Positions 1 through 64,000 of a DNA stretch of 64,000 nt are shown here, piece after piece. Made by a program: the position numbers and the translations under genes. The notes under the pieces were generated by a model, which searched no databases, was not told the origin of the DNA, and worked only from the letters and a program-made list of their open reading frames with translations. Origin of the DNA: a virus; IMG/VR virus record IMGVR_UViG_3300032011_003203, positions 1 to 64,000 of that record. One strand, written 5' to 3'. The stretch's first letter is position 1, and every line of letters begins with the position of its first letter.

Positions 1-79
1 ACTTTAACTGATTCGCCCGAATTAGAGTATATTCCATTCGAAGAATTTCAAAAAACTTTAGATAATTAGCAAATAATCC

Positions 80-109
80 TTGACTTATATACTATTTCTT
101 TCGTATATT
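80..109 (+). promoter_or_regulatory. Early sigma70-type promoter
   Basis: TTGACT-N18-TATATT; same motif as nine other copies in the window. Confidence 0.65.
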
Positions 110-561
110 AGGGTGGCTATGCAAGCGATTTCGCGTGCAATTGGTTAGGATTAGGTGCACAATCTACCCGTTTTGCCCCGCTAATCGTGCGTGCGATGGC
201 TTAAAGTAATACTTTATCGATGGCTTAAAGTATAACTCGAACTGCGATAACCTTAAAAAGAATAATGCTAGCAGTGGTATATACTACACAACCACGACAA
301 TATGTCACAGGTATTACAGGTATACAGGTAGTGCACTAAGTACCTGAACTTCAAGCTAGCAGAAAAGATTTATGCGGATAATGTGACATAATTACAGACA
401 CAAAGGGGGGTAGGGCTATTAATCGTGAATCGGCGAATCTATGACATAATGTCAGAATGCCATACTTGCTCTTATATCGGCGTGGCTTTTTTCACCTATA
501 GAGAGTTATTAACACTCTTACCTAAGAGGTAAACCTACCGTCCGCATTATTATTTATTGCG

Positions 562-972
562 TTGCTTTTTCTCATTCATTATATATTTATCATTATGATA
601 AACACTACATACCTATTCATTATACTTATGTTATTCCTTGCGGGAACTCTATACTCACAAGATAGTAGTTTTAGAATCTCTGATGATACTATGGAATTAC
701 AATTGGATAAGAAGGCACACTTCACTACTTCATTTGGTTTGTATTATTTCTTTTATACTACCATTACTATATACTCTGATACCTTATCTCACCCACAATT
801 AGATGCGATGTTATTAAGTAGTTCTTTGGGTTTATTGTACGAAGTGTATCAAGGAACATCATTAAGTAACGCGGATGGATTTAGTAAAGAAGATTTCTAT
901 TATAACATTATGGGGATAGGGTTCGCTCGTTTCACTCACGAAGTTTTTTTGTATTTTAAGGATTTAATCTAA
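562..972 (+). CDS. YfiM/VanZ-like membrane protein
   Basis: DKKAHF motif, hydrophobic helices, GFSKEDF..N..G; true start probably downstream (ATG 595 or 628). Confidence 0.55.
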   Translation: MLFLIHYIFIIMINTTYLFIILMLFLAGTLYSQDSSFRISDDTMELQLDKKAHFTTSFGLYYFFYTTITIYSDTLSHPQLDAMLLSSSLGLLYEVYQGTSLSNADGFSKEDFYYNIMGIGFARFTHEVFLYFKDLI

Positions 973-1009
973 TATTTATATACAGACTGGTTTTAACAAC
1001 AATAGGTTA

Positions 1010-2509
1010 TTGAGAATGAAAAAACGAAAAATATTAGGTATTAATGCTTTGAACCACGATGCATGTGTTACCTTGTTACACGATAACGAAATCTTGTTCG
1101 CTGGACATAGTGAACGATATAGTGGTATCAAGAATGATTCAGAACTTAATGAAGCTATCTTTGCAGATGTTAGACGATATGGTGATTGGGATGAAGTGGC
1201 TTATTTCGAAAGACCTTGGAGTAAGAAGTTACGACAGATTTATGCAGGTCAATATTCAGAAGCATTTGCTAAACACAATTTACCAACCGCACATCTAAAA
1301 CAATTTGGTATCAACAAAATAAATCATTATGTTGACCACCACTTATCACACGCCAGTGCAACTTACTTTTCATCACCTTATAAAGAATCAGCAATCGTTT
1401 GTATTGATGCAATTGGTGAATGGGAAACTTGTACTATATGGTATGCTAAAGGAACGAAGTTCGAGAAGAGATGGTCTCAAACATATCCACATTCATTAGG
1501 ATTGTGGTATAGTGCTATGACACAAAGGTTGGGATTAAAACCACAAGAGGATGAGTACATACTAATGGGTATGGCAGGTTGGGGTAAGGTTATTCCAAAA
1601 CTAAAGAGAGAGATTAAGGAATACTTTTTTCGCGAGAAAAAACTTCTACACTTTAATAAGAACCTACACAGAGGATGTATAGATTGGGATTCAGAGTATT
1701 ATCCAGATGATGGTTCAGATGAATGGAAGTTCACTATAGCAGCAAATGTACAGAGTATATGTGAGGATGAGATATATAAGGTATTTAATAAAGCAAAACA
1801 AGTAGTACCTGAAACAAACAATATGTGTTATGGTGGTGGAGTTGCATTAAATTGTGTAGCAAACTCTATGATAGCACACGAACTTTATCCAAGTTTATGG
1901 ATACTCCCGAATCCAGGTGATGGTGGTTCATCGTTAGGGAGTGCCGCATATGTATTGGGAGAGCATGTGAACTGGCATAATTGTTTTCTTGGTTATGATA
2001 TCAAGGGTGATTATCCAACCGAGCAACTTTTAACCGAGCTTCTTAAAGGGAACATCGTTGGAGTCGCGAACGGAAGAGCGGAGTTTGGACCTCGAGCTTT
2101 GGGGAATCGTACTTTGATGGCAGACCCACGAGGTGATAAGATAAAAGATAAAGTAAATAAAATTAAGAAACGACAAGAGTTTCGACCATTCGCTCCTGCA
2201 GTATTGGAAGAGCACGCACACGAGATATTTGAAATGCCCGTGAGGAAATCTCAGTATATGCAGTATGTAGCGAAGTGTAAGTATCCAGAGAAGTATCCTG
2301 CTATATGTCATATAGATAATACATCAAGGGTACAGACAGTAAGTAAAGATGATAATCCAAACTTCTACAATCTGATAAATGAATTTTACAAAAACACGGG
2401 TTGTCCTATGGTTCTCAATACCAGTCTAAACATTAAAGGACAACCCATTGTAAACTCATATGAGGATGGTGTGGAGTTTACTAAACGATATGGTGTAAAA
2501 GTATTTTAA
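1010..2509 (+). CDS. Carbamoyltransferase (CmcH/NodU family)
   Basis: HDA, ERYS..KND, HHLSHA, DAIGE, GGVALNC, EFGPRALGNRT, KKRQEFRPFAP, LNTSLN motifs. Confidence 0.93.
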   Translation: MRMKKRKILGINALNHDACVTLLHDNEILFAGHSERYSGIKNDSELNEAIFADVRRYGDWDEVAYFERPWSKKLRQIYAGQYSEAFAKHNLPTAHLKQFGINKINHYVDHHLSHASATYFSSPYKESAIVCIDAIGEWETCTIWYAKGTKFEKRWSQTYPHSLGLWYSAMTQRLGLKPQEDEYILMGMAGWGKVIPKLKREIKEYFFREKKLLHFNKNLHRGCIDWDSEYYPDDGSDEWKFTIAANVQSICEDEIYKVFNKAKQVVPETNNMCYGGGVALNCVANSMIAHELYPSLWILPNPGDGGSSLGSAAYVLGEHVNWHNCFLGYDIKGDYPTEQLLTELLKGNIVGVANGRAEFGPRALGNRTLMADPRGDKIKDKVNKIKKRQEFRPFAPAVLEEHAHEIFEMPVRKSQYMQYVAKCKYPEKYPAICHIDNTSRVQTVSKDDNPNFYNLINEFYKNTGCPMVLNTSLNIKGQPIVNSYEDGVEFTKRYGVKVF

Positions 2510-2517
2510 AATAATAC

Positions 2518-2547
2518 TTGACTTTAATAGTAAAAAAGCCGTATATT
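2518..2547 (+). promoter_or_regulatory. Early sigma70-type promoter
   Basis: TTGACT-ttaatagtaaaaaagccg-TATATT. Confidence 0.75.
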
Positions 2548-2559
2548 AAGGAAATTAAA

Positions 2560-3366
2560 ATGAATATAGGAATTATAGGAAAAGGATTTGTAGGACATGC
2601 TATCTCTGAGGGTTTCAAGACTCAAGGACATAATATCATTGTACACGATATCCGATTAGAAACACAAATAACTGATGTATTGGATTGTCCAATTGTTTAT
2701 ATATCAGTACCTACACCGAGTGCCGATAATGGTGATTGTGATGTTACAATAGTAGAAAGTGTATTACGAGAGTTATATCATCTAAACTACAAAGGATTTG
2801 TTTGTGTGAAGAGTACAGTCAAACCAGGTTCACTTGGTAGGTGGAATAAGGAATATGGTTCAATACTAAATTTAAGTTTTGTACCAGAGTTTCTTCGTGA
2901 GAAGTGTGCTGTAGAAGATTTTATACATAACAATAATGTATTGGTTATTGGTACGGAAGATGAACGAGTAGAGAAGTGTGTGAGAGATTGCCACGGAGTT
3001 CTACCCACACATACAGTCGTGATGAAACCAATTGAAGCTGAACTAATGAAATACTTCAGTAATAGTTATAAGGCTATGAGAGTTACATTCGCTAATGCCT
3101 TCTATAAACTTTGTCAAGAGGTAGATGCTAATTATGATGTAGTGAAAGATACATTTTTATTTCACGGAGTTGGTGATGGACATTACCTACGAGTGAACAA
3201 AGAGTTTGGTGGATTCGGTGGTACTTGTTTACCAAAGGATACTAAAGGATTGGCTAACTTAGTTGATGAGTTAGGATTAGATATAGAGTTATTCAGAACC
3301 ATTGTAAATGATAATATTAAGTTTACTGCTGGTGATAACAATCAAGAAAATAGGATAGAAATATAG
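2560..3366 (+). CDS. ugd: UDP-glucose/GDP-mannose dehydrogenase (short form)
   Basis: GKGFVG Rossmann, SVPTP, KSTV.PG, PEFLRE, catalytic GFGGTCLPKD; start moved to ATG 2560 because upstream codons are the promoter. Confidence 0.88.
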   Translation: MNIGIIGKGFVGHAISEGFKTQGHNIIVHDIRLETQITDVLDCPIVYISVPTPSADNGDCDVTIVESVLRELYHLNYKGFVCVKSTVKPGSLGRWNKEYGSILNLSFVPEFLREKCAVEDFIHNNNVLVIGTEDERVEKCVRDCHGVLPTHTVVMKPIEAELMKYFSNSYKAMRVTFANAFYKLCQEVDANYDVVKDTFLFHGVGDGHYLRVNKEFGGFGGTCLPKDTKGLANLVDELGLDIELFRTIVNDNIKFTAGDNNQENRIEI

Positions 3367-3551
3367 TTGTGAGATATTTATATATGAGTGGAGTGATGGC
3401 CGATATGAAACATTATGGTTCATCCAGAAACAGAAAACGACCCAATGGTAACTTTGTTACTACTCATCCTATGTATTTGGTATTGGATATGGATGTTGAG
3501 AACAATACGCAAGTAGCGAGGTATAAATGAATGGGTTGTGTGGAGAAGTAA

Positions 3552-3773
3552 TTGGGACAACAAAAGACATATCAAGAGTTAAAGGAAATTCGAGACAGTC
3601 TAAGAAAGCCCAAGAAGAAAGAGGTTGTGAAGAAATCACGAGTAAACCCAATAAAATTTTTGACAATTTTAATCGTAATACCATTATCGATTTTAGCATT
3701 ATTTCCAGTCTCGTTAGGGATGGTTGGAATAATTTTATTGATGTGGTTAAGAGATGTAATCCGAATGAGATAA
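3552..3773 (+). CDS. Small membrane protein
   Basis: Basic N-terminus and two hydrophobic segments; GGAG upstream. Confidence 0.5.
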   Translation: MGQQKTYQELKEIRDSLRKPKKKEVVKKSRVNPIKFLTILIVIPLSILALFPVSLGMVGIILLMWLRDVIRMR

Positions 3774-3784
3774 GTTCGAGAGCT

Positions 3785-3857
3785 GGGGCTGTAGCTCAGT
3801 TGGGAGAGCATCGCACTTGCACTGCGGAGGTCGCTGGTTCGAACCCAGTCAGCTCCA
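3785..3857 (+). tRNA. tRNA-Ala(UGC)
   Basis: Full cloverleaf GGGGCTG...CAGCTCCA, G3:U70, anticodon loop CT-TGC-AC, TTCGAAC T-loop; CCA not encoded. Confidence 0.95.
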
Positions 3858-3874
3858 CAATAATGGTTTGATTC

Positions 3875-4366
3875 ATGCCGTTAAGTAGATTTGGAAAACG
3901 GCATGAAAGAACCTTTGGTAAGAAGAAAGAGGAATGGGATGGTAACTTTAGACAACCACCTAAACCTGATTCTTACTACACCACGATTAAAGGACAATGT
4001 AGATGGTGTGGTAATATGATAGTAAAAGAAGATGGTACTATCAATGAAAGAAAGAGTTGGCACCAAGATTGTGCTACAGAGTATATGATTATATATCACT
4101 CAAGAGAACAAAGAGCTCACTTGAGAAAACGAGATAAGGGTAAATGTAATCATTGTGGTATTACAGCAAGAAGATGGGATTGTGACCACATAAGACCTTT
4201 AGTAGAACAGAAAGGTGTAAAGGCAAAAGATTTAGATTGGAGTTATTATAGTTTAGATAATCTACAAACACTTTGTAAGAAGTGTCATAGAAAGAAAACT
4301 AACTCTGAAGTACATCTAAAAAAGAAGAATAAAGTGAACTACAAGGAGACGAAAAAATGGCGTTAA
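3875..4366 (+). CDS. HNH endonuclease
   Basis: CNHCG..DCDHI...NLQTLCKKCHRKKT. Confidence 0.85.
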   Translation: MPLSRFGKRHERTFGKKKEEWDGNFRQPPKPDSYYTTIKGQCRWCGNMIVKEDGTINERKSWHQDCATEYMIIYHSREQRAHLRKRDKGKCNHCGITARRWDCDHIRPLVEQKGVKAKDLDWSYYSLDNLQTLCKKCHRKKTNSEVHLKKKNKVNYKETKKWR

Positions 4367-4620
4367 ATCTTAGGAATGATTTAATAAGAGCAAGTAAAAT
4401 ACATTTTGAAGCTCACATTGAAAAACATAGAATCAATGTTGAGAATTTACTTAATAACTCAGTAGGTATTGGAGAACATGCTGATATAATGGATACTATA
4501 GAAAAGGAATTAGAAGAGATTTCTAAGTATCACGATTTATTAGAAGTGTTATCTAAATACTTTCCAAGAGAGTTTGATGGTGATGATACAAAAAAACTAT
4601 TACACGATTCAGCAATTTAG
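4357..4620 (+). CDS. Conserved phage hypothetical protein
   Basis: NSVGIGEH.D motif common in T4-like phage small proteins; RBS AGGAG. Confidence 0.6.
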   Translation: MALNLRNDLIRASKIHFEAHIEKHRINVENLLNNSVGIGEHADIMDTIEKELEEISKYHDLLEVLSKYFPREFDGDDTKKLLHDSAI

Positions 4621-4629
4621 GAATTTAAA

Positions 4630-4857
4630 ATGAAAGAACTTAAAGCAACAAGAGTTCCACCTGGTGATAGGTGGGCTATTACAGATGGTGATGACCAAAT
4701 CTATTCTTCGTTAACAGAAGTATTGAATGCAATCTTTATGGAATCTGGTGGTACAGAATTTTATATAGATGCTCAAAAAGGTGAAGTGCATGTCGAGGAT
4801 GGTAAAGAGAAACCACCAACGATTAAGAAGTACTCACTATATGGAGAAGAGTATTAG
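4630..4857 (+). CDS. Hypothetical protein
   Basis: Tightly packed ORF. Confidence 0.55.
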   Translation: MKELKATRVPPGDRWAITDGDDQIYSSLTEVLNAIFMESGGTEFYIDAQKGEVHVEDGKEKPPTIKKYSLYGEEY

Positions 4858-5217
4858 ATGACAAAATTAATTATGGCGATGGTCATATTGGTTATAAGTA
4901 ATATAATGGCTTGGTGGCAATTGAATGCTCAATTTACCACTACATTAAAAGGACATTGGTTTTGGAGTAGTGCTAATTGGATGGCGTTATTTGGAATACC
5001 AATTGGTTGGTTATTTTTCCATTCATCAAGATTATCATATGAACACTTTGGATTTACTTGGAACATTAGAATGATAGGGTTTGGAGTTGGTACTATTATT
5101 TTTGGTATTATGTCCTATTTATTTCTACGAGAGATTCCTACATTAAAAACAATTATATGTATCTTATTAGCAATATCAATTATATTGATTCAAGTAACGA
5201 ATGTCATTGGAGATTAA
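4858..5217 (+). CDS. Four-TM small membrane protein (DMT/SMR-like)
   Basis: Four hydrophobic helices, LFLRE.PT ending typical of DMT. Confidence 0.55.
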   Translation: MTKLIMAMVILVISNIMAWWQLNAQFTTTLKGHWFWSSANWMALFGIPIGWLFFHSSRLSYEHFGFTWNIRMIGFGVGTIIFGIMSYLFLREIPTLKTIICILLAISIILIQVTNVIGD

Positions 5218-5218
5218 A

Positions 5219-5704
5219 ATGAACTTAGAAGATTATATAATAGATGTGCCAGATTGGCCTAAAGAGGGTATCGTGTTTAAAGATATCACACCATTATTAA
5301 AAGATGCGAATGCGTTAAATCATTCCACATTATTAATGAGAGGTTTATTAGCAAACCAAATTAATGCTAGTTATATAGTTGGATGTGAGGCAAGAGGATT
5401 TATATTTGGTTCTTATCTTGCAAAGAGAATGGGATTGGGTTTTATACCCGTAAGAAAAAAAGGTAAACTTCCACCACCAGTAATCAGTAGAGAATATGAA
5501 TTAGAATATGGTACTGATACATTAGAGATTAAACCTGGTGTGGGTAAAGTTATTATTGTGGATGATGTATATGCCACAGGTGGTACTTCAAGTGCTACAA
5601 GAGAATTGTGTGAGGAAGCTGGTTATGATGTTATAGATGAAGTCTATCTTATCAATCTATCTTTCTTAAACAAAGATAAAGTTAAATCAGTTATAACATA
5701 TTAA
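5219..5704 (+). CDS. apt: Adenine phosphoribosyltransferase
   Basis: PDWPKEGIVFKDITP, EARGF, RKKGKLP, YELEYG, PRPP motif VDDVYATGGT. Confidence 0.93.
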   Translation: MNLEDYIIDVPDWPKEGIVFKDITPLLKDANALNHSTLLMRGLLANQINASYIVGCEARGFIFGSYLAKRMGLGFIPVRKKGKLPPPVISREYELEYGTDTLEIKPGVGKVIIVDDVYATGGTSSATRELCEEAGYDVIDEVYLINLSFLNKDKVKSVITY

Positions 5705-5717
5705 AGGAGATTATATT

Positions 5718-5915
5718 ATGGCAAGACTATCAGACTTATTTGATACGATTCAAGAACAATATTTTGAGTTTGAATCTAATCATTTAGAATTTGTGGAAAA
5801 GGGCAACAAATCAGCAGAGGGAAGAGCCCGTAAAGCAATTGGAGAGGTTAAGAAGTTGGTTACTGAATATCGTAAAGAATCAGTACAGGCTTGTAAATCT
5901 AACAATTACAAATAA
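5718..5915 (+). CDS. Histone H1/Hc1-like small DNA-binding protein
   Basis: KGNKSAEGRARKA..E.KKL...YRKES resembles the FCB-group Hc1-like family. Confidence 0.7.
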   Translation: MARLSDLFDTIQEQYFEFESNHLEFVEKGNKSAEGRARKAIGEVKKLVTEYRKESVQACKSNNYK

Positions 5916-6015
5916 GGAGTTACAAAATGGTATTATTATTTAAACTATTGCATGTGCTAACATTTTTAGGTGTTGGTTATTTAGTGTATAAAGAAAGAAA
6001 CTAAAAGGAGATTGA

Positions 6016-6996
6016 GTGATTAGAACAGCAGAGTTTGTATCACCAAAACATCCTGATAAGATATGCGATAGAATATCCGATAGGATATTAGATTACTGTC
6101 TTACTGAAGATAGAGATGCCCGAGTAGCCGTAGAAACAATGGGTGGACACGGGCATATCTATGTTAATGGTGAAGTTACAATTGATTCAGATAAAGAAAT
6201 TCCTATACCACATTTAGTAGATGAGGTGTTAGGTGAACCAGAGATTTACGATGTAACACATACCACATCAGTTCACTTGGTGAAACAATCACCAGAGATT
6301 GGTAGAGGTGTTGATGTTGGTGGAGCAGGTGACCAAGGTATTATGGTTGGATATGCTTGTAATGAAAATGATGAGTATGTACCAGAAGAATATAGATTAT
6401 CAAGAGGTCTATGTAGACACCTTTATAATAGATTTCCGTATGATGGTAAAACACAAATAACAATAGGTGAAGATAAGAAATTAACTATTGTTGCTTCATT
6501 TCAAAATACAAACCAAATTGTATTACGCGGAAAAATTAATGAATGGTTAAAAAGTGAACCTTATGATTTAAGAGCACTACATTGTAATCCAGCAGGAGAT
6601 TGGGAACAAGGTGGTTTCGATGCAGATGCAGGATTGACTGGTAGGAAATTAGTCGTGGATAATTATGGGCCACGAGTTCCAATCGGTGGTGGTGCATATA
6701 GTGGTAAAGACCCAAGTAAGGTTGATAGAAGTGCAGCATATATGGCAAGATATATTGCGGTAAAAGAAATGGAACGAAAAGAATTGGATGAGTGTTGGGT
6801 TAATTTAAGTTATGCTATTGGTGAGAAAGAACCATTACAGGCAACTTGTTTTAATAGATATGGGAGTTGGGGAATACCATCTCACTACCCAATATATCCA
6901 AATGAGATTATAGAATTTTTAGATTTAAAGAAACCAATATATTACAAAACATCAGAATGGGGAGCATATGGTAATGGATTCAAATGGGATAGATAA
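6016..6996 (+). CDS. metK: S-adenosylmethionine synthetase
   Basis: HPDKICDRISD, QSPEI, GAGDQG, DGKTQ, DAGLTGRK, GGGAYSGKDPSKVDRSAAY. Confidence 0.95.
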   Translation: MIRTAEFVSPKHPDKICDRISDRILDYCLTEDRDARVAVETMGGHGHIYVNGEVTIDSDKEIPIPHLVDEVLGEPEIYDVTHTTSVHLVKQSPEIGRGVDVGGAGDQGIMVGYACNENDEYVPEEYRLSRGLCRHLYNRFPYDGKTQITIGEDKKLTIVASFQNTNQIVLRGKINEWLKSEPYDLRALHCNPAGDWEQGGFDADAGLTGRKLVVDNYGPRVPIGGGAYSGKDPSKVDRSAAYMARYIAVKEMERKELDECWVNLSYAIGEKEPLQATCFNRYGSWGIPSHYPIYPNEIIEFLDLKKPIYYKTSEWGAYGNGFKWDR

Positions 6997-7570
6997 AAAG
7001 AAGATACTTATAGTTTGTGCACTTGAAGTAGAAACACAAGGTCAGTTAGATGATTACGATGTTATCTATACAGGAGTTGGTAAGGTTAATGCAACTTATA
7101 AGTTAACAACACACTTTGGAAAGTATGGTTCACACATACCTTATGATTTAGTAATCAATTATGGAACTGCAGGTTCTCGTAAAATCAAAAAGAAAACATT
7201 AGTTGATTGTACCAAGTTTGTGCAGAGAGATATGGATGTAACTGGTCTTGGATTTATGAGAGGTGAAACACCATTTGAAAATGATGTTCCATTGATGTTA
7301 GATTTTGGTATTACTGAACATAACCCAATTGGAAGAAGAGCAACTTGTGGTAGTGGTGATTCATTCGTGGAAGATAGAACACAATACTATGGTGAAGTGG
7401 TGGATATGGAAGCATATGCATTAGCAAAGGTTTGTTATCTGAGAGATATACCATTCGTATCATTTAAATATATTACTGATGGTGCAGATGAACAAGCACA
7501 CGAGGATTGGGAAGCAAACTTAGCACAAGGTATTATAGAATTTAAGGAACAAATTTTAAGTAAGGTGTAA
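6968..7570 (+). CDS. mtnN: 5'-methylthioadenosine/SAH nucleosidase
   Basis: TGVGKVNA, INYGTAG, SGDSF, DMEAYA, KYITDGAD. Confidence 0.85.
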   Translation: MVMDSNGIDKKKILIVCALEVETQGQLDDYDVIYTGVGKVNATYKLTTHFGKYGSHIPYDLVINYGTAGSRKIKKKTLVDCTKFVQRDMDVTGLGFMRGETPFENDVPLMLDFGITEHNPIGRRATCGSGDSFVEDRTQYYGEVVDMEAYALAKVCYLRDIPFVSFKYITDGADEQAHEDWEANLAQGIIEFKEQILSKV

Positions 7571-7572
7571 GT

Positions 7573-9000
7573 TTGAAAGCCTATGTTATAACCATTGAGG
7601 GTAATCAATATAGTGAAGAGAGTGCACAGAGAACTCTTAAATCAGCAATTGATGCTGGATTAGATGCAGAAATATATTATGGGGTTGATAAGTATAATTC
7701 AGTAAATGAATTAAAAACTCAAAACTTAACACTTAATGATTTAAATCAAAAATGGTTAAAGTATAGTTACTTAGAACCAGCAATCGGTTGTTTCCTATCT
7801 CATTATTTCTTATGGTTAAAATGTGTACAGAGTGGTGAGCGATTTGTTATACTCGAACACGATGTAGAATTTACAGATAAGTTTGTAGATTCAAAACCAG
7901 AACCAGGTTCATTTAGTATTATGAATATTGGTAAACCACTATGGGATAATAAAACTAATGAACATCTTGGTGGTGCACACGCATACATAATCAATGCTAT
8001 CCAAGCAAAGAAATTAATTAAATCTGCAAAGGATGATGGTATCGTACCAACAGATGTTTTTATCAATCGTAATATTGTTTCAATAGAAGATGCTAAAACA
8101 TATACTTGTTTTCAACGACAAGAGTTTACCACAATACAAAGAGATATCCAAAGTGATAGTAGATATTCTGATGATTGTGTTCCAGCAAAAAAAGCTTGGA
8201 ATGAGGGTAAGGGTAAGGTTATGGTTTTTCTAGCTGATGAAACAATGTATGATAAGATACCACCTTTAATTTCGAATGCAAAGATAGATGGATTGTGGGA
8301 TGGGGATTTTATTGTAGTAACACCAGTAGGTTCAGATACAACATATTTAGAAGAACGAAAGATAGAATATTACATACCACCAGAACTTCACGATACACCA
8401 ATACATTTTAATAAGATGTTTATGTTCAGTACATTCTTTGAAGAGTGGGATTGGATATTGTATGTGGATTTGGATGTATGGTTTTTAAATCCAATAACAT
8501 TAAGTAGTCTTAAAAGTAAAGATAAGTTATTTGCAAAACGAGATAACCTACCTTTTATAAAACAATTTAAGAATAAAGATTTAACTTCAGAACAATCAAG
8601 GTGTAATAAATATTTAAGTAATCCCCTAAACTATGATGAGGCAACATTTCAAACTTGTTTTCTATATTGGCATTCAGATTTAAACAAACAAGTATTTAAA
8701 GAACTTGAATCTACATACTTTTACTTTTATGTTTATCTTGAAATGGCAAGAGCAAATCATTGGGAACAAGCAATATTCAGTATAGTATTTAATAGACGAT
8801 GGAATATTATAGGAGAGGATTGGATACAAACAAAAGTATTAGATGAAGTGGATTGGGATTTATCTTTGTTAGATAAAGGTTATTCTGATGGTGGAGATTA
8901 TGAAGATATTACTTGTGTACATTTTACAAGTTTCTTTCCGCCTTGGGAAAAAAAGAATAAACGATTTTATAATGAATGGTTAAGTTATAATGAGATATAA
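7573..9000 (+). CDS. GT25 + GT8-like glycosyltransferase fusion
   Basis: N-half GCFLSH..LW, ILEHD, GAHAYII (GT25); C-half LYVDLD, EQAIF, CVHF..PW (GT8). Confidence 0.75.
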   Translation: MKAYVITIEGNQYSEESAQRTLKSAIDAGLDAEIYYGVDKYNSVNELKTQNLTLNDLNQKWLKYSYLEPAIGCFLSHYFLWLKCVQSGERFVILEHDVEFTDKFVDSKPEPGSFSIMNIGKPLWDNKTNEHLGGAHAYIINAIQAKKLIKSAKDDGIVPTDVFINRNIVSIEDAKTYTCFQRQEFTTIQRDIQSDSRYSDDCVPAKKAWNEGKGKVMVFLADETMYDKIPPLISNAKIDGLWDGDFIVVTPVGSDTTYLEERKIEYYIPPELHDTPIHFNKMFMFSTFFEEWDWILYVDLDVWFLNPITLSSLKSKDKLFAKRDNLPFIKQFKNKDLTSEQSRCNKYLSNPLNYDEATFQTCFLYWHSDLNKQVFKELESTYFYFYVYLEMARANHWEQAIFSIVFNRRWNIIGEDWIQTKVLDEVDWDLSLLDKGYSDGGDYEDITCVHFTSFFPPWEKKNKRFYNEWLSYNEI

Positions 9001-9787
9001 AAAATTTATATTTGATACTGAATGTGTTTTAGATTTAAAAGATGATTTATTAATATTTCCATTTCAAGAGGAGTACATTGAATATCAATCTTGGGCAATG
9101 AATAATCCAAACGATTTCAATCGTGTGGTAAATAAGTTTGCAAGTAAAGCACAATGGCAAGGTTTATTAGAAGAAGTAAGAATGGTTCGAGGTAATCAAT
9201 ATCAAAGAAAATTATTTCATCCTGATGGAACACTATATGTAATATCAGAAGTTAGAAAACTTCCAAATCAAGAATATCAATCACACGGATTACAAACATC
9301 ATATTACGAATCGGGTAATGTTAAATCAATAGAAAACTTTAGACACGGAGATAAGGCAGGAGAATATAAACAATATACTGATGATGATACTAAGAATATA
9401 ATTGTAACTGGCCAGTATGATTACAATTGTAAAGTTGGTGAGTGGGAATATAATAATGAAAAAACTAATCGTCCTTTAGCAAAAGAACTATATAAAGCAG
9501 GTGTATTAATAGAACGAGTTGAAGTTGATACTAAAGGTAAAAGTGTTGTAGAGAAGAATTATAATAGTAATGGTGAGTTGCATGGAATATATAGGGATTC
9601 ACATAATAATGGTGAGTTAAGAGCTCGTGGTATTATGAGAAATGGTAAGATGGATGGTATGTGGTTTTTTTATTATATTGATGGTAGAGAAAACTATAAG
9701 ATAAAATTTGATAATGGTAAACCACTTGAGAAGTTTGTTTATTATAATAATGATGGTAGTGTTCAATGGAGTAAGGATATACTATGA
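8990..9787 (+). CDS. MORN-variant (YwqK-like) repeat protein
   Basis: Repeated HG...YY..G...G.Y..G.W.Y units. Confidence 0.75.
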   Translation: MRYKKFIFDTECVLDLKDDLLIFPFQEEYIEYQSWAMNNPNDFNRVVNKFASKAQWQGLLEEVRMVRGNQYQRKLFHPDGTLYVISEVRKLPNQEYQSHGLQTSYYESGNVKSIENFRHGDKAGEYKQYTDDDTKNIIVTGQYDYNCKVGEWEYNNEKTNRPLAKELYKAGVLIERVEVDTKGKSVVEKNYNSNGELHGIYRDSHNNGELRARGIMRNGKMDGMWFFYYIDGRENYKIKFDNGKPLEKFVYYNNDGSVQWSKDIL

Positions 9788-10680
9788 TTAGTTTTATTTT
9801 AAATTTTTGTTCAATAGATAAGGGTAAACATATTCACATACCAGGCACTTGGGGTTCTAACAATTATTATAAAATGGTATCCACTACATTAAAAGTTATT
9901 AAGAATATACAACAACATAAGTTTGAACACGAGATTATATTAATAGATAATTCACATAACTGGCCTAATATTACTTTATCAAATGTAAGAGTTGTAAAGG
10001 GATTTCAATCAATGACAACTAAAGAATTGGAAAATAACAAGTGGTTTAATTTACATAATGATACAGCAAAATTAAGTAGTATGACTTTAGAAAATGATAC
10101 GATGTGGGCATCATTAGGTTTTTATTTGGGTACTAAAGAAGCTAAGTATGATACGATTGTATTACAACATAATGATTTATTCTATTATAATTTTGATGCA
10201 ATTGAGGATATGATTTATGATATGGAAGCAGATGATTTATCATATGTTTCAGTAGATAATAAAAAGGTAACTTTGTTATCATATGTTATACATCAAGAGT
10301 TATTCAATAAATTAATTAAGGGTGATATAGAATTTTCACCAGAACACGGCGGGATGGTTAAGACAAAAGATTTAGGATTTAGTGATGCATATTTCTTTTT
10401 GTGTAAAAAAGATTTCTTTCGTGATTATGATATCGATTGGATATATGGCGATAGTAATCACGGAGCCACAATACATTGTTTAGAAAAGGGTTATAAGTAT
10501 TTACACCTTGGTCCATACTATGATAATCCAAATTATGATACACAAGATACTGGTGAGCATAATATCTATTACTATGATGGACAAAAGTTTGCTTCACATC
10601 TAAAGGGTGGATTCTCTGAAAATAAAATATCAACAAATACTAATAGTACTTTCTATGAGGCATTAGATGAAACTATCTGA
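9784..10680 (+). CDS. GT2-like glycosyltransferase
   Basis: MISFI, EIILIDNS, G.KEAKYD.IV..HND. Confidence 0.6.
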   Translation: MISFILNFCSIDKGKHIHIPGTWGSNNYYKMVSTTLKVIKNIQQHKFEHEIILIDNSHNWPNITLSNVRVVKGFQSMTTKELENNKWFNLHNDTAKLSSMTLENDTMWASLGFYLGTKEAKYDTIVLQHNDLFYYNFDAIEDMIYDMEADDLSYVSVDNKKVTLLSYVIHQELFNKLIKGDIEFSPEHGGMVKTKDLGFSDAYFFLCKKDFFRDYDIDWIYGDSNHGATIHCLEKGYKYLHLGPYYDNPNYDTQDTGEHNIYYYDGQKFASHLKGGFSENKISTNTNSTFYEALDETI

Positions 10681-11215
10681 TATAGTAAAGGACAAATTAA
10701 AAACTCTAACTGAAGATTTATATTGGGAAAATAGAGATACTAATTATGGTGTACTTGCATCTATACATTTAGATAAGGATGGTGGGGTTACCGATTTCAA
10801 TACAAATATAGATGTTGATAATTCCAACACAATAGATAATATATTTAAGTACTTAACTAAACACGAATATAAGAGATTAGTTATATTTACAAGAACAGAT
10901 AAAGAGGTTGGTAATAATTACAATGTACCAAACACAGATACATTAAAGGATATAGAGCAAAGATGTACTGATAATATTTTGAACTATTATAACTTTATAC
11001 AGAATCCTTATCCAGATGGAATACCTAAGTTCAAATTAGATTCTGATAGTTTTGGATTGAGATTTGGATTTGATAATACTTGTGAGATAGATAAGATAGC
11101 AGTAAACAAATCATATAGATATGGTGTTCCTATGGTTGATAGTGAAGAACCTACCAAATATAATATAATAATAATGTGTACTAAAATGGGTGTGGAGATA
11201 TTAGATGAAAGATGA
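10667..11215 (+). CDS. Hypothetical protein
   Basis: Overlapping ORF in operon. Confidence 0.55.
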   Translation: MKLSDIVKDKLKTLTEDLYWENRDTNYGVLASIHLDKDGGVTDFNTNIDVDNSNTIDNIFKYLTKHEYKRLVIFTRTDKEVGNNYNVPNTDTLKDIEQRCTDNILNYYNFIQNPYPDGIPKFKLDSDSFGLRFGFDNTCEIDKIAVNKSYRYGVPMVDSEEPTKYNIIIMCTKMGVEILDER

Positions 11216-11411
11216 TTTCGTACATTTAAAAGTAAATGGTAACTTGATACAAATTGTTTGTCATAATGAAACACAGCAACAAAAGGTTATAAAGAATATG
11301 ACAGAACCAGGTAAATGTGTATTCGAGGGATACGAACATTGGGAAGATGAAACAGTCATACTTACATTTAGAGTATTAGATTATATTGATATGAAACCAT
11401 CGCAAAACTAA
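11205..11411 (+). CDS. Hypothetical protein
   Basis: Overlapping ORF with RBS. Confidence 0.5.
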   Translation: MKDDFVHLKVNGNLIQIVCHNETQQQKVIKNMTEPGKCVFEGYEHWEDETVILTFRVLDYIDMKPSQN

Positions 11412-11968
11412 TGTTTATAAATCATACACACAAGTTTATCTTTATTCACATACCAAAGAATGGTGGTACGAGTATTCGTAATTCATTTGATATTAATGGG
11501 TATGATAAAAAGGTAGTAAGAAAGAAGTACCCACACGATGGTACAATGAAGATACGAGATTATTGTGGAGATGAAGTATGGAATACATTTTATAAGTTTG
11601 CAGTTGTTCGTAATCCATATGATAGATTAGTTAGTTATTATCACTTTCATAAATCACCACAATACAGATATCCAGCAAGAGCACAAGAGTTAAGTTTTAA
11701 AGACTGGGTTATGAATGGATTAGATGACAATATAAAGAAAACACAATTCGGATACTTAGCAATGCAACCAGATTACACTATTAGATTTGAAAAACTACAA
11801 GAGGGTTTTGATGATGTATGTAATGGTATTGGTATTGAACCATATGAATTACCACACTATAATAAATCAGAACACGAACCATTCGAAAGTTATTATGATG
11901 ATGAATTAAAGGATATTGTATATGGAATGTTTTTAGTTGATTTTAAAAGATGGGACTACGCTCGCTAG
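11411..11968 (+). CDS. Sulfotransferase family 2 protein
   Basis: FIHIPKNGGTS (PAPS 5'-PSB), VRNPYDRLVSYY (3'-PB), IRFEKL. Confidence 0.88.
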   Translation: MFINHTHKFIFIHIPKNGGTSIRNSFDINGYDKKVVRKKYPHDGTMKIRDYCGDEVWNTFYKFAVVRNPYDRLVSYYHFHKSPQYRYPARAQELSFKDWVMNGLDDNIKKTQFGYLAMQPDYTIRFEKLQEGFDDVCNGIGIEPYELPHYNKSEHEPFESYYDDELKDIVYGMFLVDFKRWDYAR

Positions 11969-12043
11969 CTTCAAACTCTATATTATTTCTGCCTTTTCTG
12001 CTACCTACCCATAGTAATATATATGAGAAAATGAAAAAAAACC

Positions 12044-12073
12044 TTGACTTATATTATATTTTTTTCGTATATT
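12044..12073 (+). promoter_or_regulatory. Early sigma70-type promoter
   Basis: A-tract + TTGACT-N18-TATATT. Confidence 0.75.
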
Positions 12074-12079
12074 GCTTAT

Positions 12080-12595
12080 ATGAATGAGTGTAAAAAATGT
12101 AATGTTCGTATGGATGACCAGAGAATACATCTCGGATATACAGAATGTCCAAGTTGTTCTGAAACAGAAAAGTATTCTGCTCATGTCGTTTATCCACATA
12201 AGACTGGTGCCTTTGTACAACCCGTAACTAAAACAGCTTCTAACAATCTTAAACGAATGGATAGAAGAAGTGTTGGTGGTGGTAGAGTTGCCAAGGGTGT
12301 TTATGTAGATAATAGTTGGGATAGATATTTAGAAGAACTACAAAATCCAACACCACCTAAGAAAAAATTTATACCAAAACCAGTTCGTACAAATTACAGA
12401 AGTTATAATATAATGAGTAAACCTTTAATGAAATATTATAGTAGGTTTGGATATGAACCAGCTTTAAAACAATTAAAAAAGATTTATAAGAATGATAAGA
12501 TTACATTACAAACTTATCAAAGAATACAGACCGATATCAATACTTTACAACAATTACCAGCTAGATTACGCAGGCGGGTACAAAAAATAAATTAA
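12080..12595 (+). CDS. Zinc-finger hypothetical protein
   Basis: CKKC...R..LGY..CPSC; start ATG 12080 just after the -10 element. Confidence 0.6.
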   Translation: MNECKKCNVRMDDQRIHLGYTECPSCSETEKYSAHVVYPHKTGAFVQPVTKTASNNLKRMDRRSVGGGRVAKGVYVDNSWDRYLEELQNPTPPKKKFIPKPVRTNYRSYNIMSKPLMKYYSRFGYEPALKQLKKIYKNDKITLQTYQRIQTDINTLQQLPARLRRRVQKIN

Positions 12596-12613
12596 AAAAA
12601 ATGAAAAAAACAC

Positions 12614-12643
12614 TTGACTTATATACTAAAAAAGCCTTATATT
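12614..12643 (+). promoter_or_regulatory. Early sigma70-type promoter
   Basis: aaaaaaacac-TTGACT-tatatactaaaaaagcct-TATATT. Confidence 0.8.
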
Positions 12644-12644
12644 T

Positions 12645-14870
12645 ATGTATATGAAAAAGGGAAATAATAAAGAAATGACAAAAATTAAACATTTTAACCC
12701 AATGGCTCTACGAGAAAAATACTCGATTGGTGGTACTAAAAAAACCAATCCTTTCTCTTCGTTCTGGTCTAATAATGATTGGGATACTCGTAGAACTTCT
12801 CTTCTTGATGAAGATGTAGAAGTTAAAAAAGGTGGTAGGAAACCAGTTGACCATGTCAAACTTGCTTCTTATAGAAGAGCCATCGCTAACTTTGTAACGA
12901 TTGTTACTAATCGTTCTGATATTCCAGTCCAATTCCAATCAAATGATAGTTCTTATACTGATGGTAAAAGAGTTATGATTGGTTCTAAGATTGATGAGAA
13001 AAACTTTGACCCCGTAGTTGGTTTGGCTTTACACGAGGGTTCACACATTAAACTTTCTGATTTTGATTTCTTGAGAAATCTTGAAAACAACATTCCACAA
13101 GAAACTTTTCTTCGTGCTGAGAAAGTTGGTTTTGATAAATGGACAGTTGTTAACCATTTAAAATCTTTATTAAATTATGTGGAAGATAGAAGAATCGACC
13201 ACTATGTTTTTACAAACTCACCAGGTTACAAGGGTTACTATCATTCAATGTATGATAAGTACTTTCACTCTAAAGTGATTGATAAAGCTCTTCAAACTGA
13301 TGAGTACACTTCTTTAGATTGGGATTCATATATTTTCAGAATCTTAAATCTAACTAATAAGAATCGTAATCTAAATGCTCTACCTGGATTGAAATCAATA
13401 TTCAATATGGTTTTCATCGCTGGTGGTGGTGTTAAAAGAATGAACACTACTGAACATTGTTTCATTACTGCTAGTTCAATTTACGATGAAATGCTTACTC
13501 ATTTACCTGAAGTTCAGTATGATGAGAATGGAGATAAAGTTCAAGCTCCACAAGATATGAGTGGTTCAGATAATTCTGGTGAGGGGACTGGAACTGGTTC
13601 ACCTGCTACTAATAAACAAGAATGGGAACAACAACAATTAAGTGATTCTGAATTTGGTGATATGATTGATAACATTGAGAATGGTGGTGGAAATGTTTCA
13701 CCTGGCTCAGGTACTGGTCACGATAAATCAACTCAGTTGACTGAGAAACAAATGAAGCAATTACAAAATGCTATTCAGAAACAAAAAGATTTTGTAAATG
13801 GTGATACTAAAAAAGTTGGTAAGTTAACTAAGAAAGATTCTTCGGTTGTAAAAGCTATGGAAGAAGCTGGTGTTGAGAAAGTTCAAGCTGGTACTACTAT
13901 GGAAAATGAAAAATATAATTATGATAGTGGTGAGTATGAAAAAGTTAATAGTAAAGGTGTTGGAGTTATCTATGTTAAGAAGTTAACTCAAACAATGATT
14001 GATGAAAATCTTTTTCCAAGTATTCTTAGAGGTCCAAATTCTTACTACTACAACTCAGAAAAAGATGCTGAGATAATGAGTGCTGGTATTTCACTTGGAA
14101 CTAAGCTTGGTCGTAAGTTACAAGTTCGTGGTGAATCAAGAGATTTAAAATACACAAGATTAGATTCTGGTCGTATTGACAAAAGATTAATCGCTGAACT
14201 TGGGTTTGGTAATGAGAGAGTTTTCAACACTACTTTTGTTGAATCTTATTCAGATGCTTTCTTACACATCTCGGTTGATGCTTCTGGTTCTATGAGTGGT
14301 AACAAGTGGAGACAGACTATGATTTCTACAATTGCTATTGTTAAAGCTGTTGATATGATTTCAAATGTTGATGTTCAAGTTTCTTTCAGAAGTACTCACG
14401 ATGGAGATTACAGAAATAGAAGAAGTACTTCTTCACCATTAATCTTGGTTGCTTATGATTCAAGAGTTGATAAGTTTTCAAAAGTGAAAAAAATGTTTCC
14501 AAGTATTTATCCAGGTGGAACTACACCAGAGGGATTATGTTTCGAAGCTATCCTAAAAGATTTAGTTCCGACATCTAATAACAGAGATTCTTATTTCTTG
14601 AATCTTTCAGATGGGATGCCAATGTTCAGTAATGATACAATTAATTACTATCATAAAGATGCTTTGAATCACACTAAAAATATGGTTAATGAGATTCGTA
14701 AGCAAGGTATCAAAATTATGAGTTACTTTGTTAGTGATTCAGATTACGGCAGAGAAGATAACATTAAGGATTTCAAAACTATGTATGGTAAAGATGCTGA
14801 GATGATTGATATCAATTCAGTACTTCAAGTTTCAAAAACAATGAACGCTAAATTCTTGGAGAAGAATTAA
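12645..14870 (+). CDS. Metallopeptidase-like/VWA domain protein (CobT-like partner of AAA ATPase)
   Basis: HEGSH and NYVEDRRID N-terminal motifs, G/S-rich linker, MIDAS DASGSM, GTTP, LSDGMP; exact start uncertain (12645/12651/12675). Confidence 0.85.
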   Translation: MYMKKGNNKEMTKIKHFNPMALREKYSIGGTKKTNPFSSFWSNNDWDTRRTSLLDEDVEVKKGGRKPVDHVKLASYRRAIANFVTIVTNRSDIPVQFQSNDSSYTDGKRVMIGSKIDEKNFDPVVGLALHEGSHIKLSDFDFLRNLENNIPQETFLRAEKVGFDKWTVVNHLKSLLNYVEDRRIDHYVFTNSPGYKGYYHSMYDKYFHSKVIDKALQTDEYTSLDWDSYIFRILNLTNKNRNLNALPGLKSIFNMVFIAGGGVKRMNTTEHCFITASSIYDEMLTHLPEVQYDENGDKVQAPQDMSGSDNSGEGTGTGSPATNKQEWEQQQLSDSEFGDMIDNIENGGGNVSPGSGTGHDKSTQLTEKQMKQLQNAIQKQKDFVNGDTKKVGKLTKKDSSVVKAMEEAGVEKVQAGTTMENEKYNYDSGEYEKVNSKGVGVIYVKKLTQTMIDENLFPSILRGPNSYYYNSEKDAEIMSAGISLGTKLGRKLQVRGESRDLKYTRLDSGRIDKRLIAELGFGNERVFNTTFVESYSDAFLHISVDASGSMSGNKWRQTMISTIAIVKAVDMISNVDVQVSFRSTHDGDYRNRRSTSSPLILVAYDSRVDKFSKVKKMFPSIYPGGTTPEGLCFEAILKDLVPTSNNRDSYFLNLSDGMPMFSNDTINYYHKDALNHTKNMVNEIRKQGIKIMSYFVSDSDYGREDNIKDFKTMYGKDAEMIDINSVLQVSKTMNAKFLEKN

Positions 14871-15018
14871 TGAGTATAAATGCTTATGATAAAAGAACAA
14901 AAGAAAAGTTGGAAATAATATTAGCAAGCCATGTCAAACAAATGAGAAGGTCATTACCTTGGTCAGGTGAGAATACTCACATCGTTAAAAAGATAATGAA
15001 ATTATTTAGAAAAAACAC

Positions 15019-15048
15019 TTGACTCGTATTATAAAAAAGCCTTATATT
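15019..15048 (+). promoter_or_regulatory. Early sigma70-type promoter
   Basis: TTGACT-cgtattataaaaaagcct-TATATT. Confidence 0.8.
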
Positions 15049-15196
15049 TAGGTATAAATAAAAAGAGAGAAATTATGAATTGGAAATTAATAGGATATAG
15101 AGTTGCTGAGTTTTTAACTATGTTACTTATTTTCGTAACATTTTATTTATGGATGATAATTGCAAATATTTAATTTAAAAAAAGTGAAAAAAACAC

Positions 15197-15226
15197 TTGA
15201 CTTATATAGTAAAAAAGCCGTATATT
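15197..15226 (+). promoter_or_regulatory. Early sigma70-type promoter
   Basis: TTGACT-tatatagtaaaaaagccg-TATATT. Confidence 0.8.
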
Positions 15227-15275
15227 TAGGTATGAATAAAGGGAAAAAAATTAATAAAACAAAGGAAAATCAATA

Positions 15276-16430
15276 ATGAGTTTAATCGTAAAAATCGAAA
15301 AATCGGGTAACCGATATAATGCTTGGGATAATGATGGTAATAAACATACATCATCCATCTCTATTTCTGCTAGGAAAAGAGCCCATGCTAAGGGTATGGC
15401 CCTTGAACAACGAGTTAACAAATCAGGTAAGAATTACTGGTGGGTAGTTCCAATGTCTGAATTTGAAGCTGGTTCAGCTCCAATCTTTGATACTTCATCA
15501 GTTGAAGTACCAAGTGACCATGCTGAAGTTCTAAACTTCATTCACTCTTCTTACAAACTAAAGCCACAAGGTTTGGTTATGAAAGAACTGAAGTGGAAAT
15601 ATTTAATTCGTTCTGCCGTTAGAGGTAAGAACATTCTAATGACTGGTCCTGCTGGTTGTGGAAAAACTATGGCTGCTAAATCTTTGGTTAATTCCTTAGA
15701 TAGACCAGACTTCTATTTTAATATGGGTTCTACTCAAGACCCAAGAGCCACTTTGATTGGTAATGTTCACTTTGAGAAATCAAAAGGAACTTACTTTTCT
15801 GAATCATTATTTGTTAAAGCTATTCAGACTCCAAACGCTGTGATACTTCTTGATGAGTTGTCAAGAGCTCATCCAGATGCTTGGAATATTCTAATGACAG
15901 TTCTCGACCAAGGTCAGAGATACTTGAGATTAGATGAGGCTAGTGGACAGGAAACTATCCCAGTCGCTGAAGGCGTTACTTTCGTCGCTACTGCTAATAT
16001 CGGTAATGAGTACACTTCTACTCGTGTGATGGATAAAGCTTTGATGGACAGATTCACAATCGTTGAGATGGATGTCTTAACTGATGAAGAGGAATTTGGT
16101 TTGTTGAGTTATATGTTCCCGCATGTTGAGCCTGATTTAATGAAGGCTATTGCTGAGATTGCTCACACTACGAGAATGGAATCAAAATCTGATTCAGGTA
16201 AAGTTTCTGCTGGGGTTTCTACCAGAACTTCAGTTGAGATGGCTGGATTACTTTATGATGGTTTCGGAATCGATGAGGCTGCTGAAGTAAGTATCTATCC
16301 ACAATTCGCTGATGATGGTGGGATGGATTCTGAAAGAACTTTTGTAAAGCAGTTAGTTCAGAAGTACATCAATGATGGTACAGACGAGGACTTGTTCAAT
16401 GTTGAGGACGAATCTGAAAGTATGAGTTAA
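15276..16430 (+). CDS. MoxR/CobS-like AAA+ ATPase
   Basis: Walker A GPAGCGKT, Walker B ILLDE, ATAN, DKALMDRF, STR sensor 2. Confidence 0.9.
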   Translation: MSLIVKIEKSGNRYNAWDNDGNKHTSSISISARKRAHAKGMALEQRVNKSGKNYWWVVPMSEFEAGSAPIFDTSSVEVPSDHAEVLNFIHSSYKLKPQGLVMKELKWKYLIRSAVRGKNILMTGPAGCGKTMAAKSLVNSLDRPDFYFNMGSTQDPRATLIGNVHFEKSKGTYFSESLFVKAIQTPNAVILLDELSRAHPDAWNILMTVLDQGQRYLRLDEASGQETIPVAEGVTFVATANIGNEYTSTRVMDKALMDRFTIVEMDVLTDEEEFGLLSYMFPHVEPDLMKAIAEIAHTTRMESKSDSGKVSAGVSTRTSVEMAGLLYDGFGIDEAAEVSIYPQFADDGGMDSERTFVKQLVQKYINDGTDEDLFNVEDESESMS

Positions 16431-16447
16431 GTTAATTCTTAACTCGC

Positions 16448-16494
16448 ATGGCTGGTGGTTTTTATTTCCTTTCTTTCCCACCAGCCATTTTTTT
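16448..16494 (+). terminator. Intrinsic terminator with long pyrimidine loop
   Basis: ATGGCTGGTGG / CCACCAGCCAT 11-bp stem followed by T tract. Confidence 0.8.
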
Positions 16495-16527
16495 ATACAT
16501 TTTGAAAGTTTGGATATATATTTATAG

Positions 16528-16902
16528 TTGGAGTTAATTATGAAAGAAATAATATTAAAGGTTTTAAATCGACACTCAGATTCACAAGGTAATATGAGCT
16601 CAGATGCTTTTCGTGAAACACTTGCAGTTGAAATTGCTGCAGTTCTTATATCAGAAGCTTCCGATACAGATTCAGTAGATGATTGGGAAGCAAAAGATAA
16701 TCCACTTAACATTACAATGTGGAAAGGTTGGGATGGTAAAGAAGAACCACTATCTCAAGAATACTTAGACCATTGGAAGTGTGACCATTGTGGAGATAAT
16801 ACACACGAAGTTGATTACGATTACTTAGGTAATAATAGAAATCATTTACAATGTGAGTTAAAACTTGAAACATCTAATCAATTAGAATTGGAGCTAAATT
16901 GA
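16528..16902 (+). CDS. Hypothetical protein
   Basis: ORF after TATTTATA motif; CDHC. Confidence 0.55.
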   Translation: MELIMKEIILKVLNRHSDSQGNMSSDAFRETLAVEIAAVLISEASDTDSVDDWEAKDNPLNITMWKGWDGKEEPLSQEYLDHWKCDHCGDNTHEVDYDYLGNNRNHLQCELKLETSNQLELELN

Positions 16903-17180
16903 AAGTAGAATATGATACTTATTTAATCTTAGCAAGTCATTCAAAAAAGCTAAGTGGTGATTATAGTGGATATGTATATTTCAGAGATTTGGTTGAAGTG
17001 CTAGAGAATATAGCAGTAAAGCAGATTAGTACATATTTATATAATGGAAACCATTACACATCTGATTTAACAATGAAACAAATAAATCTTATCTTGGATT
17101 GTGTAAAGGATGGTAAATACCAAAGTGGCTTTGATAATGTAAAGATTATAGCAAACCAAATTGGGTTAAGACGAATATAA
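16899..17180 (+). CDS. Hypothetical protein
   Basis: Overlapping ORF. Confidence 0.5.
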   Translation: MKVEYDTYLILASHSKKLSGDYSGYVYFRDLVEVLENIAVKQISTYLYNGNHYTSDLTMKQINLILDCVKDGKYQSGFDNVKIIANQIGLRRI

Positions 17181-17228
17181 ATAAGTAGAGGAGTAATTCT
17201 CTTAGTTACAGAAAACAGGAGAATTACA

Positions 17229-17735
17229 ATGGCTAAGAAACTTGATGTTCGTGAATATCAATGTGAGTTGATTAGAGTTTTAGATGGAGATACAATCGAT
17301 TGTTGGATTGATTTGGGTTTCAATTTAAAAGTTAAAAAAAGAATTAGGTATATGGGTATTGATACTTGGGAAAGTAGAACTCGTGACCTTGAAGAAAAAG
17401 CAAAAGGTTTAGAAGCAAAAGCTCGTAATAAAGCATTATTAGAGGCTGGAGTTTTTAAATGTATTTCACACGGAACTGGTAAGTTCGGTAGAGTGTTAGG
17501 TGAAGTTTTTGTATCACCTGAAGTAGTTGGTGAACATATACAAGAGTGTATTGCAAACAACGACCACGATATTGATTTATCACACGATGGTTGGGTAAGT
17601 GTAAATGATATTCTTATTGAAGAAGGTCATGCTTATGATTATCAAGGTGGGAAGAAAAAGGATTTTAAAGCAGAAGCTAAAAAAGAAATAAATGAAGAAA
17701 AAGCAAAAGCAGAGGACAACAAAAGAGACATATAA
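17229..17735 (+). CDS. Thermonuclease (SNase-like)
   Basis: RVLDGDTI, RIRYMGIDTWESRT, GKFGRVLG, VND.LIEEGHA. Confidence 0.88.
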   Translation: MAKKLDVREYQCELIRVLDGDTIDCWIDLGFNLKVKKRIRYMGIDTWESRTRDLEEKAKGLEAKARNKALLEAGVFKCISHGTGKFGRVLGEVFVSPEVVGEHIQECIANNDHDIDLSHDGWVSVNDILIEEGHAYDYQGGKKKDFKAEAKKEINEEKAKAEDNKRDI

Positions 17736-17802
17736 AATTGTTGTACCTTATGCTGTAGAAACAACAACAATGAGTTATAAACAAATAAGCTGGAGTCGTT
17801 AA

Positions 17803-18090
17803 ATGGAAGAAACACGATTTATATACTTTACTGCAAAATGGTGTGGGCCATGTCAAACATTTAAACCTATAATGGAAGGTCTTGAACAAGAAGGCTATCC
17901 AATATATTTTCAAGATATTGACGATGACCCTATACTTGCAGAATCGTATCAAATTAAATCAGTACCTACAATTAAAATTGTGCAAGGTGATAAGGTATTA
18001 GAAACTATGGTTGGGATACAAGACCCAAACATTATGGTTGGTAAGTTCCAATTATATGCACCATTAGATTTTGATTCTGATGAGAGTTAA
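17803..18090 (+). CDS. trxA: Thioredoxin
   Basis: WCGPC active site, SVPT. Confidence 0.9.
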   Translation: MEETRFIYFTAKWCGPCQTFKPIMEGLEQEGYPIYFQDIDDDPILAESYQIKSVPTIKIVQGDKVLETMVGIQDPNIMVGKFQLYAPLDFDSDES

Positions 18091-18259
18091 AGTAGCATTT
18101 GATTATCCTACTATTGAGGGTATGATTTATAAAGATACTATTATAGTATGTGAAGAATCAGAATTTAATAGTAGGGTACACGATGAAAAAGTAAAAGGTA
18201 AGATGGATACTGGTAAGATAGTATGGATACCCAAAAAGTTATTAGCGAGTGGAACATAA
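18071..18259 (+). CDS. Hypothetical protein
   Basis: Overlapping ORF. Confidence 0.45.
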   Translation: MILMRVKVAFDYPTIEGMIYKDTIIVCEESEFNSRVHDEKVKGKMDTGKIVWIPKKLLASGT

Positions 18260-18818
18260 AAATTTAAATAAAGTATTTGTACCATTTATAGAACTACTTA
18301 AATCTCACCACCTAATTACATTGCCGTGGATGAGAACACCATACTTTTATTTTGCTGGTGGGTGTATTCGAGATACATTTGGTAATAGTAATATAAATGA
18401 TTTTGATTTATATGTAACGCAAGAATCAGATTTAGATAATCTAATCACTATATTAAAAGAACTTGGATTTGTAGAATTTTATAGAACTGAATTTAGTGCT
18501 AAGTATAGATTCTTAAATTCATATGTGGATATTAGTTTGATTAACTTTTACACTCCAGAAGATTTATTTAAGACCTATGAATATACTATTAATTGTGTAG
18601 CATTAGATTCGGATTATAATTTATATTATCATAAAAACTTTTTAAGTGATTTAGAAAAAAGAACATTGGTTAGAGTTGAGCACGAGAATGAATGGTTCAA
18701 TTCAGATGAGGGTATCTTATCATTATCATACAGAGAAATGAAGTTTTTAAATCGTGGATATACTATTGATGATAGTAAGATTGATAAATTAGATATGAAA
18801 AAAATTAATATAAAATAG
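18249..18818 (+). CDS. Nucleotidyltransferase (poly(A) polymerase/CCA-enzyme head-like)
   Basis: AGGCIRD..NDFDLY; EYTINCVA resembles DFTINA. Confidence 0.7.
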   Translation: MEHKNLNKVFVPFIELLKSHHLITLPWMRTPYFYFAGGCIRDTFGNSNINDFDLYVTQESDLDNLITILKELGFVEFYRTEFSAKYRFLNSYVDISLINFYTPEDLFKTYEYTINCVALDSDYNLYYHKNFLSDLEKRTLVRVEHENEWFNSDEGILSLSYREMKFLNRGYTIDDSKIDKLDMKKINIK

Positions 18819-18958
18819 TGGTTTTTAACTATAAACCTTATATTTATATACAGAAGTAAATTTCAACGCTCGTAAGAGGTTGATTATAAAGATAGATTAT
18901 TGATGTCGAAAGAATCAATATTCAGTTAGACAAACAAGTTAACAACAGGAGAAAACAA

Positions 18959-19432
18959 ATGACTAAAGTTATCTTTAATAAAGGTATTCCTATCATCGAT
19001 AGGGATAATTTCTTAACACCATTCGATAGATTATTCGACCAAATGGTATCACAACAATTTCCAGAAATTGAAAAACAAGTAGGGGTAAAACCATATCAAG
19101 GTACTGCATATCCAAAAGTAAATGTATATGAGTATGATGATAAGGTTGGTATCCTTGCAGAGATTCCAGGTCTTGATAAAAAGGATTTATCAATAGATGT
19201 GGAAGAAGGTGTATTAACAATCGCTGGAAACAAACACGGACTGTTTGATGATAAGGGTGCAAAAGTAATTCGTAAAGAATTAAAACATTCTTCATTCTCA
19301 AGACAATTCGAATTGGGTGAATTACTAAATGGAGATAAAATAAAAGCAACATTTAAAGATGGATTGCTTTCTATTGATATTCCTAAAGTAGAACCGAAGA
19401 AACCGAAAAAAACCGCTGTCAAAATTTCCTAA
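18959..19432 (+). CDS. Small heat shock protein Hsp20
   Basis: YPKVNVYE, EIPGL.K.D, FSRQF.L, ATFKDGLLSI.IPK. Confidence 0.92.
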   Translation: MTKVIFNKGIPIIDRDNFLTPFDRLFDQMVSQQFPEIEKQVGVKPYQGTAYPKVNVYEYDDKVGILAEIPGLDKKDLSIDVEEGVLTIAGNKHGLFDDKGAKVIRKELKHSSFSRQFELGELLNGDKIKATFKDGLLSIDIPKVEPKKPKKTAVKIS

Positions 19433-19622
19433 TATAATAGATGTAGGAAACGACAGGTATGTTGTTCTTGGAACGGCAAAGGTTGACTCTGGTTATTCTC
19501 CCGAAGAACTCAAGTCTCAGTATGGGTACGCCGATGCCGTTCTAAGGAACGGAGAAGTTTATTATATCTGCTATAAAATAATAGAAGCAGAATTTGAAGA
19601 ATTGAATCAAGAAACAGAATAG
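19416..19622 (+). CDS. Hypothetical protein lacking ATG/GTG/TTG start (CTG start or frameshift)
   Basis: Open 68-codon frame LSKFPNIIDVGNDRYVVLG...ETE* overlapping the end of hsp20; not in ORF track. Confidence 0.45.
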   Translation: MSKFPNIIDVGNDRYVVLGTAKVDSGYSPEELKSQYGYADAVLRNGEVYYICYKIIEAEFEELNQETE

Positions 19623-19623
19623 A

Positions 19624-19838
19624 GTCGTGATTTCTTGTTACCACTTCGGTGGGTTGTTGTTTTCGGATATGGAGTGAAAGGTTTGGATGAGCGACCAAAC
19701 AGAAGTCCTAACTAAAAGGACATAGAGTAATATCAGTTAGGCTGGGTTGTAGACCAGAGGATATTGCTTACCAGTAGTCTGGTACAAGTATCACTTTTGA
19801 TATAGCAATTGTGAGAAGATATTGAAATAATTGACGAC
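19624..19838 (+). ncRNA. Putative structured non-coding RNA
   Basis: Terminal pairing GTCGT/ACGAC plus hairpins CCAC-TTCG-GTGG, GTTTGG/CCAAAC, GTCCT/AGGAC, ACCAGA/TCTGGT; no credible plus-strand ORF. Confidence 0.5.
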
Positions 19839-19868
19839 ATACTACGCTAATTTGATACTTATTACTAT

Positions 19869-20396
19869 ATGAATCTTAAACAGATTAAACAAAGAAAAGT
19901 AAGACAGAAACTTGCTTGGTTACAATCCGAATTAGAAGAAACAAAAATCATTTATAAAGATTGTATAGAAAAGTTCAATACAGATTTCAGAAATTATCTG
20001 ATGGGTAATGATGCACCAATTGAGGCTGCACCAAAAATAACCAAAGACCCACTTGATGAAATTCAATCTGATGTTGATGAGGATACATTTAAACAAGTGT
20101 ATCGTAAGGTTGCAGGAAAGACACATCCAGATAAGGGTGGGGATTCAGATAAGTTTAAGGTAGCAAATGAGGCTAATAAAAATAAAGATTTTGGTAAGTT
20201 GTTAGATATGGCAGATGAATTAGGAGTTGAAGTTCCTATGGATGATAAGTTAAAATTTCAAATGGAACAACAAATAAAAGCAGTATCAGATAATATAACC
20301 AATATGAAATCCACGATGGCGTGGGTTTGGGTTCACATTGAACCAGATTCAAAAGATAATATGAAACAATATATTCTACAACAATTGAATATATAA
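19869..20396 (+). CDS. J-domain (DnaJ-like) protein
   Basis: YRKVAGKTHPDKGG..F. Confidence 0.8.
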   Translation: MNLKQIKQRKVRQKLAWLQSELEETKIIYKDCIEKFNTDFRNYLMGNDAPIEAAPKITKDPLDEIQSDVDEDTFKQVYRKVAGKTHPDKGGDSDKFKVANEANKNKDFGKLLDMADELGVEVPMDDKLKFQMEQQIKAVSDNITNMKSTMAWVWVHIEPDSKDNMKQYILQQLNI

Positions 20397-20428
20397 CATA
20401 TTTATAACTAATACAAAGAGGTCATACT

Positions 20429-20614
20429 ATGAGAAGAAAAAATGAAGTACTCGATAAGATAAATTATATCAAAGACGAAGTGGATAGATTACACGAAAGA
20501 ACACCTGAAGATACAGGTGATGCTCGTTTTGATTTAATCTTACGAATTGTAAGAGGATTAAAATCACAGGTAGAGGGTTTAGAAAATCTTGTTGAGTTAG
20601 AAGAAGAAGATTAA
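20429..20614 (+). CDS. Hypothetical protein
   Basis: ORF after TATTTATA motif with GAGG RBS. Confidence 0.55.
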   Translation: MRRKNEVLDKINYIKDEVDRLHERTPEDTGDARFDLILRIVRGLKSQVEGLENLVELEEED

Positions 20615-20627
20615 ATAGGAGAACACA

Positions 20628-21575
20628 TTGGAACGCTCAAAGAATTTCCATATATGGTTGGGAATCTCAGCATTACTTATTGCAGGTAGTGCAGGATTCT
20701 TTTCCGTATTTGGACTAAGTAAATTATTTAGTGGTGCAGCATTAAGTGTTGTGGTAATGGCAAGTGCATTGGAACTTGGTAAATTAGTTACTGCTGCATT
20801 CGTATATCGATATTGGAATATGATTAGTTGGTTTCAACGAATATATTTAAGTACCGCAGTAGTAGTATTAATTGCTATTACATCTGCTGGTATATTTGGT
20901 TATCTAAGTAATGCTTATCAAGGAGCGACTGTTGAGTTCGAAAAAGAATCTACTGCTTTATTATATAAGGAAGATAGATTAGACCAGTTAAAAGAGGATA
21001 AGATATTTTTAACTGAAGAGTTAGAGGTAGCAATAACAGAACTACCTGATAACTATCTTACAGCGAAGAGAAAACTTCGTGAGGAATATCAACCACAGAT
21101 ATCAGATATCAATAAACAAATGTTAGATTTAAAAGGTGAGATAGGGGAATTAAAAATTGCCCTGGTGGAAACTGGAGTGGATGTTGGGCCAGCAATATAT
21201 CTGGCTCGAACATTCGATACTGATGTAGATTCGGTTGTGAAGTTTTTTATCTTTATTTTAATATTTGTCTTTGACCCATTAGCTGTTATGCTTGTTATAG
21301 CATTTAATCAAGCGATAATACTTAGGGAAGAAGAAACCCAGCCAAAAAGTGGTAAGCAAAAAAGCTTGCTTACCAAGAAAGCAAAATCGTGGTGGAAGTT
21401 TTGGGAAATGTATGGTGAAGATGGAAAAGAAAAAACTCAAACAGAACATTGGAAAGATATATACAATGAACCAATTGAAATAGAACCTGATATTGAGGAT
21501 ATACCAGAGATTGAAGAAGAAAAAACTTCAGAGAAAAAAAGCAGAAACCCGTTAAGAGGTGGAGTTCGAACATAG
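20628..21575 (+). CDS. Multi-pass membrane protein with coiled coil
   Basis: LELGKLV, ITSAGIFGYLS.A, VGP..YLA, FVFDPLA conserved in large phages. Confidence 0.7.
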   Translation: MERSKNFHIWLGISALLIAGSAGFFSVFGLSKLFSGAALSVVVMASALELGKLVTAAFVYRYWNMISWFQRIYLSTAVVVLIAITSAGIFGYLSNAYQGATVEFEKESTALLYKEDRLDQLKEDKIFLTEELEVAITELPDNYLTAKRKLREEYQPQISDINKQMLDLKGEIGELKIALVETGVDVGPAIYLARTFDTDVDSVVKFFIFILIFVFDPLAVMLVIAFNQAIILREEETQPKSGKQKSLLTKKAKSWWKFWEMYGEDGKEKTQTEHWKDIYNEPIEIEPDIEDIPEIEEEKTSEKKSRNPLRGGVRT

Positions 21576-21641
21576 TATATATTATATTTATTAGTAAGAA
21601 CCCGCGGTTAACATTTAATAAACAATAATGGGAGTGTTACT

Positions 21642-22475
21642 ATGAGTAGAAAAGCAAAAGTAGAAACGATTACAAAGGTTGTATCTAATCAAGAATGTCA
21701 AAACAAACGACAAGCTCTATCACAAATGAAACGAATTAGATGGGGTATAGATTTCAAAAATAATAACCAAAAGAAATTTTGGGATAATATTGTATCTAAT
21801 ACTATTAATTTTTGTATAGGTCCTGCAGGATGTGGTAAAACATATATTGCAACATATTGGGCATTACAACATTTGGTTGATAAACATTCAAAGTATGATG
21901 GTATCATTATAACGAAACCTTTAGTTGAGGTTGATGGTGAGAGAATGGGATATTTGCCAGGTAGTATAGATGAGAAAACAGAACCATTTATGCAATCAGT
22001 ATATTATAATATGGAACAGATTATTGGTAAACAAAGAATGGAAGTTCTGAGAGCAGCAGGATTGATTAAAGTAGTACCTTTAGCATATATGCGTGGTTTA
22101 ACATTACAGAATAAAATTGTAATGTTAGATGAAGCACAAAACGCAACGATACCACAAATTAAAACTTTCTTAACGAGAATTGGAATGGGTTCTAAATATA
22201 TCGTTAGTGGAGATTTAATGCAAAGTGATTTAAAAGGAAACGGGCCTAATGCATTAGAAGATAGTATCAGAAGATTTACTGGTCTATATGGTGTAGGGTT
22301 TAGTAAGTTTGAAATGACAGATGTTGTTAGACATCCAATTGTTGCAGAACTATTATCAAGATATGAAAGTAAATTTACTTTATCTGATAAATCAGCTGAA
22401 GTAACATTAAGTGAATGGTTAAATCATCCAACATTTGAACATCCAAAATACTCAAATTATTGGGATAAAAATTAA
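21642..22475 (+). CDS. phoH: PhoH-family ATPase
   Basis: GPAGCGKT, GYLPG, LAYMRG.T, DEAQN, LTRIG, GD..Q.D, VRHP. Confidence 0.93.
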   Translation: MSRKAKVETITKVVSNQECQNKRQALSQMKRIRWGIDFKNNNQKKFWDNIVSNTINFCIGPAGCGKTYIATYWALQHLVDKHSKYDGIIITKPLVEVDGERMGYLPGSIDEKTEPFMQSVYYNMEQIIGKQRMEVLRAAGLIKVVPLAYMRGLTLQNKIVMLDEAQNATIPQIKTFLTRIGMGSKYIVSGDLMQSDLKGNGPNALEDSIRRFTGLYGVGFSKFEMTDVVRHPIVAELLSRYESKFTLSDKSAEVTLSEWLNHPTFEHPKYSNYWDKN

Positions 22476-22488
22476 TTTAAAAAAACAC

Positions 22489-22518
22489 TTGACTTGTATA
22501 GTAAAAAAGCCTTATATT
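22489..22518 (+). promoter_or_regulatory. Early sigma70-type promoter
   Basis: TTGACT-tgtatagtaaaaaagcct-TATATT. Confidence 0.8.
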
Positions 22519-22544
22519 CATATATGATGAATAAGGAAAAAACA

Positions 22545-23054
22545 ATGAACAAGAAAACAGTCATATTTGATTTAGACGGTACTCTTGCTGATATCGATAT
22601 TAGGAGAGATAATTCCACTAAAGCAAATGGTAAATTAAATTGGGATATATTCGCTGCACCTGATTCTATTCTTCATTGGGATAAACCAAATGAACCAGTA
22701 ATTAAGATGGCACAAATGTTCCACGCTGATGGATTCAAAATTGTTATCTTTTCAGGTAGGAATGATAGAGGTTTCTTCGCCACCAAAGAATGGTTACAGA
22801 AACACGATGTACCCTTTGACCTTTTGGTTCTTAGACCAGATAAGTTTCAAGATAAGTCTTGGCCGATTGCTAATGGTAATCCAGCCACTTTCGATATGAG
22901 GTTTATGCCAGATGAGATTCTCAAGAAAGAAATGTTAGATACTTTCGTAGATATCGATGATGTCTTTCTTGTAGTTGACGATAGAGATAAGGTTGTAAAG
23001 ATGTGGAGAGATTTAGGATTAAATACTTTTCAAGTTGCTCCAGGAGATTTTTAA
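22545..23054 (+). CDS. HAD 3'-phosphatase (PNKP phosphatase-like)
   Basis: FDLDGT, SGR, T..WL, DDRDKVV.MWRDLG..FQVA.GDF as in the T4 PseT phosphatase domain. Confidence 0.85.
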   Translation: MNKKTVIFDLDGTLADIDIRRDNSTKANGKLNWDIFAAPDSILHWDKPNEPVIKMAQMFHADGFKIVIFSGRNDRGFFATKEWLQKHDVPFDLLVLRPDKFQDKSWPIANGNPATFDMRFMPDEILKKEMLDTFVDIDDVFLVVDDRDKVVKMWRDLGLNTFQVAPGDF

Positions 23055-23161
23055 GTTGAGTGAGGTAACTAAAAAAGTTTGTCCGCGGTGTAAAAAGAAA
23101 CATACTGATGAGATGATACAACATCCAAAACATTGTTTCAAATGTGTTTTAGCAATACATT

Positions 23162-23377
23162 GTGGAGAAACATAAGATGTGGTATAAGATAAACGCTAAG
23201 GACATGTCGACTGGTAAACCAGATGGGATAGTTATTACATTTTCTATTTGGGCTGATGATGAAAAAAAACTCAATAATATATTAGCTGATAAAAATTGTG
23301 TTGATATAAAAATATTAGCATCAACAGAAGAAGAGTGGACACCTGAATGGGCTAAATCGGTTGATGAAAATAAATGA
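23162..23377 (+). CDS. Hypothetical protein
   Basis: ORF. Confidence 0.45.
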   Translation: MEKHKMWYKINAKDMSTGKPDGIVITFSIWADDEKKLNNILADKNCVDIKILASTEEEWTPEWAKSVDENK

Positions 23378-23386
23378 AAAAAACAC

Positions 23387-23416
23387 TTGACTCTTTGGCT
23401 AGTTTATACTTATATT
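23387..23416 (+). promoter_or_regulatory. Early sigma70-type promoter
   Basis: aaaaaaacac-TTGACT-N18-TATATT. Confidence 0.75.
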
Positions 23417-23424
23417 AAAGGCAT

Positions 23425-23697
23425 ATGAATAATCAAGAATTAATAGATTTGTTAGTAGAAAAATTTGATGGTACAATTATCGATGATAATAATTGGGAAC
23501 ACTATTCCATCAAAGGTAAGAAGTATGATATTATGTTTGACCCATCACGAATCGAATGGAGTTGTGATTGCCCAGCATTTATATATCGTAGAAAATTTAA
23601 AAAGAAATATTGTAAACATATTATTGAGATACAGAATAAGAAATTACAACAACGAGTGGCACAAGCAGAAGGCCGTGCAGGTGCCAGAGTTGGTTAA
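23425..23697 (+). CDS. SWIM zinc-finger protein
   Basis: WSCDCPAF...CKHI. Confidence 0.75.
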   Translation: MNNQELIDLLVEKFDGTIIDDNNWEHYSIKGKKYDIMFDPSRIEWSCDCPAFIYRRKFKKKYCKHIIEIQNKKLQQRVAQAEGRAGARVG

Positions 23698-23748
23698 TGG
23701 GGTGGATTGCAAATCCATTATTCGCAGGTTCGAATCCTGTCCTGCACT
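23675..23748 (+). tRNA. tRNA-Cys(GCA)
   Basis: GTGCAGG/CCTGCAC acceptor, anticodon arm GTGGA-TTGCAAA-TCCAT, TTCGAAT T-loop, U73; no CCA. Confidence 0.9.
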
Positions 23749-23758
23749 CAAAATTTAA

Positions 23759-23995
23759 ATGGAGATAGGAATGACTATATCAGAATTGGTAATTCGATTA
23801 GAAGAAATCGAAAATGAAACGGATGGTAACCCGAAAGCGTTATGTTCGGAATTGATTGATGATTTGATAGAGATGGAAATTACTATGGATAAAGAACTAA
23901 GGAAATTTGCAAAAGAAAATAAATTTCAATCGGATGATATTATGATGAAGTTAATACTTGAGGGTATTAAGTCAGGTTCGGTTGGAGATGCGTAA
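23759..23995 (+). CDS. Hypothetical protein
   Basis: ORF. Confidence 0.5.
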   Translation: MEIGMTISELVIRLEEIENETDGNPKALCSELIDDLIEMEITMDKELRKFAKENKFQSDDIMMKLILEGIKSGSVGDA

Positions 23996-24473
23996 ACAAA
24001 AGAAAAAAAAGGAGTTACAAATGGAATCTAATTTTGAAAAGAATGGTGGATACTTTATTGATGGAGTTGCCTATATGGATTGTAAAATCACAGGTCAACC
24101 AGTCAAGAATGTAAGTACCGATGCTACATCCGTTATAGGTGATAGGGCATTGATGGGTAGGTTACATAAAATGTTTCCAGAAGAATTTAACAAAGCTACT
24201 AAACCAGCATACAAACCAACAGGTCGTCCAGCAGGATGGCATTGGATGGCTGAGTTTGTAGATAAAGATGGTAATGTATTTCATAAGGGTAAAGAGATGC
24301 CTAAGTTAAAGGGTACACTAAAACCTACTAAGGTGAAACCACCTAAGAAGAAAGTGAAACGAAGAACTCGTGATGAGATATTAGTCGCCAAACATAAAGA
24401 GAAACAAGCAGCTCTTAAAAAAGCAGCTAAGAAGCAACAAGATTTTCTTAACCATATAACTGAGGATAAATAG
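23958..24473 (+). CDS. Basic hypothetical phage protein
   Basis: GRPAGWHWMAEFVDKDGNVFHKG motif; start likely 23988 or 24021. Confidence 0.6.
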   Translation: MRVLSQVRLEMRKQKKKKELQMESNFEKNGGYFIDGVAYMDCKITGQPVKNVSTDATSVIGDRALMGRLHKMFPEEFNKATKPAYKPTGRPAGWHWMAEFVDKDGNVFHKGKEMPKLKGTLKPTKVKPPKKKVKRRTRDEILVAKHKEKQAALKKAAKKQQDFLNHITEDK

Positions 24474-24597
24474 TTATGAGTAAAAAAACCAAAGGTCAAT
24501 TTGGCCACTACAAAACTTTCACATTGAAAGATGGAACTAAATTTAAAGCAAAGGATGAATCCGATGCTAAACTTTATAAAAAAAAGGTAGGTGAGTA

Positions 24598-24792
24598 GTG
24601 GGTAAGTTAGATACAATAGTAGATTCAGTAACTACCGCAGGTGATACTGATGATGGTTTTAAAGTGAGTGAGGTACTCAAAGGTGATACACGCTTAAAAG
24701 GTGAATCCTATGAGGATTTCAAGATTCGTAGGAAAGCTGAAAAGGGTTTAGTAAGAGATTATCTCAAAGGGAGATTTATACCTAATAAATGA
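24598..24792 (+). CDS. Hypothetical protein
   Basis: R..GESYEDFK.RR motif. Confidence 0.5.
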   Translation: MGKLDTIVDSVTTAGDTDDGFKVSEVLKGDTRLKGESYEDFKIRRKAEKGLVRDYLKGRFIPNK

Positions 24793-25415
24793 GACAAGTA
24801 ATTAATTGTTTAAAACACGATAATCCAGTTATTAATAAAAAACTAAGAGAGGTTTCAGTTGAAGAGGGAATGGCTATTGCAACAGAACTATTTCAAATAC
24901 TTAACCAAAGAGGGGACGGCATTGGGTTGGCAGCTAATCAAGTGGGAATTGATGCACAAGTGGCCGTTGTCAATGTTCGTGAACCTTTGGTTCTCATTAA
25001 TCCAAAAATTATCTCAAAAGAAAATGAGTTAGATTTTTACGAGGGATGTTTATCTTATAAAGGCAAGGGTGTTCATACTAAACGATATGAAACAATACAT
25101 GTCCAAACTGCACAAGAAGAGAGTGGTTGGATATTTAGTGGAACACCTAATGCAAGTGAGGGTAAAGGTAGTTGGGAAAAAAATGATAAGGATGAACAAG
25201 AATTAAGATTGTTAGAAACCATATGTGTTCAACACGAGATTGACCACTTGATGGGTAAAACAATATTTGATAGGGAATATAAACCAAAACCTATTATTAG
25301 TGAAAAGAAATTTGGAAGAAACGAACTTGTTACAATAAAAAGAAATGATGCCGTTAAGGTATTAAAGTACAAGAAAGCAAAATCATTTTTAGATGATGGT
25401 TGGGCAATTAATTAG
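24789..25415 (+). CDS. def: Peptide deformylase
   Basis: GIGLAANQ, EGCLS, QHEIDHL. Confidence 0.93.
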   Translation: MRQVINCLKHDNPVINKKLREVSVEEGMAIATELFQILNQRGDGIGLAANQVGIDAQVAVVNVREPLVLINPKIISKENELDFYEGCLSYKGKGVHTKRYETIHVQTAQEESGWIFSGTPNASEGKGSWEKNDKDEQELRLLETICVQHEIDHLMGKTIFDREYKPKPIISEKKFGRNELVTIKRNDAVKVLKYKKAKSFLDDGWAIN

Positions 25416-25713
25416 TTATGGAGAAAATAATATGAGATTAAACTTATATAACAGATTCCTAAAATTTATGGGACACAAAGTTCCAGTTTGGGTAATCTTA
25501 GTAATAATGAATTTCTATTGGTTAACTACTTCAGTATATGATGTGGTAATTCAAAAAGGTTTTCAGATGGCAATAAACCAAATGGAGAACGGAGAATTAA
25601 CAGTCTTAGAGGGAAGAGTTACACCAAGTGGGAGATTAAAAAGAATAGAGGAATTTTTAGGAATGCCTCGTAATGTACAAACAGATAAACCAATCATAAG
25701 GAAGAAAAAGTAA
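25393..25713 (+). CDS. Membrane-anchored hypothetical protein
   Basis: One TM; start likely ATG 25432. Confidence 0.5.
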   Translation: MMVGQLISYGENNMRLNLYNRFLKFMGHKVPVWVILVIMNFYWLTTSVYDVVIQKGFQMAINQMENGELTVLEGRVTPSGRLKRIEEFLGMPRNVQTDKPIIRKKK

Positions 25714-25955
25714 TGGCAGGATTCAGAGGTAGACCAAGTAATAAAAGACCAATAGTAGAAGCAATCAGAAGAAAATGTGTTGGTTGTGGTAAGATTAAGG
25801 AAGTTAAATTTAAGAAGTATTGGATTCCATCTTTTACTTTAGAAAAGGATATTCCAGCTTACAGCAAGAATGGTCCGAAGAAAGAACGATTAGAACGCAA
25901 GGGTGCGACAGTTAAGTACTATTGTGAGTATGATTGTTATCAAGAGAATAGGTAA
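25713..25955 (+). CDS. Small Cys-containing protein
   Basis: CVGC...C.YDC. Confidence 0.5.
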   Translation: MAGFRGRPSNKRPIVEAIRRKCVGCGKIKEVKFKKYWIPSFTLEKDIPAYSKNGPKKERLERKGATVKYYCEYDCYQENR

Positions 25956-26236
25956 TGTCTAAAAAGAAATCTATATACGATTCAGGAACTACCAAAGGTT
26001 CAGCACCAAGAACATCAAACAAAAAGAAGTATGATGAAAATTGGGAAAAAATCTTTGGTAAGAAGAAAGATAAAAAAGAACCAAGTCCAAATGAATATGG
26101 GGATGATGATTATGCAACACCTGATTAGAAAAATACTTTGGTATTTGGGAAATTTGAAGCATATATATTTTATGTATCAATACAAGAAACACTTAAAAAT
26201 GAGAATTGAAAAAAATAACTTTGGAAGAAATGAAGA

Positions 26237-27190
26237 ATGGTAAATAATAAAATCGGTTATGCGTGTATCAATATGCAACTTAGTTATCCTACTAAGTATG
26301 GTAATAAACCAAAAGGTACACAACCTATCACAACAAATCGTAGTATGATTAAAAGAACCTTTACAGAGAAAGGTGTTGATTATGCTTCAGAACTTATCCT
26401 ACAAAATGTAAAAGATTTAAACTCAATCATTAATTGGAATATATTAAATGGTTACGATTTCTATCGTATGAGTAGTGATATCACGCCTTGGAAAACTGAG
26501 TATGAATGGAGTGACCTAAAAGATATTACAGAAATCAAACAATGGTTACATTCTGCTGGTACACTCGCAACTACTCACGGAATTAGATTAACAACACATC
26601 CAGGCCCTTTCAATGTATTGGTTTCACCACACGAGCATGTAGTGGATAATTGTGTAAAGGACTTAACAATACACGGAGATGTTATGGATATGATGGGATT
26701 ATCTCGTACACCATACAATAAAATTAATATACATCTTGGTGGTGTCTATGGTGATAAACAATCTGCTATGGATAGATTTTGTAAAAACTTTTCTAAGTTA
26801 CCAATGAGTGTACAAACAAGATTGACTGTCGAGAACGACGACAAGGCATCAATGTATTCAGTAAAGGAGTTATACGATGGAATATACAAACGAATTAATA
26901 TCCCTATTGTGTTTGATTATCATCACCACAGATTTTGTGATGGTGGTTTATCGGAACAAGAAGCGTTAGAATTGGCAATGTCTACTTGGGGAGATATCAA
27001 ACCAGCAGTTCACTATTCTGAATCAAGAAGTATTGAACAAGAGGATACAAAAATTCGACCACAGGCACATTCAGATTATGTGTATGATTATATCGATACA
27101 TATGGTAATGGTGTTGATATTATGGTTGAGGCAAAAGCTAAAGAGTTAGCAGTAAACAAATATAAACAAATACACATAAAGGAGTTATAG
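26237..27190 (+). CDS. uvsE: UV damage endonuclease
   Basis: IGYACIN, YRMSS, HPGPF, NIHLGG, LTVENDD, FDYHHH, HYSES, AHSD, EAKAKE. Confidence 0.92.
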   Translation: MVNNKIGYACINMQLSYPTKYGNKPKGTQPITTNRSMIKRTFTEKGVDYASELILQNVKDLNSIINWNILNGYDFYRMSSDITPWKTEYEWSDLKDITEIKQWLHSAGTLATTHGIRLTTHPGPFNVLVSPHEHVVDNCVKDLTIHGDVMDMMGLSRTPYNKINIHLGGVYGDKQSAMDRFCKNFSKLPMSVQTRLTVENDDKASMYSVKELYDGIYKRINIPIVFDYHHHRFCDGGLSEQEALELAMSTWGDIKPAVHYSESRSIEQEDTKIRPQAHSDYVYDYIDTYGNGVDIMVEAKAKELAVNKYKQIHIKEL

Positions 27191-27394
27191 ATGTATTATG
27201 AAGTACAAGTAGTATTTACTGAGGAAATAGCAACAAAGAATAGCGTACGAGAAAAGAAAACTCGTAGAGCATTTTTAGTTGAGTGTGATTCAGTATCAGT
27301 AGCAGAAGCAAAGGTTAATGAGGATTTAAAAGATTCACCTTATCCATTTGAAGTTAAAGTGGCAAAAGAATCTAAGATAGTTGGAGTAATATAA
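27191..27394 (+). CDS. DUF4494-like protein
   Basis: YEV.V....EKK....LVE..SV..AEA.V pattern of the FCB-group family. Confidence 0.6.
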   Translation: MYYEVQVVFTEEIATKNSVREKKTRRAFLVECDSVSVAEAKVNEDLKDSPYPFEVKVAKESKIVGVI

Positions 27395-27667
27395 TGACAT
27401 TTTTAGAAGCATGTGAACTTCTTACTGAGATTCTTGTTGGTAAAAAAACCAAGAAGAAGAACAGAAAAACTGGTAGAAGAACTGAAACAAAAACCAGAAG
27501 AAGATACACAAGGAGAAAGAGTAAATGAGTTATCGTGATGTTGAAACTCTTTTAGATATAATTGGAACTATACTACATCTTACTGCAGGTGGTATCTTAC
27601 TATACTTTATGTATCAGTTCTCTGAGGGAATGAGTGCATGGGTTGAGTTGGATAGGATGGTACGAGG

Positions 27668-28249
27668 ATGGTAGTACAGAGTTTATTAAGTGGATTAGTT
27701 TTCTTCACATCATTTGCTATGAGAACACCAAACGATGATAGTATCACTAAGGATGATTATGAAATAACATTCGGATTTAAAAACGAACAGATGTATTTTA
27801 AACGAGATTGGGAACGAGAGTTAGGACAGAGATATGTGGATGATGAAATATGGTTTGAATGGAAACCAAAAAACTTTTATCTCAAACCACAATATGTAAA
27901 TAAAACTTCTCGTGATTTACAATATGGTAAAACTGATATTCGTTATCGTAGTGGAGATTACTCAATTGGATATACTGGTTTGTATGCTGATAAAGCATTT
28001 GAAAGTGGTTTATCTCTTGGTGTAAGTAAGAAGAAAGAAATCAATCACACTTTATCTTTAGAGGCAAAGTGGGATGGATATATTTTCAGAAGTGATATTA
28101 CAGGCGAGAGTAGATTCGATATGGAAGATTATGCAAAGATTAACTATAAGATAAATGAACACTTAACACTAACCAATATATTTGATTATAATAATGTAAA
28201 GGGTAAAAAATATTATAAATTTAAAGTAGGATTAGAGTACGAATTATAG
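27668..28249 (+). CDS. Putative outer-membrane beta-barrel protein
   Basis: Hydrophobic N-terminus, alternating aromatic strands, C-terminal FKVGLEYEL. Confidence 0.55.
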   Translation: MVVQSLLSGLVFFTSFAMRTPNDDSITKDDYEITFGFKNEQMYFKRDWERELGQRYVDDEIWFEWKPKNFYLKPQYVNKTSRDLQYGKTDIRYRSGDYSIGYTGLYADKAFESGLSLGVSKKKEINHTLSLEAKWDGYIFRSDITGESRFDMEDYAKINYKINEHLTLTNIFDYNNVKGKKYYKFKVGLEYEL

Positions 28250-28291
28250 TACTTACTCATACTTATAATAATAATTTAAGGAGACATTATA

Positions 28292-28441
28292 ATGTCATTA
28301 GCGGAAATTAAAGAGAAATTAGAAAAAGCTTATAACGATGAAGATTGGAATGTCGTTGAAGAAATTCTCGAAACATTATCATACGAGGTAGAATTAAATG
28401 ACCCGTATGGGTATGAAGATGATGATGATGAAATTGATTAA
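28292..28441 (+). CDS. Small acidic protein (49 aa)
   Basis: AAGGAG RBS; MSLAEIKEKLEKAY...EDDDDEID. Confidence 0.55.
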   Translation: MSLAEIKEKLEKAYNDEDWNVVEEILETLSYEVELNDPYGYEDDDDEID

Positions 28442-28444
28442 TAT

Positions 28445-28792
28445 GGGGCTGCTTGGTATCGACAGGTGCTGTTTCGTATTTGAGTGCAACGGAGTTTGAG
28501 CAAGACTCGCTACAAAAGGTTCATCTTGATTAATTGGCAATACTGCTAATTACGCTTACGCTTAATGTGTAAGGCTCGTTCCAAGACTCAGATATTGGGT
28601 AACGGGTTCATAAATCTGAAAAGAACTCACTTTAGTTAGAGGGAAGTTAGTGATTAAAGAAACTACCAGTTTTCAAGAGCTGTATATAACTTGACAAAGG
28701 TTGATGATAACTAAAATTTGGAATCATCTAAAGTTGTGAACGACTTGATATGATAGGTAGACTGGACGGGGGTTCGACTCCCCCCAGCTCCA
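28445..28792 (+). ncRNA. ssrA: tmRNA
   Basis: 5' GGGGCTG..GGTATCGAC, 3' GGACGGGGGTTCGACTCCCCCCAGCTCCA; G3:U; tag frame 28536-28565 GNTANYAYA*. Confidence 0.92.
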
Positions 28793-28796
28793 CAAT

Positions 28797-29576
28797 ATGA
28801 AAAAAATACAAATAGAATATTATATAACACTTAATTGTAATTTAGATTGTATTGCGTGTTCTTCATTTTCACCATTGGTAAAAAAGAAAACACCACATAT
28901 AGATTTTGAATATATTAAAAAAGATTTTAAAAAATTATATAAAGTAACAGAAGATGGAGAGAGAATATCAGTATTAGTTTTGATGGGTGGAGAACCATTA
29001 TTGCATCCAAACATAAATCAGATTATTCAATACTTTAGTGAGTTGGGAGTTTCATTGAGAATAGTTACAAACGGAATATTAATACCAGCAATGGATGATG
29101 AGTTCTTTAAGTTGGTTCGTAAATATTCAGTAGAAGTGATTGTATCTATTTATAAAGTATTAAAATATGAAAAGGTATTTACAACATTAGATAGTAACAA
29201 TATACCTTATAGATTATATGACCAAAAAGGAACTTTTGGACATAAGTATCTACATAATGAAAAGAGAACTCATATAATGGATTGTTGGTATAGAGATAAT
29301 GTTCATATATTAAAAGATAATAAAATATATACTTGTTCAGAAACTGCATTCTTTAATATATTTGATGCAAAATTTAAAGGATTACATAAGTTAAAAATAA
29401 CTAACGATGATTATATAGATTTGGATGATGTAGAAACTTTTGAAGAGTTGATGAAGTTAAGAAGTACATCTGTGCCACCACTATGTTACAATTGTGATGG
29501 TAGTGAAAAAAGCAAAACAGAATGGGTTCGTTCAGATGGTTCAATAGAAGAATGGTTAAATATAAAAAGTACTTGA
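28797..29576 (+). CDS. Radical SAM protein
   Basis: CNLDCIAC, MGGEPLLHP, VTNG, C-terminal Cys (twitch/SPASM-like). Confidence 0.88.
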   Translation: MKKIQIEYYITLNCNLDCIACSSFSPLVKKKTPHIDFEYIKKDFKKLYKVTEDGERISVLVLMGGEPLLHPNINQIIQYFSELGVSLRIVTNGILIPAMDDEFFKLVRKYSVEVIVSIYKVLKYEKVFTTLDSNNIPYRLYDQKGTFGHKYLHNEKRTHIMDCWYRDNVHILKDNKIYTCSETAFFNIFDAKFKGLHKLKITNDDYIDLDDVETFEELMKLRSTSVPPLCYNCDGSEKSKTEWVRSDGSIEEWLNIKST

Positions 29577-29602
29577 CATTAATAGTAAAAAAGTCGTATA
29601 TT
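29573..29602 (+). promoter_or_regulatory. Early sigma70-type promoter
   Basis: TTGACA-N18-TATATT. Confidence 0.75.
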
Positions 29603-29636
29603 CAAACAATAAACTTAACAGAGGCATAGAAATAAA

Positions 29637-30233
29637 ATGAATTTTAATAATATAGCTCGATATTTATATACGAGTGTGAAAGATGATTCATATGAATCAA
29701 TTATGGAAAACATAAGAACATATTTTGGAATTGCGTTTATGGCAATCGTTATCTTTAATGGTTTCGTATGGACAAAGATTTTTGACAATTACAAGAGTTT
29801 TCACCAAGAAACATTGGTGAATTTGACGGACGAAAATAAGAAACTAAAAGAGTTAGTTTCTGAACATAACCTTGAGGGGATGAATGTGACAGTAACGATG
29901 TATCATCCAGTTTCGCAGCAAACAGACTCCACACCGAACATTCTCGCGGATGGAACGCGAATTAGGATACACAAAGCTAGTGAGTATCGATACATAGCGG
30001 TTAGTAGGAATCTTTTAAAGCGATATGGTGGATGGTTGAATTACGGAGATTTCATTTTACTTAAAGGTACGGATGGCAAAGATGGTATGTACCAAGTAAG
30101 AGATACAATGAACCCAAGATTTGTAAATAGAATAGACATATTGGAATCACCAGGTACTAAACCATATAAGTTTGATGTAGCACAAATTTCTCGTTTGCCA
30201 GAAGAAAGTCTTGTAACATATAATAATAATTAA
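29637..30233 (+). CDS. Membrane-anchored 3D-domain (MltA-like) peptidoglycan hydrolase
   Basis: TM, then VTVTMY..QTDSTP..ADG, IAVSR, YQVRDTM, RIDI. Confidence 0.8.
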   Translation: MNFNNIARYLYTSVKDDSYESIMENIRTYFGIAFMAIVIFNGFVWTKIFDNYKSFHQETLVNLTDENKKLKELVSEHNLEGMNVTVTMYHPVSQQTDSTPNILADGTRIRIHKASEYRYIAVSRNLLKRYGGWLNYGDFILLKGTDGKDGMYQVRDTMNPRFVNRIDILESPGTKPYKFDVAQISRLPEESLVTYNNN

Positions 30234-30254
30234 AAAATAACAAATAGAGTATAG

Positions 30255-31874
30255 ATGAAAAAATGGTTTTATGAGAGAAGTAAATTCTCTGAGTTTAAAT
30301 CGAATACGACTTATCATAAGTTGTTAAAGATGTCAGTAGAAGAGTTTAATGATTGGGCACGATTACTTAGACAAGAAGTTACTACTCAATGGGATGAATA
30401 CGGAACACCACCCGTAATCGGTAAAGATGAAGATGGTATCATTAAGAAATTCAAAAAACTAAAAGACAATCCTTGTGATTATTTAATTGAAGATAATACT
30501 GGTGATGATGAATCACTTGGTATAATTAAGAACTTCAATAAAGATGCGAGTAGTGTTAATCAGTTCTTTCCAACAATGTTAAAAACAAAAATCAGTATTG
30601 GTGCATCAGCCGATAATGGTTTATCTATCTATGACCACTTTGGTGACCCAGAGTTAGAAGATAAGTTTGTTCACATTATGCGTAGAGCAGTAAAGAAAGA
30701 TTCTATGTATAGTTGGAGTAGAAGTATCGTAACTAAGAAAGATGAGAATCCTTTTTGGAATGGTGAGACTGGTAAAGAATTTATTAAGAATGTTTATGAT
30801 GGTAAAGTTTCTATTGGTAAATATTCAGATACAAGATTTGTACTTGCAAGAGTAAAGAAAAGTACAGTCGGTAATTATGGTACTATGAATGAAGAGTTTA
30901 AAGGACACGGAAATGTTTATTTAACTGCAGAGGAAGTACAAGATTGTAAGGATAGTGGTTATTTAAATGATACACAATTAAGTAACATACCAGATATAGT
31001 TTCATCTGAAACAAGTAAGACTGGTAAAGTAACTGAGTTCTTATATCTAATTAGACACTATGATAAAACTATTGGAATCTTTCCAAAGATATTACAAGTG
31101 TTTAGATTAGCGTGTGGACAACCTGCAGTAAACTTTCCACCACTAACAGCAAAACTTTTGTATGAAAAATTTACAGACCATATAGATAATCAAGAACAAA
31201 CATTTCATATCTATGACCCATCAAGTGGTTGGGGTGGTAGAATTTTAGGAGCAATGAGTTCTCGTAAGAATATACACTATGTTGGTACAGACCCTAATCC
31301 AGATAATTTAGGTAGATATCAAGCAGTTGCTGATTTCTATAATAATAATTGTGTTGATGATTTCTCTGAAAACTTTAATAAGTTTTTTGATGTAGAAAAA
31401 CAATCAAACACATATGAAGTATTTAGTGATGGTAGTGAATTAATATCTAACAATCCAGCATTTCAAAAATATAAAGGTAAGTTGGATGTAGTATTTACAT
31501 CACCACCATATTTTAATCGTGAACAATATTCTCAAGATGAGAACCAGTCGTTCAAGGCCTATGGTGAGTATCAAGACTGGAGAGATAACTTCTTAGAACC
31601 CACATTACGAACCGCTTACGAGTATCTAAAGAATGATAGATATATCCTTTGGAACATCGCAAGTATCAAAATAGGTGCAAATACTTATTATGATTTAGAG
31701 GGTGATAGTAGAAAAATCTTAGAAGAACTTGGGTGTGAATATAAAGGTAAATTAAAAATGTTAATGACAAGAATGATTGGGTTAGACCCATCTAAGACTG
31801 GAATTTTAAATTCAGTACAACACGATAATAATGTGTATAAGTTTGAACCAATATTTGTGTACTATAAAAGATGA
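30255..31874 (+). CDS. SAM-dependent DNA amino-methyltransferase-like protein
   Basis: Motif I YDPSSGWGGR, GTDPN, motif IV FTSPPYF..E.Y. Confidence 0.8.
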   Translation: MKKWFYERSKFSEFKSNTTYHKLLKMSVEEFNDWARLLRQEVTTQWDEYGTPPVIGKDEDGIIKKFKKLKDNPCDYLIEDNTGDDESLGIIKNFNKDASSVNQFFPTMLKTKISIGASADNGLSIYDHFGDPELEDKFVHIMRRAVKKDSMYSWSRSIVTKKDENPFWNGETGKEFIKNVYDGKVSIGKYSDTRFVLARVKKSTVGNYGTMNEEFKGHGNVYLTAEEVQDCKDSGYLNDTQLSNIPDIVSSETSKTGKVTEFLYLIRHYDKTIGIFPKILQVFRLACGQPAVNFPPLTAKLLYEKFTDHIDNQEQTFHIYDPSSGWGGRILGAMSSRKNIHYVGTDPNPDNLGRYQAVADFYNNNCVDDFSENFNKFFDVEKQSNTYEVFSDGSELISNNPAFQKYKGKLDVVFTSPPYFNREQYSQDENQSFKAYGEYQDWRDNFLEPTLRTAYEYLKNDRYILWNIASIKIGANTYYDLEGDSRKILEELGCEYKGKLKMLMTRMIGLDPSKTGILNSVQHDNNVYKFEPIFVYYKR

Positions 31875-32557
31875 TAGTAATTAAAGCAAACTCACCAACA
31901 GATGCTTGGATAAAATCACACGAGTATCTTTTAGAAAATGGTAACAAAGATGTGATGAATGAAAGTATTAATATGTCGGTAGAGATAGAAGATAACTTTG
32001 ATACAGAACCTAAGTTCGATGGATTGTTTAGAGAAATCTTTGGTGATGATAGAATAGATTATGCAAGTTCAGTTACATTTGTTAAACCAACAGAACATCC
32101 TTTTATGGATGAATTACAATTCCAACAAAATGATACTAAAGTAAAGTGGAACAAAACTTATTGGGGTAGAATGATTAATTGGGATAATAGTTTCAATCAA
32201 ATAGAACAAGTTATAAAAAGATTAAAAGAACATAAGAATAGTAAAACAATTGCAATGAGTATCTACGACCCGAAATCAGATGGTAGAAAAACAATGAGTG
32301 GAATGCCTTGTTTATTATCAATAGATTTAAAACCAAGAAAAGATGGATTGTATTTAACAGCATTCTTTCGTAGTATGAGAATTAGTAAGAGTGGTTATGC
32401 TGATTGGGTTGCGTTGTGTGAGATGGCAAAGTTCTTATGTGAACAAGCAGATTTAAAATTAAAAAGAGTTACAACAATTGGTGGTTCAGTTCATCTTGGT
32501 GATATGAATAACGAAAAGAAAAATGTCAAGGAGTTACTTAGTGTGTGGAATAGTTAG
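31871..32557 (+). CDS. Divergent thymidylate synthase/dCMP hydroxymethylase-family protein
   Basis: YWGR...NQIEQVI..L, catalytic MPC, FRS motif with Asp at the N177-equivalent position, SVHL. Confidence 0.8.
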   Translation: MIVIKANSPTDAWIKSHEYLLENGNKDVMNESINMSVEIEDNFDTEPKFDGLFREIFGDDRIDYASSVTFVKPTEHPFMDELQFQQNDTKVKWNKTYWGRMINWDNSFNQIEQVIKRLKEHKNSKTIAMSIYDPKSDGRKTMSGMPCLLSIDLKPRKDGLYLTAFFRSMRISKSGYADWVALCEMAKFLCEQADLKLKRVTTIGGSVHLGDMNNEKKNVKELLSVWNS

Positions 32558-34046
32558 TACGGTCAATCATAGTGATGAAGTTGTACACGATATGTTACTT
32601 CAAATTGAACACAGAGGTAGGGATAATCGAGAGATTTTTGAGAGTGGTAATGTTCACCTGGGCCACAATAGATTAAGTATAAATGATGTGAGTGAAGCAG
32701 GAAATCAGCCATTTGTTTGGAATGATTATGCACTTGTAGTTAATGGTGAGATATGGAACTATCCACAATTAAGAAAAGAATATGAAGAACGAGGTTATAC
32801 ATTTTTTAGTAATAGTGATTCAGAAATAATTTTATATCTATACAAAGAAAATGAATTAAAAAGATTAGAGGGTATGTTTAGTTTTGTATTGCATGATACC
32901 TTAACTAATGAGTTAGTTGTATCGAGAGATTGGGTTGGTAAGATTCCATTATACATTTATAACAATGATACAAATATTTTAATTGCATCTGAAATGAAAT
33001 CAATATTAAAAATATTACCACAAGCAGAATGTAAGTTTGTTCCAAAAAATTCAGTAGTTAGAATAAATACAATTACTGGTTCAGTACATATTGATAAAGA
33101 TTACTATTTTACTTGGACACCATTTGAGGATAAAGAGTTTGACCAAGATGAGGTTAACAAAAAAACTTATGAGTTGTTAGATACTGCAGTAGAGAAAAGA
33201 TTATTAAGTGATGTTAAGGTTGCAACTTGTTTAAGTGGTGGTATTGATTCAAGTGTAATTACTTATTTGTTAAGTAAGAAAGTACCTGATATCGTATCTT
33301 ATACAGTCAAGTTCGATGAGGATTCAAGAGATTTAATGTTTGCAAGAATGGTTGCAGAACATATCAATGTACCATTGGTTGAGGTTGAGATACCAAGAGA
33401 CCCAGAAGAATTAAAAAGAAAATTTTTAGAAACAATAAAGGTTATAGAATATCCATCAACAGTCCAAATGGAAGTTGGTATTCTACAAAGTTATGTTGCC
33501 GAGAAAATGGCAGAGGATGGTGTTAAGGTTGCGTTTAGTGGTGAGGGTTCTGATGAATCGTATGGTTCATATGGTACATTCAGAATGTTCAGTAAGAAAC
33601 CAGATTGGAGTGATGTACGAAAGAAATTATTTGAGAAACAATACTATGGTAATTTACTTCGTGGGAATAATATCTTTATGAATTATGGAACAATAGAATT
33701 AAGATGTCCATTCTTTGATTTAGATTTTTTAGATTACACTACTAACCTTACACAACCAGTATTAGATAATAGTGGAAACCAATGGAAGAAACCACTTGCT
33801 GAAGCATTTCGTGGACACTTACCAGATGAGGTATGTGACCAAGAGAAACGAGCATTTCAAAAAGGAACAAACTTCAAAGAGTATATAGAAGATGTAATTC
33901 TAAATGATACAGATATAAATTTTAAAAATAGAAAAAAACTATTTCATTGTATCGGAGATAACTTTGAAAGAATATTTGGTTTCAAACATAAAGGTATGAG
34001 AGATACTTTATCTGGCACTGAAAATGGATTTGGGAAATGGATATAA
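32541..34046 (+). CDS. Asparagine synthetase B-like glutamine amidotransferase
   Basis: GTG start after AAGGAG gives Ntn MCGI; HRGRD, GHNRLSI, QP, NGEIWN, SDSE, LSGGIDSS, SGEGSDE, R.PF. Confidence 0.9.
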   Translation: MCGIVSTVNHSDEVVHDMLLQIEHRGRDNREIFESGNVHLGHNRLSINDVSEAGNQPFVWNDYALVVNGEIWNYPQLRKEYEERGYTFFSNSDSEIILYLYKENELKRLEGMFSFVLHDTLTNELVVSRDWVGKIPLYIYNNDTNILIASEMKSILKILPQAECKFVPKNSVVRINTITGSVHIDKDYYFTWTPFEDKEFDQDEVNKKTYELLDTAVEKRLLSDVKVATCLSGGIDSSVITYLLSKKVPDIVSYTVKFDEDSRDLMFARMVAEHINVPLVEVEIPRDPEELKRKFLETIKVIEYPSTVQMEVGILQSYVAEKMAEDGVKVAFSGEGSDESYGSYGTFRMFSKKPDWSDVRKKLFEKQYYGNLLRGNNIFMNYGTIELRCPFFDLDFLDYTTNLTQPVLDNSGNQWKKPLAEAFRGHLPDEVCDQEKRAFQKGTNFKEYIEDVILNDTDINFKNRKKLFHCIGDNFERIFGFKHKGMRDTLSGTENGFGKWI

Positions 34047-34882
34047 TACAAACACCAATAGAAACTTATACATTAAATGGTATCGATGTTGATGTCAAGA
34101 GAGATGATTTAGTTGGTGATGGAGTTAACTTTCCACGATGGGCAAAGATAGAGGGTATAAGAAAAATATTAGAGAGTGATGATATTGATAAATCAAAACC
34201 ACTAACTCACTTATCAGTTTATGGAAGTTGGACTGGATGGACATTAAGTAAGTTGTGTAAAGAGTATGGTATAGAATTTATTTCTGCTTATCCAGATACA
34301 CAAAAGTTTCCACAAGTATTGTTAGAACGAGTAGAGGGTAATGGTGGTAAGTTACATCCGATGAGACCTAATATGATGGCGTTTATGCAAAACAAATTAA
34401 ACACACAAGCAAAAGAAAATGGTTGGCAACAATTACCATACGCATTCAATCATCCCGCATACATTAGTTATATGGGGGCAAGAATGAGAGAAGTTTTAAA
34501 AGATAGGGAATATGATAACCTTGTTGTTAGTATTGGTAGTGGTGTTACTGCAAGTGGATTAATAAAAGAATTTTTAGAGTACGGAGATGATTGGTGGAAG
34601 TTAAATAACGAATCAAGAAAAGTTTATTCTATTACGATGAGTGCATTCTCATCAACAAAAAAGATTTTAAATGAGAATCACGCTGGTGATTTGAAAAATA
34701 TAATACTCGAAAAATCACCATATGCATTTGATGATATGATGGATGATTATAAAGTACCATTTGATTGTAATGAATTTTGGGACAAGAAACAATGGTATTG
34801 GTTAGAGGATAATATACAGAAACTTAAAGGGAAAACTTTATTTTGGAACATTGGTGGTTCTTATTTAAATTCAATAAAATAA
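34037..34882 (+). CDS. PLP-dependent fold-type II enzyme (ACC deaminase/D-cysteine desulfhydrase-like)
   Basis: TPI, VKRDD, WAK (PLP Lys), VSIGSGVTASG, LFWNIGG. Confidence 0.75.
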   Translation: MDIIQTPIETYTLNGIDVDVKRDDLVGDGVNFPRWAKIEGIRKILESDDIDKSKPLTHLSVYGSWTGWTLSKLCKEYGIEFISAYPDTQKFPQVLLERVEGNGGKLHPMRPNMMAFMQNKLNTQAKENGWQQLPYAFNHPAYISYMGARMREVLKDREYDNLVVSIGSGVTASGLIKEFLEYGDDWWKLNNESRKVYSITMSAFSSTKKILNENHAGDLKNIILEKSPYAFDDMMDDYKVPFDCNEFWDKKQWYWLEDNIQKLKGKTLFWNIGGSYLNSIK

Positions 34883-34891
34883 AAAAAACAC

Positions 34892-34921
34892 TTGACTTGT
34901 ATAGGCAAAAAGCCTTATATT
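34892..34921 (+). promoter_or_regulatory. Early sigma70-type promoter
   Basis: TTGACT-tgtataggcaaaaagcct-TATATT. Confidence 0.8.
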
Positions 34922-34954
34922 ATGGTCATATTAAATTGGAGATTTAGAAACAAT

Positions 34955-35728
34955 ATGAAAAGTTTATCAGCAGAAAAAATACAAGAGAACTATAAAACTC
35001 TTCGAAATATTATTACGATGACTTTCTCTGGTGAGAGACTAGAGAAATTAAATAAGATGTATGATTATTTTGAAGATAGAATGATGTTAGCACCAGCAAG
35101 TGCAAAAGAACATTATCACAATGCTATGGTGGGTGGATATGTAGAGCATGTTTTACACATTGTAGATTTTTCACAATCAGTAAAAAAGTTGTGGGAAGAA
35201 AAGGGAGCAGACATTAACTTCACGGATGAAGAATTAATCTTTGCTGCATTACATCACGATTTAGGTAAGGTAGGTAATTTAGAACACGATTACTATATAC
35301 CAAATGAATCAGATTGGCATCGTAAGAATCAAGGTAAGATTTATACACATAATCCAGAGTTACCTTATATGACAGTAACAGATAGAGCATTTTATTTATT
35401 ACAACACTTCCAAATACCTTTAACAGAAAATGAATATATGGGATTGATGTTAACAGATGGAATGTATGAAGATGCAAATAAAAAATATTTAATGACCTTC
35501 TTACCAGAGACTGGATTGAGAAGTCATATATCACGAATACTACACCAAGCAGATATGATGGCAACATTTATCGAATCGGATGAGTGGAAGCGTGGAGATA
35601 AAAAAGAGACTAAACGAGTTCTTAAATCAGTAGGTAATATCAAAGATGCCGTTAAGTCAGAAGTAGAAACTAAACTCACGGGTGAATCACCAAAAGATTT
35701 ATTTAATGAGTTATTTGGAGATAAGTAA
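34955..35728 (+). CDS. HD-domain phosphohydrolase
   Basis: APAS..HYH.A..GG..EH, HHDLGK, HQAD. Confidence 0.85.
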   Translation: MKSLSAEKIQENYKTLRNIITMTFSGERLEKLNKMYDYFEDRMMLAPASAKEHYHNAMVGGYVEHVLHIVDFSQSVKKLWEEKGADINFTDEELIFAALHHDLGKVGNLEHDYYIPNESDWHRKNQGKIYTHNPELPYMTVTDRAFYLLQHFQIPLTENEYMGLMLTDGMYEDANKKYLMTFLPETGLRSHISRILHQADMMATFIESDEWKRGDKKETKRVLKSVGNIKDAVKSEVETKLTGESPKDLFNELFGDK

Positions 35729-35988
35729 TGATATTAGAAATATTTGCAGTAGTATGTTTTATATTAAGTTTTACACTTGCGTGGACTTCATATAATCAAA
35801 TACAAAAAGTAGAAAGATTAGAAGAGTGGGTTGAGAACTTCTCAGCTCAAATCATTCTAACACAACGAACACTTGATGAATTAGATTCAGAGGGTAAGTT
35901 CAAATCCGATGATGAAATCGGAACAGTCTTTACAGCAATTAAAGACACTGTCAATGATTTAAACAAAATAACAGAAGAGGATATATAA
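35728..35988 (+). CDS. Membrane-anchored hypothetical protein
   Basis: N-terminal TM; F.SDDE.G..F motif. Confidence 0.6.
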   Translation: MILEIFAVVCFILSFTLAWTSYNQIQKVERLEEWVENFSAQIILTQRTLDELDSEGKFKSDDEIGTVFTAIKDTVNDLNKITEEDI

Positions 35989-36710
35989 TGCCAAGAAAAG
36001 CAAAAAAGGGTTCACCACGATATTACTTTCATCAAGGAACTGAAGATGCAATCATTCGCTTGAATAAAGAAACTCGTGCTCATATGAAAGAACGAATTTA
36101 TAATGAACATATTCGTACACCATTTGAGAAACTTGCTGAGAATATAATTCATACATTTAAGTTTTATTACTTTGATGTTCCAAGTGAGGATGTTAAACAC
36201 GAAGTGGTTTCATTCTTATATATGAATATTCACAAATTTGCTGAGGGTAAGGGAAAGGCATTTAGTTATTTCAGTATTGTTGCTAAGAACTATTTGATTC
36301 TACACAACAACAATAATTACAAGAAGATGAAACAACACGATAGTGAGGATGTGATGGATTATAAAAGAGACCCAGTCACAGAACTTCGTGGTAAAGAATC
36401 TCGTAGTATGAAGATGGAGTACATCGAACAACTTGCTGATTATTGGAGAAATAATTTAACTACAGTCTTTAAACGAAAGAAAGATTTGGATGTTGCTAAT
36501 TCGGTAGTAGAGTTAATTGATATGAGACATAATATCGATAACTTTAATAAGAAAGCATTATACATTCTTATTCGTGAAATGACTGGTTCTAATACACAAC
36601 ACATAACTCGTGTAATTAATGTGATGAAGAAACATCATAACAATTTACACAAGGCATATTTAACTACTGGCTCGGTTGATACTAAACGAACTGGTAGTTG
36701 GTTTGAGTGA
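35988..36710 (+). CDS. Late-transcription sigma factor (T4 gp55-like)
   Basis: YYF..., LAENI, KF...KGKAFSYFSIVAKNY region-2-like motif. Confidence 0.72.
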   Translation: MPRKAKKGSPRYYFHQGTEDAIIRLNKETRAHMKERIYNEHIRTPFEKLAENIIHTFKFYYFDVPSEDVKHEVVSFLYMNIHKFAEGKGKAFSYFSIVAKNYLILHNNNNYKKMKQHDSEDVMDYKRDPVTELRGKESRSMKMEYIEQLADYWRNNLTTVFKRKKDLDVANSVVELIDMRHNIDNFNKKALYILIREMTGSNTQHITRVINVMKKHHNNLHKAYLTTGSVDTKRTGSWFE

Positions 36711-37525
36711 AGTTATATCAACAAGATTGGAATTATCGGAAAAACAATACCGATAAATATCCAGAGTTAAAAGCTATTACATCATATCCAAATTCTTTTT
36801 GGTTAACAAGGAATCCTAAGAAACCAAAACTTGGTAGAAAGTTAACTCATAGTATTCGAAGATTGTGTAGAAGAGCACATCCAGCTCAACCAGTTATAGT
36901 TTTATATGCTATACCTGGTAGAGATATGGGTGGACATTCAAAGGGTGGTTTAACAGAAAAACAATATCTAAAATATGTTGGTGATATTGCTTTAGGTATT
37001 GGAAATTTTAAACCAATAATTATTTTTGAACCAGATGCAATTCCACATATGAGAAAGATGAATTTCTTTCAACGAACTAATCGTACAAGGTTGATTAAAA
37101 AAGCTTTAGGTTTATTATCAAATACCAATGCACAAGTATATCTTGATATTGGACATCCAAATTGGTTAAAGAAAACAGATGCTGCAACTTATCTTAATTT
37201 ATTTAACAAAGGTGATATAAAGGGTTTTTCTATTAATGTGAGTAATTTCGTAACAACAGATAAGTGTTTACGATATGGTGATAAAATATCTGAAGAAACA
37301 AATTTAAATTATGTTATAGATACATCAAGAAATGGTAACGAGGTTTGGGAAACATTCAATCCACAAGATATGAAACTTGGTGAAGAACCTACTATCAGAA
37401 CTAATTCAAGAAAGTGTGATGCTTATCTTTGGATTAAAACACCAGGTGAAAGTGATGGTGCTGTAAATGGTTGGCCTAAAGCTGGTAGATTTAATGCTAA
37501 AAAAACCTTATCTCTTATAAATTAA
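36707..37525 (+). CDS. Glycoside hydrolase family 6
   Basis: LYAIPGRD, FEPD, YLDIGH..W, GFSINVSNF, VIDTSRNG, DAYLWIKTPGESDG. Confidence 0.88.
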   Translation: MKLYQQDWNYRKNNTDKYPELKAITSYPNSFWLTRNPKKPKLGRKLTHSIRRLCRRAHPAQPVIVLYAIPGRDMGGHSKGGLTEKQYLKYVGDIALGIGNFKPIIIFEPDAIPHMRKMNFFQRTNRTRLIKKALGLLSNTNAQVYLDIGHPNWLKKTDAATYLNLFNKGDIKGFSINVSNFVTTDKCLRYGDKISEETNLNYVIDTSRNGNEVWETFNPQDMKLGEEPTIRTNSRKCDAYLWIKTPGESDGAVNGWPKAGRFNAKKTLSLIN

Positions 37526-37557
37526 AAAGGGGGAACTCGGATAAGCTCCCCCTTTAT
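37525..37557. terminator. Bidirectional intrinsic terminator
   Basis: AAAAGGGGGA...TCCCCCTTTT between convergent genes. Confidence 0.8.
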
Positions 37558-37576
37558 TTAGTCATCCGATATAGTA

Positions 37577-37798
37577 CTACTTACGGAATAAACCCACCAA
37601 CACCAATAATGCGACTAATCCAGCGAAACCAGATTCGCCGAAATTATTAATAATTGCTGTTAGGTTACCAATAACATTAACGCCGAAGATACCGCTTCCG
37701 AATATAATTTCAGAAACCGCACCAATGGCTACCAGCGATAACATCAGTTGAGCTAAGTCATCTGCGTATCCTTTTACGAGTGTTATGATTTCCTTCAT
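37577..37798 (-). CDS. Small multi-TM membrane protein
   Basis: Only credible minus-strand gene; GGGAG RBS; ...GFAGLVALLVLVGLFRK. Confidence 0.75.
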   Translation of the reverse strand: MKEIITLVKGYADDLAQLMLSLVAIGAVSEIIFGSGIFGVNVIGNLTAIINNFGESGFAGLVALLVLVGLFRK

Positions 37799-37957
37799 AT
37801 GGTTATATCTCCCGTTAGTTAATCAATTTAGTCGGAGTTTTATTTACCGACAAATAATAACTATTGTATATATTAGGAAAAATTGATTCATATATATTTA
37901 TATACACCAATTTTTTAAGAATTTGATATTTATTATTGTAACAATATAGGTAAAATT

Positions 37958-38338
37958 ATGGCGATAGATTTCGAAGTTTTCGAGGGTAAAACCTTATCAG
38001 ATGTATTTAAGGACATTTATGATAACTCAAACAAGAACAAGACTCAGTTAGAAGTACTGATGAAAGAGGTGGTTGGGTTTATCAAGGATGGCGATACGGC
38101 CGTACAAATAATTCCTATGTTGAAAGAGTATTTAGAAATCAATGTAAAGAATGATGAACAACTTGTTAAGTTGGCAACCATTGTACAGAGAATGGCAACT
38201 GCTGGTAATAAGGGTGATGATGATGATAACTTTATGTTGAGTGATAGAGAAAAAGAACAATTAATGAATAACATTCAAAGCACGGTCGAAGAACTTCAAG
38301 ACCATTCGGATAACATAACTGCAAAATTAGATAGCTAA
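37958..38338 (+). CDS. Conserved phage protein
   Basis: After TATTTAT motifs; P.LKEYLEI.VKNDEQLVKLATIVQR. Confidence 0.65.
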   Translation: MAIDFEVFEGKTLSDVFKDIYDNSNKNKTQLEVLMKEVVGFIKDGDTAVQIIPMLKEYLEINVKNDEQLVKLATIVQRMATAGNKGDDDDNFMLSDREKEQLMNNIQSTVEELQDHSDNITAKLDS

Positions 38339-39471
38339 TGTCATACAATATCAAACCTAAAAGTGGAACTAAATCTGGTCCAATAACGGGTAATAGAGTA
38401 CAAAATGTTGAATCTACATTAAGATTAATAAAAGAAATATCAGATGAACCTGGTCAGTTTTATGAATTAGAACCTTTAGAAGTATTAGAGGTACATTTAG
38501 ATGATACAAAAAACTCTTTCCCACAAGGAAGTGATGGGCCTGATTATACTTATCTTGGTGGAGTTAAGGGTAGGTTAGTAATTTCAGAGACTGGAAAAAA
38601 CATTGATAAGTTAAGTGATTACAAACCATTAAATCCAAATATACAAACTACACCAGTGATTGGTGAAATTGTAATTGGTGTAAAATATCTTGGACAATTA
38701 TTCTATACAACACAAGTAAATTTTTTTGGTAATCCCAATTTTAATACACAACACGGATTAAGTAAAGGTAAATCAAAAGATACTTTAGTATCTGATAATA
38801 TCGATACTGCAAACGAACAAGATGATACAGGTGTAAAAGTTGGTTACTATTTAGAACCAACGCAAGATGTAAGAAGATTATTACCACAAGAGGGTGATGT
38901 TTTAATTGAGGGTAGGTTTGGAAACACTATTAGAATTGGTAGTGATATAAAAAATGATAATCAAGATTCACCAAATATTATTTTAAATGCTGGACAATCA
39001 AAAGATGATTTTCCAAATCCAAAACAACCAGTAGAAGAAAAAATTGATACAGATGGTTCGAGTGTTTACATAACCACAAATCAACCATTAACATTTACAC
39101 CTGGTATAGAAAGTAAATTATCACCACCACCATATGAGGGAAAAAATATATTACTTAGTTCAGATAGAATTATTTTTAATACAAAGAATGGTGGGGATAT
39201 AGTTTTTGGTAGTAATAATAATATTTCTATTTGTGCACCAAAGGAAGTTGTGATAGAAGCAGATACTACCAAGATAGGAAGTGTTGAAGCATCAGAACCA
39301 TTAGTGTTAGGTGCGATATTAGAAAGTAAGTTAAATGATATACTAACATTAATTGAGACTGGTTTGTTAGCACCGACAGGGCCAGTAGTAGTTGGACCTG
39401 GTGCAGGATTATTAGCTAGTTTAAAATCAACACTCTCACAAATAAAGAGTCCTAAGAATTTGGTAGAGTAA
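38338..39471 (+). CDS. Baseplate hub/central spike (gp5-like)
   Basis: P.IGE.V OB-fold, EGD.LIEGRFGNTIR, short beta repeats, EPLVLG ending. Confidence 0.65.
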   Translation: MSYNIKPKSGTKSGPITGNRVQNVESTLRLIKEISDEPGQFYELEPLEVLEVHLDDTKNSFPQGSDGPDYTYLGGVKGRLVISETGKNIDKLSDYKPLNPNIQTTPVIGEIVIGVKYLGQLFYTTQVNFFGNPNFNTQHGLSKGKSKDTLVSDNIDTANEQDDTGVKVGYYLEPTQDVRRLLPQEGDVLIEGRFGNTIRIGSDIKNDNQDSPNIILNAGQSKDDFPNPKQPVEEKIDTDGSSVYITTNQPLTFTPGIESKLSPPPYEGKNILLSSDRIIFNTKNGGDIVFGSNNNISICAPKEVVIEADTTKIGSVEASEPLVLGAILESKLNDILTLIETGLLAPTGPVVVGPGAGLLASLKSTLSQIKSPKNLVE

Positions 39472-39743
39472 TGAAGAATGATACTATTAAAGTTATCTTG
39501 AGTACGATAACTGCTTTAGGTGGTATTGGTGGGACATATAAAACTATGGAAAATAGAGTTTCAGATTTAGAAAATAAATTACAAGCACAAGAAGAGTATT
39601 TAAGAATTGAACTTCAAGTAGAGAAGTTACGACAAGAAGAACTTATCAATGAGATGAAACATAAAAATAAAATGGATTCACTTACATTTGATATGGCAAT
39701 GAAGCAACAAGAATATTTAATAAAATTAAGTCAAATGGAATAG
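39471..39743 (+). CDS. TM-anchored coiled-coil protein
   Basis: N-terminal hydrophobic helix and heptads. Confidence 0.5.
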   Translation: MKNDTIKVILSTITALGGIGGTYKTMENRVSDLENKLQAQEEYLRIELQVEKLRQEELINEMKHKNKMDSLTFDMAMKQQEYLIKLSQME

Positions 39744-39758
39744 TTTTTAGAGGAAATT

Positions 39759-40211
39759 ATGAGTTGGGATATATTTAAAGCTGAGTATAAAAAGGGTTTA
39801 GATGCAGGAGATGATATGGCAAAAGTAATTGCTGAATCATATGATAAGTGTATTAAACTTGGAATGACTGTAGGAGCAGCACCACCCGCACCATTAGCAA
39901 GTGGTAATGTTGCAGCATTAGAAGCAATGTTAAAAATTGCTTTTAAATCTTACGGAGTAACACCATTTCCACTACAACTCGATACAGGTTTAAAATTGTA
40001 TTGGTTGGGTGGAGTTACTGCAGCAGGAGCGACTGTAATAGTTCCAGGAATAACTGCAGCATATGTTCCTTTGGGAGCAGCAAATAAAGATGTTGATGAT
40101 TTTGTAGAACAATTAATAAAAAGTTTTAAAACGCACTTAGGTCAGGTGAGTGGACTGTTTCCAGCAGCACCATCACCTTTACCATTTGCAGGTTATAATG
40201 TACCAGGATAA
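39759..40211 (+). CDS. Hypothetical virion-associated protein
   Basis: Ala/Pro-rich, baseplate context. Confidence 0.55.
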   Translation: MSWDIFKAEYKKGLDAGDDMAKVIAESYDKCIKLGMTVGAAPPAPLASGNVAALEAMLKIAFKSYGVTPFPLQLDTGLKLYWLGGVTAAGATVIVPGITAAYVPLGAANKDVDDFVEQLIKSFKTHLGQVSGLFPAAPSPLPFAGYNVPG

Positions 40212-40222
40212 AGGAGTTAGAA

Positions 40223-40711
40223 ATGACTAAAAAGCAATTAGTAAAAATAATACAAGAAGTAGTACGAATAGAAGTACAAAAAGAGGTCAAACAGATATTT
40301 ATTAATGAGGGAATAAATAGCTTAAAGACTAAAAGAAGTACTACTCTCAAATCAACCGCACCAATCGCGAAGAAAAAGGTTCGAAAAATCGTAAAGAAGA
40401 AACCAGTTGTTAAACAATATACATCTAATGAATCTCTAAATAGTATTCTTAATGAAACTGCTAATATGGAAACGGATGAATATCCAACAATGGGTGGAGG
40501 AGCTTTTGATTCAAGTAGAGCAGCAGAACTATTAGGATATGCAGATGCTGGATTTGGTGGTGATAAAGAAACTGCAAGAAAAGTTGCAGCGGTACAAACA
40601 ATGAAAGAAGCTGGAGTTAGTTCAGACCAAGTACCTGAGAGTGTAGTAGATGCCCTAACAAAAGATTATAGTGCTTTAATGAAACACGATAAGATGAAGA
40701 GTAAAAGATAA
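40223..40711 (+). CDS. Conserved phage protein
   Basis: LN.ILNETA and ALTKDYSALMK motifs. Confidence 0.6.
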   Translation: MTKKQLVKIIQEVVRIEVQKEVKQIFINEGINSLKTKRSTTLKSTAPIAKKKVRKIVKKKPVVKQYTSNESLNSILNETANMETDEYPTMGGGAFDSSRAAELLGYADAGFGGDKETARKVAAVQTMKEAGVSSDQVPESVVDALTKDYSALMKHDKMKSKR

Positions 40712-41163
40712 TGCCTGAAAATGTCAACCTAACGAATAATCCATCTGTCCAACAGATTAATGAGGATGAAGATTCTTTCTTCGGTTGTACATTTCCATTA
40801 ACTTATCAAGGTGATAATGTAGGATTTTTTCCAAGAGCAAAAACAGTCAAGGAACAAGCATTTTCAAATATAAAAAATCTTTTATTAACTATGAAAGGTG
40901 AGCGAGTTGGTCAACCAGATTTTGGTAGTAATTTACCAGCATTAATATTTGAACAAGTTGGGCCAGAATTAAGTGATAGTATTGAAGAAACTATACACGA
41001 AGCATTAGAACAATGGTTACCTTATATAAAAGCACAAAATGTTTTTGTGGTACAAGATGAAGCAAACCCAAACCAAATAGTAGTTACATTAGAATTTATT
41101 GTGACAGTTGATGACCCAGATTCACCTGAAACAATAACTTTTAATTTTAACGCAGGAGAGTAA
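40711..41163 (+). CDS. Baseplate wedge subunit gp25-like
   Basis: NIKNLLLT.KGER..QPDFGS.L..LIFE, WLPY. Confidence 0.85.
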   Translation: MPENVNLTNNPSVQQINEDEDSFFGCTFPLTYQGDNVGFFPRAKTVKEQAFSNIKNLLLTMKGERVGQPDFGSNLPALIFEQVGPELSDSIEETIHEALEQWLPYIKAQNVFVVQDEANPNQIVVTLEFIVTVDDPDSPETITFNFNAGE

Positions 41164-41164
41164 A

Positions 41165-43135
41165 ATGGCTAATGATGTAGATTATGGTCTAAATAAGAAA
41201 AAAGAAAAAAGAGATATTAGATATATTGGTAGAGAGTTTTCTACTATTAGAGCTAATCTATTAGAATACGCCAAATCATATTATCCTACAGCATACAATG
41301 ATTTTAACGAATCATCACCAGGTATGATGTTTATTGAAATGGCAAGTTATGTTGGGGATACTTTATCATTTTATATCGACACTCAATACAGAGAAACCTT
41401 ATTACACGCTGCAGAAGAAACAAAGAATATTTATAAAATTGCACAATCATTTGGATATAAACCAAAACTATCTCATCCAGCATCAGTACTTAGTGAGATA
41501 ACAATTGAAGTACCAGCAGAAGATGATGGTACAAGTGTAACACCTGATTTAGATTATGCATTAATGGTAAATGCAGATAGTATATTTTCATCCAAAAGTG
41601 GAAGAACTTTTAGATTATTAGATGATGTTAATTTTAAAACATCATCATCACTTGATTCACGAGTAGAAAAAATATCACAATATGATTCAGATACACCAAC
41701 ACACTTTACATTAACTAAAAAATGTTTATTAGAATCTGGTACAAAAACTACTGAGAATTTTACATTCGGTGCAGGAATTAAATTTGACAAAGTTATTTTA
41801 AGTAAAGAAAAGGTAATACAAATTTTAAGTGTTGTTGATGATGATGGAAATACTTGGTACGAAGTTCCTTTCTTAGCACAAGATACAGTCTTTGCATCAA
41901 CCGAAAATAATGCAACAACCACACCTGATGTATCTGCTAATGCAGCAGATGCACCTTATATGTTGAAGTTAATTAAAACTGCAAATAGATTTACAACCTA
42001 CACGAGAAGTGATGGTAAATCAGAATTACGATTTGGTGCAGGAACATCAACAAATGCAGATGAAGAAATAATTCCAAATCCAGATAATGTTGGTTCATCA
42101 TTAGGAACTGGTGTTAGTAAACTTGATGCATCATTTGACCCAAGTAATTTTTTAAAAACAAAAGCATTTGGACAAGCACCAAGTAATATTACATTAACTA
42201 TAACTTACACATATGGTGGAGCAATAGAAGATAATATTCTTACTAATGAATTAAAAAATAATGATAGTCTTTCCACTACATTAAATGAAGAGGGATTAGA
42301 TTCTGATAAAGTTGGTGAAACAAAAGATAGTATTAGTATTACAAACAAAGAACCTGCTACTGGTGGAAGTGGTGGAGAATCACCTGAAGAAATTAGACAA
42401 AATGCTTTAGCATATTTTAATTCACAAAATAGAGCAGTTACTAAAGAGGATTATATTACAAGAGTTTATTCATTACCACAAAAGTATGGTAACATTGCTA
42501 AAGTACATATTGTACAAGATGAACAATTAGAACAAAATACACAGACAATTATAAAAGATGGTAAGATTAAAAAAGAAAAAAATATAACAACAATACCCAA
42601 TCCATTAGCATTGAATATGTATGTGTTGGGTTATGATAGAACTAAAAAATTAGTTGCATTAAATGATGCGGTTAAACAAAACCTTAGAGTTTATTTATCT
42701 CAATACAGAGTATTAACAGATGCAATAAATATTAAAGATGGTTACACAATTAATATTGGGTGTAGATTCTCAATCATAACTCAGAGAGGACATAACAAAA
42801 ATGCAGTTTTACTTAAATGTATTGATGCGGTAAAGAATCATTTTGATATAACTAAATGGCAAATCAATCAACCAATAATTTTAAGTGATATTGCTTATGT
42901 GATATCTTTAGTTGATGGTGTAGCAAGTGTTGTTCCACCTGAAGATGATAATCCACAGAAACAAATGGTTGTTGTTGAGAATAAGTGGAGAACTGAGAGT
43001 GGATATAGTGGACATGTCTATGATTTACAATCTGCAACAAAAGATGGAATTATTTACTCATCACTTGACCCAAGTATATTTGAACTTAAATACCCGAACT
43101 TAGATATCGAGGGTAGAGTAGTAGGAGACATTTAA
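41165..43135 (+). CDS. Baseplate wedge protein gp6/J-like
   Basis: DFNESSPGMMFIEM.SYVGD.LSFY.D, GG.G.ES.EEIR, QNRAVT.EDY. Confidence 0.85.
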   Translation: MANDVDYGLNKKKEKRDIRYIGREFSTIRANLLEYAKSYYPTAYNDFNESSPGMMFIEMASYVGDTLSFYIDTQYRETLLHAAEETKNIYKIAQSFGYKPKLSHPASVLSEITIEVPAEDDGTSVTPDLDYALMVNADSIFSSKSGRTFRLLDDVNFKTSSSLDSRVEKISQYDSDTPTHFTLTKKCLLESGTKTTENFTFGAGIKFDKVILSKEKVIQILSVVDDDGNTWYEVPFLAQDTVFASTENNATTTPDVSANAADAPYMLKLIKTANRFTTYTRSDGKSELRFGAGTSTNADEEIIPNPDNVGSSLGTGVSKLDASFDPSNFLKTKAFGQAPSNITLTITYTYGGAIEDNILTNELKNNDSLSTTLNEEGLDSDKVGETKDSISITNKEPATGGSGGESPEEIRQNALAYFNSQNRAVTKEDYITRVYSLPQKYGNIAKVHIVQDEQLEQNTQTIIKDGKIKKEKNITTIPNPLALNMYVLGYDRTKKLVALNDAVKQNLRVYLSQYRVLTDAINIKDGYTINIGCRFSIITQRGHNKNAVLLKCIDAVKNHFDITKWQINQPIILSDIAYVISLVDGVASVVPPEDDNPQKQMVVVENKWRTESGYSGHVYDLQSATKDGIIYSSLDPSIFELKYPNLDIEGRVVGDI

Positions 43136-44313
43136 TGTTTTATTTTGAATACCCAACAACAGACACAACAATTTATGAAGGTAGTATTACATCATCAATC
43201 AATACAGGTTTAGATGAAATATTAGAGGTTTCAAAAAATGTTAACTCTTCAGGCACTACAATTAGTGTATCAAGAGCATTATTAAAATTTGATTATAGTT
43301 ATATCTCATCATCAGTACAAAGTGGAATTATTCCAAGTGATGCAAAGTATTATTTAAATCTATATGATGCTAGTTCTACAGAACTTGCGATAGAACAAAC
43401 TTTAGAAACATATATGATTAGTGGAAGTTGGAATGGTGGAACTGGTACAATCGATAGAGACCCAGCATTAAGTGATGGGGCAAGTTGGAAGTATCGTGAT
43501 AATGATACTGATAAAACAGAATGGGTAAGTGGTAGTACTACACAAGGTGGTACTTGGTACACTTCAAGTTTAGATAGTTCATATAATATTTCATCATCAT
43601 TTAATTTAGTTTACGAAACAAGAGATATAAGAATGGATGTAACCGATTTAGTTAAGAATCATATCTATTCCAGTTCAGTATTTCCAAACAATGGATTTAT
43701 TGTAAAAAGAAATAATACTGCAACCAGTCAAAGTTTACATTCTATATTTGACCCCACAACCGCAACTGGTTCTGCAGAGGGTAATTCAACACCACTTGGT
43801 AATTTGAAATTCTTTTCAAGAGAAACCCACACTATCTTTCCGCCAAAGTTAGAAGTAGAGTGGGATGATTCAACTTGGAACACAGGCAGTTTAAGTGAAT
43901 TAAGTTCAACAGATTTAGAGAGGTTGACTGTTTATTTTCAAAATATGAAACCAGAATACAAAGAAAAATCAAAAGTAAAATTTAGAGTAGTGGGTAGAGA
44001 ATTATATCCAACACGAGGATTTGAAACTACACCAGCAGCATTAACAATCAAAACACTACCAAGTGGTAGTAGAACTATAGAACAAGGAACTTACTATTCA
44101 ATAAAAGATGCACATACAGAAGATGTGATAATACCATTTAGTACAGGTTCAATTGTTAGTTGTGATTCAAGTGGTAATTACTTTAATGTGTGGATGAATG
44201 GGTTTCAACCTGAAAGATTCTACAGATTTGAAATTAAAGTTGTTAGTGGTAGTGGAGTAGACCAAACTTCTATGATATATGATGATGATTATGAATTTAA
44301 AGTGGTGAGGTAA
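43135..44313 (+). CDS. Baseplate/virion structural protein
   Basis: NTGLDEILE, SRAL.KF, NNGFI, KFFSRETHTI.PPKL (DNRLRE-like). Confidence 0.6.
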   Translation: MFYFEYPTTDTTIYEGSITSSINTGLDEILEVSKNVNSSGTTISVSRALLKFDYSYISSSVQSGIIPSDAKYYLNLYDASSTELAIEQTLETYMISGSWNGGTGTIDRDPALSDGASWKYRDNDTDKTEWVSGSTTQGGTWYTSSLDSSYNISSSFNLVYETRDIRMDVTDLVKNHIYSSSVFPNNGFIVKRNNTATSQSLHSIFDPTTATGSAEGNSTPLGNLKFFSRETHTIFPPKLEVEWDDSTWNTGSLSELSSTDLERLTVYFQNMKPEYKEKSKVKFRVVGRELYPTRGFETTPAALTIKTLPSGSRTIEQGTYYSIKDAHTEDVIIPFSTGSIVSCDSSGNYFNVWMNGFQPERFYRFEIKVVSGSGVDQTSMIYDDDYEFKVVR

Positions 44314-44314
44314 A

Positions 44315-44941
44315 ATGCCATTAACTTACGAACAAGCAAAGAAAAAAGATTTTTATCGTAATATTCAAGATGCAGATGAACGAAAACATTTAAAAGCACT
44401 TGAAGAAGAAAAGAACAGAGCCGCAATAAGTGGTTCTGCACTTGATGCATTAAATCCATTACGAGATGAAAATGGTTTCTTATTATCTTACGAGGACCCA
44501 AAGAATCCAGGTGAAACTTTAACAGAAGAATATCAATATGTTCGAATTGGCGTTGAACAAAAAGCATCTATAACAGCAGATGTTATACGACACTTTGGTG
44601 ATGATTTACAATTCTTAGAACTTATGCCAAAAGAGATTGAAGAAGCCACAACAACACAAGAAGAATTAAATCAACTTAAAAAAGATTTACAAGGTAAAAT
44701 AGAAGAACAAGATTTATTAAATCAAGAATTAGATATAACAGGTAAAAAATTACAAAATACTATTGCAATTCAAAATGAACAAGAAATACCATTTCCGAAT
44801 TTAGATGAAGAAACAGAACAACTTCAAGCAGATAGAGATGCTGCAAGAGAAAAGATTGCAAAAATATTTGGTAAAGGTAAACTTGCAAAAAAGATAGCAG
44901 ATAAAGTAGCAAAAGAAATCAAAAAAACTACTGGAGAGTAA
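44315..44941 (+). CDS. Hypothetical coiled-coil protein
   Basis: ORF in structural cluster. Confidence 0.55.
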   Translation: MPLTYEQAKKKDFYRNIQDADERKHLKALEEEKNRAAISGSALDALNPLRDENGFLLSYEDPKNPGETLTEEYQYVRIGVEQKASITADVIRHFGDDLQFLELMPKEIEEATTTQEELNQLKKDLQGKIEEQDLLNQELDITGKKLQNTIAIQNEQEIPFPNLDEETEQLQADRDAAREKIAKIFGKGKLAKKIADKVAKEIKKTTGE

Positions 44942-44944
44942 TGA

Positions 44945-47900
44945 ATGTTACAATATGGTTTAACAGATAAAGACAGAGAACAATTAGAATATCCTAAACA
45001 ATTGTATAGTGGTTTTGGTAGAGATGCTAATGACTTCATACATTTCTATGTCTATGATATGGAGGATAATTTATTAGAAGATGATATCCTAAAACCAGGT
45101 GATGTTTTATTCAGAGACGATAATACTATTGATTTAGATATTGGTGGACACGTCAGAGATTTAGGTTATGAAGAAGGTCAATTTAAAGTTAAGTATCTTT
45201 TTCTTAGACGATTAGCTGGTAAAAAAGAAACCATTATGGTGAACGATGAGGGATTCATCAATATGGGAAAAATTTCTACTAAAGTTATTAATGGTAAGAC
45301 AAGATATTTTAAAGGTGGAATGAAACCTACTAACCAAACATTAGAAGAAGTATTTCCAAAAGAAATGAAGTATGTGGTGAAAGAAGTATCACCATCAAAG
45401 AATGAAGTAAAAGTAGATGTCCAATTAATTAATAATGTTTCTTATCGTAAAAACTTTGCTGGTATAAATAAAGATTTTGTTTATGTACCAAAAAGAATTG
45501 GTGGTGCAAATGCAGGAACAGTCAGATGGGATAAAACTGATGGTAATGTTTTAATAATGACACCAGGTGTTGGTGAACGAGGATTTACAGATGCAATGGT
45601 TGGTGGTGAAGTTGTTGTTAAGGGTATGTATGAATACACTTTAACAGAAACTAAAATGGTAGAGACACTTGTTAGAAAAGAAACAGAAGTTTTAATTAAT
45701 AGACCTACGAAAAGCATACCACCAAGACCAGATGAAAAGAAAGAGTTCTTTGATGATATTGTAAAAACTACAGTCGATAAAGAACCTGTCGGAGTAAAAG
45801 AAATATTAGAAAAGACACCAGGCCCAGACCAAGATTATGATGATTATAGAGATAGGGATGATTATGGAAGTGTTTGTTTTACTGGTGATACAAAAATTAA
45901 ATTAAGTAACAATCGTACCATTCCAATTAAAATGATGAGACCTGGTATGAAAGTTAAAACCGAACAAGGTTATGCAAAAGTATTAAAGGTAGTTAAAGAT
46001 AACAGACCTTACGGAGATAAATTAGTTCGTTATAAAAATCTTACCACTACAGACCATCACCCGATTAAACATCAAGGTAAATGGTATTTAGCAAATGAAG
46101 TTGGTACAGAATTTAAAGCTGAGGCATTAGATGTTTGGAATCTAATACTGGACAAACACCACACTATCATTGCTAACAATATAACATCTGCAACACTTGG
46201 TAAGTGGAATAGTATTGAACATTTCTTAGGTGTTAGAGATAGAAGAATTAATATGTTGAGGGTTGCAGAAGATTTTGAAGATACTGGTGGAGGTGGTGGT
46301 TCATATGTACCACCAGCAGACCCATCACCATCAGACTCAGTAATAGAAGAGATAATGACTGAGGTAGGAGATAATATACAAACAGATGATGAGGTTGTTG
46401 ATGAAAGAGGATATGCAAAAGGATTAGAACCTACTAATGAATATATTGTTGATAGGAGACCAAAAGCTTTTACAAAAGAAATAATTGAAGATTTTGCTAC
46501 TGATGAAGATTCAATAGCAAAATATAAAACAGTCGTTACATTTGATACTGAATTAGTTCCAATTGATGTATTTAAACAAGTACCAGTTGATTATGTTGGT
46601 AAGGTTGTTGAAATTTTAGATTTCGATAGAATACGAGTTGATACATCTTACGAAGAGGGAGCAAACAAATCAGACCATAGTGGGCCAGATAGATTCAATG
46701 ATATCTTTACAGATTCATTTGTAACATATAGAAAAAACAAGATAACAAGATTAAATACTTATATGGTTACTAAAGAGGGATATCATTTATGTATTAATAT
46801 GTTAGATGCCCCAACACAAACTTTACCTGATAGTGATAAAAAATTACCAATAAGAGATGTAGCAGATAGAACTGCTCGTTATGTTAAAACTTATAAACCA
46901 TTACCAGATACAATTGAACAAAATGATTTAGTTTATTTCGTAGAAGAAAAAATGGAGCCATACGAAGATATGGTTAAGATAACTAAATTTGTAGAAGAGG
47001 ACCCCGTAGCATTATTTTTAAGAGTTCCAAATTTAAATTCAACAACCAATCCAATTAATTTTAGAAGTACTAATTTTAAAAAGTATGATGATTTAATTGG
47101 AACTGATACTTCAGTTCAAGATGATATAACGAATCACATACACTCAAGTAGTTTATTAGATGTACAATTGGGTATTGATTATTCCATACGAACTGATGCA
47201 CTTGGTAGTGATAGAACTGATTATGGATTTGGAAACTTTGTTAATTTTGGTGGAGCGGAAAATAGAATAAGAAACTTTAAAAAGAAGATAAAATTAATTG
47301 AGGGTTATAAAACTGATTCACATGCATTGATAAATATTACATCATCTGCAGATACTCGTGCAAATATTAATATGAGAAAACGAGAAGTTATAAATAGTTT
47401 TGACCCATATGAAAATTATCTATATACAGTCTCATCAAGTTATGCAACAAGTTCTCTTGGTGAGTTCTATGATGCATCTTGGCCTAAGACAAGTGGTTCA
47501 AGAGAAGATGGCACAAACTTTATATTAGAACATACAAGTGGTTCAACATTTACTACTTGGTTTGATACTTGGACTGGATACGCAAAAGATTTCGATACAT
47601 ACAATCAGAATAGATTGGTAAATAATTTACCACTGCATGTAGCAAGTGATACTGAGAATAAAGTATTCTTAGATTTTATGGATATGACAGGACAACAATT
47701 TGATGAGATATGGGGATACATAAGACACTTTACAGATATCAATGAACGAAGTAATAAATTATCAGAGGGTATCTCTAAAGATATAGTTCGTGAAGTTGCA
47801 AAGAGTATGGGTTTTGAAGTTGATAGTGGAAATGATTTAGTTATTTTACCAGAATACTTATTAGGTAAAACAGCAGATGGTCAAGATAAATACGAATCAC

Positions 47901-49981
47901 CACAAGAAGCCGTAACCGAAGAAATATGGAAAAGAATTTTAGCTAATATGCCATTCTTTATGAAGAACAAAGGTAACCAACGAGCAATGAAAGGTTTGAT
48001 AAATTGTTATGGTATTCCAAGTTCTATTTTAAGAATTAGAGAATATGGTGGACCAGATTTAAATGATAGAGTTAGTCACGAAATAAAAAGAAAGTTTAGT
48101 TACGCTGCTGATTTTAAATCAAGTGAGTATTTACAATTTCCTTGGCAAGATGATAGTACAAGTGGAATCAAACCAGAAACTTTAGAATTTAGATTTAGAG
48201 CACCAACATCAAAGGATATGACATTAGTTCAAAAGGGTGTTGGTAATCATAGTTTTGCAATTCAAATACAAGATAATGGATTAACTGATGCTTATGGTAA
48301 ATTAAAATTTAGTGTATCTGCATCAACAGGTATTCAATTTATGACATCATCACTACAACCATATTATAATAATGATATGTGGAGTGTGATGTTAACACGA
48401 GTATCACAAAGTGGGTTAGATTTAACTGCAGATGGAAATGCACAAGATATAACATATCAGTTAACATCAAAACAATATGATGCTACAAGACAAGTTATTT
48501 TATATCAAACAAGTGAAAGTGTAAATATAGATGGAAATGCTTCAGCAGGAGCAGCGTTTAATAAATCAGTACACGATGATGGTACATTTTATATAGGTGG
48601 TAACGGAGAGTTTGGTACAAGATTTAGTGGTTCAATGCAAGAGTTTAGATTGTGGAGTGAACCATTATCACAAAGTGTATTTGATAATCATGTCCAAGCA
48701 CCAAAGAGTTATAATGGTAATACAACAAGTTCTGCATATGATAATTTAATATTTAGATTACCATTAAATGATAATACTGATTTAAATACTTTACCAGAAT
48801 CACTTGATGATAAATCTTACACTACAAGTTATTTTCCAAGTGCGAGTGCAGTTGGATTTAGTGGTAATCCATTTAGAAGTTTAGTAGACCAAGAAAAACT
48901 AAGAGTTCCAAATGTAGGACCGTCTCGTAGAAATGCAACAAAGATTAGAACTGAGGCAACAAAACTAACTGGTAACTTATCTTCTAATATTAGAGTTGAA
49001 GCATCATCGTTAGATTTTGCACCAATAGATAGTAATAAACTTGGAGTATTCTTCTCACCTACAGATGTAGTAAATGAAGATATAATGTATTCATTAGCAG
49101 ATATAAATCTTGATAATGAAATTGGAGACCCAAGAGACCAATATTCTGATTACTATCGTGGATTAGATAGAGTACAAAGAGATTATTGGAAAAAATATAA
49201 TCGTTCAAATAACTTTTGGGATTATATGAGAATTATAGAATTTTTTGATGGTAGTATATGGAAACAATTAAGAGCAATGATTCCAGCAAGAACAAATGCA
49301 ACACTTGGTTTATTAATAGAACCAAATATTTTAGAACGAAGTAAACAAGTTGTAGGAAAAATACCAGAGTTTGAAAATACATATTATGAAAATGCTGGAC
49401 ACTTTGCAGATGGAATACAATTATCAAGTAGATTAAGTAGTTCCGATTCACCAAATCCATATTCACTATCTGGAGAATATCCAGTATATGAAAGTGAAAT
49501 AATATTATACACAATGGATAGTGGTTCGGTTGGAATATTAGGAAATCCAACATTGAACAAAATAGATGAGATAGACCCACGAACACCATTCTTATCATTA
49601 TACGCAACAGCAAGTATTACATTTGGTGATATAGATACAACATTTGAAGAGACAGTTCAACCCTTTATAACTGCTTCTCGTTTATCAGAACACAACGATA
49701 TTAAAGTTCCTTACTATACGAGTTCATTATCAGATTCGATAGCAAAAGGATATGGATATCACACAGAATTTAATGGAAACTATCAATTTAGTGCATCATT
49801 CGAGAGAAGTTCATTTACAAGTGTAGCACTCGATTCTTCACTATTTAGATTGTTTTATAAAGGTAGTAATTTAACAAAAGATAACACAATAGATGGACTA
49901 GACCCAGTCGAAATAACAATTACCACACCTACTAAGTTGGTAACACAAGAACCTGGTGATTCTAAGTTAAAAGTTGAGTAA
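44945..49981 (+). CDS. Large baseplate wedge-like protein with internal Hint/Vint and LamG-like domains
   Basis: KG..RAMKGLINCYGIP..ILRIREYGG wedge-type motif; LamG-like FSGSMQEFRLW; Hint at aa ~311-421. Confidence 0.7.
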   Translation: MLQYGLTDKDREQLEYPKQLYSGFGRDANDFIHFYVYDMEDNLLEDDILKPGDVLFRDDNTIDLDIGGHVRDLGYEEGQFKVKYLFLRRLAGKKETIMVNDEGFINMGKISTKVINGKTRYFKGGMKPTNQTLEEVFPKEMKYVVKEVSPSKNEVKVDVQLINNVSYRKNFAGINKDFVYVPKRIGGANAGTVRWDKTDGNVLIMTPGVGERGFTDAMVGGEVVVKGMYEYTLTETKMVETLVRKETEVLINRPTKSIPPRPDEKKEFFDDIVKTTVDKEPVGVKEILEKTPGPDQDYDDYRDRDDYGSVCFTGDTKIKLSNNRTIPIKMMRPGMKVKTEQGYAKVLKVVKDNRPYGDKLVRYKNLTTTDHHPIKHQGKWYLANEVGTEFKAEALDVWNLILDKHHTIIANNITSATLGKWNSIEHFLGVRDRRINMLRVAEDFEDTGGGGGSYVPPADPSPSDSVIEEIMTEVGDNIQTDDEVVDERGYAKGLEPTNEYIVDRRPKAFTKEIIEDFATDEDSIAKYKTVVTFDTELVPIDVFKQVPVDYVGKVVEILDFDRIRVDTSYEEGANKSDHSGPDRFNDIFTDSFVTYRKNKITRLNTYMVTKEGYHLCINMLDAPTQTLPDSDKKLPIRDVADRTARYVKTYKPLPDTIEQNDLVYFVEEKMEPYEDMVKITKFVEEDPVALFLRVPNLNSTTNPINFRSTNFKKYDDLIGTDTSVQDDITNHIHSSSLLDVQLGIDYSIRTDALGSDRTDYGFGNFVNFGGAENRIRNFKKKIKLIEGYKTDSHALINITSSADTRANINMRKREVINSFDPYENYLYTVSSSYATSSLGEFYDASWPKTSGSREDGTNFILEHTSGSTFTTWFDTWTGYAKDFDTYNQNRLVNNLPLHVASDTENKVFLDFMDMTGQQFDEIWGYIRHFTDINERSNKLSEGISKDIVREVAKSMGFEVDSGNDLVILPEYLLGKTADGQDKYESPQEAVTEEIWKRILANMPFFMKNKGNQRAMKGLINCYGIPSSILRIREYGGPDLNDRVSHEIKRKFSYAADFKSSEYLQFPWQDDSTSGIKPETLEFRFRAPTSKDMTLVQKGVGNHSFAIQIQDNGLTDAYGKLKFSVSASTGIQFMTSSLQPYYNNDMWSVMLTRVSQSGLDLTADGNAQDITYQLTSKQYDATRQVILYQTSESVNIDGNASAGAAFNKSVHDDGTFYIGGNGEFGTRFSGSMQEFRLWSEPLSQSVFDNHVQAPKSYNGNTTSSAYDNLIFRLPLNDNTDLNTLPESLDDKSYTTSYFPSASAVGFSGNPFRSLVDQEKLRVPNVGPSRRNATKIRTEATKLTGNLSSNIRVEASSLDFAPIDSNKLGVFFSPTDVVNEDIMYSLADINLDNEIGDPRDQYSDYYRGLDRVQRDYWKKYNRSNNFWDYMRIIEFFDGSIWKQLRAMIPARTNATLGLLIEPNILERSKQVVGKIPEFENTYYENAGHFADGIQLSSRLSSSDSPNPYSLSGEYPVYESEIILYTMDSGSVGILGNPTLNKIDEIDPRTPFLSLYATASITFGDIDTTFEETVQPFITASRLSEHNDIKVPYYTSSLSDSIAKGYGYHTEFNGNYQFSASFERSSFTSVALDSSLFRLFYKGSNLTKDNTIDGLDPVEITITTPTKLVTQEPGDSKLKVE
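45875..46207 (+). other. Hint (Vint-type) autoprocessing domain
   Basis: CFTGDTKI..., TTDHHP (block B TxxH), VWNLILD.HH.I.AN...ATLG ending. Confidence 0.75.
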
Positions 49982-50051
49982 AAACTTTGGATTCTTATAT
50001 TTATATAATGAACGCAATCCATCTTAGTTCAAATCAATAGGAGTAAAAACA

Positions 50052-50819
50052 ATGGGATTTTTAAATAACACAAGCGTAACCGTCGATGCCGTTCTTACGA
50101 AGAAAGGTCGAGAATTACTCGCAAGAGGTCAAGACGAGTTCAAAATAACGAAATTTGCTTTAGCAGACGATGAAGTAGATTATCGTTTATGGGATACAGC
50201 TCATCCTAATGGGTCTAATTATTACGGAGCAGTAATAGAAAACATGCCGTTATTAGAAGCATTTGTAGATGAGAACCAAATATTAAGATATAAATTAGTA
50301 TCTCTTCCAAAGAATACTGCAAAACTTCCAATCTTGGAAGTTCCATCACCATCATTGGTTTTTAATGGACCTGGTATTACACAGACCATTACACCAAATA
50401 CAAGAAATGGTAGTGATGCAGAAGCAGGATATAGTTTCGTATTACACGATGCTACTATCGCTAACTTAACACCAGTAATTGTTAAGAAGAAAAAGAAGAA
50501 GATGAAAGCTAAGGGTAAGAAGAAATTCTTTAAATTAGGTGCAGCACAAAAGTTAGGTGCAGCAGCATTAATGGAAGAATTTGATTTTATTCAAAAAGAA
50601 GATATAGATGATTTACAAGTCAACACTGGTGCAACAACACCAGTATTCCTAAACGAAGAAGAGAGAAAGCGTTCAATCACTCTACAAGGTAGGTCAGTAA
50701 ATCTTGTATCTCGTTCAGTAACAGCAGATACTTCAACCAACATAACGGTCGTGGGATTATCAACAGGTGCAACATTTAATGTAGCAGTTACGATAAAAGC
50801 CGACCAAAGTACATTATAG
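50052..50819 (+). CDS. Baseplate/tail structural protein
   Basis: DAVLTKKGRELLA, ITKFALADDEVDY; Lys-rich insertion. Confidence 0.7.
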   Translation: MGFLNNTSVTVDAVLTKKGRELLARGQDEFKITKFALADDEVDYRLWDTAHPNGSNYYGAVIENMPLLEAFVDENQILRYKLVSLPKNTAKLPILEVPSPSLVFNGPGITQTITPNTRNGSDAEAGYSFVLHDATIANLTPVIVKKKKKKMKAKGKKKFFKLGAAQKLGAAALMEEFDFIQKEDIDDLQVNTGATTPVFLNEEERKRSITLQGRSVNLVSRSVTADTSTNITVVGLSTGATFNVAVTIKADQSTL

Positions 50820-50828
50820 GAGTAAGAG

Positions 50829-51839
50829 ATGTCAGTATTTACAAGATTCGATTTTTCAAATGATGTAGTGGAGAACCAAAGAGTAAAAATCTCAAGTGGT
50901 ATCTTTAGTGGTGGAAGTGGAACTTTAACTTCTTTCTTTACTGCATCTTCACAAGGACAGGTAACTGGTTCACATTTATCTATTTATCATCAAGACCCTG
51001 CAACAAGTGCAGCAACTGCTGAGATACAATTCTCATTAGGATATGCACACTTCAATGGAAGTGGTTCTGCTGGTAATACTACAAAATTAACTACGGGTGG
51101 ACAAGATTCTAAAGCAATGTATAGACAATTTTCTAATGTGTTGTTACCACCATTAACAGAAAAGTTTTCTTTTACAAGTGCACCATCTGCATCTGATGAT
51201 TTCTACTTTATTACTTTTAATAGAGCAAGAATGAGAGAAAAGATTGACCCAGGTAATTGGGAATTAAAAGTTGGTACAACACACTTGATAGATGATAGTG
51301 GTGCTACAAATAATCCAACTGTCAATGAGGGTGGTAGAGTTTACAATGTTGTTACTGGTTCATTAGAGACTGGTACAGGAGTTGTAAATACTGCTGCAAC
51401 ATCACAGACAGGTGGTTCGATTGGTTCATTTTTTCCAGATTTAGGAATCATATTATTAAATGCAACTCATATGGATGATATTGCTGGAATGGCTACTGCA
51501 AGAAGTGCAGATGCGTTTGATGATAATCCTAAAAAGTTTTTTAATAAAATTGTAACTGGTGGAAAGTTTCAAGTAAGAAGAGAAGAGGAGATTAATTCTA
51601 CTAATTTCTTTTGTAGGGTTAATAACAAAAAGTATAACTTTAGTGCTAATCCAACATTCTTTACTGGTTCAGATGGTTCATTAACAAACTCAACATTCTT
51701 TAAAGACCCTAAAGTGTACATTACACAAGTAGGACTTTATAATGATGATAATGAATTGTTAGCAGTTGCAAAATTGAGTAAACCAATATTAAAATCATAT
51801 TCAAGAGAAGCTATAATAAAAGTAAAACTTGATTTTTAG
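50829..51839 (+). CDS. Baseplate/tail structural protein
   Basis: C-terminal YITQVGLYND.NELLAVAKLSKP. Confidence 0.7.
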   Translation: MSVFTRFDFSNDVVENQRVKISSGIFSGGSGTLTSFFTASSQGQVTGSHLSIYHQDPATSAATAEIQFSLGYAHFNGSGSAGNTTKLTTGGQDSKAMYRQFSNVLLPPLTEKFSFTSAPSASDDFYFITFNRARMREKIDPGNWELKVGTTHLIDDSGATNNPTVNEGGRVYNVVTGSLETGTGVVNTAATSQTGGSIGSFFPDLGIILLNATHMDDIAGMATARSADAFDDNPKKFFNKIVTGGKFQVRREEEINSTNFFCRVNNKKYNFSANPTFFTGSDGSLTNSTFFKDPKVYITQVGLYNDDNELLAVAKLSKPILKSYSREAIIKVKLDF

Positions 51840-51848
51840 GGGTAAGTA

Positions 51849-52856
51849 ATGTTAAAGAACATTGACCCATCAGATAAGTCAATCAGACCTTTTAAAGTAT
51901 TTAAAGATTTCACTCTTACTAATATTAGTAGTGGGAGTGGACATCTTGTTTTAAAAGCAGTTAGTGGTTCTATTCATAATTTTATGACTGGTTCAGCTGC
52001 ATCACAAAGTTTTGGAAAATATGTTCCTGCAAGTGGTGGATTTGAATTTGGTACATACTACGATATTCCAAATTACTTTATGATTAAGAATGCGTATTAT
52101 GAAAATGATGAACCACTTAGAACTTTCGGTAGTAACAATTATACAAAAACAAAAAAAGTATTACACGGAAGTGCAAGAGTATTCACAATACCAAGAAACT
52201 TATTTGGTGAAAAAGTAAAACCTGGTAGTATCCAAATGGATGTAACTACTGGTGGAATCACTTATGATTTACGAGATGATGGTGATGGTAATATTTACGA
52301 TTACAATTACTCATCAAGTTTTGCAGCTTACAAATCAAGTTCTTTTGATTATGATAAAGCAGATGCAAACGGAAGTGGTTCACAAGTAGGAAATGCTTTT
52401 TATGAGCATGGTGTGATAGTAATCACAGATACGGGTTCATTATCAAATGCTGGAACTGATACTGGTCACGATTTAAAATATAAATCTACTCAAACAATTT
52501 ATGAGTATGAATATGTAGTTACTTTAGAACCTAATGAATATAATGCTACAACAAATATAAGTTCAACATTTGAACGAAGTGGTAGTATTTCAGTAGGTAA
52601 AGGTAGTAACAATATATCACAATTTTTTCCACCTGGTTCAGACCCATCTGGACAAGGGACTGGGAGTTATAAAGAAGAATATAATGCAGCAACAAAGTAT
52701 GAGGGATTCGTAACACATTCAGCGTTCGAACCTTATCTAACAACAGTCGGTTTGTATAATGATAGTAATGAGTTATTGGTGGTTGGTAAATTAGCTAAAC
52801 CAGTCAAATTATCAAAAGAAACACAAACTTCGATAGTTGTTAGATTTGATGTATAA
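51849..52856 (+). CDS. Baseplate/tail structural protein (paralogue of previous gene)
   Basis: C-terminal YLTTVGLYND.NELLVVGKLAKP. Confidence 0.7.
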   Translation: MLKNIDPSDKSIRPFKVFKDFTLTNISSGSGHLVLKAVSGSIHNFMTGSAASQSFGKYVPASGGFEFGTYYDIPNYFMIKNAYYENDEPLRTFGSNNYTKTKKVLHGSARVFTIPRNLFGEKVKPGSIQMDVTTGGITYDLRDDGDGNIYDYNYSSSFAAYKSSSFDYDKADANGSGSQVGNAFYEHGVIVITDTGSLSNAGTDTGHDLKYKSTQTIYEYEYVVTLEPNEYNATTNISSTFERSGSISVGKGSNNISQFFPPGSDPSGQGTGSYKEEYNAATKYEGFVTHSAFEPYLTTVGLYNDSNELLVVGKLAKPVKLSKETQTSIVVRFDV

Positions 52857-52972
52857 TTTGTAAATATATTATATTTATTATTGGAACGAAGAGTTCCAAA
52901 ATTTAATCCGTAGCATACCCGCGAGCGGAAGGTTAACATAGAGATAGAATAACAACATATAAGGAATTTTAA

Positions 52973-55606
52973 ATGTCCAATTATTTAAAATCTTTGGTTC
53001 TATTATTGGTACTTTCCCTATCGTGGGCACAAGAGCCGATAATCCGAATCAAACAAACAGGCGAATATAATTTACCAAAAACTTGGTGGAGAGAATCGGA
53101 AACTTTCCAACTACAAACATACCTTGCAGATGATAAAGATAATCCTGCATTGTATAACAATAACTTTGATGCATTTAGAGATAGTGTGATGACAATGGAA
53201 GTTACACTTGATGATAATGGTGCAGATATAACAGCATTTAGATTAGATATAGTTTTTGACAATGATTTAATTGATTGGGACCACGATGATACAGAAGTAT
53301 TAAAGGGTTCTCACTTATCAAGTGCAACAGAGGGAGATTCAACTGCAGGAGCAGATTACTCATATGAAGTTGTACACTATTCTAATGTAGGATATATTGA
53401 TTCACTTCAAACTGCAGATGGTGAAATATCTGAAAACAATAATAGATATGATTGGTTAAGAATCACTATGGTATCACACAATGGAAATACTTTTGAATTT
53501 GGTGGTGGTGATGGTGTACAAAAACAATTAATAAAATTAAATTTTAAAATAGAAGATGTAGTAGATAATTTTTCACCACAATCGTTTAGAGTTCCAACAT
53601 TATACAATGGTGGTTTTGGGTACTACACATACGCTTCAGATGATTATCTTTTAGATTACAAGGTTTACATCGATGGTAATTGGGGAACGGAAGAAACTGA
53701 TGATGGTGGTGCTCGTGGAGATATCACACTACATCCAAAACTTTTAGATGTTGAGGGATTCTTTAGATACGCACAAAGAAATGGTACTAATGATGATAGA
53801 ACTTATCCTTATTGGAAAGTTGTATTTGAACTTGACCAAAGTAATCCAGGTAGTGTTTCTAATTGGTATAACATTGAGGATATAGATGATGAGACAAGTA
53901 ATACTGATGAAACCACTACTGATGATGTTATCGGTGATGGAACATCTACATTTTGGTTTGATGACCAAGGAACTACTGCAGCACAAACTTTACCAGGTGA
54001 GGGTTTCTTAGGAATTAGTTATTATGATTCTACATTTGTTGATGATAGAGGATATTTTAATATTCAATTACCAAGAAATAATTACTATCGTGTATCGTTT
54101 TATCCACCAGATGCAGATGATGATATAGGTACACATACACAATACGAACTTGATAGATATGCAATTACAAATATTAATGATGCTATTGCTGCATTTAATT
54201 TTCAAAGTAACAAATGGAAATCAGTAACAGGTGTTGATACTTTAGATGCAGTTGAATATTTTATTGGTGATGTTGATGGTGATGATGTATTTCAATTAAA
54301 TGATGCTTATTTCTTATGGGCATATACTTCAGGTATATTTGAAAACTATACACACTTAAATGGAAACTCATATGAGAATTGGAGTACGATTGATACATTA
54401 AAAGAAAATGGTAATCCATTTCCATATGAATGGTATGAAGATTTAGGAGCACAGAAATACGAATTTACAGTCTTTGAGGATGATGATTTTGACCAATCCG
54501 AAGAATTAAATTTTGGAGTAATAGAAGTTACTAATCCATTGATGAATACAATTCAGACTGGGTTAGATACTTTGGGTGTAACATTAGGTGCAGGTAACTC
54601 TACATATGGTAGTGATGCTAATCCAGATTTAACTTTACCTGATTGGGGATATTTCTTTACAGGAGATATTAATAATACTGGTACTAAAGTACAAGAACCA
54701 GGTAATGATGCAGATGGGTATATAGATGTAAATGGAACAACATTCTATCGTTGGGGTAACGGAAGTGCACCAGGTACTTGGGCAAATAAAATTGCTACTC
54801 AAACTCCAGATGTATTTTTCTCAATGCCAGCAGATTCAACTGTCAGAGTACAAAGTGGTGACCAAATAGAAGTACCATTTTATATTACACCAGACCAATT
54901 AAAAAATATTGATGTTGCTGGATTTGAGTTCGAGGTGTTATTCAATACCAATCAGTTAACATTTATTGATATGAAAACAGATGTTCTTCCAGGCCCGTGG
55001 TTTACTTATGTAAATGTACACGAACCTGATGATATAGGGTATCAGAAAGTATCGTTTGGTGGTATGGATTATTCACCAGGTAATGCACCACAACAATATT
55101 GGATTAATGAACCTATGATTGCATTGAATATGATTTTCCAAGCAGATTTTCCTGATTCAGAGTGGACTGAAGCAGATGTACAATTTGTTGGTAAAGGTGT
55201 AGCTGGTAATCCAAGTGGTCAAGATTTATTAGTAAATAAACAAGATGGTAAAATATTAGTATGGAATAAGTATTGGGCATTCGGTGGTGGAGAACCAGAT
55301 GATGATGAGATAACTTATAACTATCCTAATCCATTTAATGAAACTACAAAGTTCCAATTTTATGTAGATGAGTTAACTGATGTTAAAATCTACATCTTAA
55401 ATTCAATGGGACAGTATATTGGTAAATTATTAGATGAACCAGTTTCACAAGGTATTCATACATTTGATTTTAGTAACACACCAGGTGCGTGGTTACCAGA
55501 AGAAAGTGTTTATCAAGAGCATAAAGTATTAGAACCAGGTGTTTATATATTTGTTCTTGAAACAGATAAGAGAATTAAAGCTAACAAATTCACGGTCGTG
55601 AAGTAG
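52973..55606 (+). CDS. Secreted acidic protein with cohesin-like/dockerin-like domains and T9SS C-terminal sorting domain
   Basis: Signal peptide (LSWA/Q); GDVDGD..F.LND EF-hand; CTD YNYPNPFN...KIYI.N..GQ...L.PGVY...KFTVVK. Confidence 0.85.
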   Translation: MSNYLKSLVLLLVLSLSWAQEPIIRIKQTGEYNLPKTWWRESETFQLQTYLADDKDNPALYNNNFDAFRDSVMTMEVTLDDNGADITAFRLDIVFDNDLIDWDHDDTEVLKGSHLSSATEGDSTAGADYSYEVVHYSNVGYIDSLQTADGEISENNNRYDWLRITMVSHNGNTFEFGGGDGVQKQLIKLNFKIEDVVDNFSPQSFRVPTLYNGGFGYYTYASDDYLLDYKVYIDGNWGTEETDDGGARGDITLHPKLLDVEGFFRYAQRNGTNDDRTYPYWKVVFELDQSNPGSVSNWYNIEDIDDETSNTDETTTDDVIGDGTSTFWFDDQGTTAAQTLPGEGFLGISYYDSTFVDDRGYFNIQLPRNNYYRVSFYPPDADDDIGTHTQYELDRYAITNINDAIAAFNFQSNKWKSVTGVDTLDAVEYFIGDVDGDDVFQLNDAYFLWAYTSGIFENYTHLNGNSYENWSTIDTLKENGNPFPYEWYEDLGAQKYEFTVFEDDDFDQSEELNFGVIEVTNPLMNTIQTGLDTLGVTLGAGNSTYGSDANPDLTLPDWGYFFTGDINNTGTKVQEPGNDADGYIDVNGTTFYRWGNGSAPGTWANKIATQTPDVFFSMPADSTVRVQSGDQIEVPFYITPDQLKNIDVAGFEFEVLFNTNQLTFIDMKTDVLPGPWFTYVNVHEPDDIGYQKVSFGGMDYSPGNAPQQYWINEPMIALNMIFQADFPDSEWTEADVQFVGKGVAGNPSGQDLLVNKQDGKILVWNKYWAFGGGEPDDDEITYNYPNPFNETTKFQFYVDELTDVKIYILNSMGQYIGKLLDEPVSQGIHTFDFSNTPGAWLPEESVYQEHKVLEPGVYIFVLETDKRIKANKFTVVK

Positions 55607-55612
55607 GAAAAG

Positions 55613-56482
55613 ATGATGAAAAAAATATTATTAAGTTTACTATTAATCAGTTCTTTATTTGGACAAGTTAATAGAATATTAACATTATCACCAACAGCAG
55701 AAGAAGCAAGTTTAGGAAACCAATCATTGGCATTTCATAATCCTGCTCGTGCGTATTTTGATACAGATAGTTTAGTTGATTTAAGCTTTACACGAGTAAA
55801 TTGGTTAACTAATATTACAGATGATATGGGATATAACTATGTTGGTGCTGGATATAAAAATTTAACATTTAGTTTACTATACTTTGATTATGGTGAACAA
55901 AATGTTGCAGATATAAATGGAACTATATCAGGACAATTTAGTCCTAACTCACTTGTTGCATATGTTGGGTGGGGTACTAAATTAGAACACAAAAGAAAAA
56001 AAGTAGAAAACATTGCTATTGGTTTTGGTGGTAAAATTGTTAACCATACATTACATACCGATAAGGCAACTGGTATACTTGTAGATGCTGGAGTACACTT
56101 TAAGAATCTATGGAGTAGAGTTGATTTAGATTTAGCAATTCAAAACTTTGGATATCAACCAAAATTTAATGATTGGAAAACAGAAGTACCTACAAGTGTT
56201 AATGTAGGGTTTTCAGTACCAGTAAAAGATTTTAGATTTTACAACCAATGGAATTTGTATGATGGATATCATACACACGGTCAAGGGTTAAAATATCAAT
56301 ACAAGAATTTAATGGATTTTAACATTGGATACTTTAATGATGTAACTCACGAACTAAATTATTCTTCAGTTGGTTTAGGATTTAAAGTAGATAGTTACAG
56401 AGTAGGGGTTGGGTACATCAATGGTGATGAAACCTTTCCTTTAAGTAATACATTTCAGTTAACCATAAATGTGGAGATATAA
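55613..56482 (+). CDS. PorV/PorQ-family outer-membrane barrel
   Basis: Signal peptide; L..SPTA..ASLG, FHNPA, WL..I, YFDYG, DAG, IQNFG, P...N.G. Confidence 0.72.
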   Translation: MMKKILLSLLLISSLFGQVNRILTLSPTAEEASLGNQSLAFHNPARAYFDTDSLVDLSFTRVNWLTNITDDMGYNYVGAGYKNLTFSLLYFDYGEQNVADINGTISGQFSPNSLVAYVGWGTKLEHKRKKVENIAIGFGGKIVNHTLHTDKATGILVDAGVHFKNLWSRVDLDLAIQNFGYQPKFNDWKTEVPTSVNVGFSVPVKDFRFYNQWNLYDGYHTHGQGLKYQYKNLMDFNIGYFNDVTHELNYSSVGLGFKVDSYRVGVGYINGDETFPLSNTFQLTINVEI

Positions 56483-56483
56483 A

Positions 56484-56543
56484 ATGTGTGAGTGTAAACA
56501 ATGTGAATGTGAGAGTTGTAATTGCTCTTGCTGTGAATGTTAA
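56484..56543 (+). CDS. Metallothionein-like micropeptide (19 aa, 9 Cys)
   Basis: GGAG RBS; MCECKQCECESCNCSCCEC*. Confidence 0.65.
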   Translation: MCECKQCECESCNCSCCEC

Positions 56544-56558
56544 AAATAGGAGTTAGTT

Positions 56559-56969
56559 ATGGCAAAAGACATAGTAGATGCAGAGAATCTCGTTGAAGAG
56601 ATTAAAGGAAAAAAGTTTGGATTATCGATTAATAACATTGTTGCTATTGTTACTTTTCTTTCTACCGCTATTGCTGGTTGGTATAGTTTTACTGCCCGCA
56701 TTGATTCGTTGGAAGAAGTAGTTACAGGTTTTGCAGATGCAAGTGATATAGAAATCGTAACCGAAAAATTCAATAAGTATGATGAGATATTTGCAGGGTA
56801 CGATGAGGACCTGGTATATCTTCGTGATAAAGTTGATAAACTAAAAAGTCCAAAAATTAAATCTTACGATGGTGATATTATCAAACTTGAAAATGAGATT
56901 GATAAATTAAATGGTGAGATTAAACGATTGGAAAAACTACTGAAAGACCCGTTATCGGATTTCAGATAA
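56559..56969 (+). CDS. TM-anchored coiled-coil protein
   Basis: One TM then heptads. Confidence 0.6.
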   Translation: MAKDIVDAENLVEEIKGKKFGLSINNIVAIVTFLSTAIAGWYSFTARIDSLEEVVTGFADASDIEIVTEKFNKYDEIFAGYDEDLVYLRDKVDKLKSPKIKSYDGDIIKLENEIDKLNGEIKRLEKLLKDPLSDFR

Positions 56970-56982
56970 ATAGGAGAAAAAA

Positions 56983-57624
56983 ATGAACAAGATATTCTCA
57001 ATATTGTTACTAATAGGTTTATACGGGTGTGCTGCATCAGTATCTACCGAACAATATGTTGGTGAGTATGAAAAGCAGAAATCATTGGATGAGGTAGAAA
57101 TTACCAAAGTTGATGGATTAAAAATAGTAGAGTTAAAAATTAATAAAGAACTCGAAGAAAGATATCCAGAACTTGCAGAAAAAAGGGTTGCATTTGGTCT
57201 TACACAAGAAATGGAAAATGTGGCATCTTATACAGGAAGATTCAATTTGATAGAGGCCGACAGAGATAATCAATTAATGATGTTGAATGATTTAAAAGCA
57301 AACAACGCTAAAATTGATGTTGCCAAATATTGGGGATATGTTACCATTTATGATTTTGCAGTAAACCTTACTGAAGATATCAAGGGTGGTAAAATAGTAA
57401 CAAGTAATGAAACTATTATTGGTATCCAGGTTAAATTGGTTAACTTAGAGAACACTCAATATGTAGTGGGTAGTGGTCAAGGAAGAGCCAAAACCATAGG
57501 ACAAGGATTTTTAAAAAATCCTAATATGGAATTTAACCAAAGTTCTTTGAGTTCCGCTGGTAACAAAGCAATGGAAACTGCTGTTGTTAATGTTATTAGA
57601 GCGATTGAAAGAAAGGGTTGGTAA
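56983..57624 (+). CDS. CsgG/HfaB-like lipoprotein
   Basis: Lipobox LYGC; TGRF.LIE, VTIYDF, IGIQVKLVN. Confidence 0.7.
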   Translation: MNKIFSILLLIGLYGCAASVSTEQYVGEYEKQKSLDEVEITKVDGLKIVELKINKELEERYPELAEKRVAFGLTQEMENVASYTGRFNLIEADRDNQLMMLNDLKANNAKIDVAKYWGYVTIYDFAVNLTEDIKGGKIVTSNETIIGIQVKLVNLENTQYVVGSGQGRAKTIGQGFLKNPNMEFNQSSLSSAGNKAMETAVVNVIRAIERKGW

Positions 57625-57633
57625 AAGAAATGA

Positions 57634-64000: not shown

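Follow-up and report, generated by a model that had tools for sequence, protein, structure and literature searches.

A phage gene block with a rewired thymidylate synthase homologue as a putative cytosine hypermodification module

Introduction

Four overlapping genes of an uncultured marine phage encode an amino-methyltransferase fold, a thymidylate synthase (TS) homologue, an AsnB-type glutamine amidotransferase and a PLP enzyme, and raise the question of whether they work together on cytosine in phage DNA. They lie in a window of 64,000 nucleotides, positions 1 to 64,000 of the IMG/VR record IMGVR_UViG_3300032011_003203, which is the whole stretch of DNA analysed here. The original prediction, made from the letters alone, proposed a cytosine hypermodification pathway and named no characterised one with this gene combination; likewise, no description of a TS/AsnB/PLP/MTase-fold combination was found in the literature searched. 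We put at about 55% the probability that the genes form a previously undescribed type of phage module for DNA base hypermodification, with cytosine as its target.

Results

Four overlapping ORFs, all on the plus strand, were confirmed in the sequence with their coordinates, their overlaps and the motifs quoted for them in the original prediction (Table 1). Successive genes share 4 nt (ORF1/2), 17 nt (ORF2/3) and 10 nt (ORF3/4). The AsnB start was corrected to a GTG at 32541, which is followed by TGT and gives fMet-Cys-Gly-Ile-Val, with AAGGAG 6 nt upstream; an alternative upstream ATG (32523) would extend the overlap with the TS gene to 35 nt. With the GTG start, the claim of an intact Ntn Cys1 in the amidotransferase holds. 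This ribosome binding site falls within the last part of the TS gene, which indicates that translation of the AsnB gene is probably coupled to that of the TS gene.

Table 1. Positions of the genes and of the AsnB ribosome binding site within the window.
Feature	Coordinates	Strand	Description
ORF1 (MT539)	30255..31874	+	539 aa, amino-methyltransferase fold
ORF2 (TS228)	31871..32557	+	228 aa, thymidylate-synthase fold
RBS AAGGAG for AsnB gene	32529..32534	+	direct reading; within 3′ end of TS gene
ORF3 (AsnB507, corrected start)	32541..34046	+	class-II (Ntn Cys) glutamine amidotransferase domain and PP-loop asparagine-synthetase domain
ORF4 (PLP281)	34037..34882	+	281 aa, fold-type II PLP enzyme
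HD-domain phosphohydrolase, accessory	34892..35728	+	phrog_28876 and phrog_5889, E about 5e-13

TS228 matched the Pfam model Thymidylat_synt (PF00303) with 33.6 bits against a cut-off of 24.3, and its AF2 model (pLDDT 92.5) was matched by many TS structures at a Foldseek probability of 1.00. Its translation contains GMPC, with Cys147, and FFRSMRISKSGYAD, with Asp178. In E. coli ThyA, position 177 discriminates between dUMP and dCMP, and Asn at this position confers dUMP specificity. An alignment made by eye had put Asp at the N177 site of TS228 and had kept the catalytic Cys (MPC), and MAFFT alignment with E. coli ThyA, T4 gp42, RB69 gp48 and M6 gp58 reproduced both. Position 177 is Asp in TS228, T4 gp42 and RB69 gp48, and Asn in E. 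coli ThyA, M6 gp58 and PhiF1 TS. Within the TS228 family, which forms a virus-only clade, Asp178 is invariant in 24 members of 40-82% identity and Cys147 is invariant throughout the alignment; Arg167-Ser168, Tyr97 and His208 are also kept in TS228. The best Foldseek matches were MilA CMP hydroxymethylase and HY126 dCMP hydroxylase (TM about 0.7), and these cytosine-nucleotide enzymes were also the best sequence matches. Both alignments and structure comparison thus support the view of a cytosine-type, non-canonical TS homologue, and homology predicts that its active-site Cys makes C5 of a cytosine nucleotide nucleophilic.

At positions 169, 143, 147, 80 and 83 and in the C-terminal tail, TS228 departs from the signatures of folate enzymes, hydroxymethylases and flavin enzymes alike. 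The alignment shows no folate signature: D169, Trp80, Trp83 and a closing tail at the C-terminus are all missing, and the protein ends about 20 residues past His208. An acidic residue at 143 and a retained Asp169 distinguish dCMP and CMP hydroxymethylases, and D169N is diagnostic of flavin-dependent 5-hydroxy-dCMP synthases of the RB69 gp48 type (PMC13326640). Position 143 of TS228 is a non-acidic Gly (Lys in some relatives), and the column in which RB69 gp48 has Asn holds Arg. The original prediction read this last position as a change from Asp to Arg. The loss of Asp is borne out and Arg is present in TS228, but relatives have Ala or Val, so the conserved feature is the loss of Asp and not the gain of Arg. 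Compared with the characterised cytosine TS homologues, namely T4 gp42, MilA and the flavin-dependent RB69 gp48, DLP3 gp80 and HY126 AfhB (PMC13326640; PDB 5b6d, 9iqc, 9iqu), TS228 shares the fold, the catalytic Cys, the equivalents of Arg166-Ser167 and Asp177. It differs from them, at 14-18% identity, in having Gly or Lys instead of Asp/Glu at 143 and Arg, Ala or Val instead of Asp/Asn at 169 across its family, in the replacements His147 to Leu and Arg126 to Lys, and in the missing Trp80, Trp83, Arg21 and tail.

AsnB507 matched the Pfam models Asn_synthase (146.8 bits, E 1.7e-42), GATase_7 (115.6) and GATase_6. In the family alignment the PP-loop motif LSGGIDSS is invariant and the consensus N-terminus is MCGI; by homology, the protein would be a Gln-hydrolysing, ATP-dependent enzyme that turns a carboxyl into an amide. 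It is 31% identical, across 92% of its length, to gp124 of Streptomyces phage TurkishDelight, which is flanked by gp123 (a C5-cytosine MTase) and gp125 (CmoA-like), a set that matches CmoA/X/Y. By analogy, AsnB507 may pair with a C5-activating enzyme as gp124 does in this second, unrelated system. Its closest relatives are amide ligases of the CmoY type that use Gln and belong to the carboxymethylcytosine system. A tblastn search with AsnB507 gave no match to CmoY of phage S-B43. The characterised CmoY forms an amide on a carboxyl-bearing cytosine, carboxymethylcytosine, in DNA (PMC12783734).

The Pfam PALP match of PLP281 reached only 17.7, under the threshold of 35. phrog_7093 covered its full length (residues 3-273) with an E value of 5.9e-25, tblastn matched 65 M6/YuA-like phages at 28% identity and 97% coverage, and phmmer matched M6 gp52 at E 9e-24. 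The Schiff-base Lys37 is invariant and aligns to Lys36 of M6 gp52. M6 gp52 and ViI gp226 are PLP decarboxylases of amino-acid-base conjugates in DNA (PMC8989533). Homology therefore places PLP281, as a putative decarboxylase, in the one PLP family for which decarboxylation of base-linked amino-acid side chains in DNA is known. This reading is weakened by the identity to gp52 of just 28%, and fold-type II PLP enzymes more often carry out beta-elimination or beta-replacement. The prediction that the PLP enzyme and the amidotransferase build or amidate a carboxyl or amino-acid side chain is refined by these comparisons, since both have characterised relatives (gp52/gp226 and CmoY) that it did not name. 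In all close relatives the HD gene comes next after the PLP gene; in one other locus (L065) it is found upstream of the module. No similarity of the HD protein to M6 gp59 was detected, and its role would be in shaping the nucleotide pool.

MT539 contains YDPSSGWGGR (residues 320-329) and TSPPYF (415-420), of which DPSSGWGG (motif I) and SPPY (motif IV) are invariant in the family alignment. The MTase fold occupies the C-terminal half (about residues 290-539), and no fold could be assigned to the N-terminal 290 residues. A match to N6_N4_Mtase (PF01555; 28.1 bits, cut-off 26.7), the AF2 model (pLDDT 74.8) and the best structural matches, the amino-MTases TrmN/Trm11/Trm14 (Z 13.6), agree with the amino-MTase fold first proposed. 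We compared this genome with G001, an independent relative that is 95% complete and of which only 11 kb of DNA could be aligned (71% identity). MT539 and its orthologue are the only PF01555 matches in the two genomes, and PF00145 and PF02086 had no match in either. Another proposal, transfer of an aminocarboxypropyl group with release of MTA, gained no direct support; the fitting metK, mtnN and apt genes are absent from G001. The radical-SAM gene upstream of the block is absent from all relatives compared.

The question of whether these genes travel together was answered by a synteny search, which found the set in very diverse phages. The order TS, AsnB, PLP occurs in about 80 viral loci with TS identities of 36-93%, contigs of 150-375 kb among them. 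The trio of distant phages has DnaB, RecA, PolB, RNR and clamp-loader genes around it. Loci without a full AsnB have a PP-loop-only version adjoining the TS gene, and a single locus (L089) encodes a 710-aa in-frame TS-AsnB fusion without the amidotransferase Cys. MT539 orthologues of 70-96% identity occur in many contigs. A full-length orthologue is found 4-6 kb from the trio in many phages, showing that its position is less fixed, and paralogues of the MTase domain lie beside the trio, numbering as many as 7 in 13 kb of a jumbo phage. Thus, the conserved core is TS and AsnB/PP-loop (with PLP), to which the MTase-fold gene is linked at a variable position.

Restriction-site counts revealed a strong footprint. 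GATC is totally avoided, with 0 sites observed against 359 expected in this genome and 0 against 641 in G001; observed and expected counts in this genome were 2/108 for ACGT, 45/295 for CATG and 18/154 for CTAG. All 45 remaining CATG and all 18 remaining CTAG sites have their C in a 5′-GC or 5′-GAC context (binomial tails 2e-22 and 3e-11), and substituting other bases for G does not give this rule. The same context was found in G001 at 112 of 113 CATG, 60 of 60 CTAG and 7 of 7 ACGT sites (tails 3e-51 and 2e-32), leaving a single exception among the surviving CATG, CTAG and ACGT sites of both genomes. This suggests that protection falls on cytosines preceded by G or GA, in a footprint that concerns C:G pairs and in which C is not separable from the paired G. 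Counting against the context reading, GCGC is strongly avoided even though each of its two Cs follows a G. Where the MT539 orthologue is 73% identical, in phages further removed, the context is enriched (70% vs 47%) and not strict, and one locus (L015) has the trio and no footprint. MT539 is a candidate G(A)C-specific DNA-modifying enzyme, and the footprint would be consistent with methyl transfer to DNA at a defined sequence; we infer its link to the footprint, the group that it would transfer and the target atom.

Discussion

One of the nearest known counterparts of the block is the CmoA/CmoX/CmoY system of Synechococcus phage S-B43, which makes 5-carboxymethylcytosine and the glycine amide of this base (Yang et al., Nat Commun 2025, PMC12783734) and includes a Gln-dependent CmoY cluster. 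In both, an asparagine-synthetase-type, ATP-dependent enzyme adjoins a Cys-using activator of cytosine C5, and the modified cytosine of the Cmo system lies in a GC motif (PMC12783734), compared with GC and GAC in the footprint described here. Unlike the Cmo system, the putative C5 activator here has a TS fold instead of a C5-MTase fold, use of carboxy-SAM is not expected, and the gene set also includes a PLP enzyme and an amino-MTase-fold protein. Neither CmoA nor the C5-MTase CmoX was found in this genome or G001 with TIGR00740, PF00145 and phmmer. A DNA cytosine-modification module distinct from the published ones is likely, and the modification is probably site-specific.

In the pathway that we propose, TS228 would join C5 of cytosine to a carboxyl-bearing carbon unit, with or without an amino group, that derives from neither folate nor flavin, which would give it the handle-installing role played elsewhere by CmoX or hydroxymethylases. 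AsnB507 would then amidate the carboxyl of the handle with ammonia from glutamine, and PLP281 would decarboxylate the alpha-amino-acid part of the side chain or, alternatively, make the donor. MT539 would provide sequence selectivity and N-alkylation at 5′-GC and 5′-GAC sites, with the HD protein adjusting the nucleotide pool. The product would be a cytosine with an amide and/or amine, at which host restriction enzymes would be blocked in GC/GAC sites. The chances that all four genes belong to one pathway are about even, and a core chemistry of a C5 carboxyl handle followed by amidation is a tentative proposal, slightly below even odds. Against it, there is no obvious side chain that would serve an amidase of carboxyls as well as an alpha-decarboxylase, unless two carboxyls are present on it or PLP281 has its target elsewhere.

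More doubtful is a specific version of this scheme, in which a rewired TS-fold enzyme would form the C5-C bond to a non-folate, non-flavin carboxyl or amino-acid donor, with amidation and decarboxylation of the side chain following on DNA. The donor could be an alpha-keto or aldehydo acid, the imine of such an acid, or the aminocarboxypropyl group of SAM, and the enzyme may act on or with DNA at G(A)C sites picked by the MTase-fold protein. If true, marine phages would widely carry a new natural DNA base, made by a type of reaction new to the TS superfamily.

A different arrangement, which we consider unlikely though worth weighing, is that two systems stand side by side. MT539 would be an orphan N4-cytosine (or N6-adenine) MTase and the sole maker of the footprint, and TS228, AsnB507 and PLP281, with the HD protein, would replace dC genome-wide by working on the nucleotide pool ahead of replication, as in T4. 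Characterised TS homologues all use free mononucleotides, by which every C would be modified. SPPY amino-MTases normally just methylate, and MT539 alone as an ordinary m4C methylase could yield the footprint. The distance of 4-6 kb between MT539 orthologues and the trio, and an HD phosphohydrolase after the trio resembling the pool-shaping enzymes of other replacement systems, fit this arrangement too. However, replacement of C in the whole genome usually removes the need for site avoidance, which is extreme here and little seen in the T4, RB69 and M6 control loci. G001, 95% complete, yielded no homologue of dCTPase, dNMP kinase or dCMP deaminase. The enzymes related to AsnB507 and PLP281 that have been characterised work on DNA and not on nucleotides, and MTase-domain paralogues cluster tightly round the trio. 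Under the preferred reading of a single cytosine module, the context-specific footprint means that a later step at the DNA level sets the specificity, or that TS228 acts unusually.

It is improbable that the product is a free modified cytosine nucleotide or nucleoside, as made by MilA in mildiomycin biosynthesis, which would be a small-molecule effector or inhibitor that never enters DNA. Although the closest solved structure is MilA, a CMP hydroxymethylase of an antibiotic pathway, and natural-product pathways often employ AsnB-type and PLP enzymes for tailoring (lasso-peptide and macrolactam cyclases are among the relatives), the TS228 family was not found in the cellular genomes searched. 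Its genes are set within phage replication and nucleotide-metabolism modules and are linked to DNA MTase-fold genes, and both PLP281 and AsnB507 have phage enzymes that modify DNA as their nearest relatives. His208, which in TS touches the deoxyribose 3′-OH, is retained in TS228 and does not separate the free-nucleotide from the DNA reading.

A chance neighbourhood of routine enzymes, i.e. a methanogen-type TS making dTMP, an asparagine synthetase, a Ser/Thr dehydratase and an ordinary DNA methylase, is very improbable. The best NCBIfam match of TS228 is indeed the methanogen-type model TIGR03283, and the methanogen-type TS of Methanobacterium virus PhiF1 (ORF59) is similarly short (about 210-230 aa), but the score of 78.6 bits is far from the cut-off of 174.6, TS228 falls below all NCBIfam TS equivalog cut-offs, and PhiF1 has the Asn177 and Asp169 that TS228 lacks, the Asp at the dUMP/dCMP position being invariant in the family of the latter. 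One complete 375-kb jumbo phage has both ThyX and a TS228-family gene, which argues that TS228 is not a dTMP enzyme. AsnB507 exceeds the TIGR01536 cut-off (292.6 vs 267.1) and database records label gp52 relatives as 'threonine dehydratase'; experiments on gp52 and gp226 contradict this label (PMC8989533), and gene order and translational coupling are kept across the whole range of TS identity.

Thymidine hypermodification of the M6/ViI type, starting from 5-hydroxymethyl-dU, would account for a gp52/gp226 homologue near a TS homologue and an HD protein, as in M6, but is almost certainly not the case here, given Asp177 in TS228 vs Asn in M6 gp58, a footprint on C:G pairs, and the failure to find homologues of 5-HMUDK, aGPT-Pplase2, the gp53-type radical-SAM isomerase and M6 gp59 in this genome or G001. 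For the 5-hmdU DNA kinase and the aGPT-Pplase amino-acid:DNA transferase, phmmer with M6 gp51 and gp54 gave no match at E<=1 among the ORFs of the two genomes. The M6/ViI system (2018, 2021; PMC5889632, PMC8989533) differs further in that TS228 is without the folate signature and that the block here has an AsnB-type amidotransferase and an amino-MTase-fold protein instead. Shared with it are the PLP family and its Schiff-base Lys and a TS homologue that would supply the modified pyrimidine, and the proposed cytosine module would follow the same logic, the trimming on DNA of a side chain that comes from an amino acid.

Organization of the four-gene operon

The four ORFs lie at the positions where the original prediction had placed them, with overlapping junctions, and all four of its fold assignments were upheld by Pfam and PHROGs. 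Nearly every gene of the window is on the + strand, and the IMG/VR contig (G000) of which it forms the first 64 kb is 81 kb long, with a completeness estimated by CheckV at 46%. The start of the AsnB homologue was assigned to GTG 32541, which has AAGGAG 6 nt upstream; from this GTG translation begins fMet-Cys-Gly-Ile, and the intact Ntn Cys1 that had been read from the sequence holds, whereas the upstream ATG would put the nucleophile Cys at residue 8. The operon had no match among cultured phages by blastn. A search of sequencing runs placed the phage, through assembled contigs, in marine metagenomes of at least 15 studies.

Features of the window and of related loci, with positions and assignments
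Feature	Location	Positions	Strand	Assignment
Carbamoyltransferase	window	1010-2509		NodU-like
Glycan-related genes	window	1010-3366, 7573-11968		
apt-like, MetK, mtnN-like genes	window	5201-7570		Pfam, NCBIfam
Radical-SAM gene	window	28797-29576		259 aa
ORF1 (MT539)	window	30255-31874	+	C-terminal half: N6_N4 amino-MTase domain (Pfam/PHROGs)
ORF2 (TS228)	window	31871-32557	+	thymidylate-synthase domain (Pfam/PHROGs)
ORF3 (AsnB507)	window	32541-34046	+	class-II GATase and Asn_synthase domains (Pfam/PHROGs)
ORF4 (PLP281)	window	34037-34882	+	PALP match weak; phrog_7093 match full-length
HD gene (HD278)	window	34892-35728	+	
Glycosyl hydrolase	window	36707-37525		family 6 (cellulase-type) domain; Pfam E 1.7e-43
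Insert	L007	2450-3871		mobile-element-like, 1.4 kb
Homing-endonuclease ORF	L031	8233-9000		GIY-YIG/NUMOD3; mobile-element-like
MTase-domain genes	L032 (G004)	~282-295 kb		PF01555
Cluster c9 gene (example)	L036	4966-6309		radical-SAM
TS-AsnB fusion	L089	9001-11133		one 710-aa ORF

Conservation and neighborhood of the module

For the synteny comparison, 79 loci were obtained from IMG/VR in two scans, and the proposed check on co-occurrence in other phages came out positively, since the order TS, AsnB, PLP was retained in nearly all of them, with TS identity as low as 36%. The module is common, being found on approximately 80 viral contigs, jumbo phages among these. This trio is flanked by 1-7 short MTase-domain paralogues, and a full-length ORF1 orthologue, 70-74% identical, is often located 4-6 kb downstream; in distant phages of this set, the trio lies among DnaB, RecA, PolB, RNR and clamp-loader genes. 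At loci without a full AsnB, a PP-loop-only version adjoins the TS gene, and these variants had no informative relative among cultured phages. Loci without the PLP gene usually have as a neighbor a large radical-SAM gene of cluster c9, which may encode an alternative tailoring enzyme. Its product, a protein of 450-800 aa with weak B12-rSAM/AprD4-like matches, was found beside a TS-like gene in L036, L065, L083, L085, L086, L092 and L093, mostly PLP-less loci, and was rejected as a core component or equivalent of M6 gp53, to which it has no similarity.

In L089, TS residues 1-214 are in frame with AsnB from about residue 21, and the GATase Cys (Cys1) is missing; the fusion may be natural, or it may stem from a deletion in the assembly. 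The mobile-element-like insert of L007 lies between the AsnB and PLP genes, and the homing-endonuclease ORF of L031 runs in frame into the TS gene. The complete jumbo phage of 375,691 bp has seven MTase-domain genes in about 13 kb around a TS/PP-loop/PLP trio.

Several neighboring genes were considered as core components and rejected. The radical-SAM gene just upstream of the module, which has weak viperin-like and SPASM-maturase-like matches (49.5 bits against NF038283, cut-off 180), is absent from every relative examined. The apt-like (phosphoribosyltransferase), MetK and mtnN-like (MTA/SAH-nucleosidase-like) genes stand in a row and are real by their profile matches, and have no orthologues in G001, an independent, 95%-complete relative. 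The HD gene is found behind PLP in the close clade only, and its product shows no similarity to M6 gp59. As the carbamoyltransferase is NodU-like, is surrounded by genes of sugar metabolism and has no counterpart in G001, it is probably not the MetaGPA 5hmC carbamoyltransferase, although the known 5hmC enzyme belongs to the same family. This NodU/TobZ-type gene, together with a sulfotransferase, a family-25 glycosyltransferase and a UDP-glucose dehydrogenase-like gene, looks like an AMG set for modifying cell-surface glycans. The glycosyl hydrolase is kept in close relatives.

The TS homologue

The TS228 family was aligned with E. coli ThyA, T4 gp42, RB69 gp48, M6 gp58 and the methanogen-type TS of virus PhiF1. 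Among 24 family members (40-82% identity), Cys147, Arg167-Ser168, Tyr97, His208 and Asp178 are invariant, and Asp178 falls at the site of E. coli N177, as the original prediction had it. T4 gp42 and RB69 gp48 likewise have Asp in this column, whereas the three aligned dUMP enzymes have Asn. Of the three positions reported to be diagnostic (N177D for dCMP as substrate, L143D/E for a hydroxymethyl product and D169N for flavin-dependent 5-hydroxy-dCMP synthases; Lee et al. 2026, PMC13326640), the family shows N177D only: position 143 is Gly or Lys, and position 169, said to have changed from Asp to Arg, has indeed lost the Asp but is Arg, Ala or Val across the family. His147 is replaced by Leu and Arg126 by Lys, and Trp80, Trp83, Arg21 and the C-terminal tail that closes over folate are absent, while R54, R61, R100, K154, R156 and K173 are invariant basic residues.

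The top NCBIfam match was the methanogen TS model (79 bits, cut-off 175), and the sole match among cultured phages was the PhiF1 TS at 22% identity. A confident AF2 model (pLDDT 92.5) had as its closest structures MilA and the HY126 dCMP hydroxylase, which both act on cytosine nucleotides. No cellular relative was found in 185k species genomes searched with a single peptide pattern of the TS alignment. The possibility that the homologue simply makes dTMP is opposed by the complete 375-kb jumbo phage, which encodes both ThyX and a TS228-family member, so that the family is not there for dTMP.

The AsnB homologue and the PLP enzyme

PLP281 had matches in 65 M6/YuA-type phages, with 28% identity and 97% coverage, and its invariant Lys37 aligns with Lys36 of M6 gp52. 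Both gp52 and ViI gp226 were shown experimentally to be decarboxylases of amino acids on thymine in DNA (PMC8989533).

The closest phage relative of AsnB507 was gp124 of Streptomyces phage TurkishDelight (31% identity, 92% coverage), which in profile searches was flanked by a C5-cytosine MTase scoring above the cut-off of TIGR00675 and by a CmoA-like protein whose top match, TIGR00740, was below cut-off. The three genes have the composition of the CmoA/CmoX/CmoY system, in which CmoX attaches a carboxymethyl group to cytosine C5 at GC sites and the resulting carboxymethylcytosine is amidated in DNA by the asparagine-synthetase homologue CmoY; a second CmoY cluster, with a Gln-hydrolysing domain, was predicted to use ammonia (PMC12783734, published December 2025). 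The AsnB clade therefore has a Cys-dependent activator of cytosine C5 as its neighbor in two unrelated settings, a C5-MTase in TurkishDelight and a TS-fold enzyme here. The TurkishDelight cluster, of CmoX/CmoY(Gln)/CmoA type and in a cultured phage, could be an experimental model for the Gln-type ligase. In NC_073473, gp121-125 are annotated merely as methyltransferase, glutamine amidotransferase domain and methyltransferase, and two ParB-domain proteins adjoin.

ORF1 and the restriction-site footprint

ORF1 is a class I amino-MTase with its best structural matches to TrmN/Trm11/Trm14 (Z 13.6). VIA and Foldseek matches were confined to the MTase half, and residues 1-290 yielded no fold or family, the top Atlas score being 0.83, to unnamed viral clusters. 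The TurkishDelight MTases are not its homologues.

Several four-base palindromes are strongly avoided in G000, with observed/expected counts of 0/359 for GATC, 2/108 for ACGT, 1/25 for CCGG, 0/15 for GCGC, 45/295 for CATG and 18/154 for CTAG, as are GAATTC (0/21), GGTACC (0/18) and CTTAAG (0/10). All surviving CATG, CTAG, ACGT and CCGG sites have their C after G or GA on at least one strand; for CATG, with a chance of 0.33 per site, the binomial tail is 2e-22. The rule no longer held when C, A or T was put in place of the G, or when the A in GAC was changed. In GATC, the C can never stand in GC/GAC context, and this site is wholly absent from both G000 and G001 (0/641 in the latter), while GCGC is avoided although both of its Cs are in GC context. 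Only 11 kb of G001 could be aligned with G000 as DNA, at 71% identity, and its survivors were in context for 112/113 CATG, 60/60 CTAG and 7/7 ACGT sites.

Among closer relatives, the CTAG rule was 100% in 13 loci, and neither avoidance nor rule was seen in L015, whose ORF1 orthologue is only 49% identical. In more distant phages with a 73%-identical orthologue, the context rule was only enriched (70% vs 47%). In G001, the ORF1 orthologue was the sole PF01555 match, and PF00145 and PF02086 had none. The footprint is correlatively tied to ORF1, and within it a C and its paired G are not separable. As a side observation, the 18.7-kb locus of the complete jumbo phage had no ACGT against 28 expected and did not avoid GATC; the set of protected sites may differ in this phage.

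A proposed route and its main rival

Homology fixes four predicted types of reaction: cytosine C5 would be activated through a Cys, a carboxyl would be amidated with Gln as the nitrogen source, an alpha-amino acid would undergo PLP chemistry, and a group would be transferred to an amino nitrogen. No homologues of M6 gp51, gp53, gp54 or gp59, nor of T4 gp56, beta-gt, the RB69 kinase, CmoX or CmoA, were detectable in G000 or G001. Since the known starting enzymes are missing, the "handle" would have to be put on by another route, for which TS228 is the only candidate, and a new base and a new reaction of the TS family are to be expected from the module. Loss of the folate and flavin signatures, together with the many invariant basic residues, suggests that its donor would be anionic and carboxyl-bearing. 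We found no way to fit both amidation and alpha-decarboxylation to a single simple side chain; the side chain might carry two carboxyls, the AsnB and PLP enzymes might give alternative products, or the PLP enzyme might make the donor.

The main rival holds that ORF1 is an ordinary m4C methylase and that the trio forms a system of its own, which works on the nucleotide pool. The amino-MTase fold of ORF1 is compatible with it, but such extreme avoidance of sites speaks against a wholesale replacement of C, and the context specificity of the footprint suggests that the protective step, at least, takes place on DNA at G(A)C. From the GC/GAC footprint, the location of the base can be predicted in concrete and testable terms.

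The gene set was not found described in the searched literature, which agrees with the earlier statement that no characterized pathway with this combination was known, and comparable enzymes are not involved in the alpha-dapT paper (PMC13458397). In the module, parts of two recently solved pathways, namely an amide ligase of CmoY type and a PLP decarboxylase of gp52 type, are combined with a TS clade. Phage DNA hypermodifications are a main means of escaping restriction and CRISPR systems, and they also provide enzymes useful in DNA labelling and epigenetic sequencing. On metagenomic contigs, "amidoligase and glutaminotransferase" genes without explanation were reported beside 5-HMUDK and aGPT-Pplase (Lee et al. 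2021, PMC8989533).
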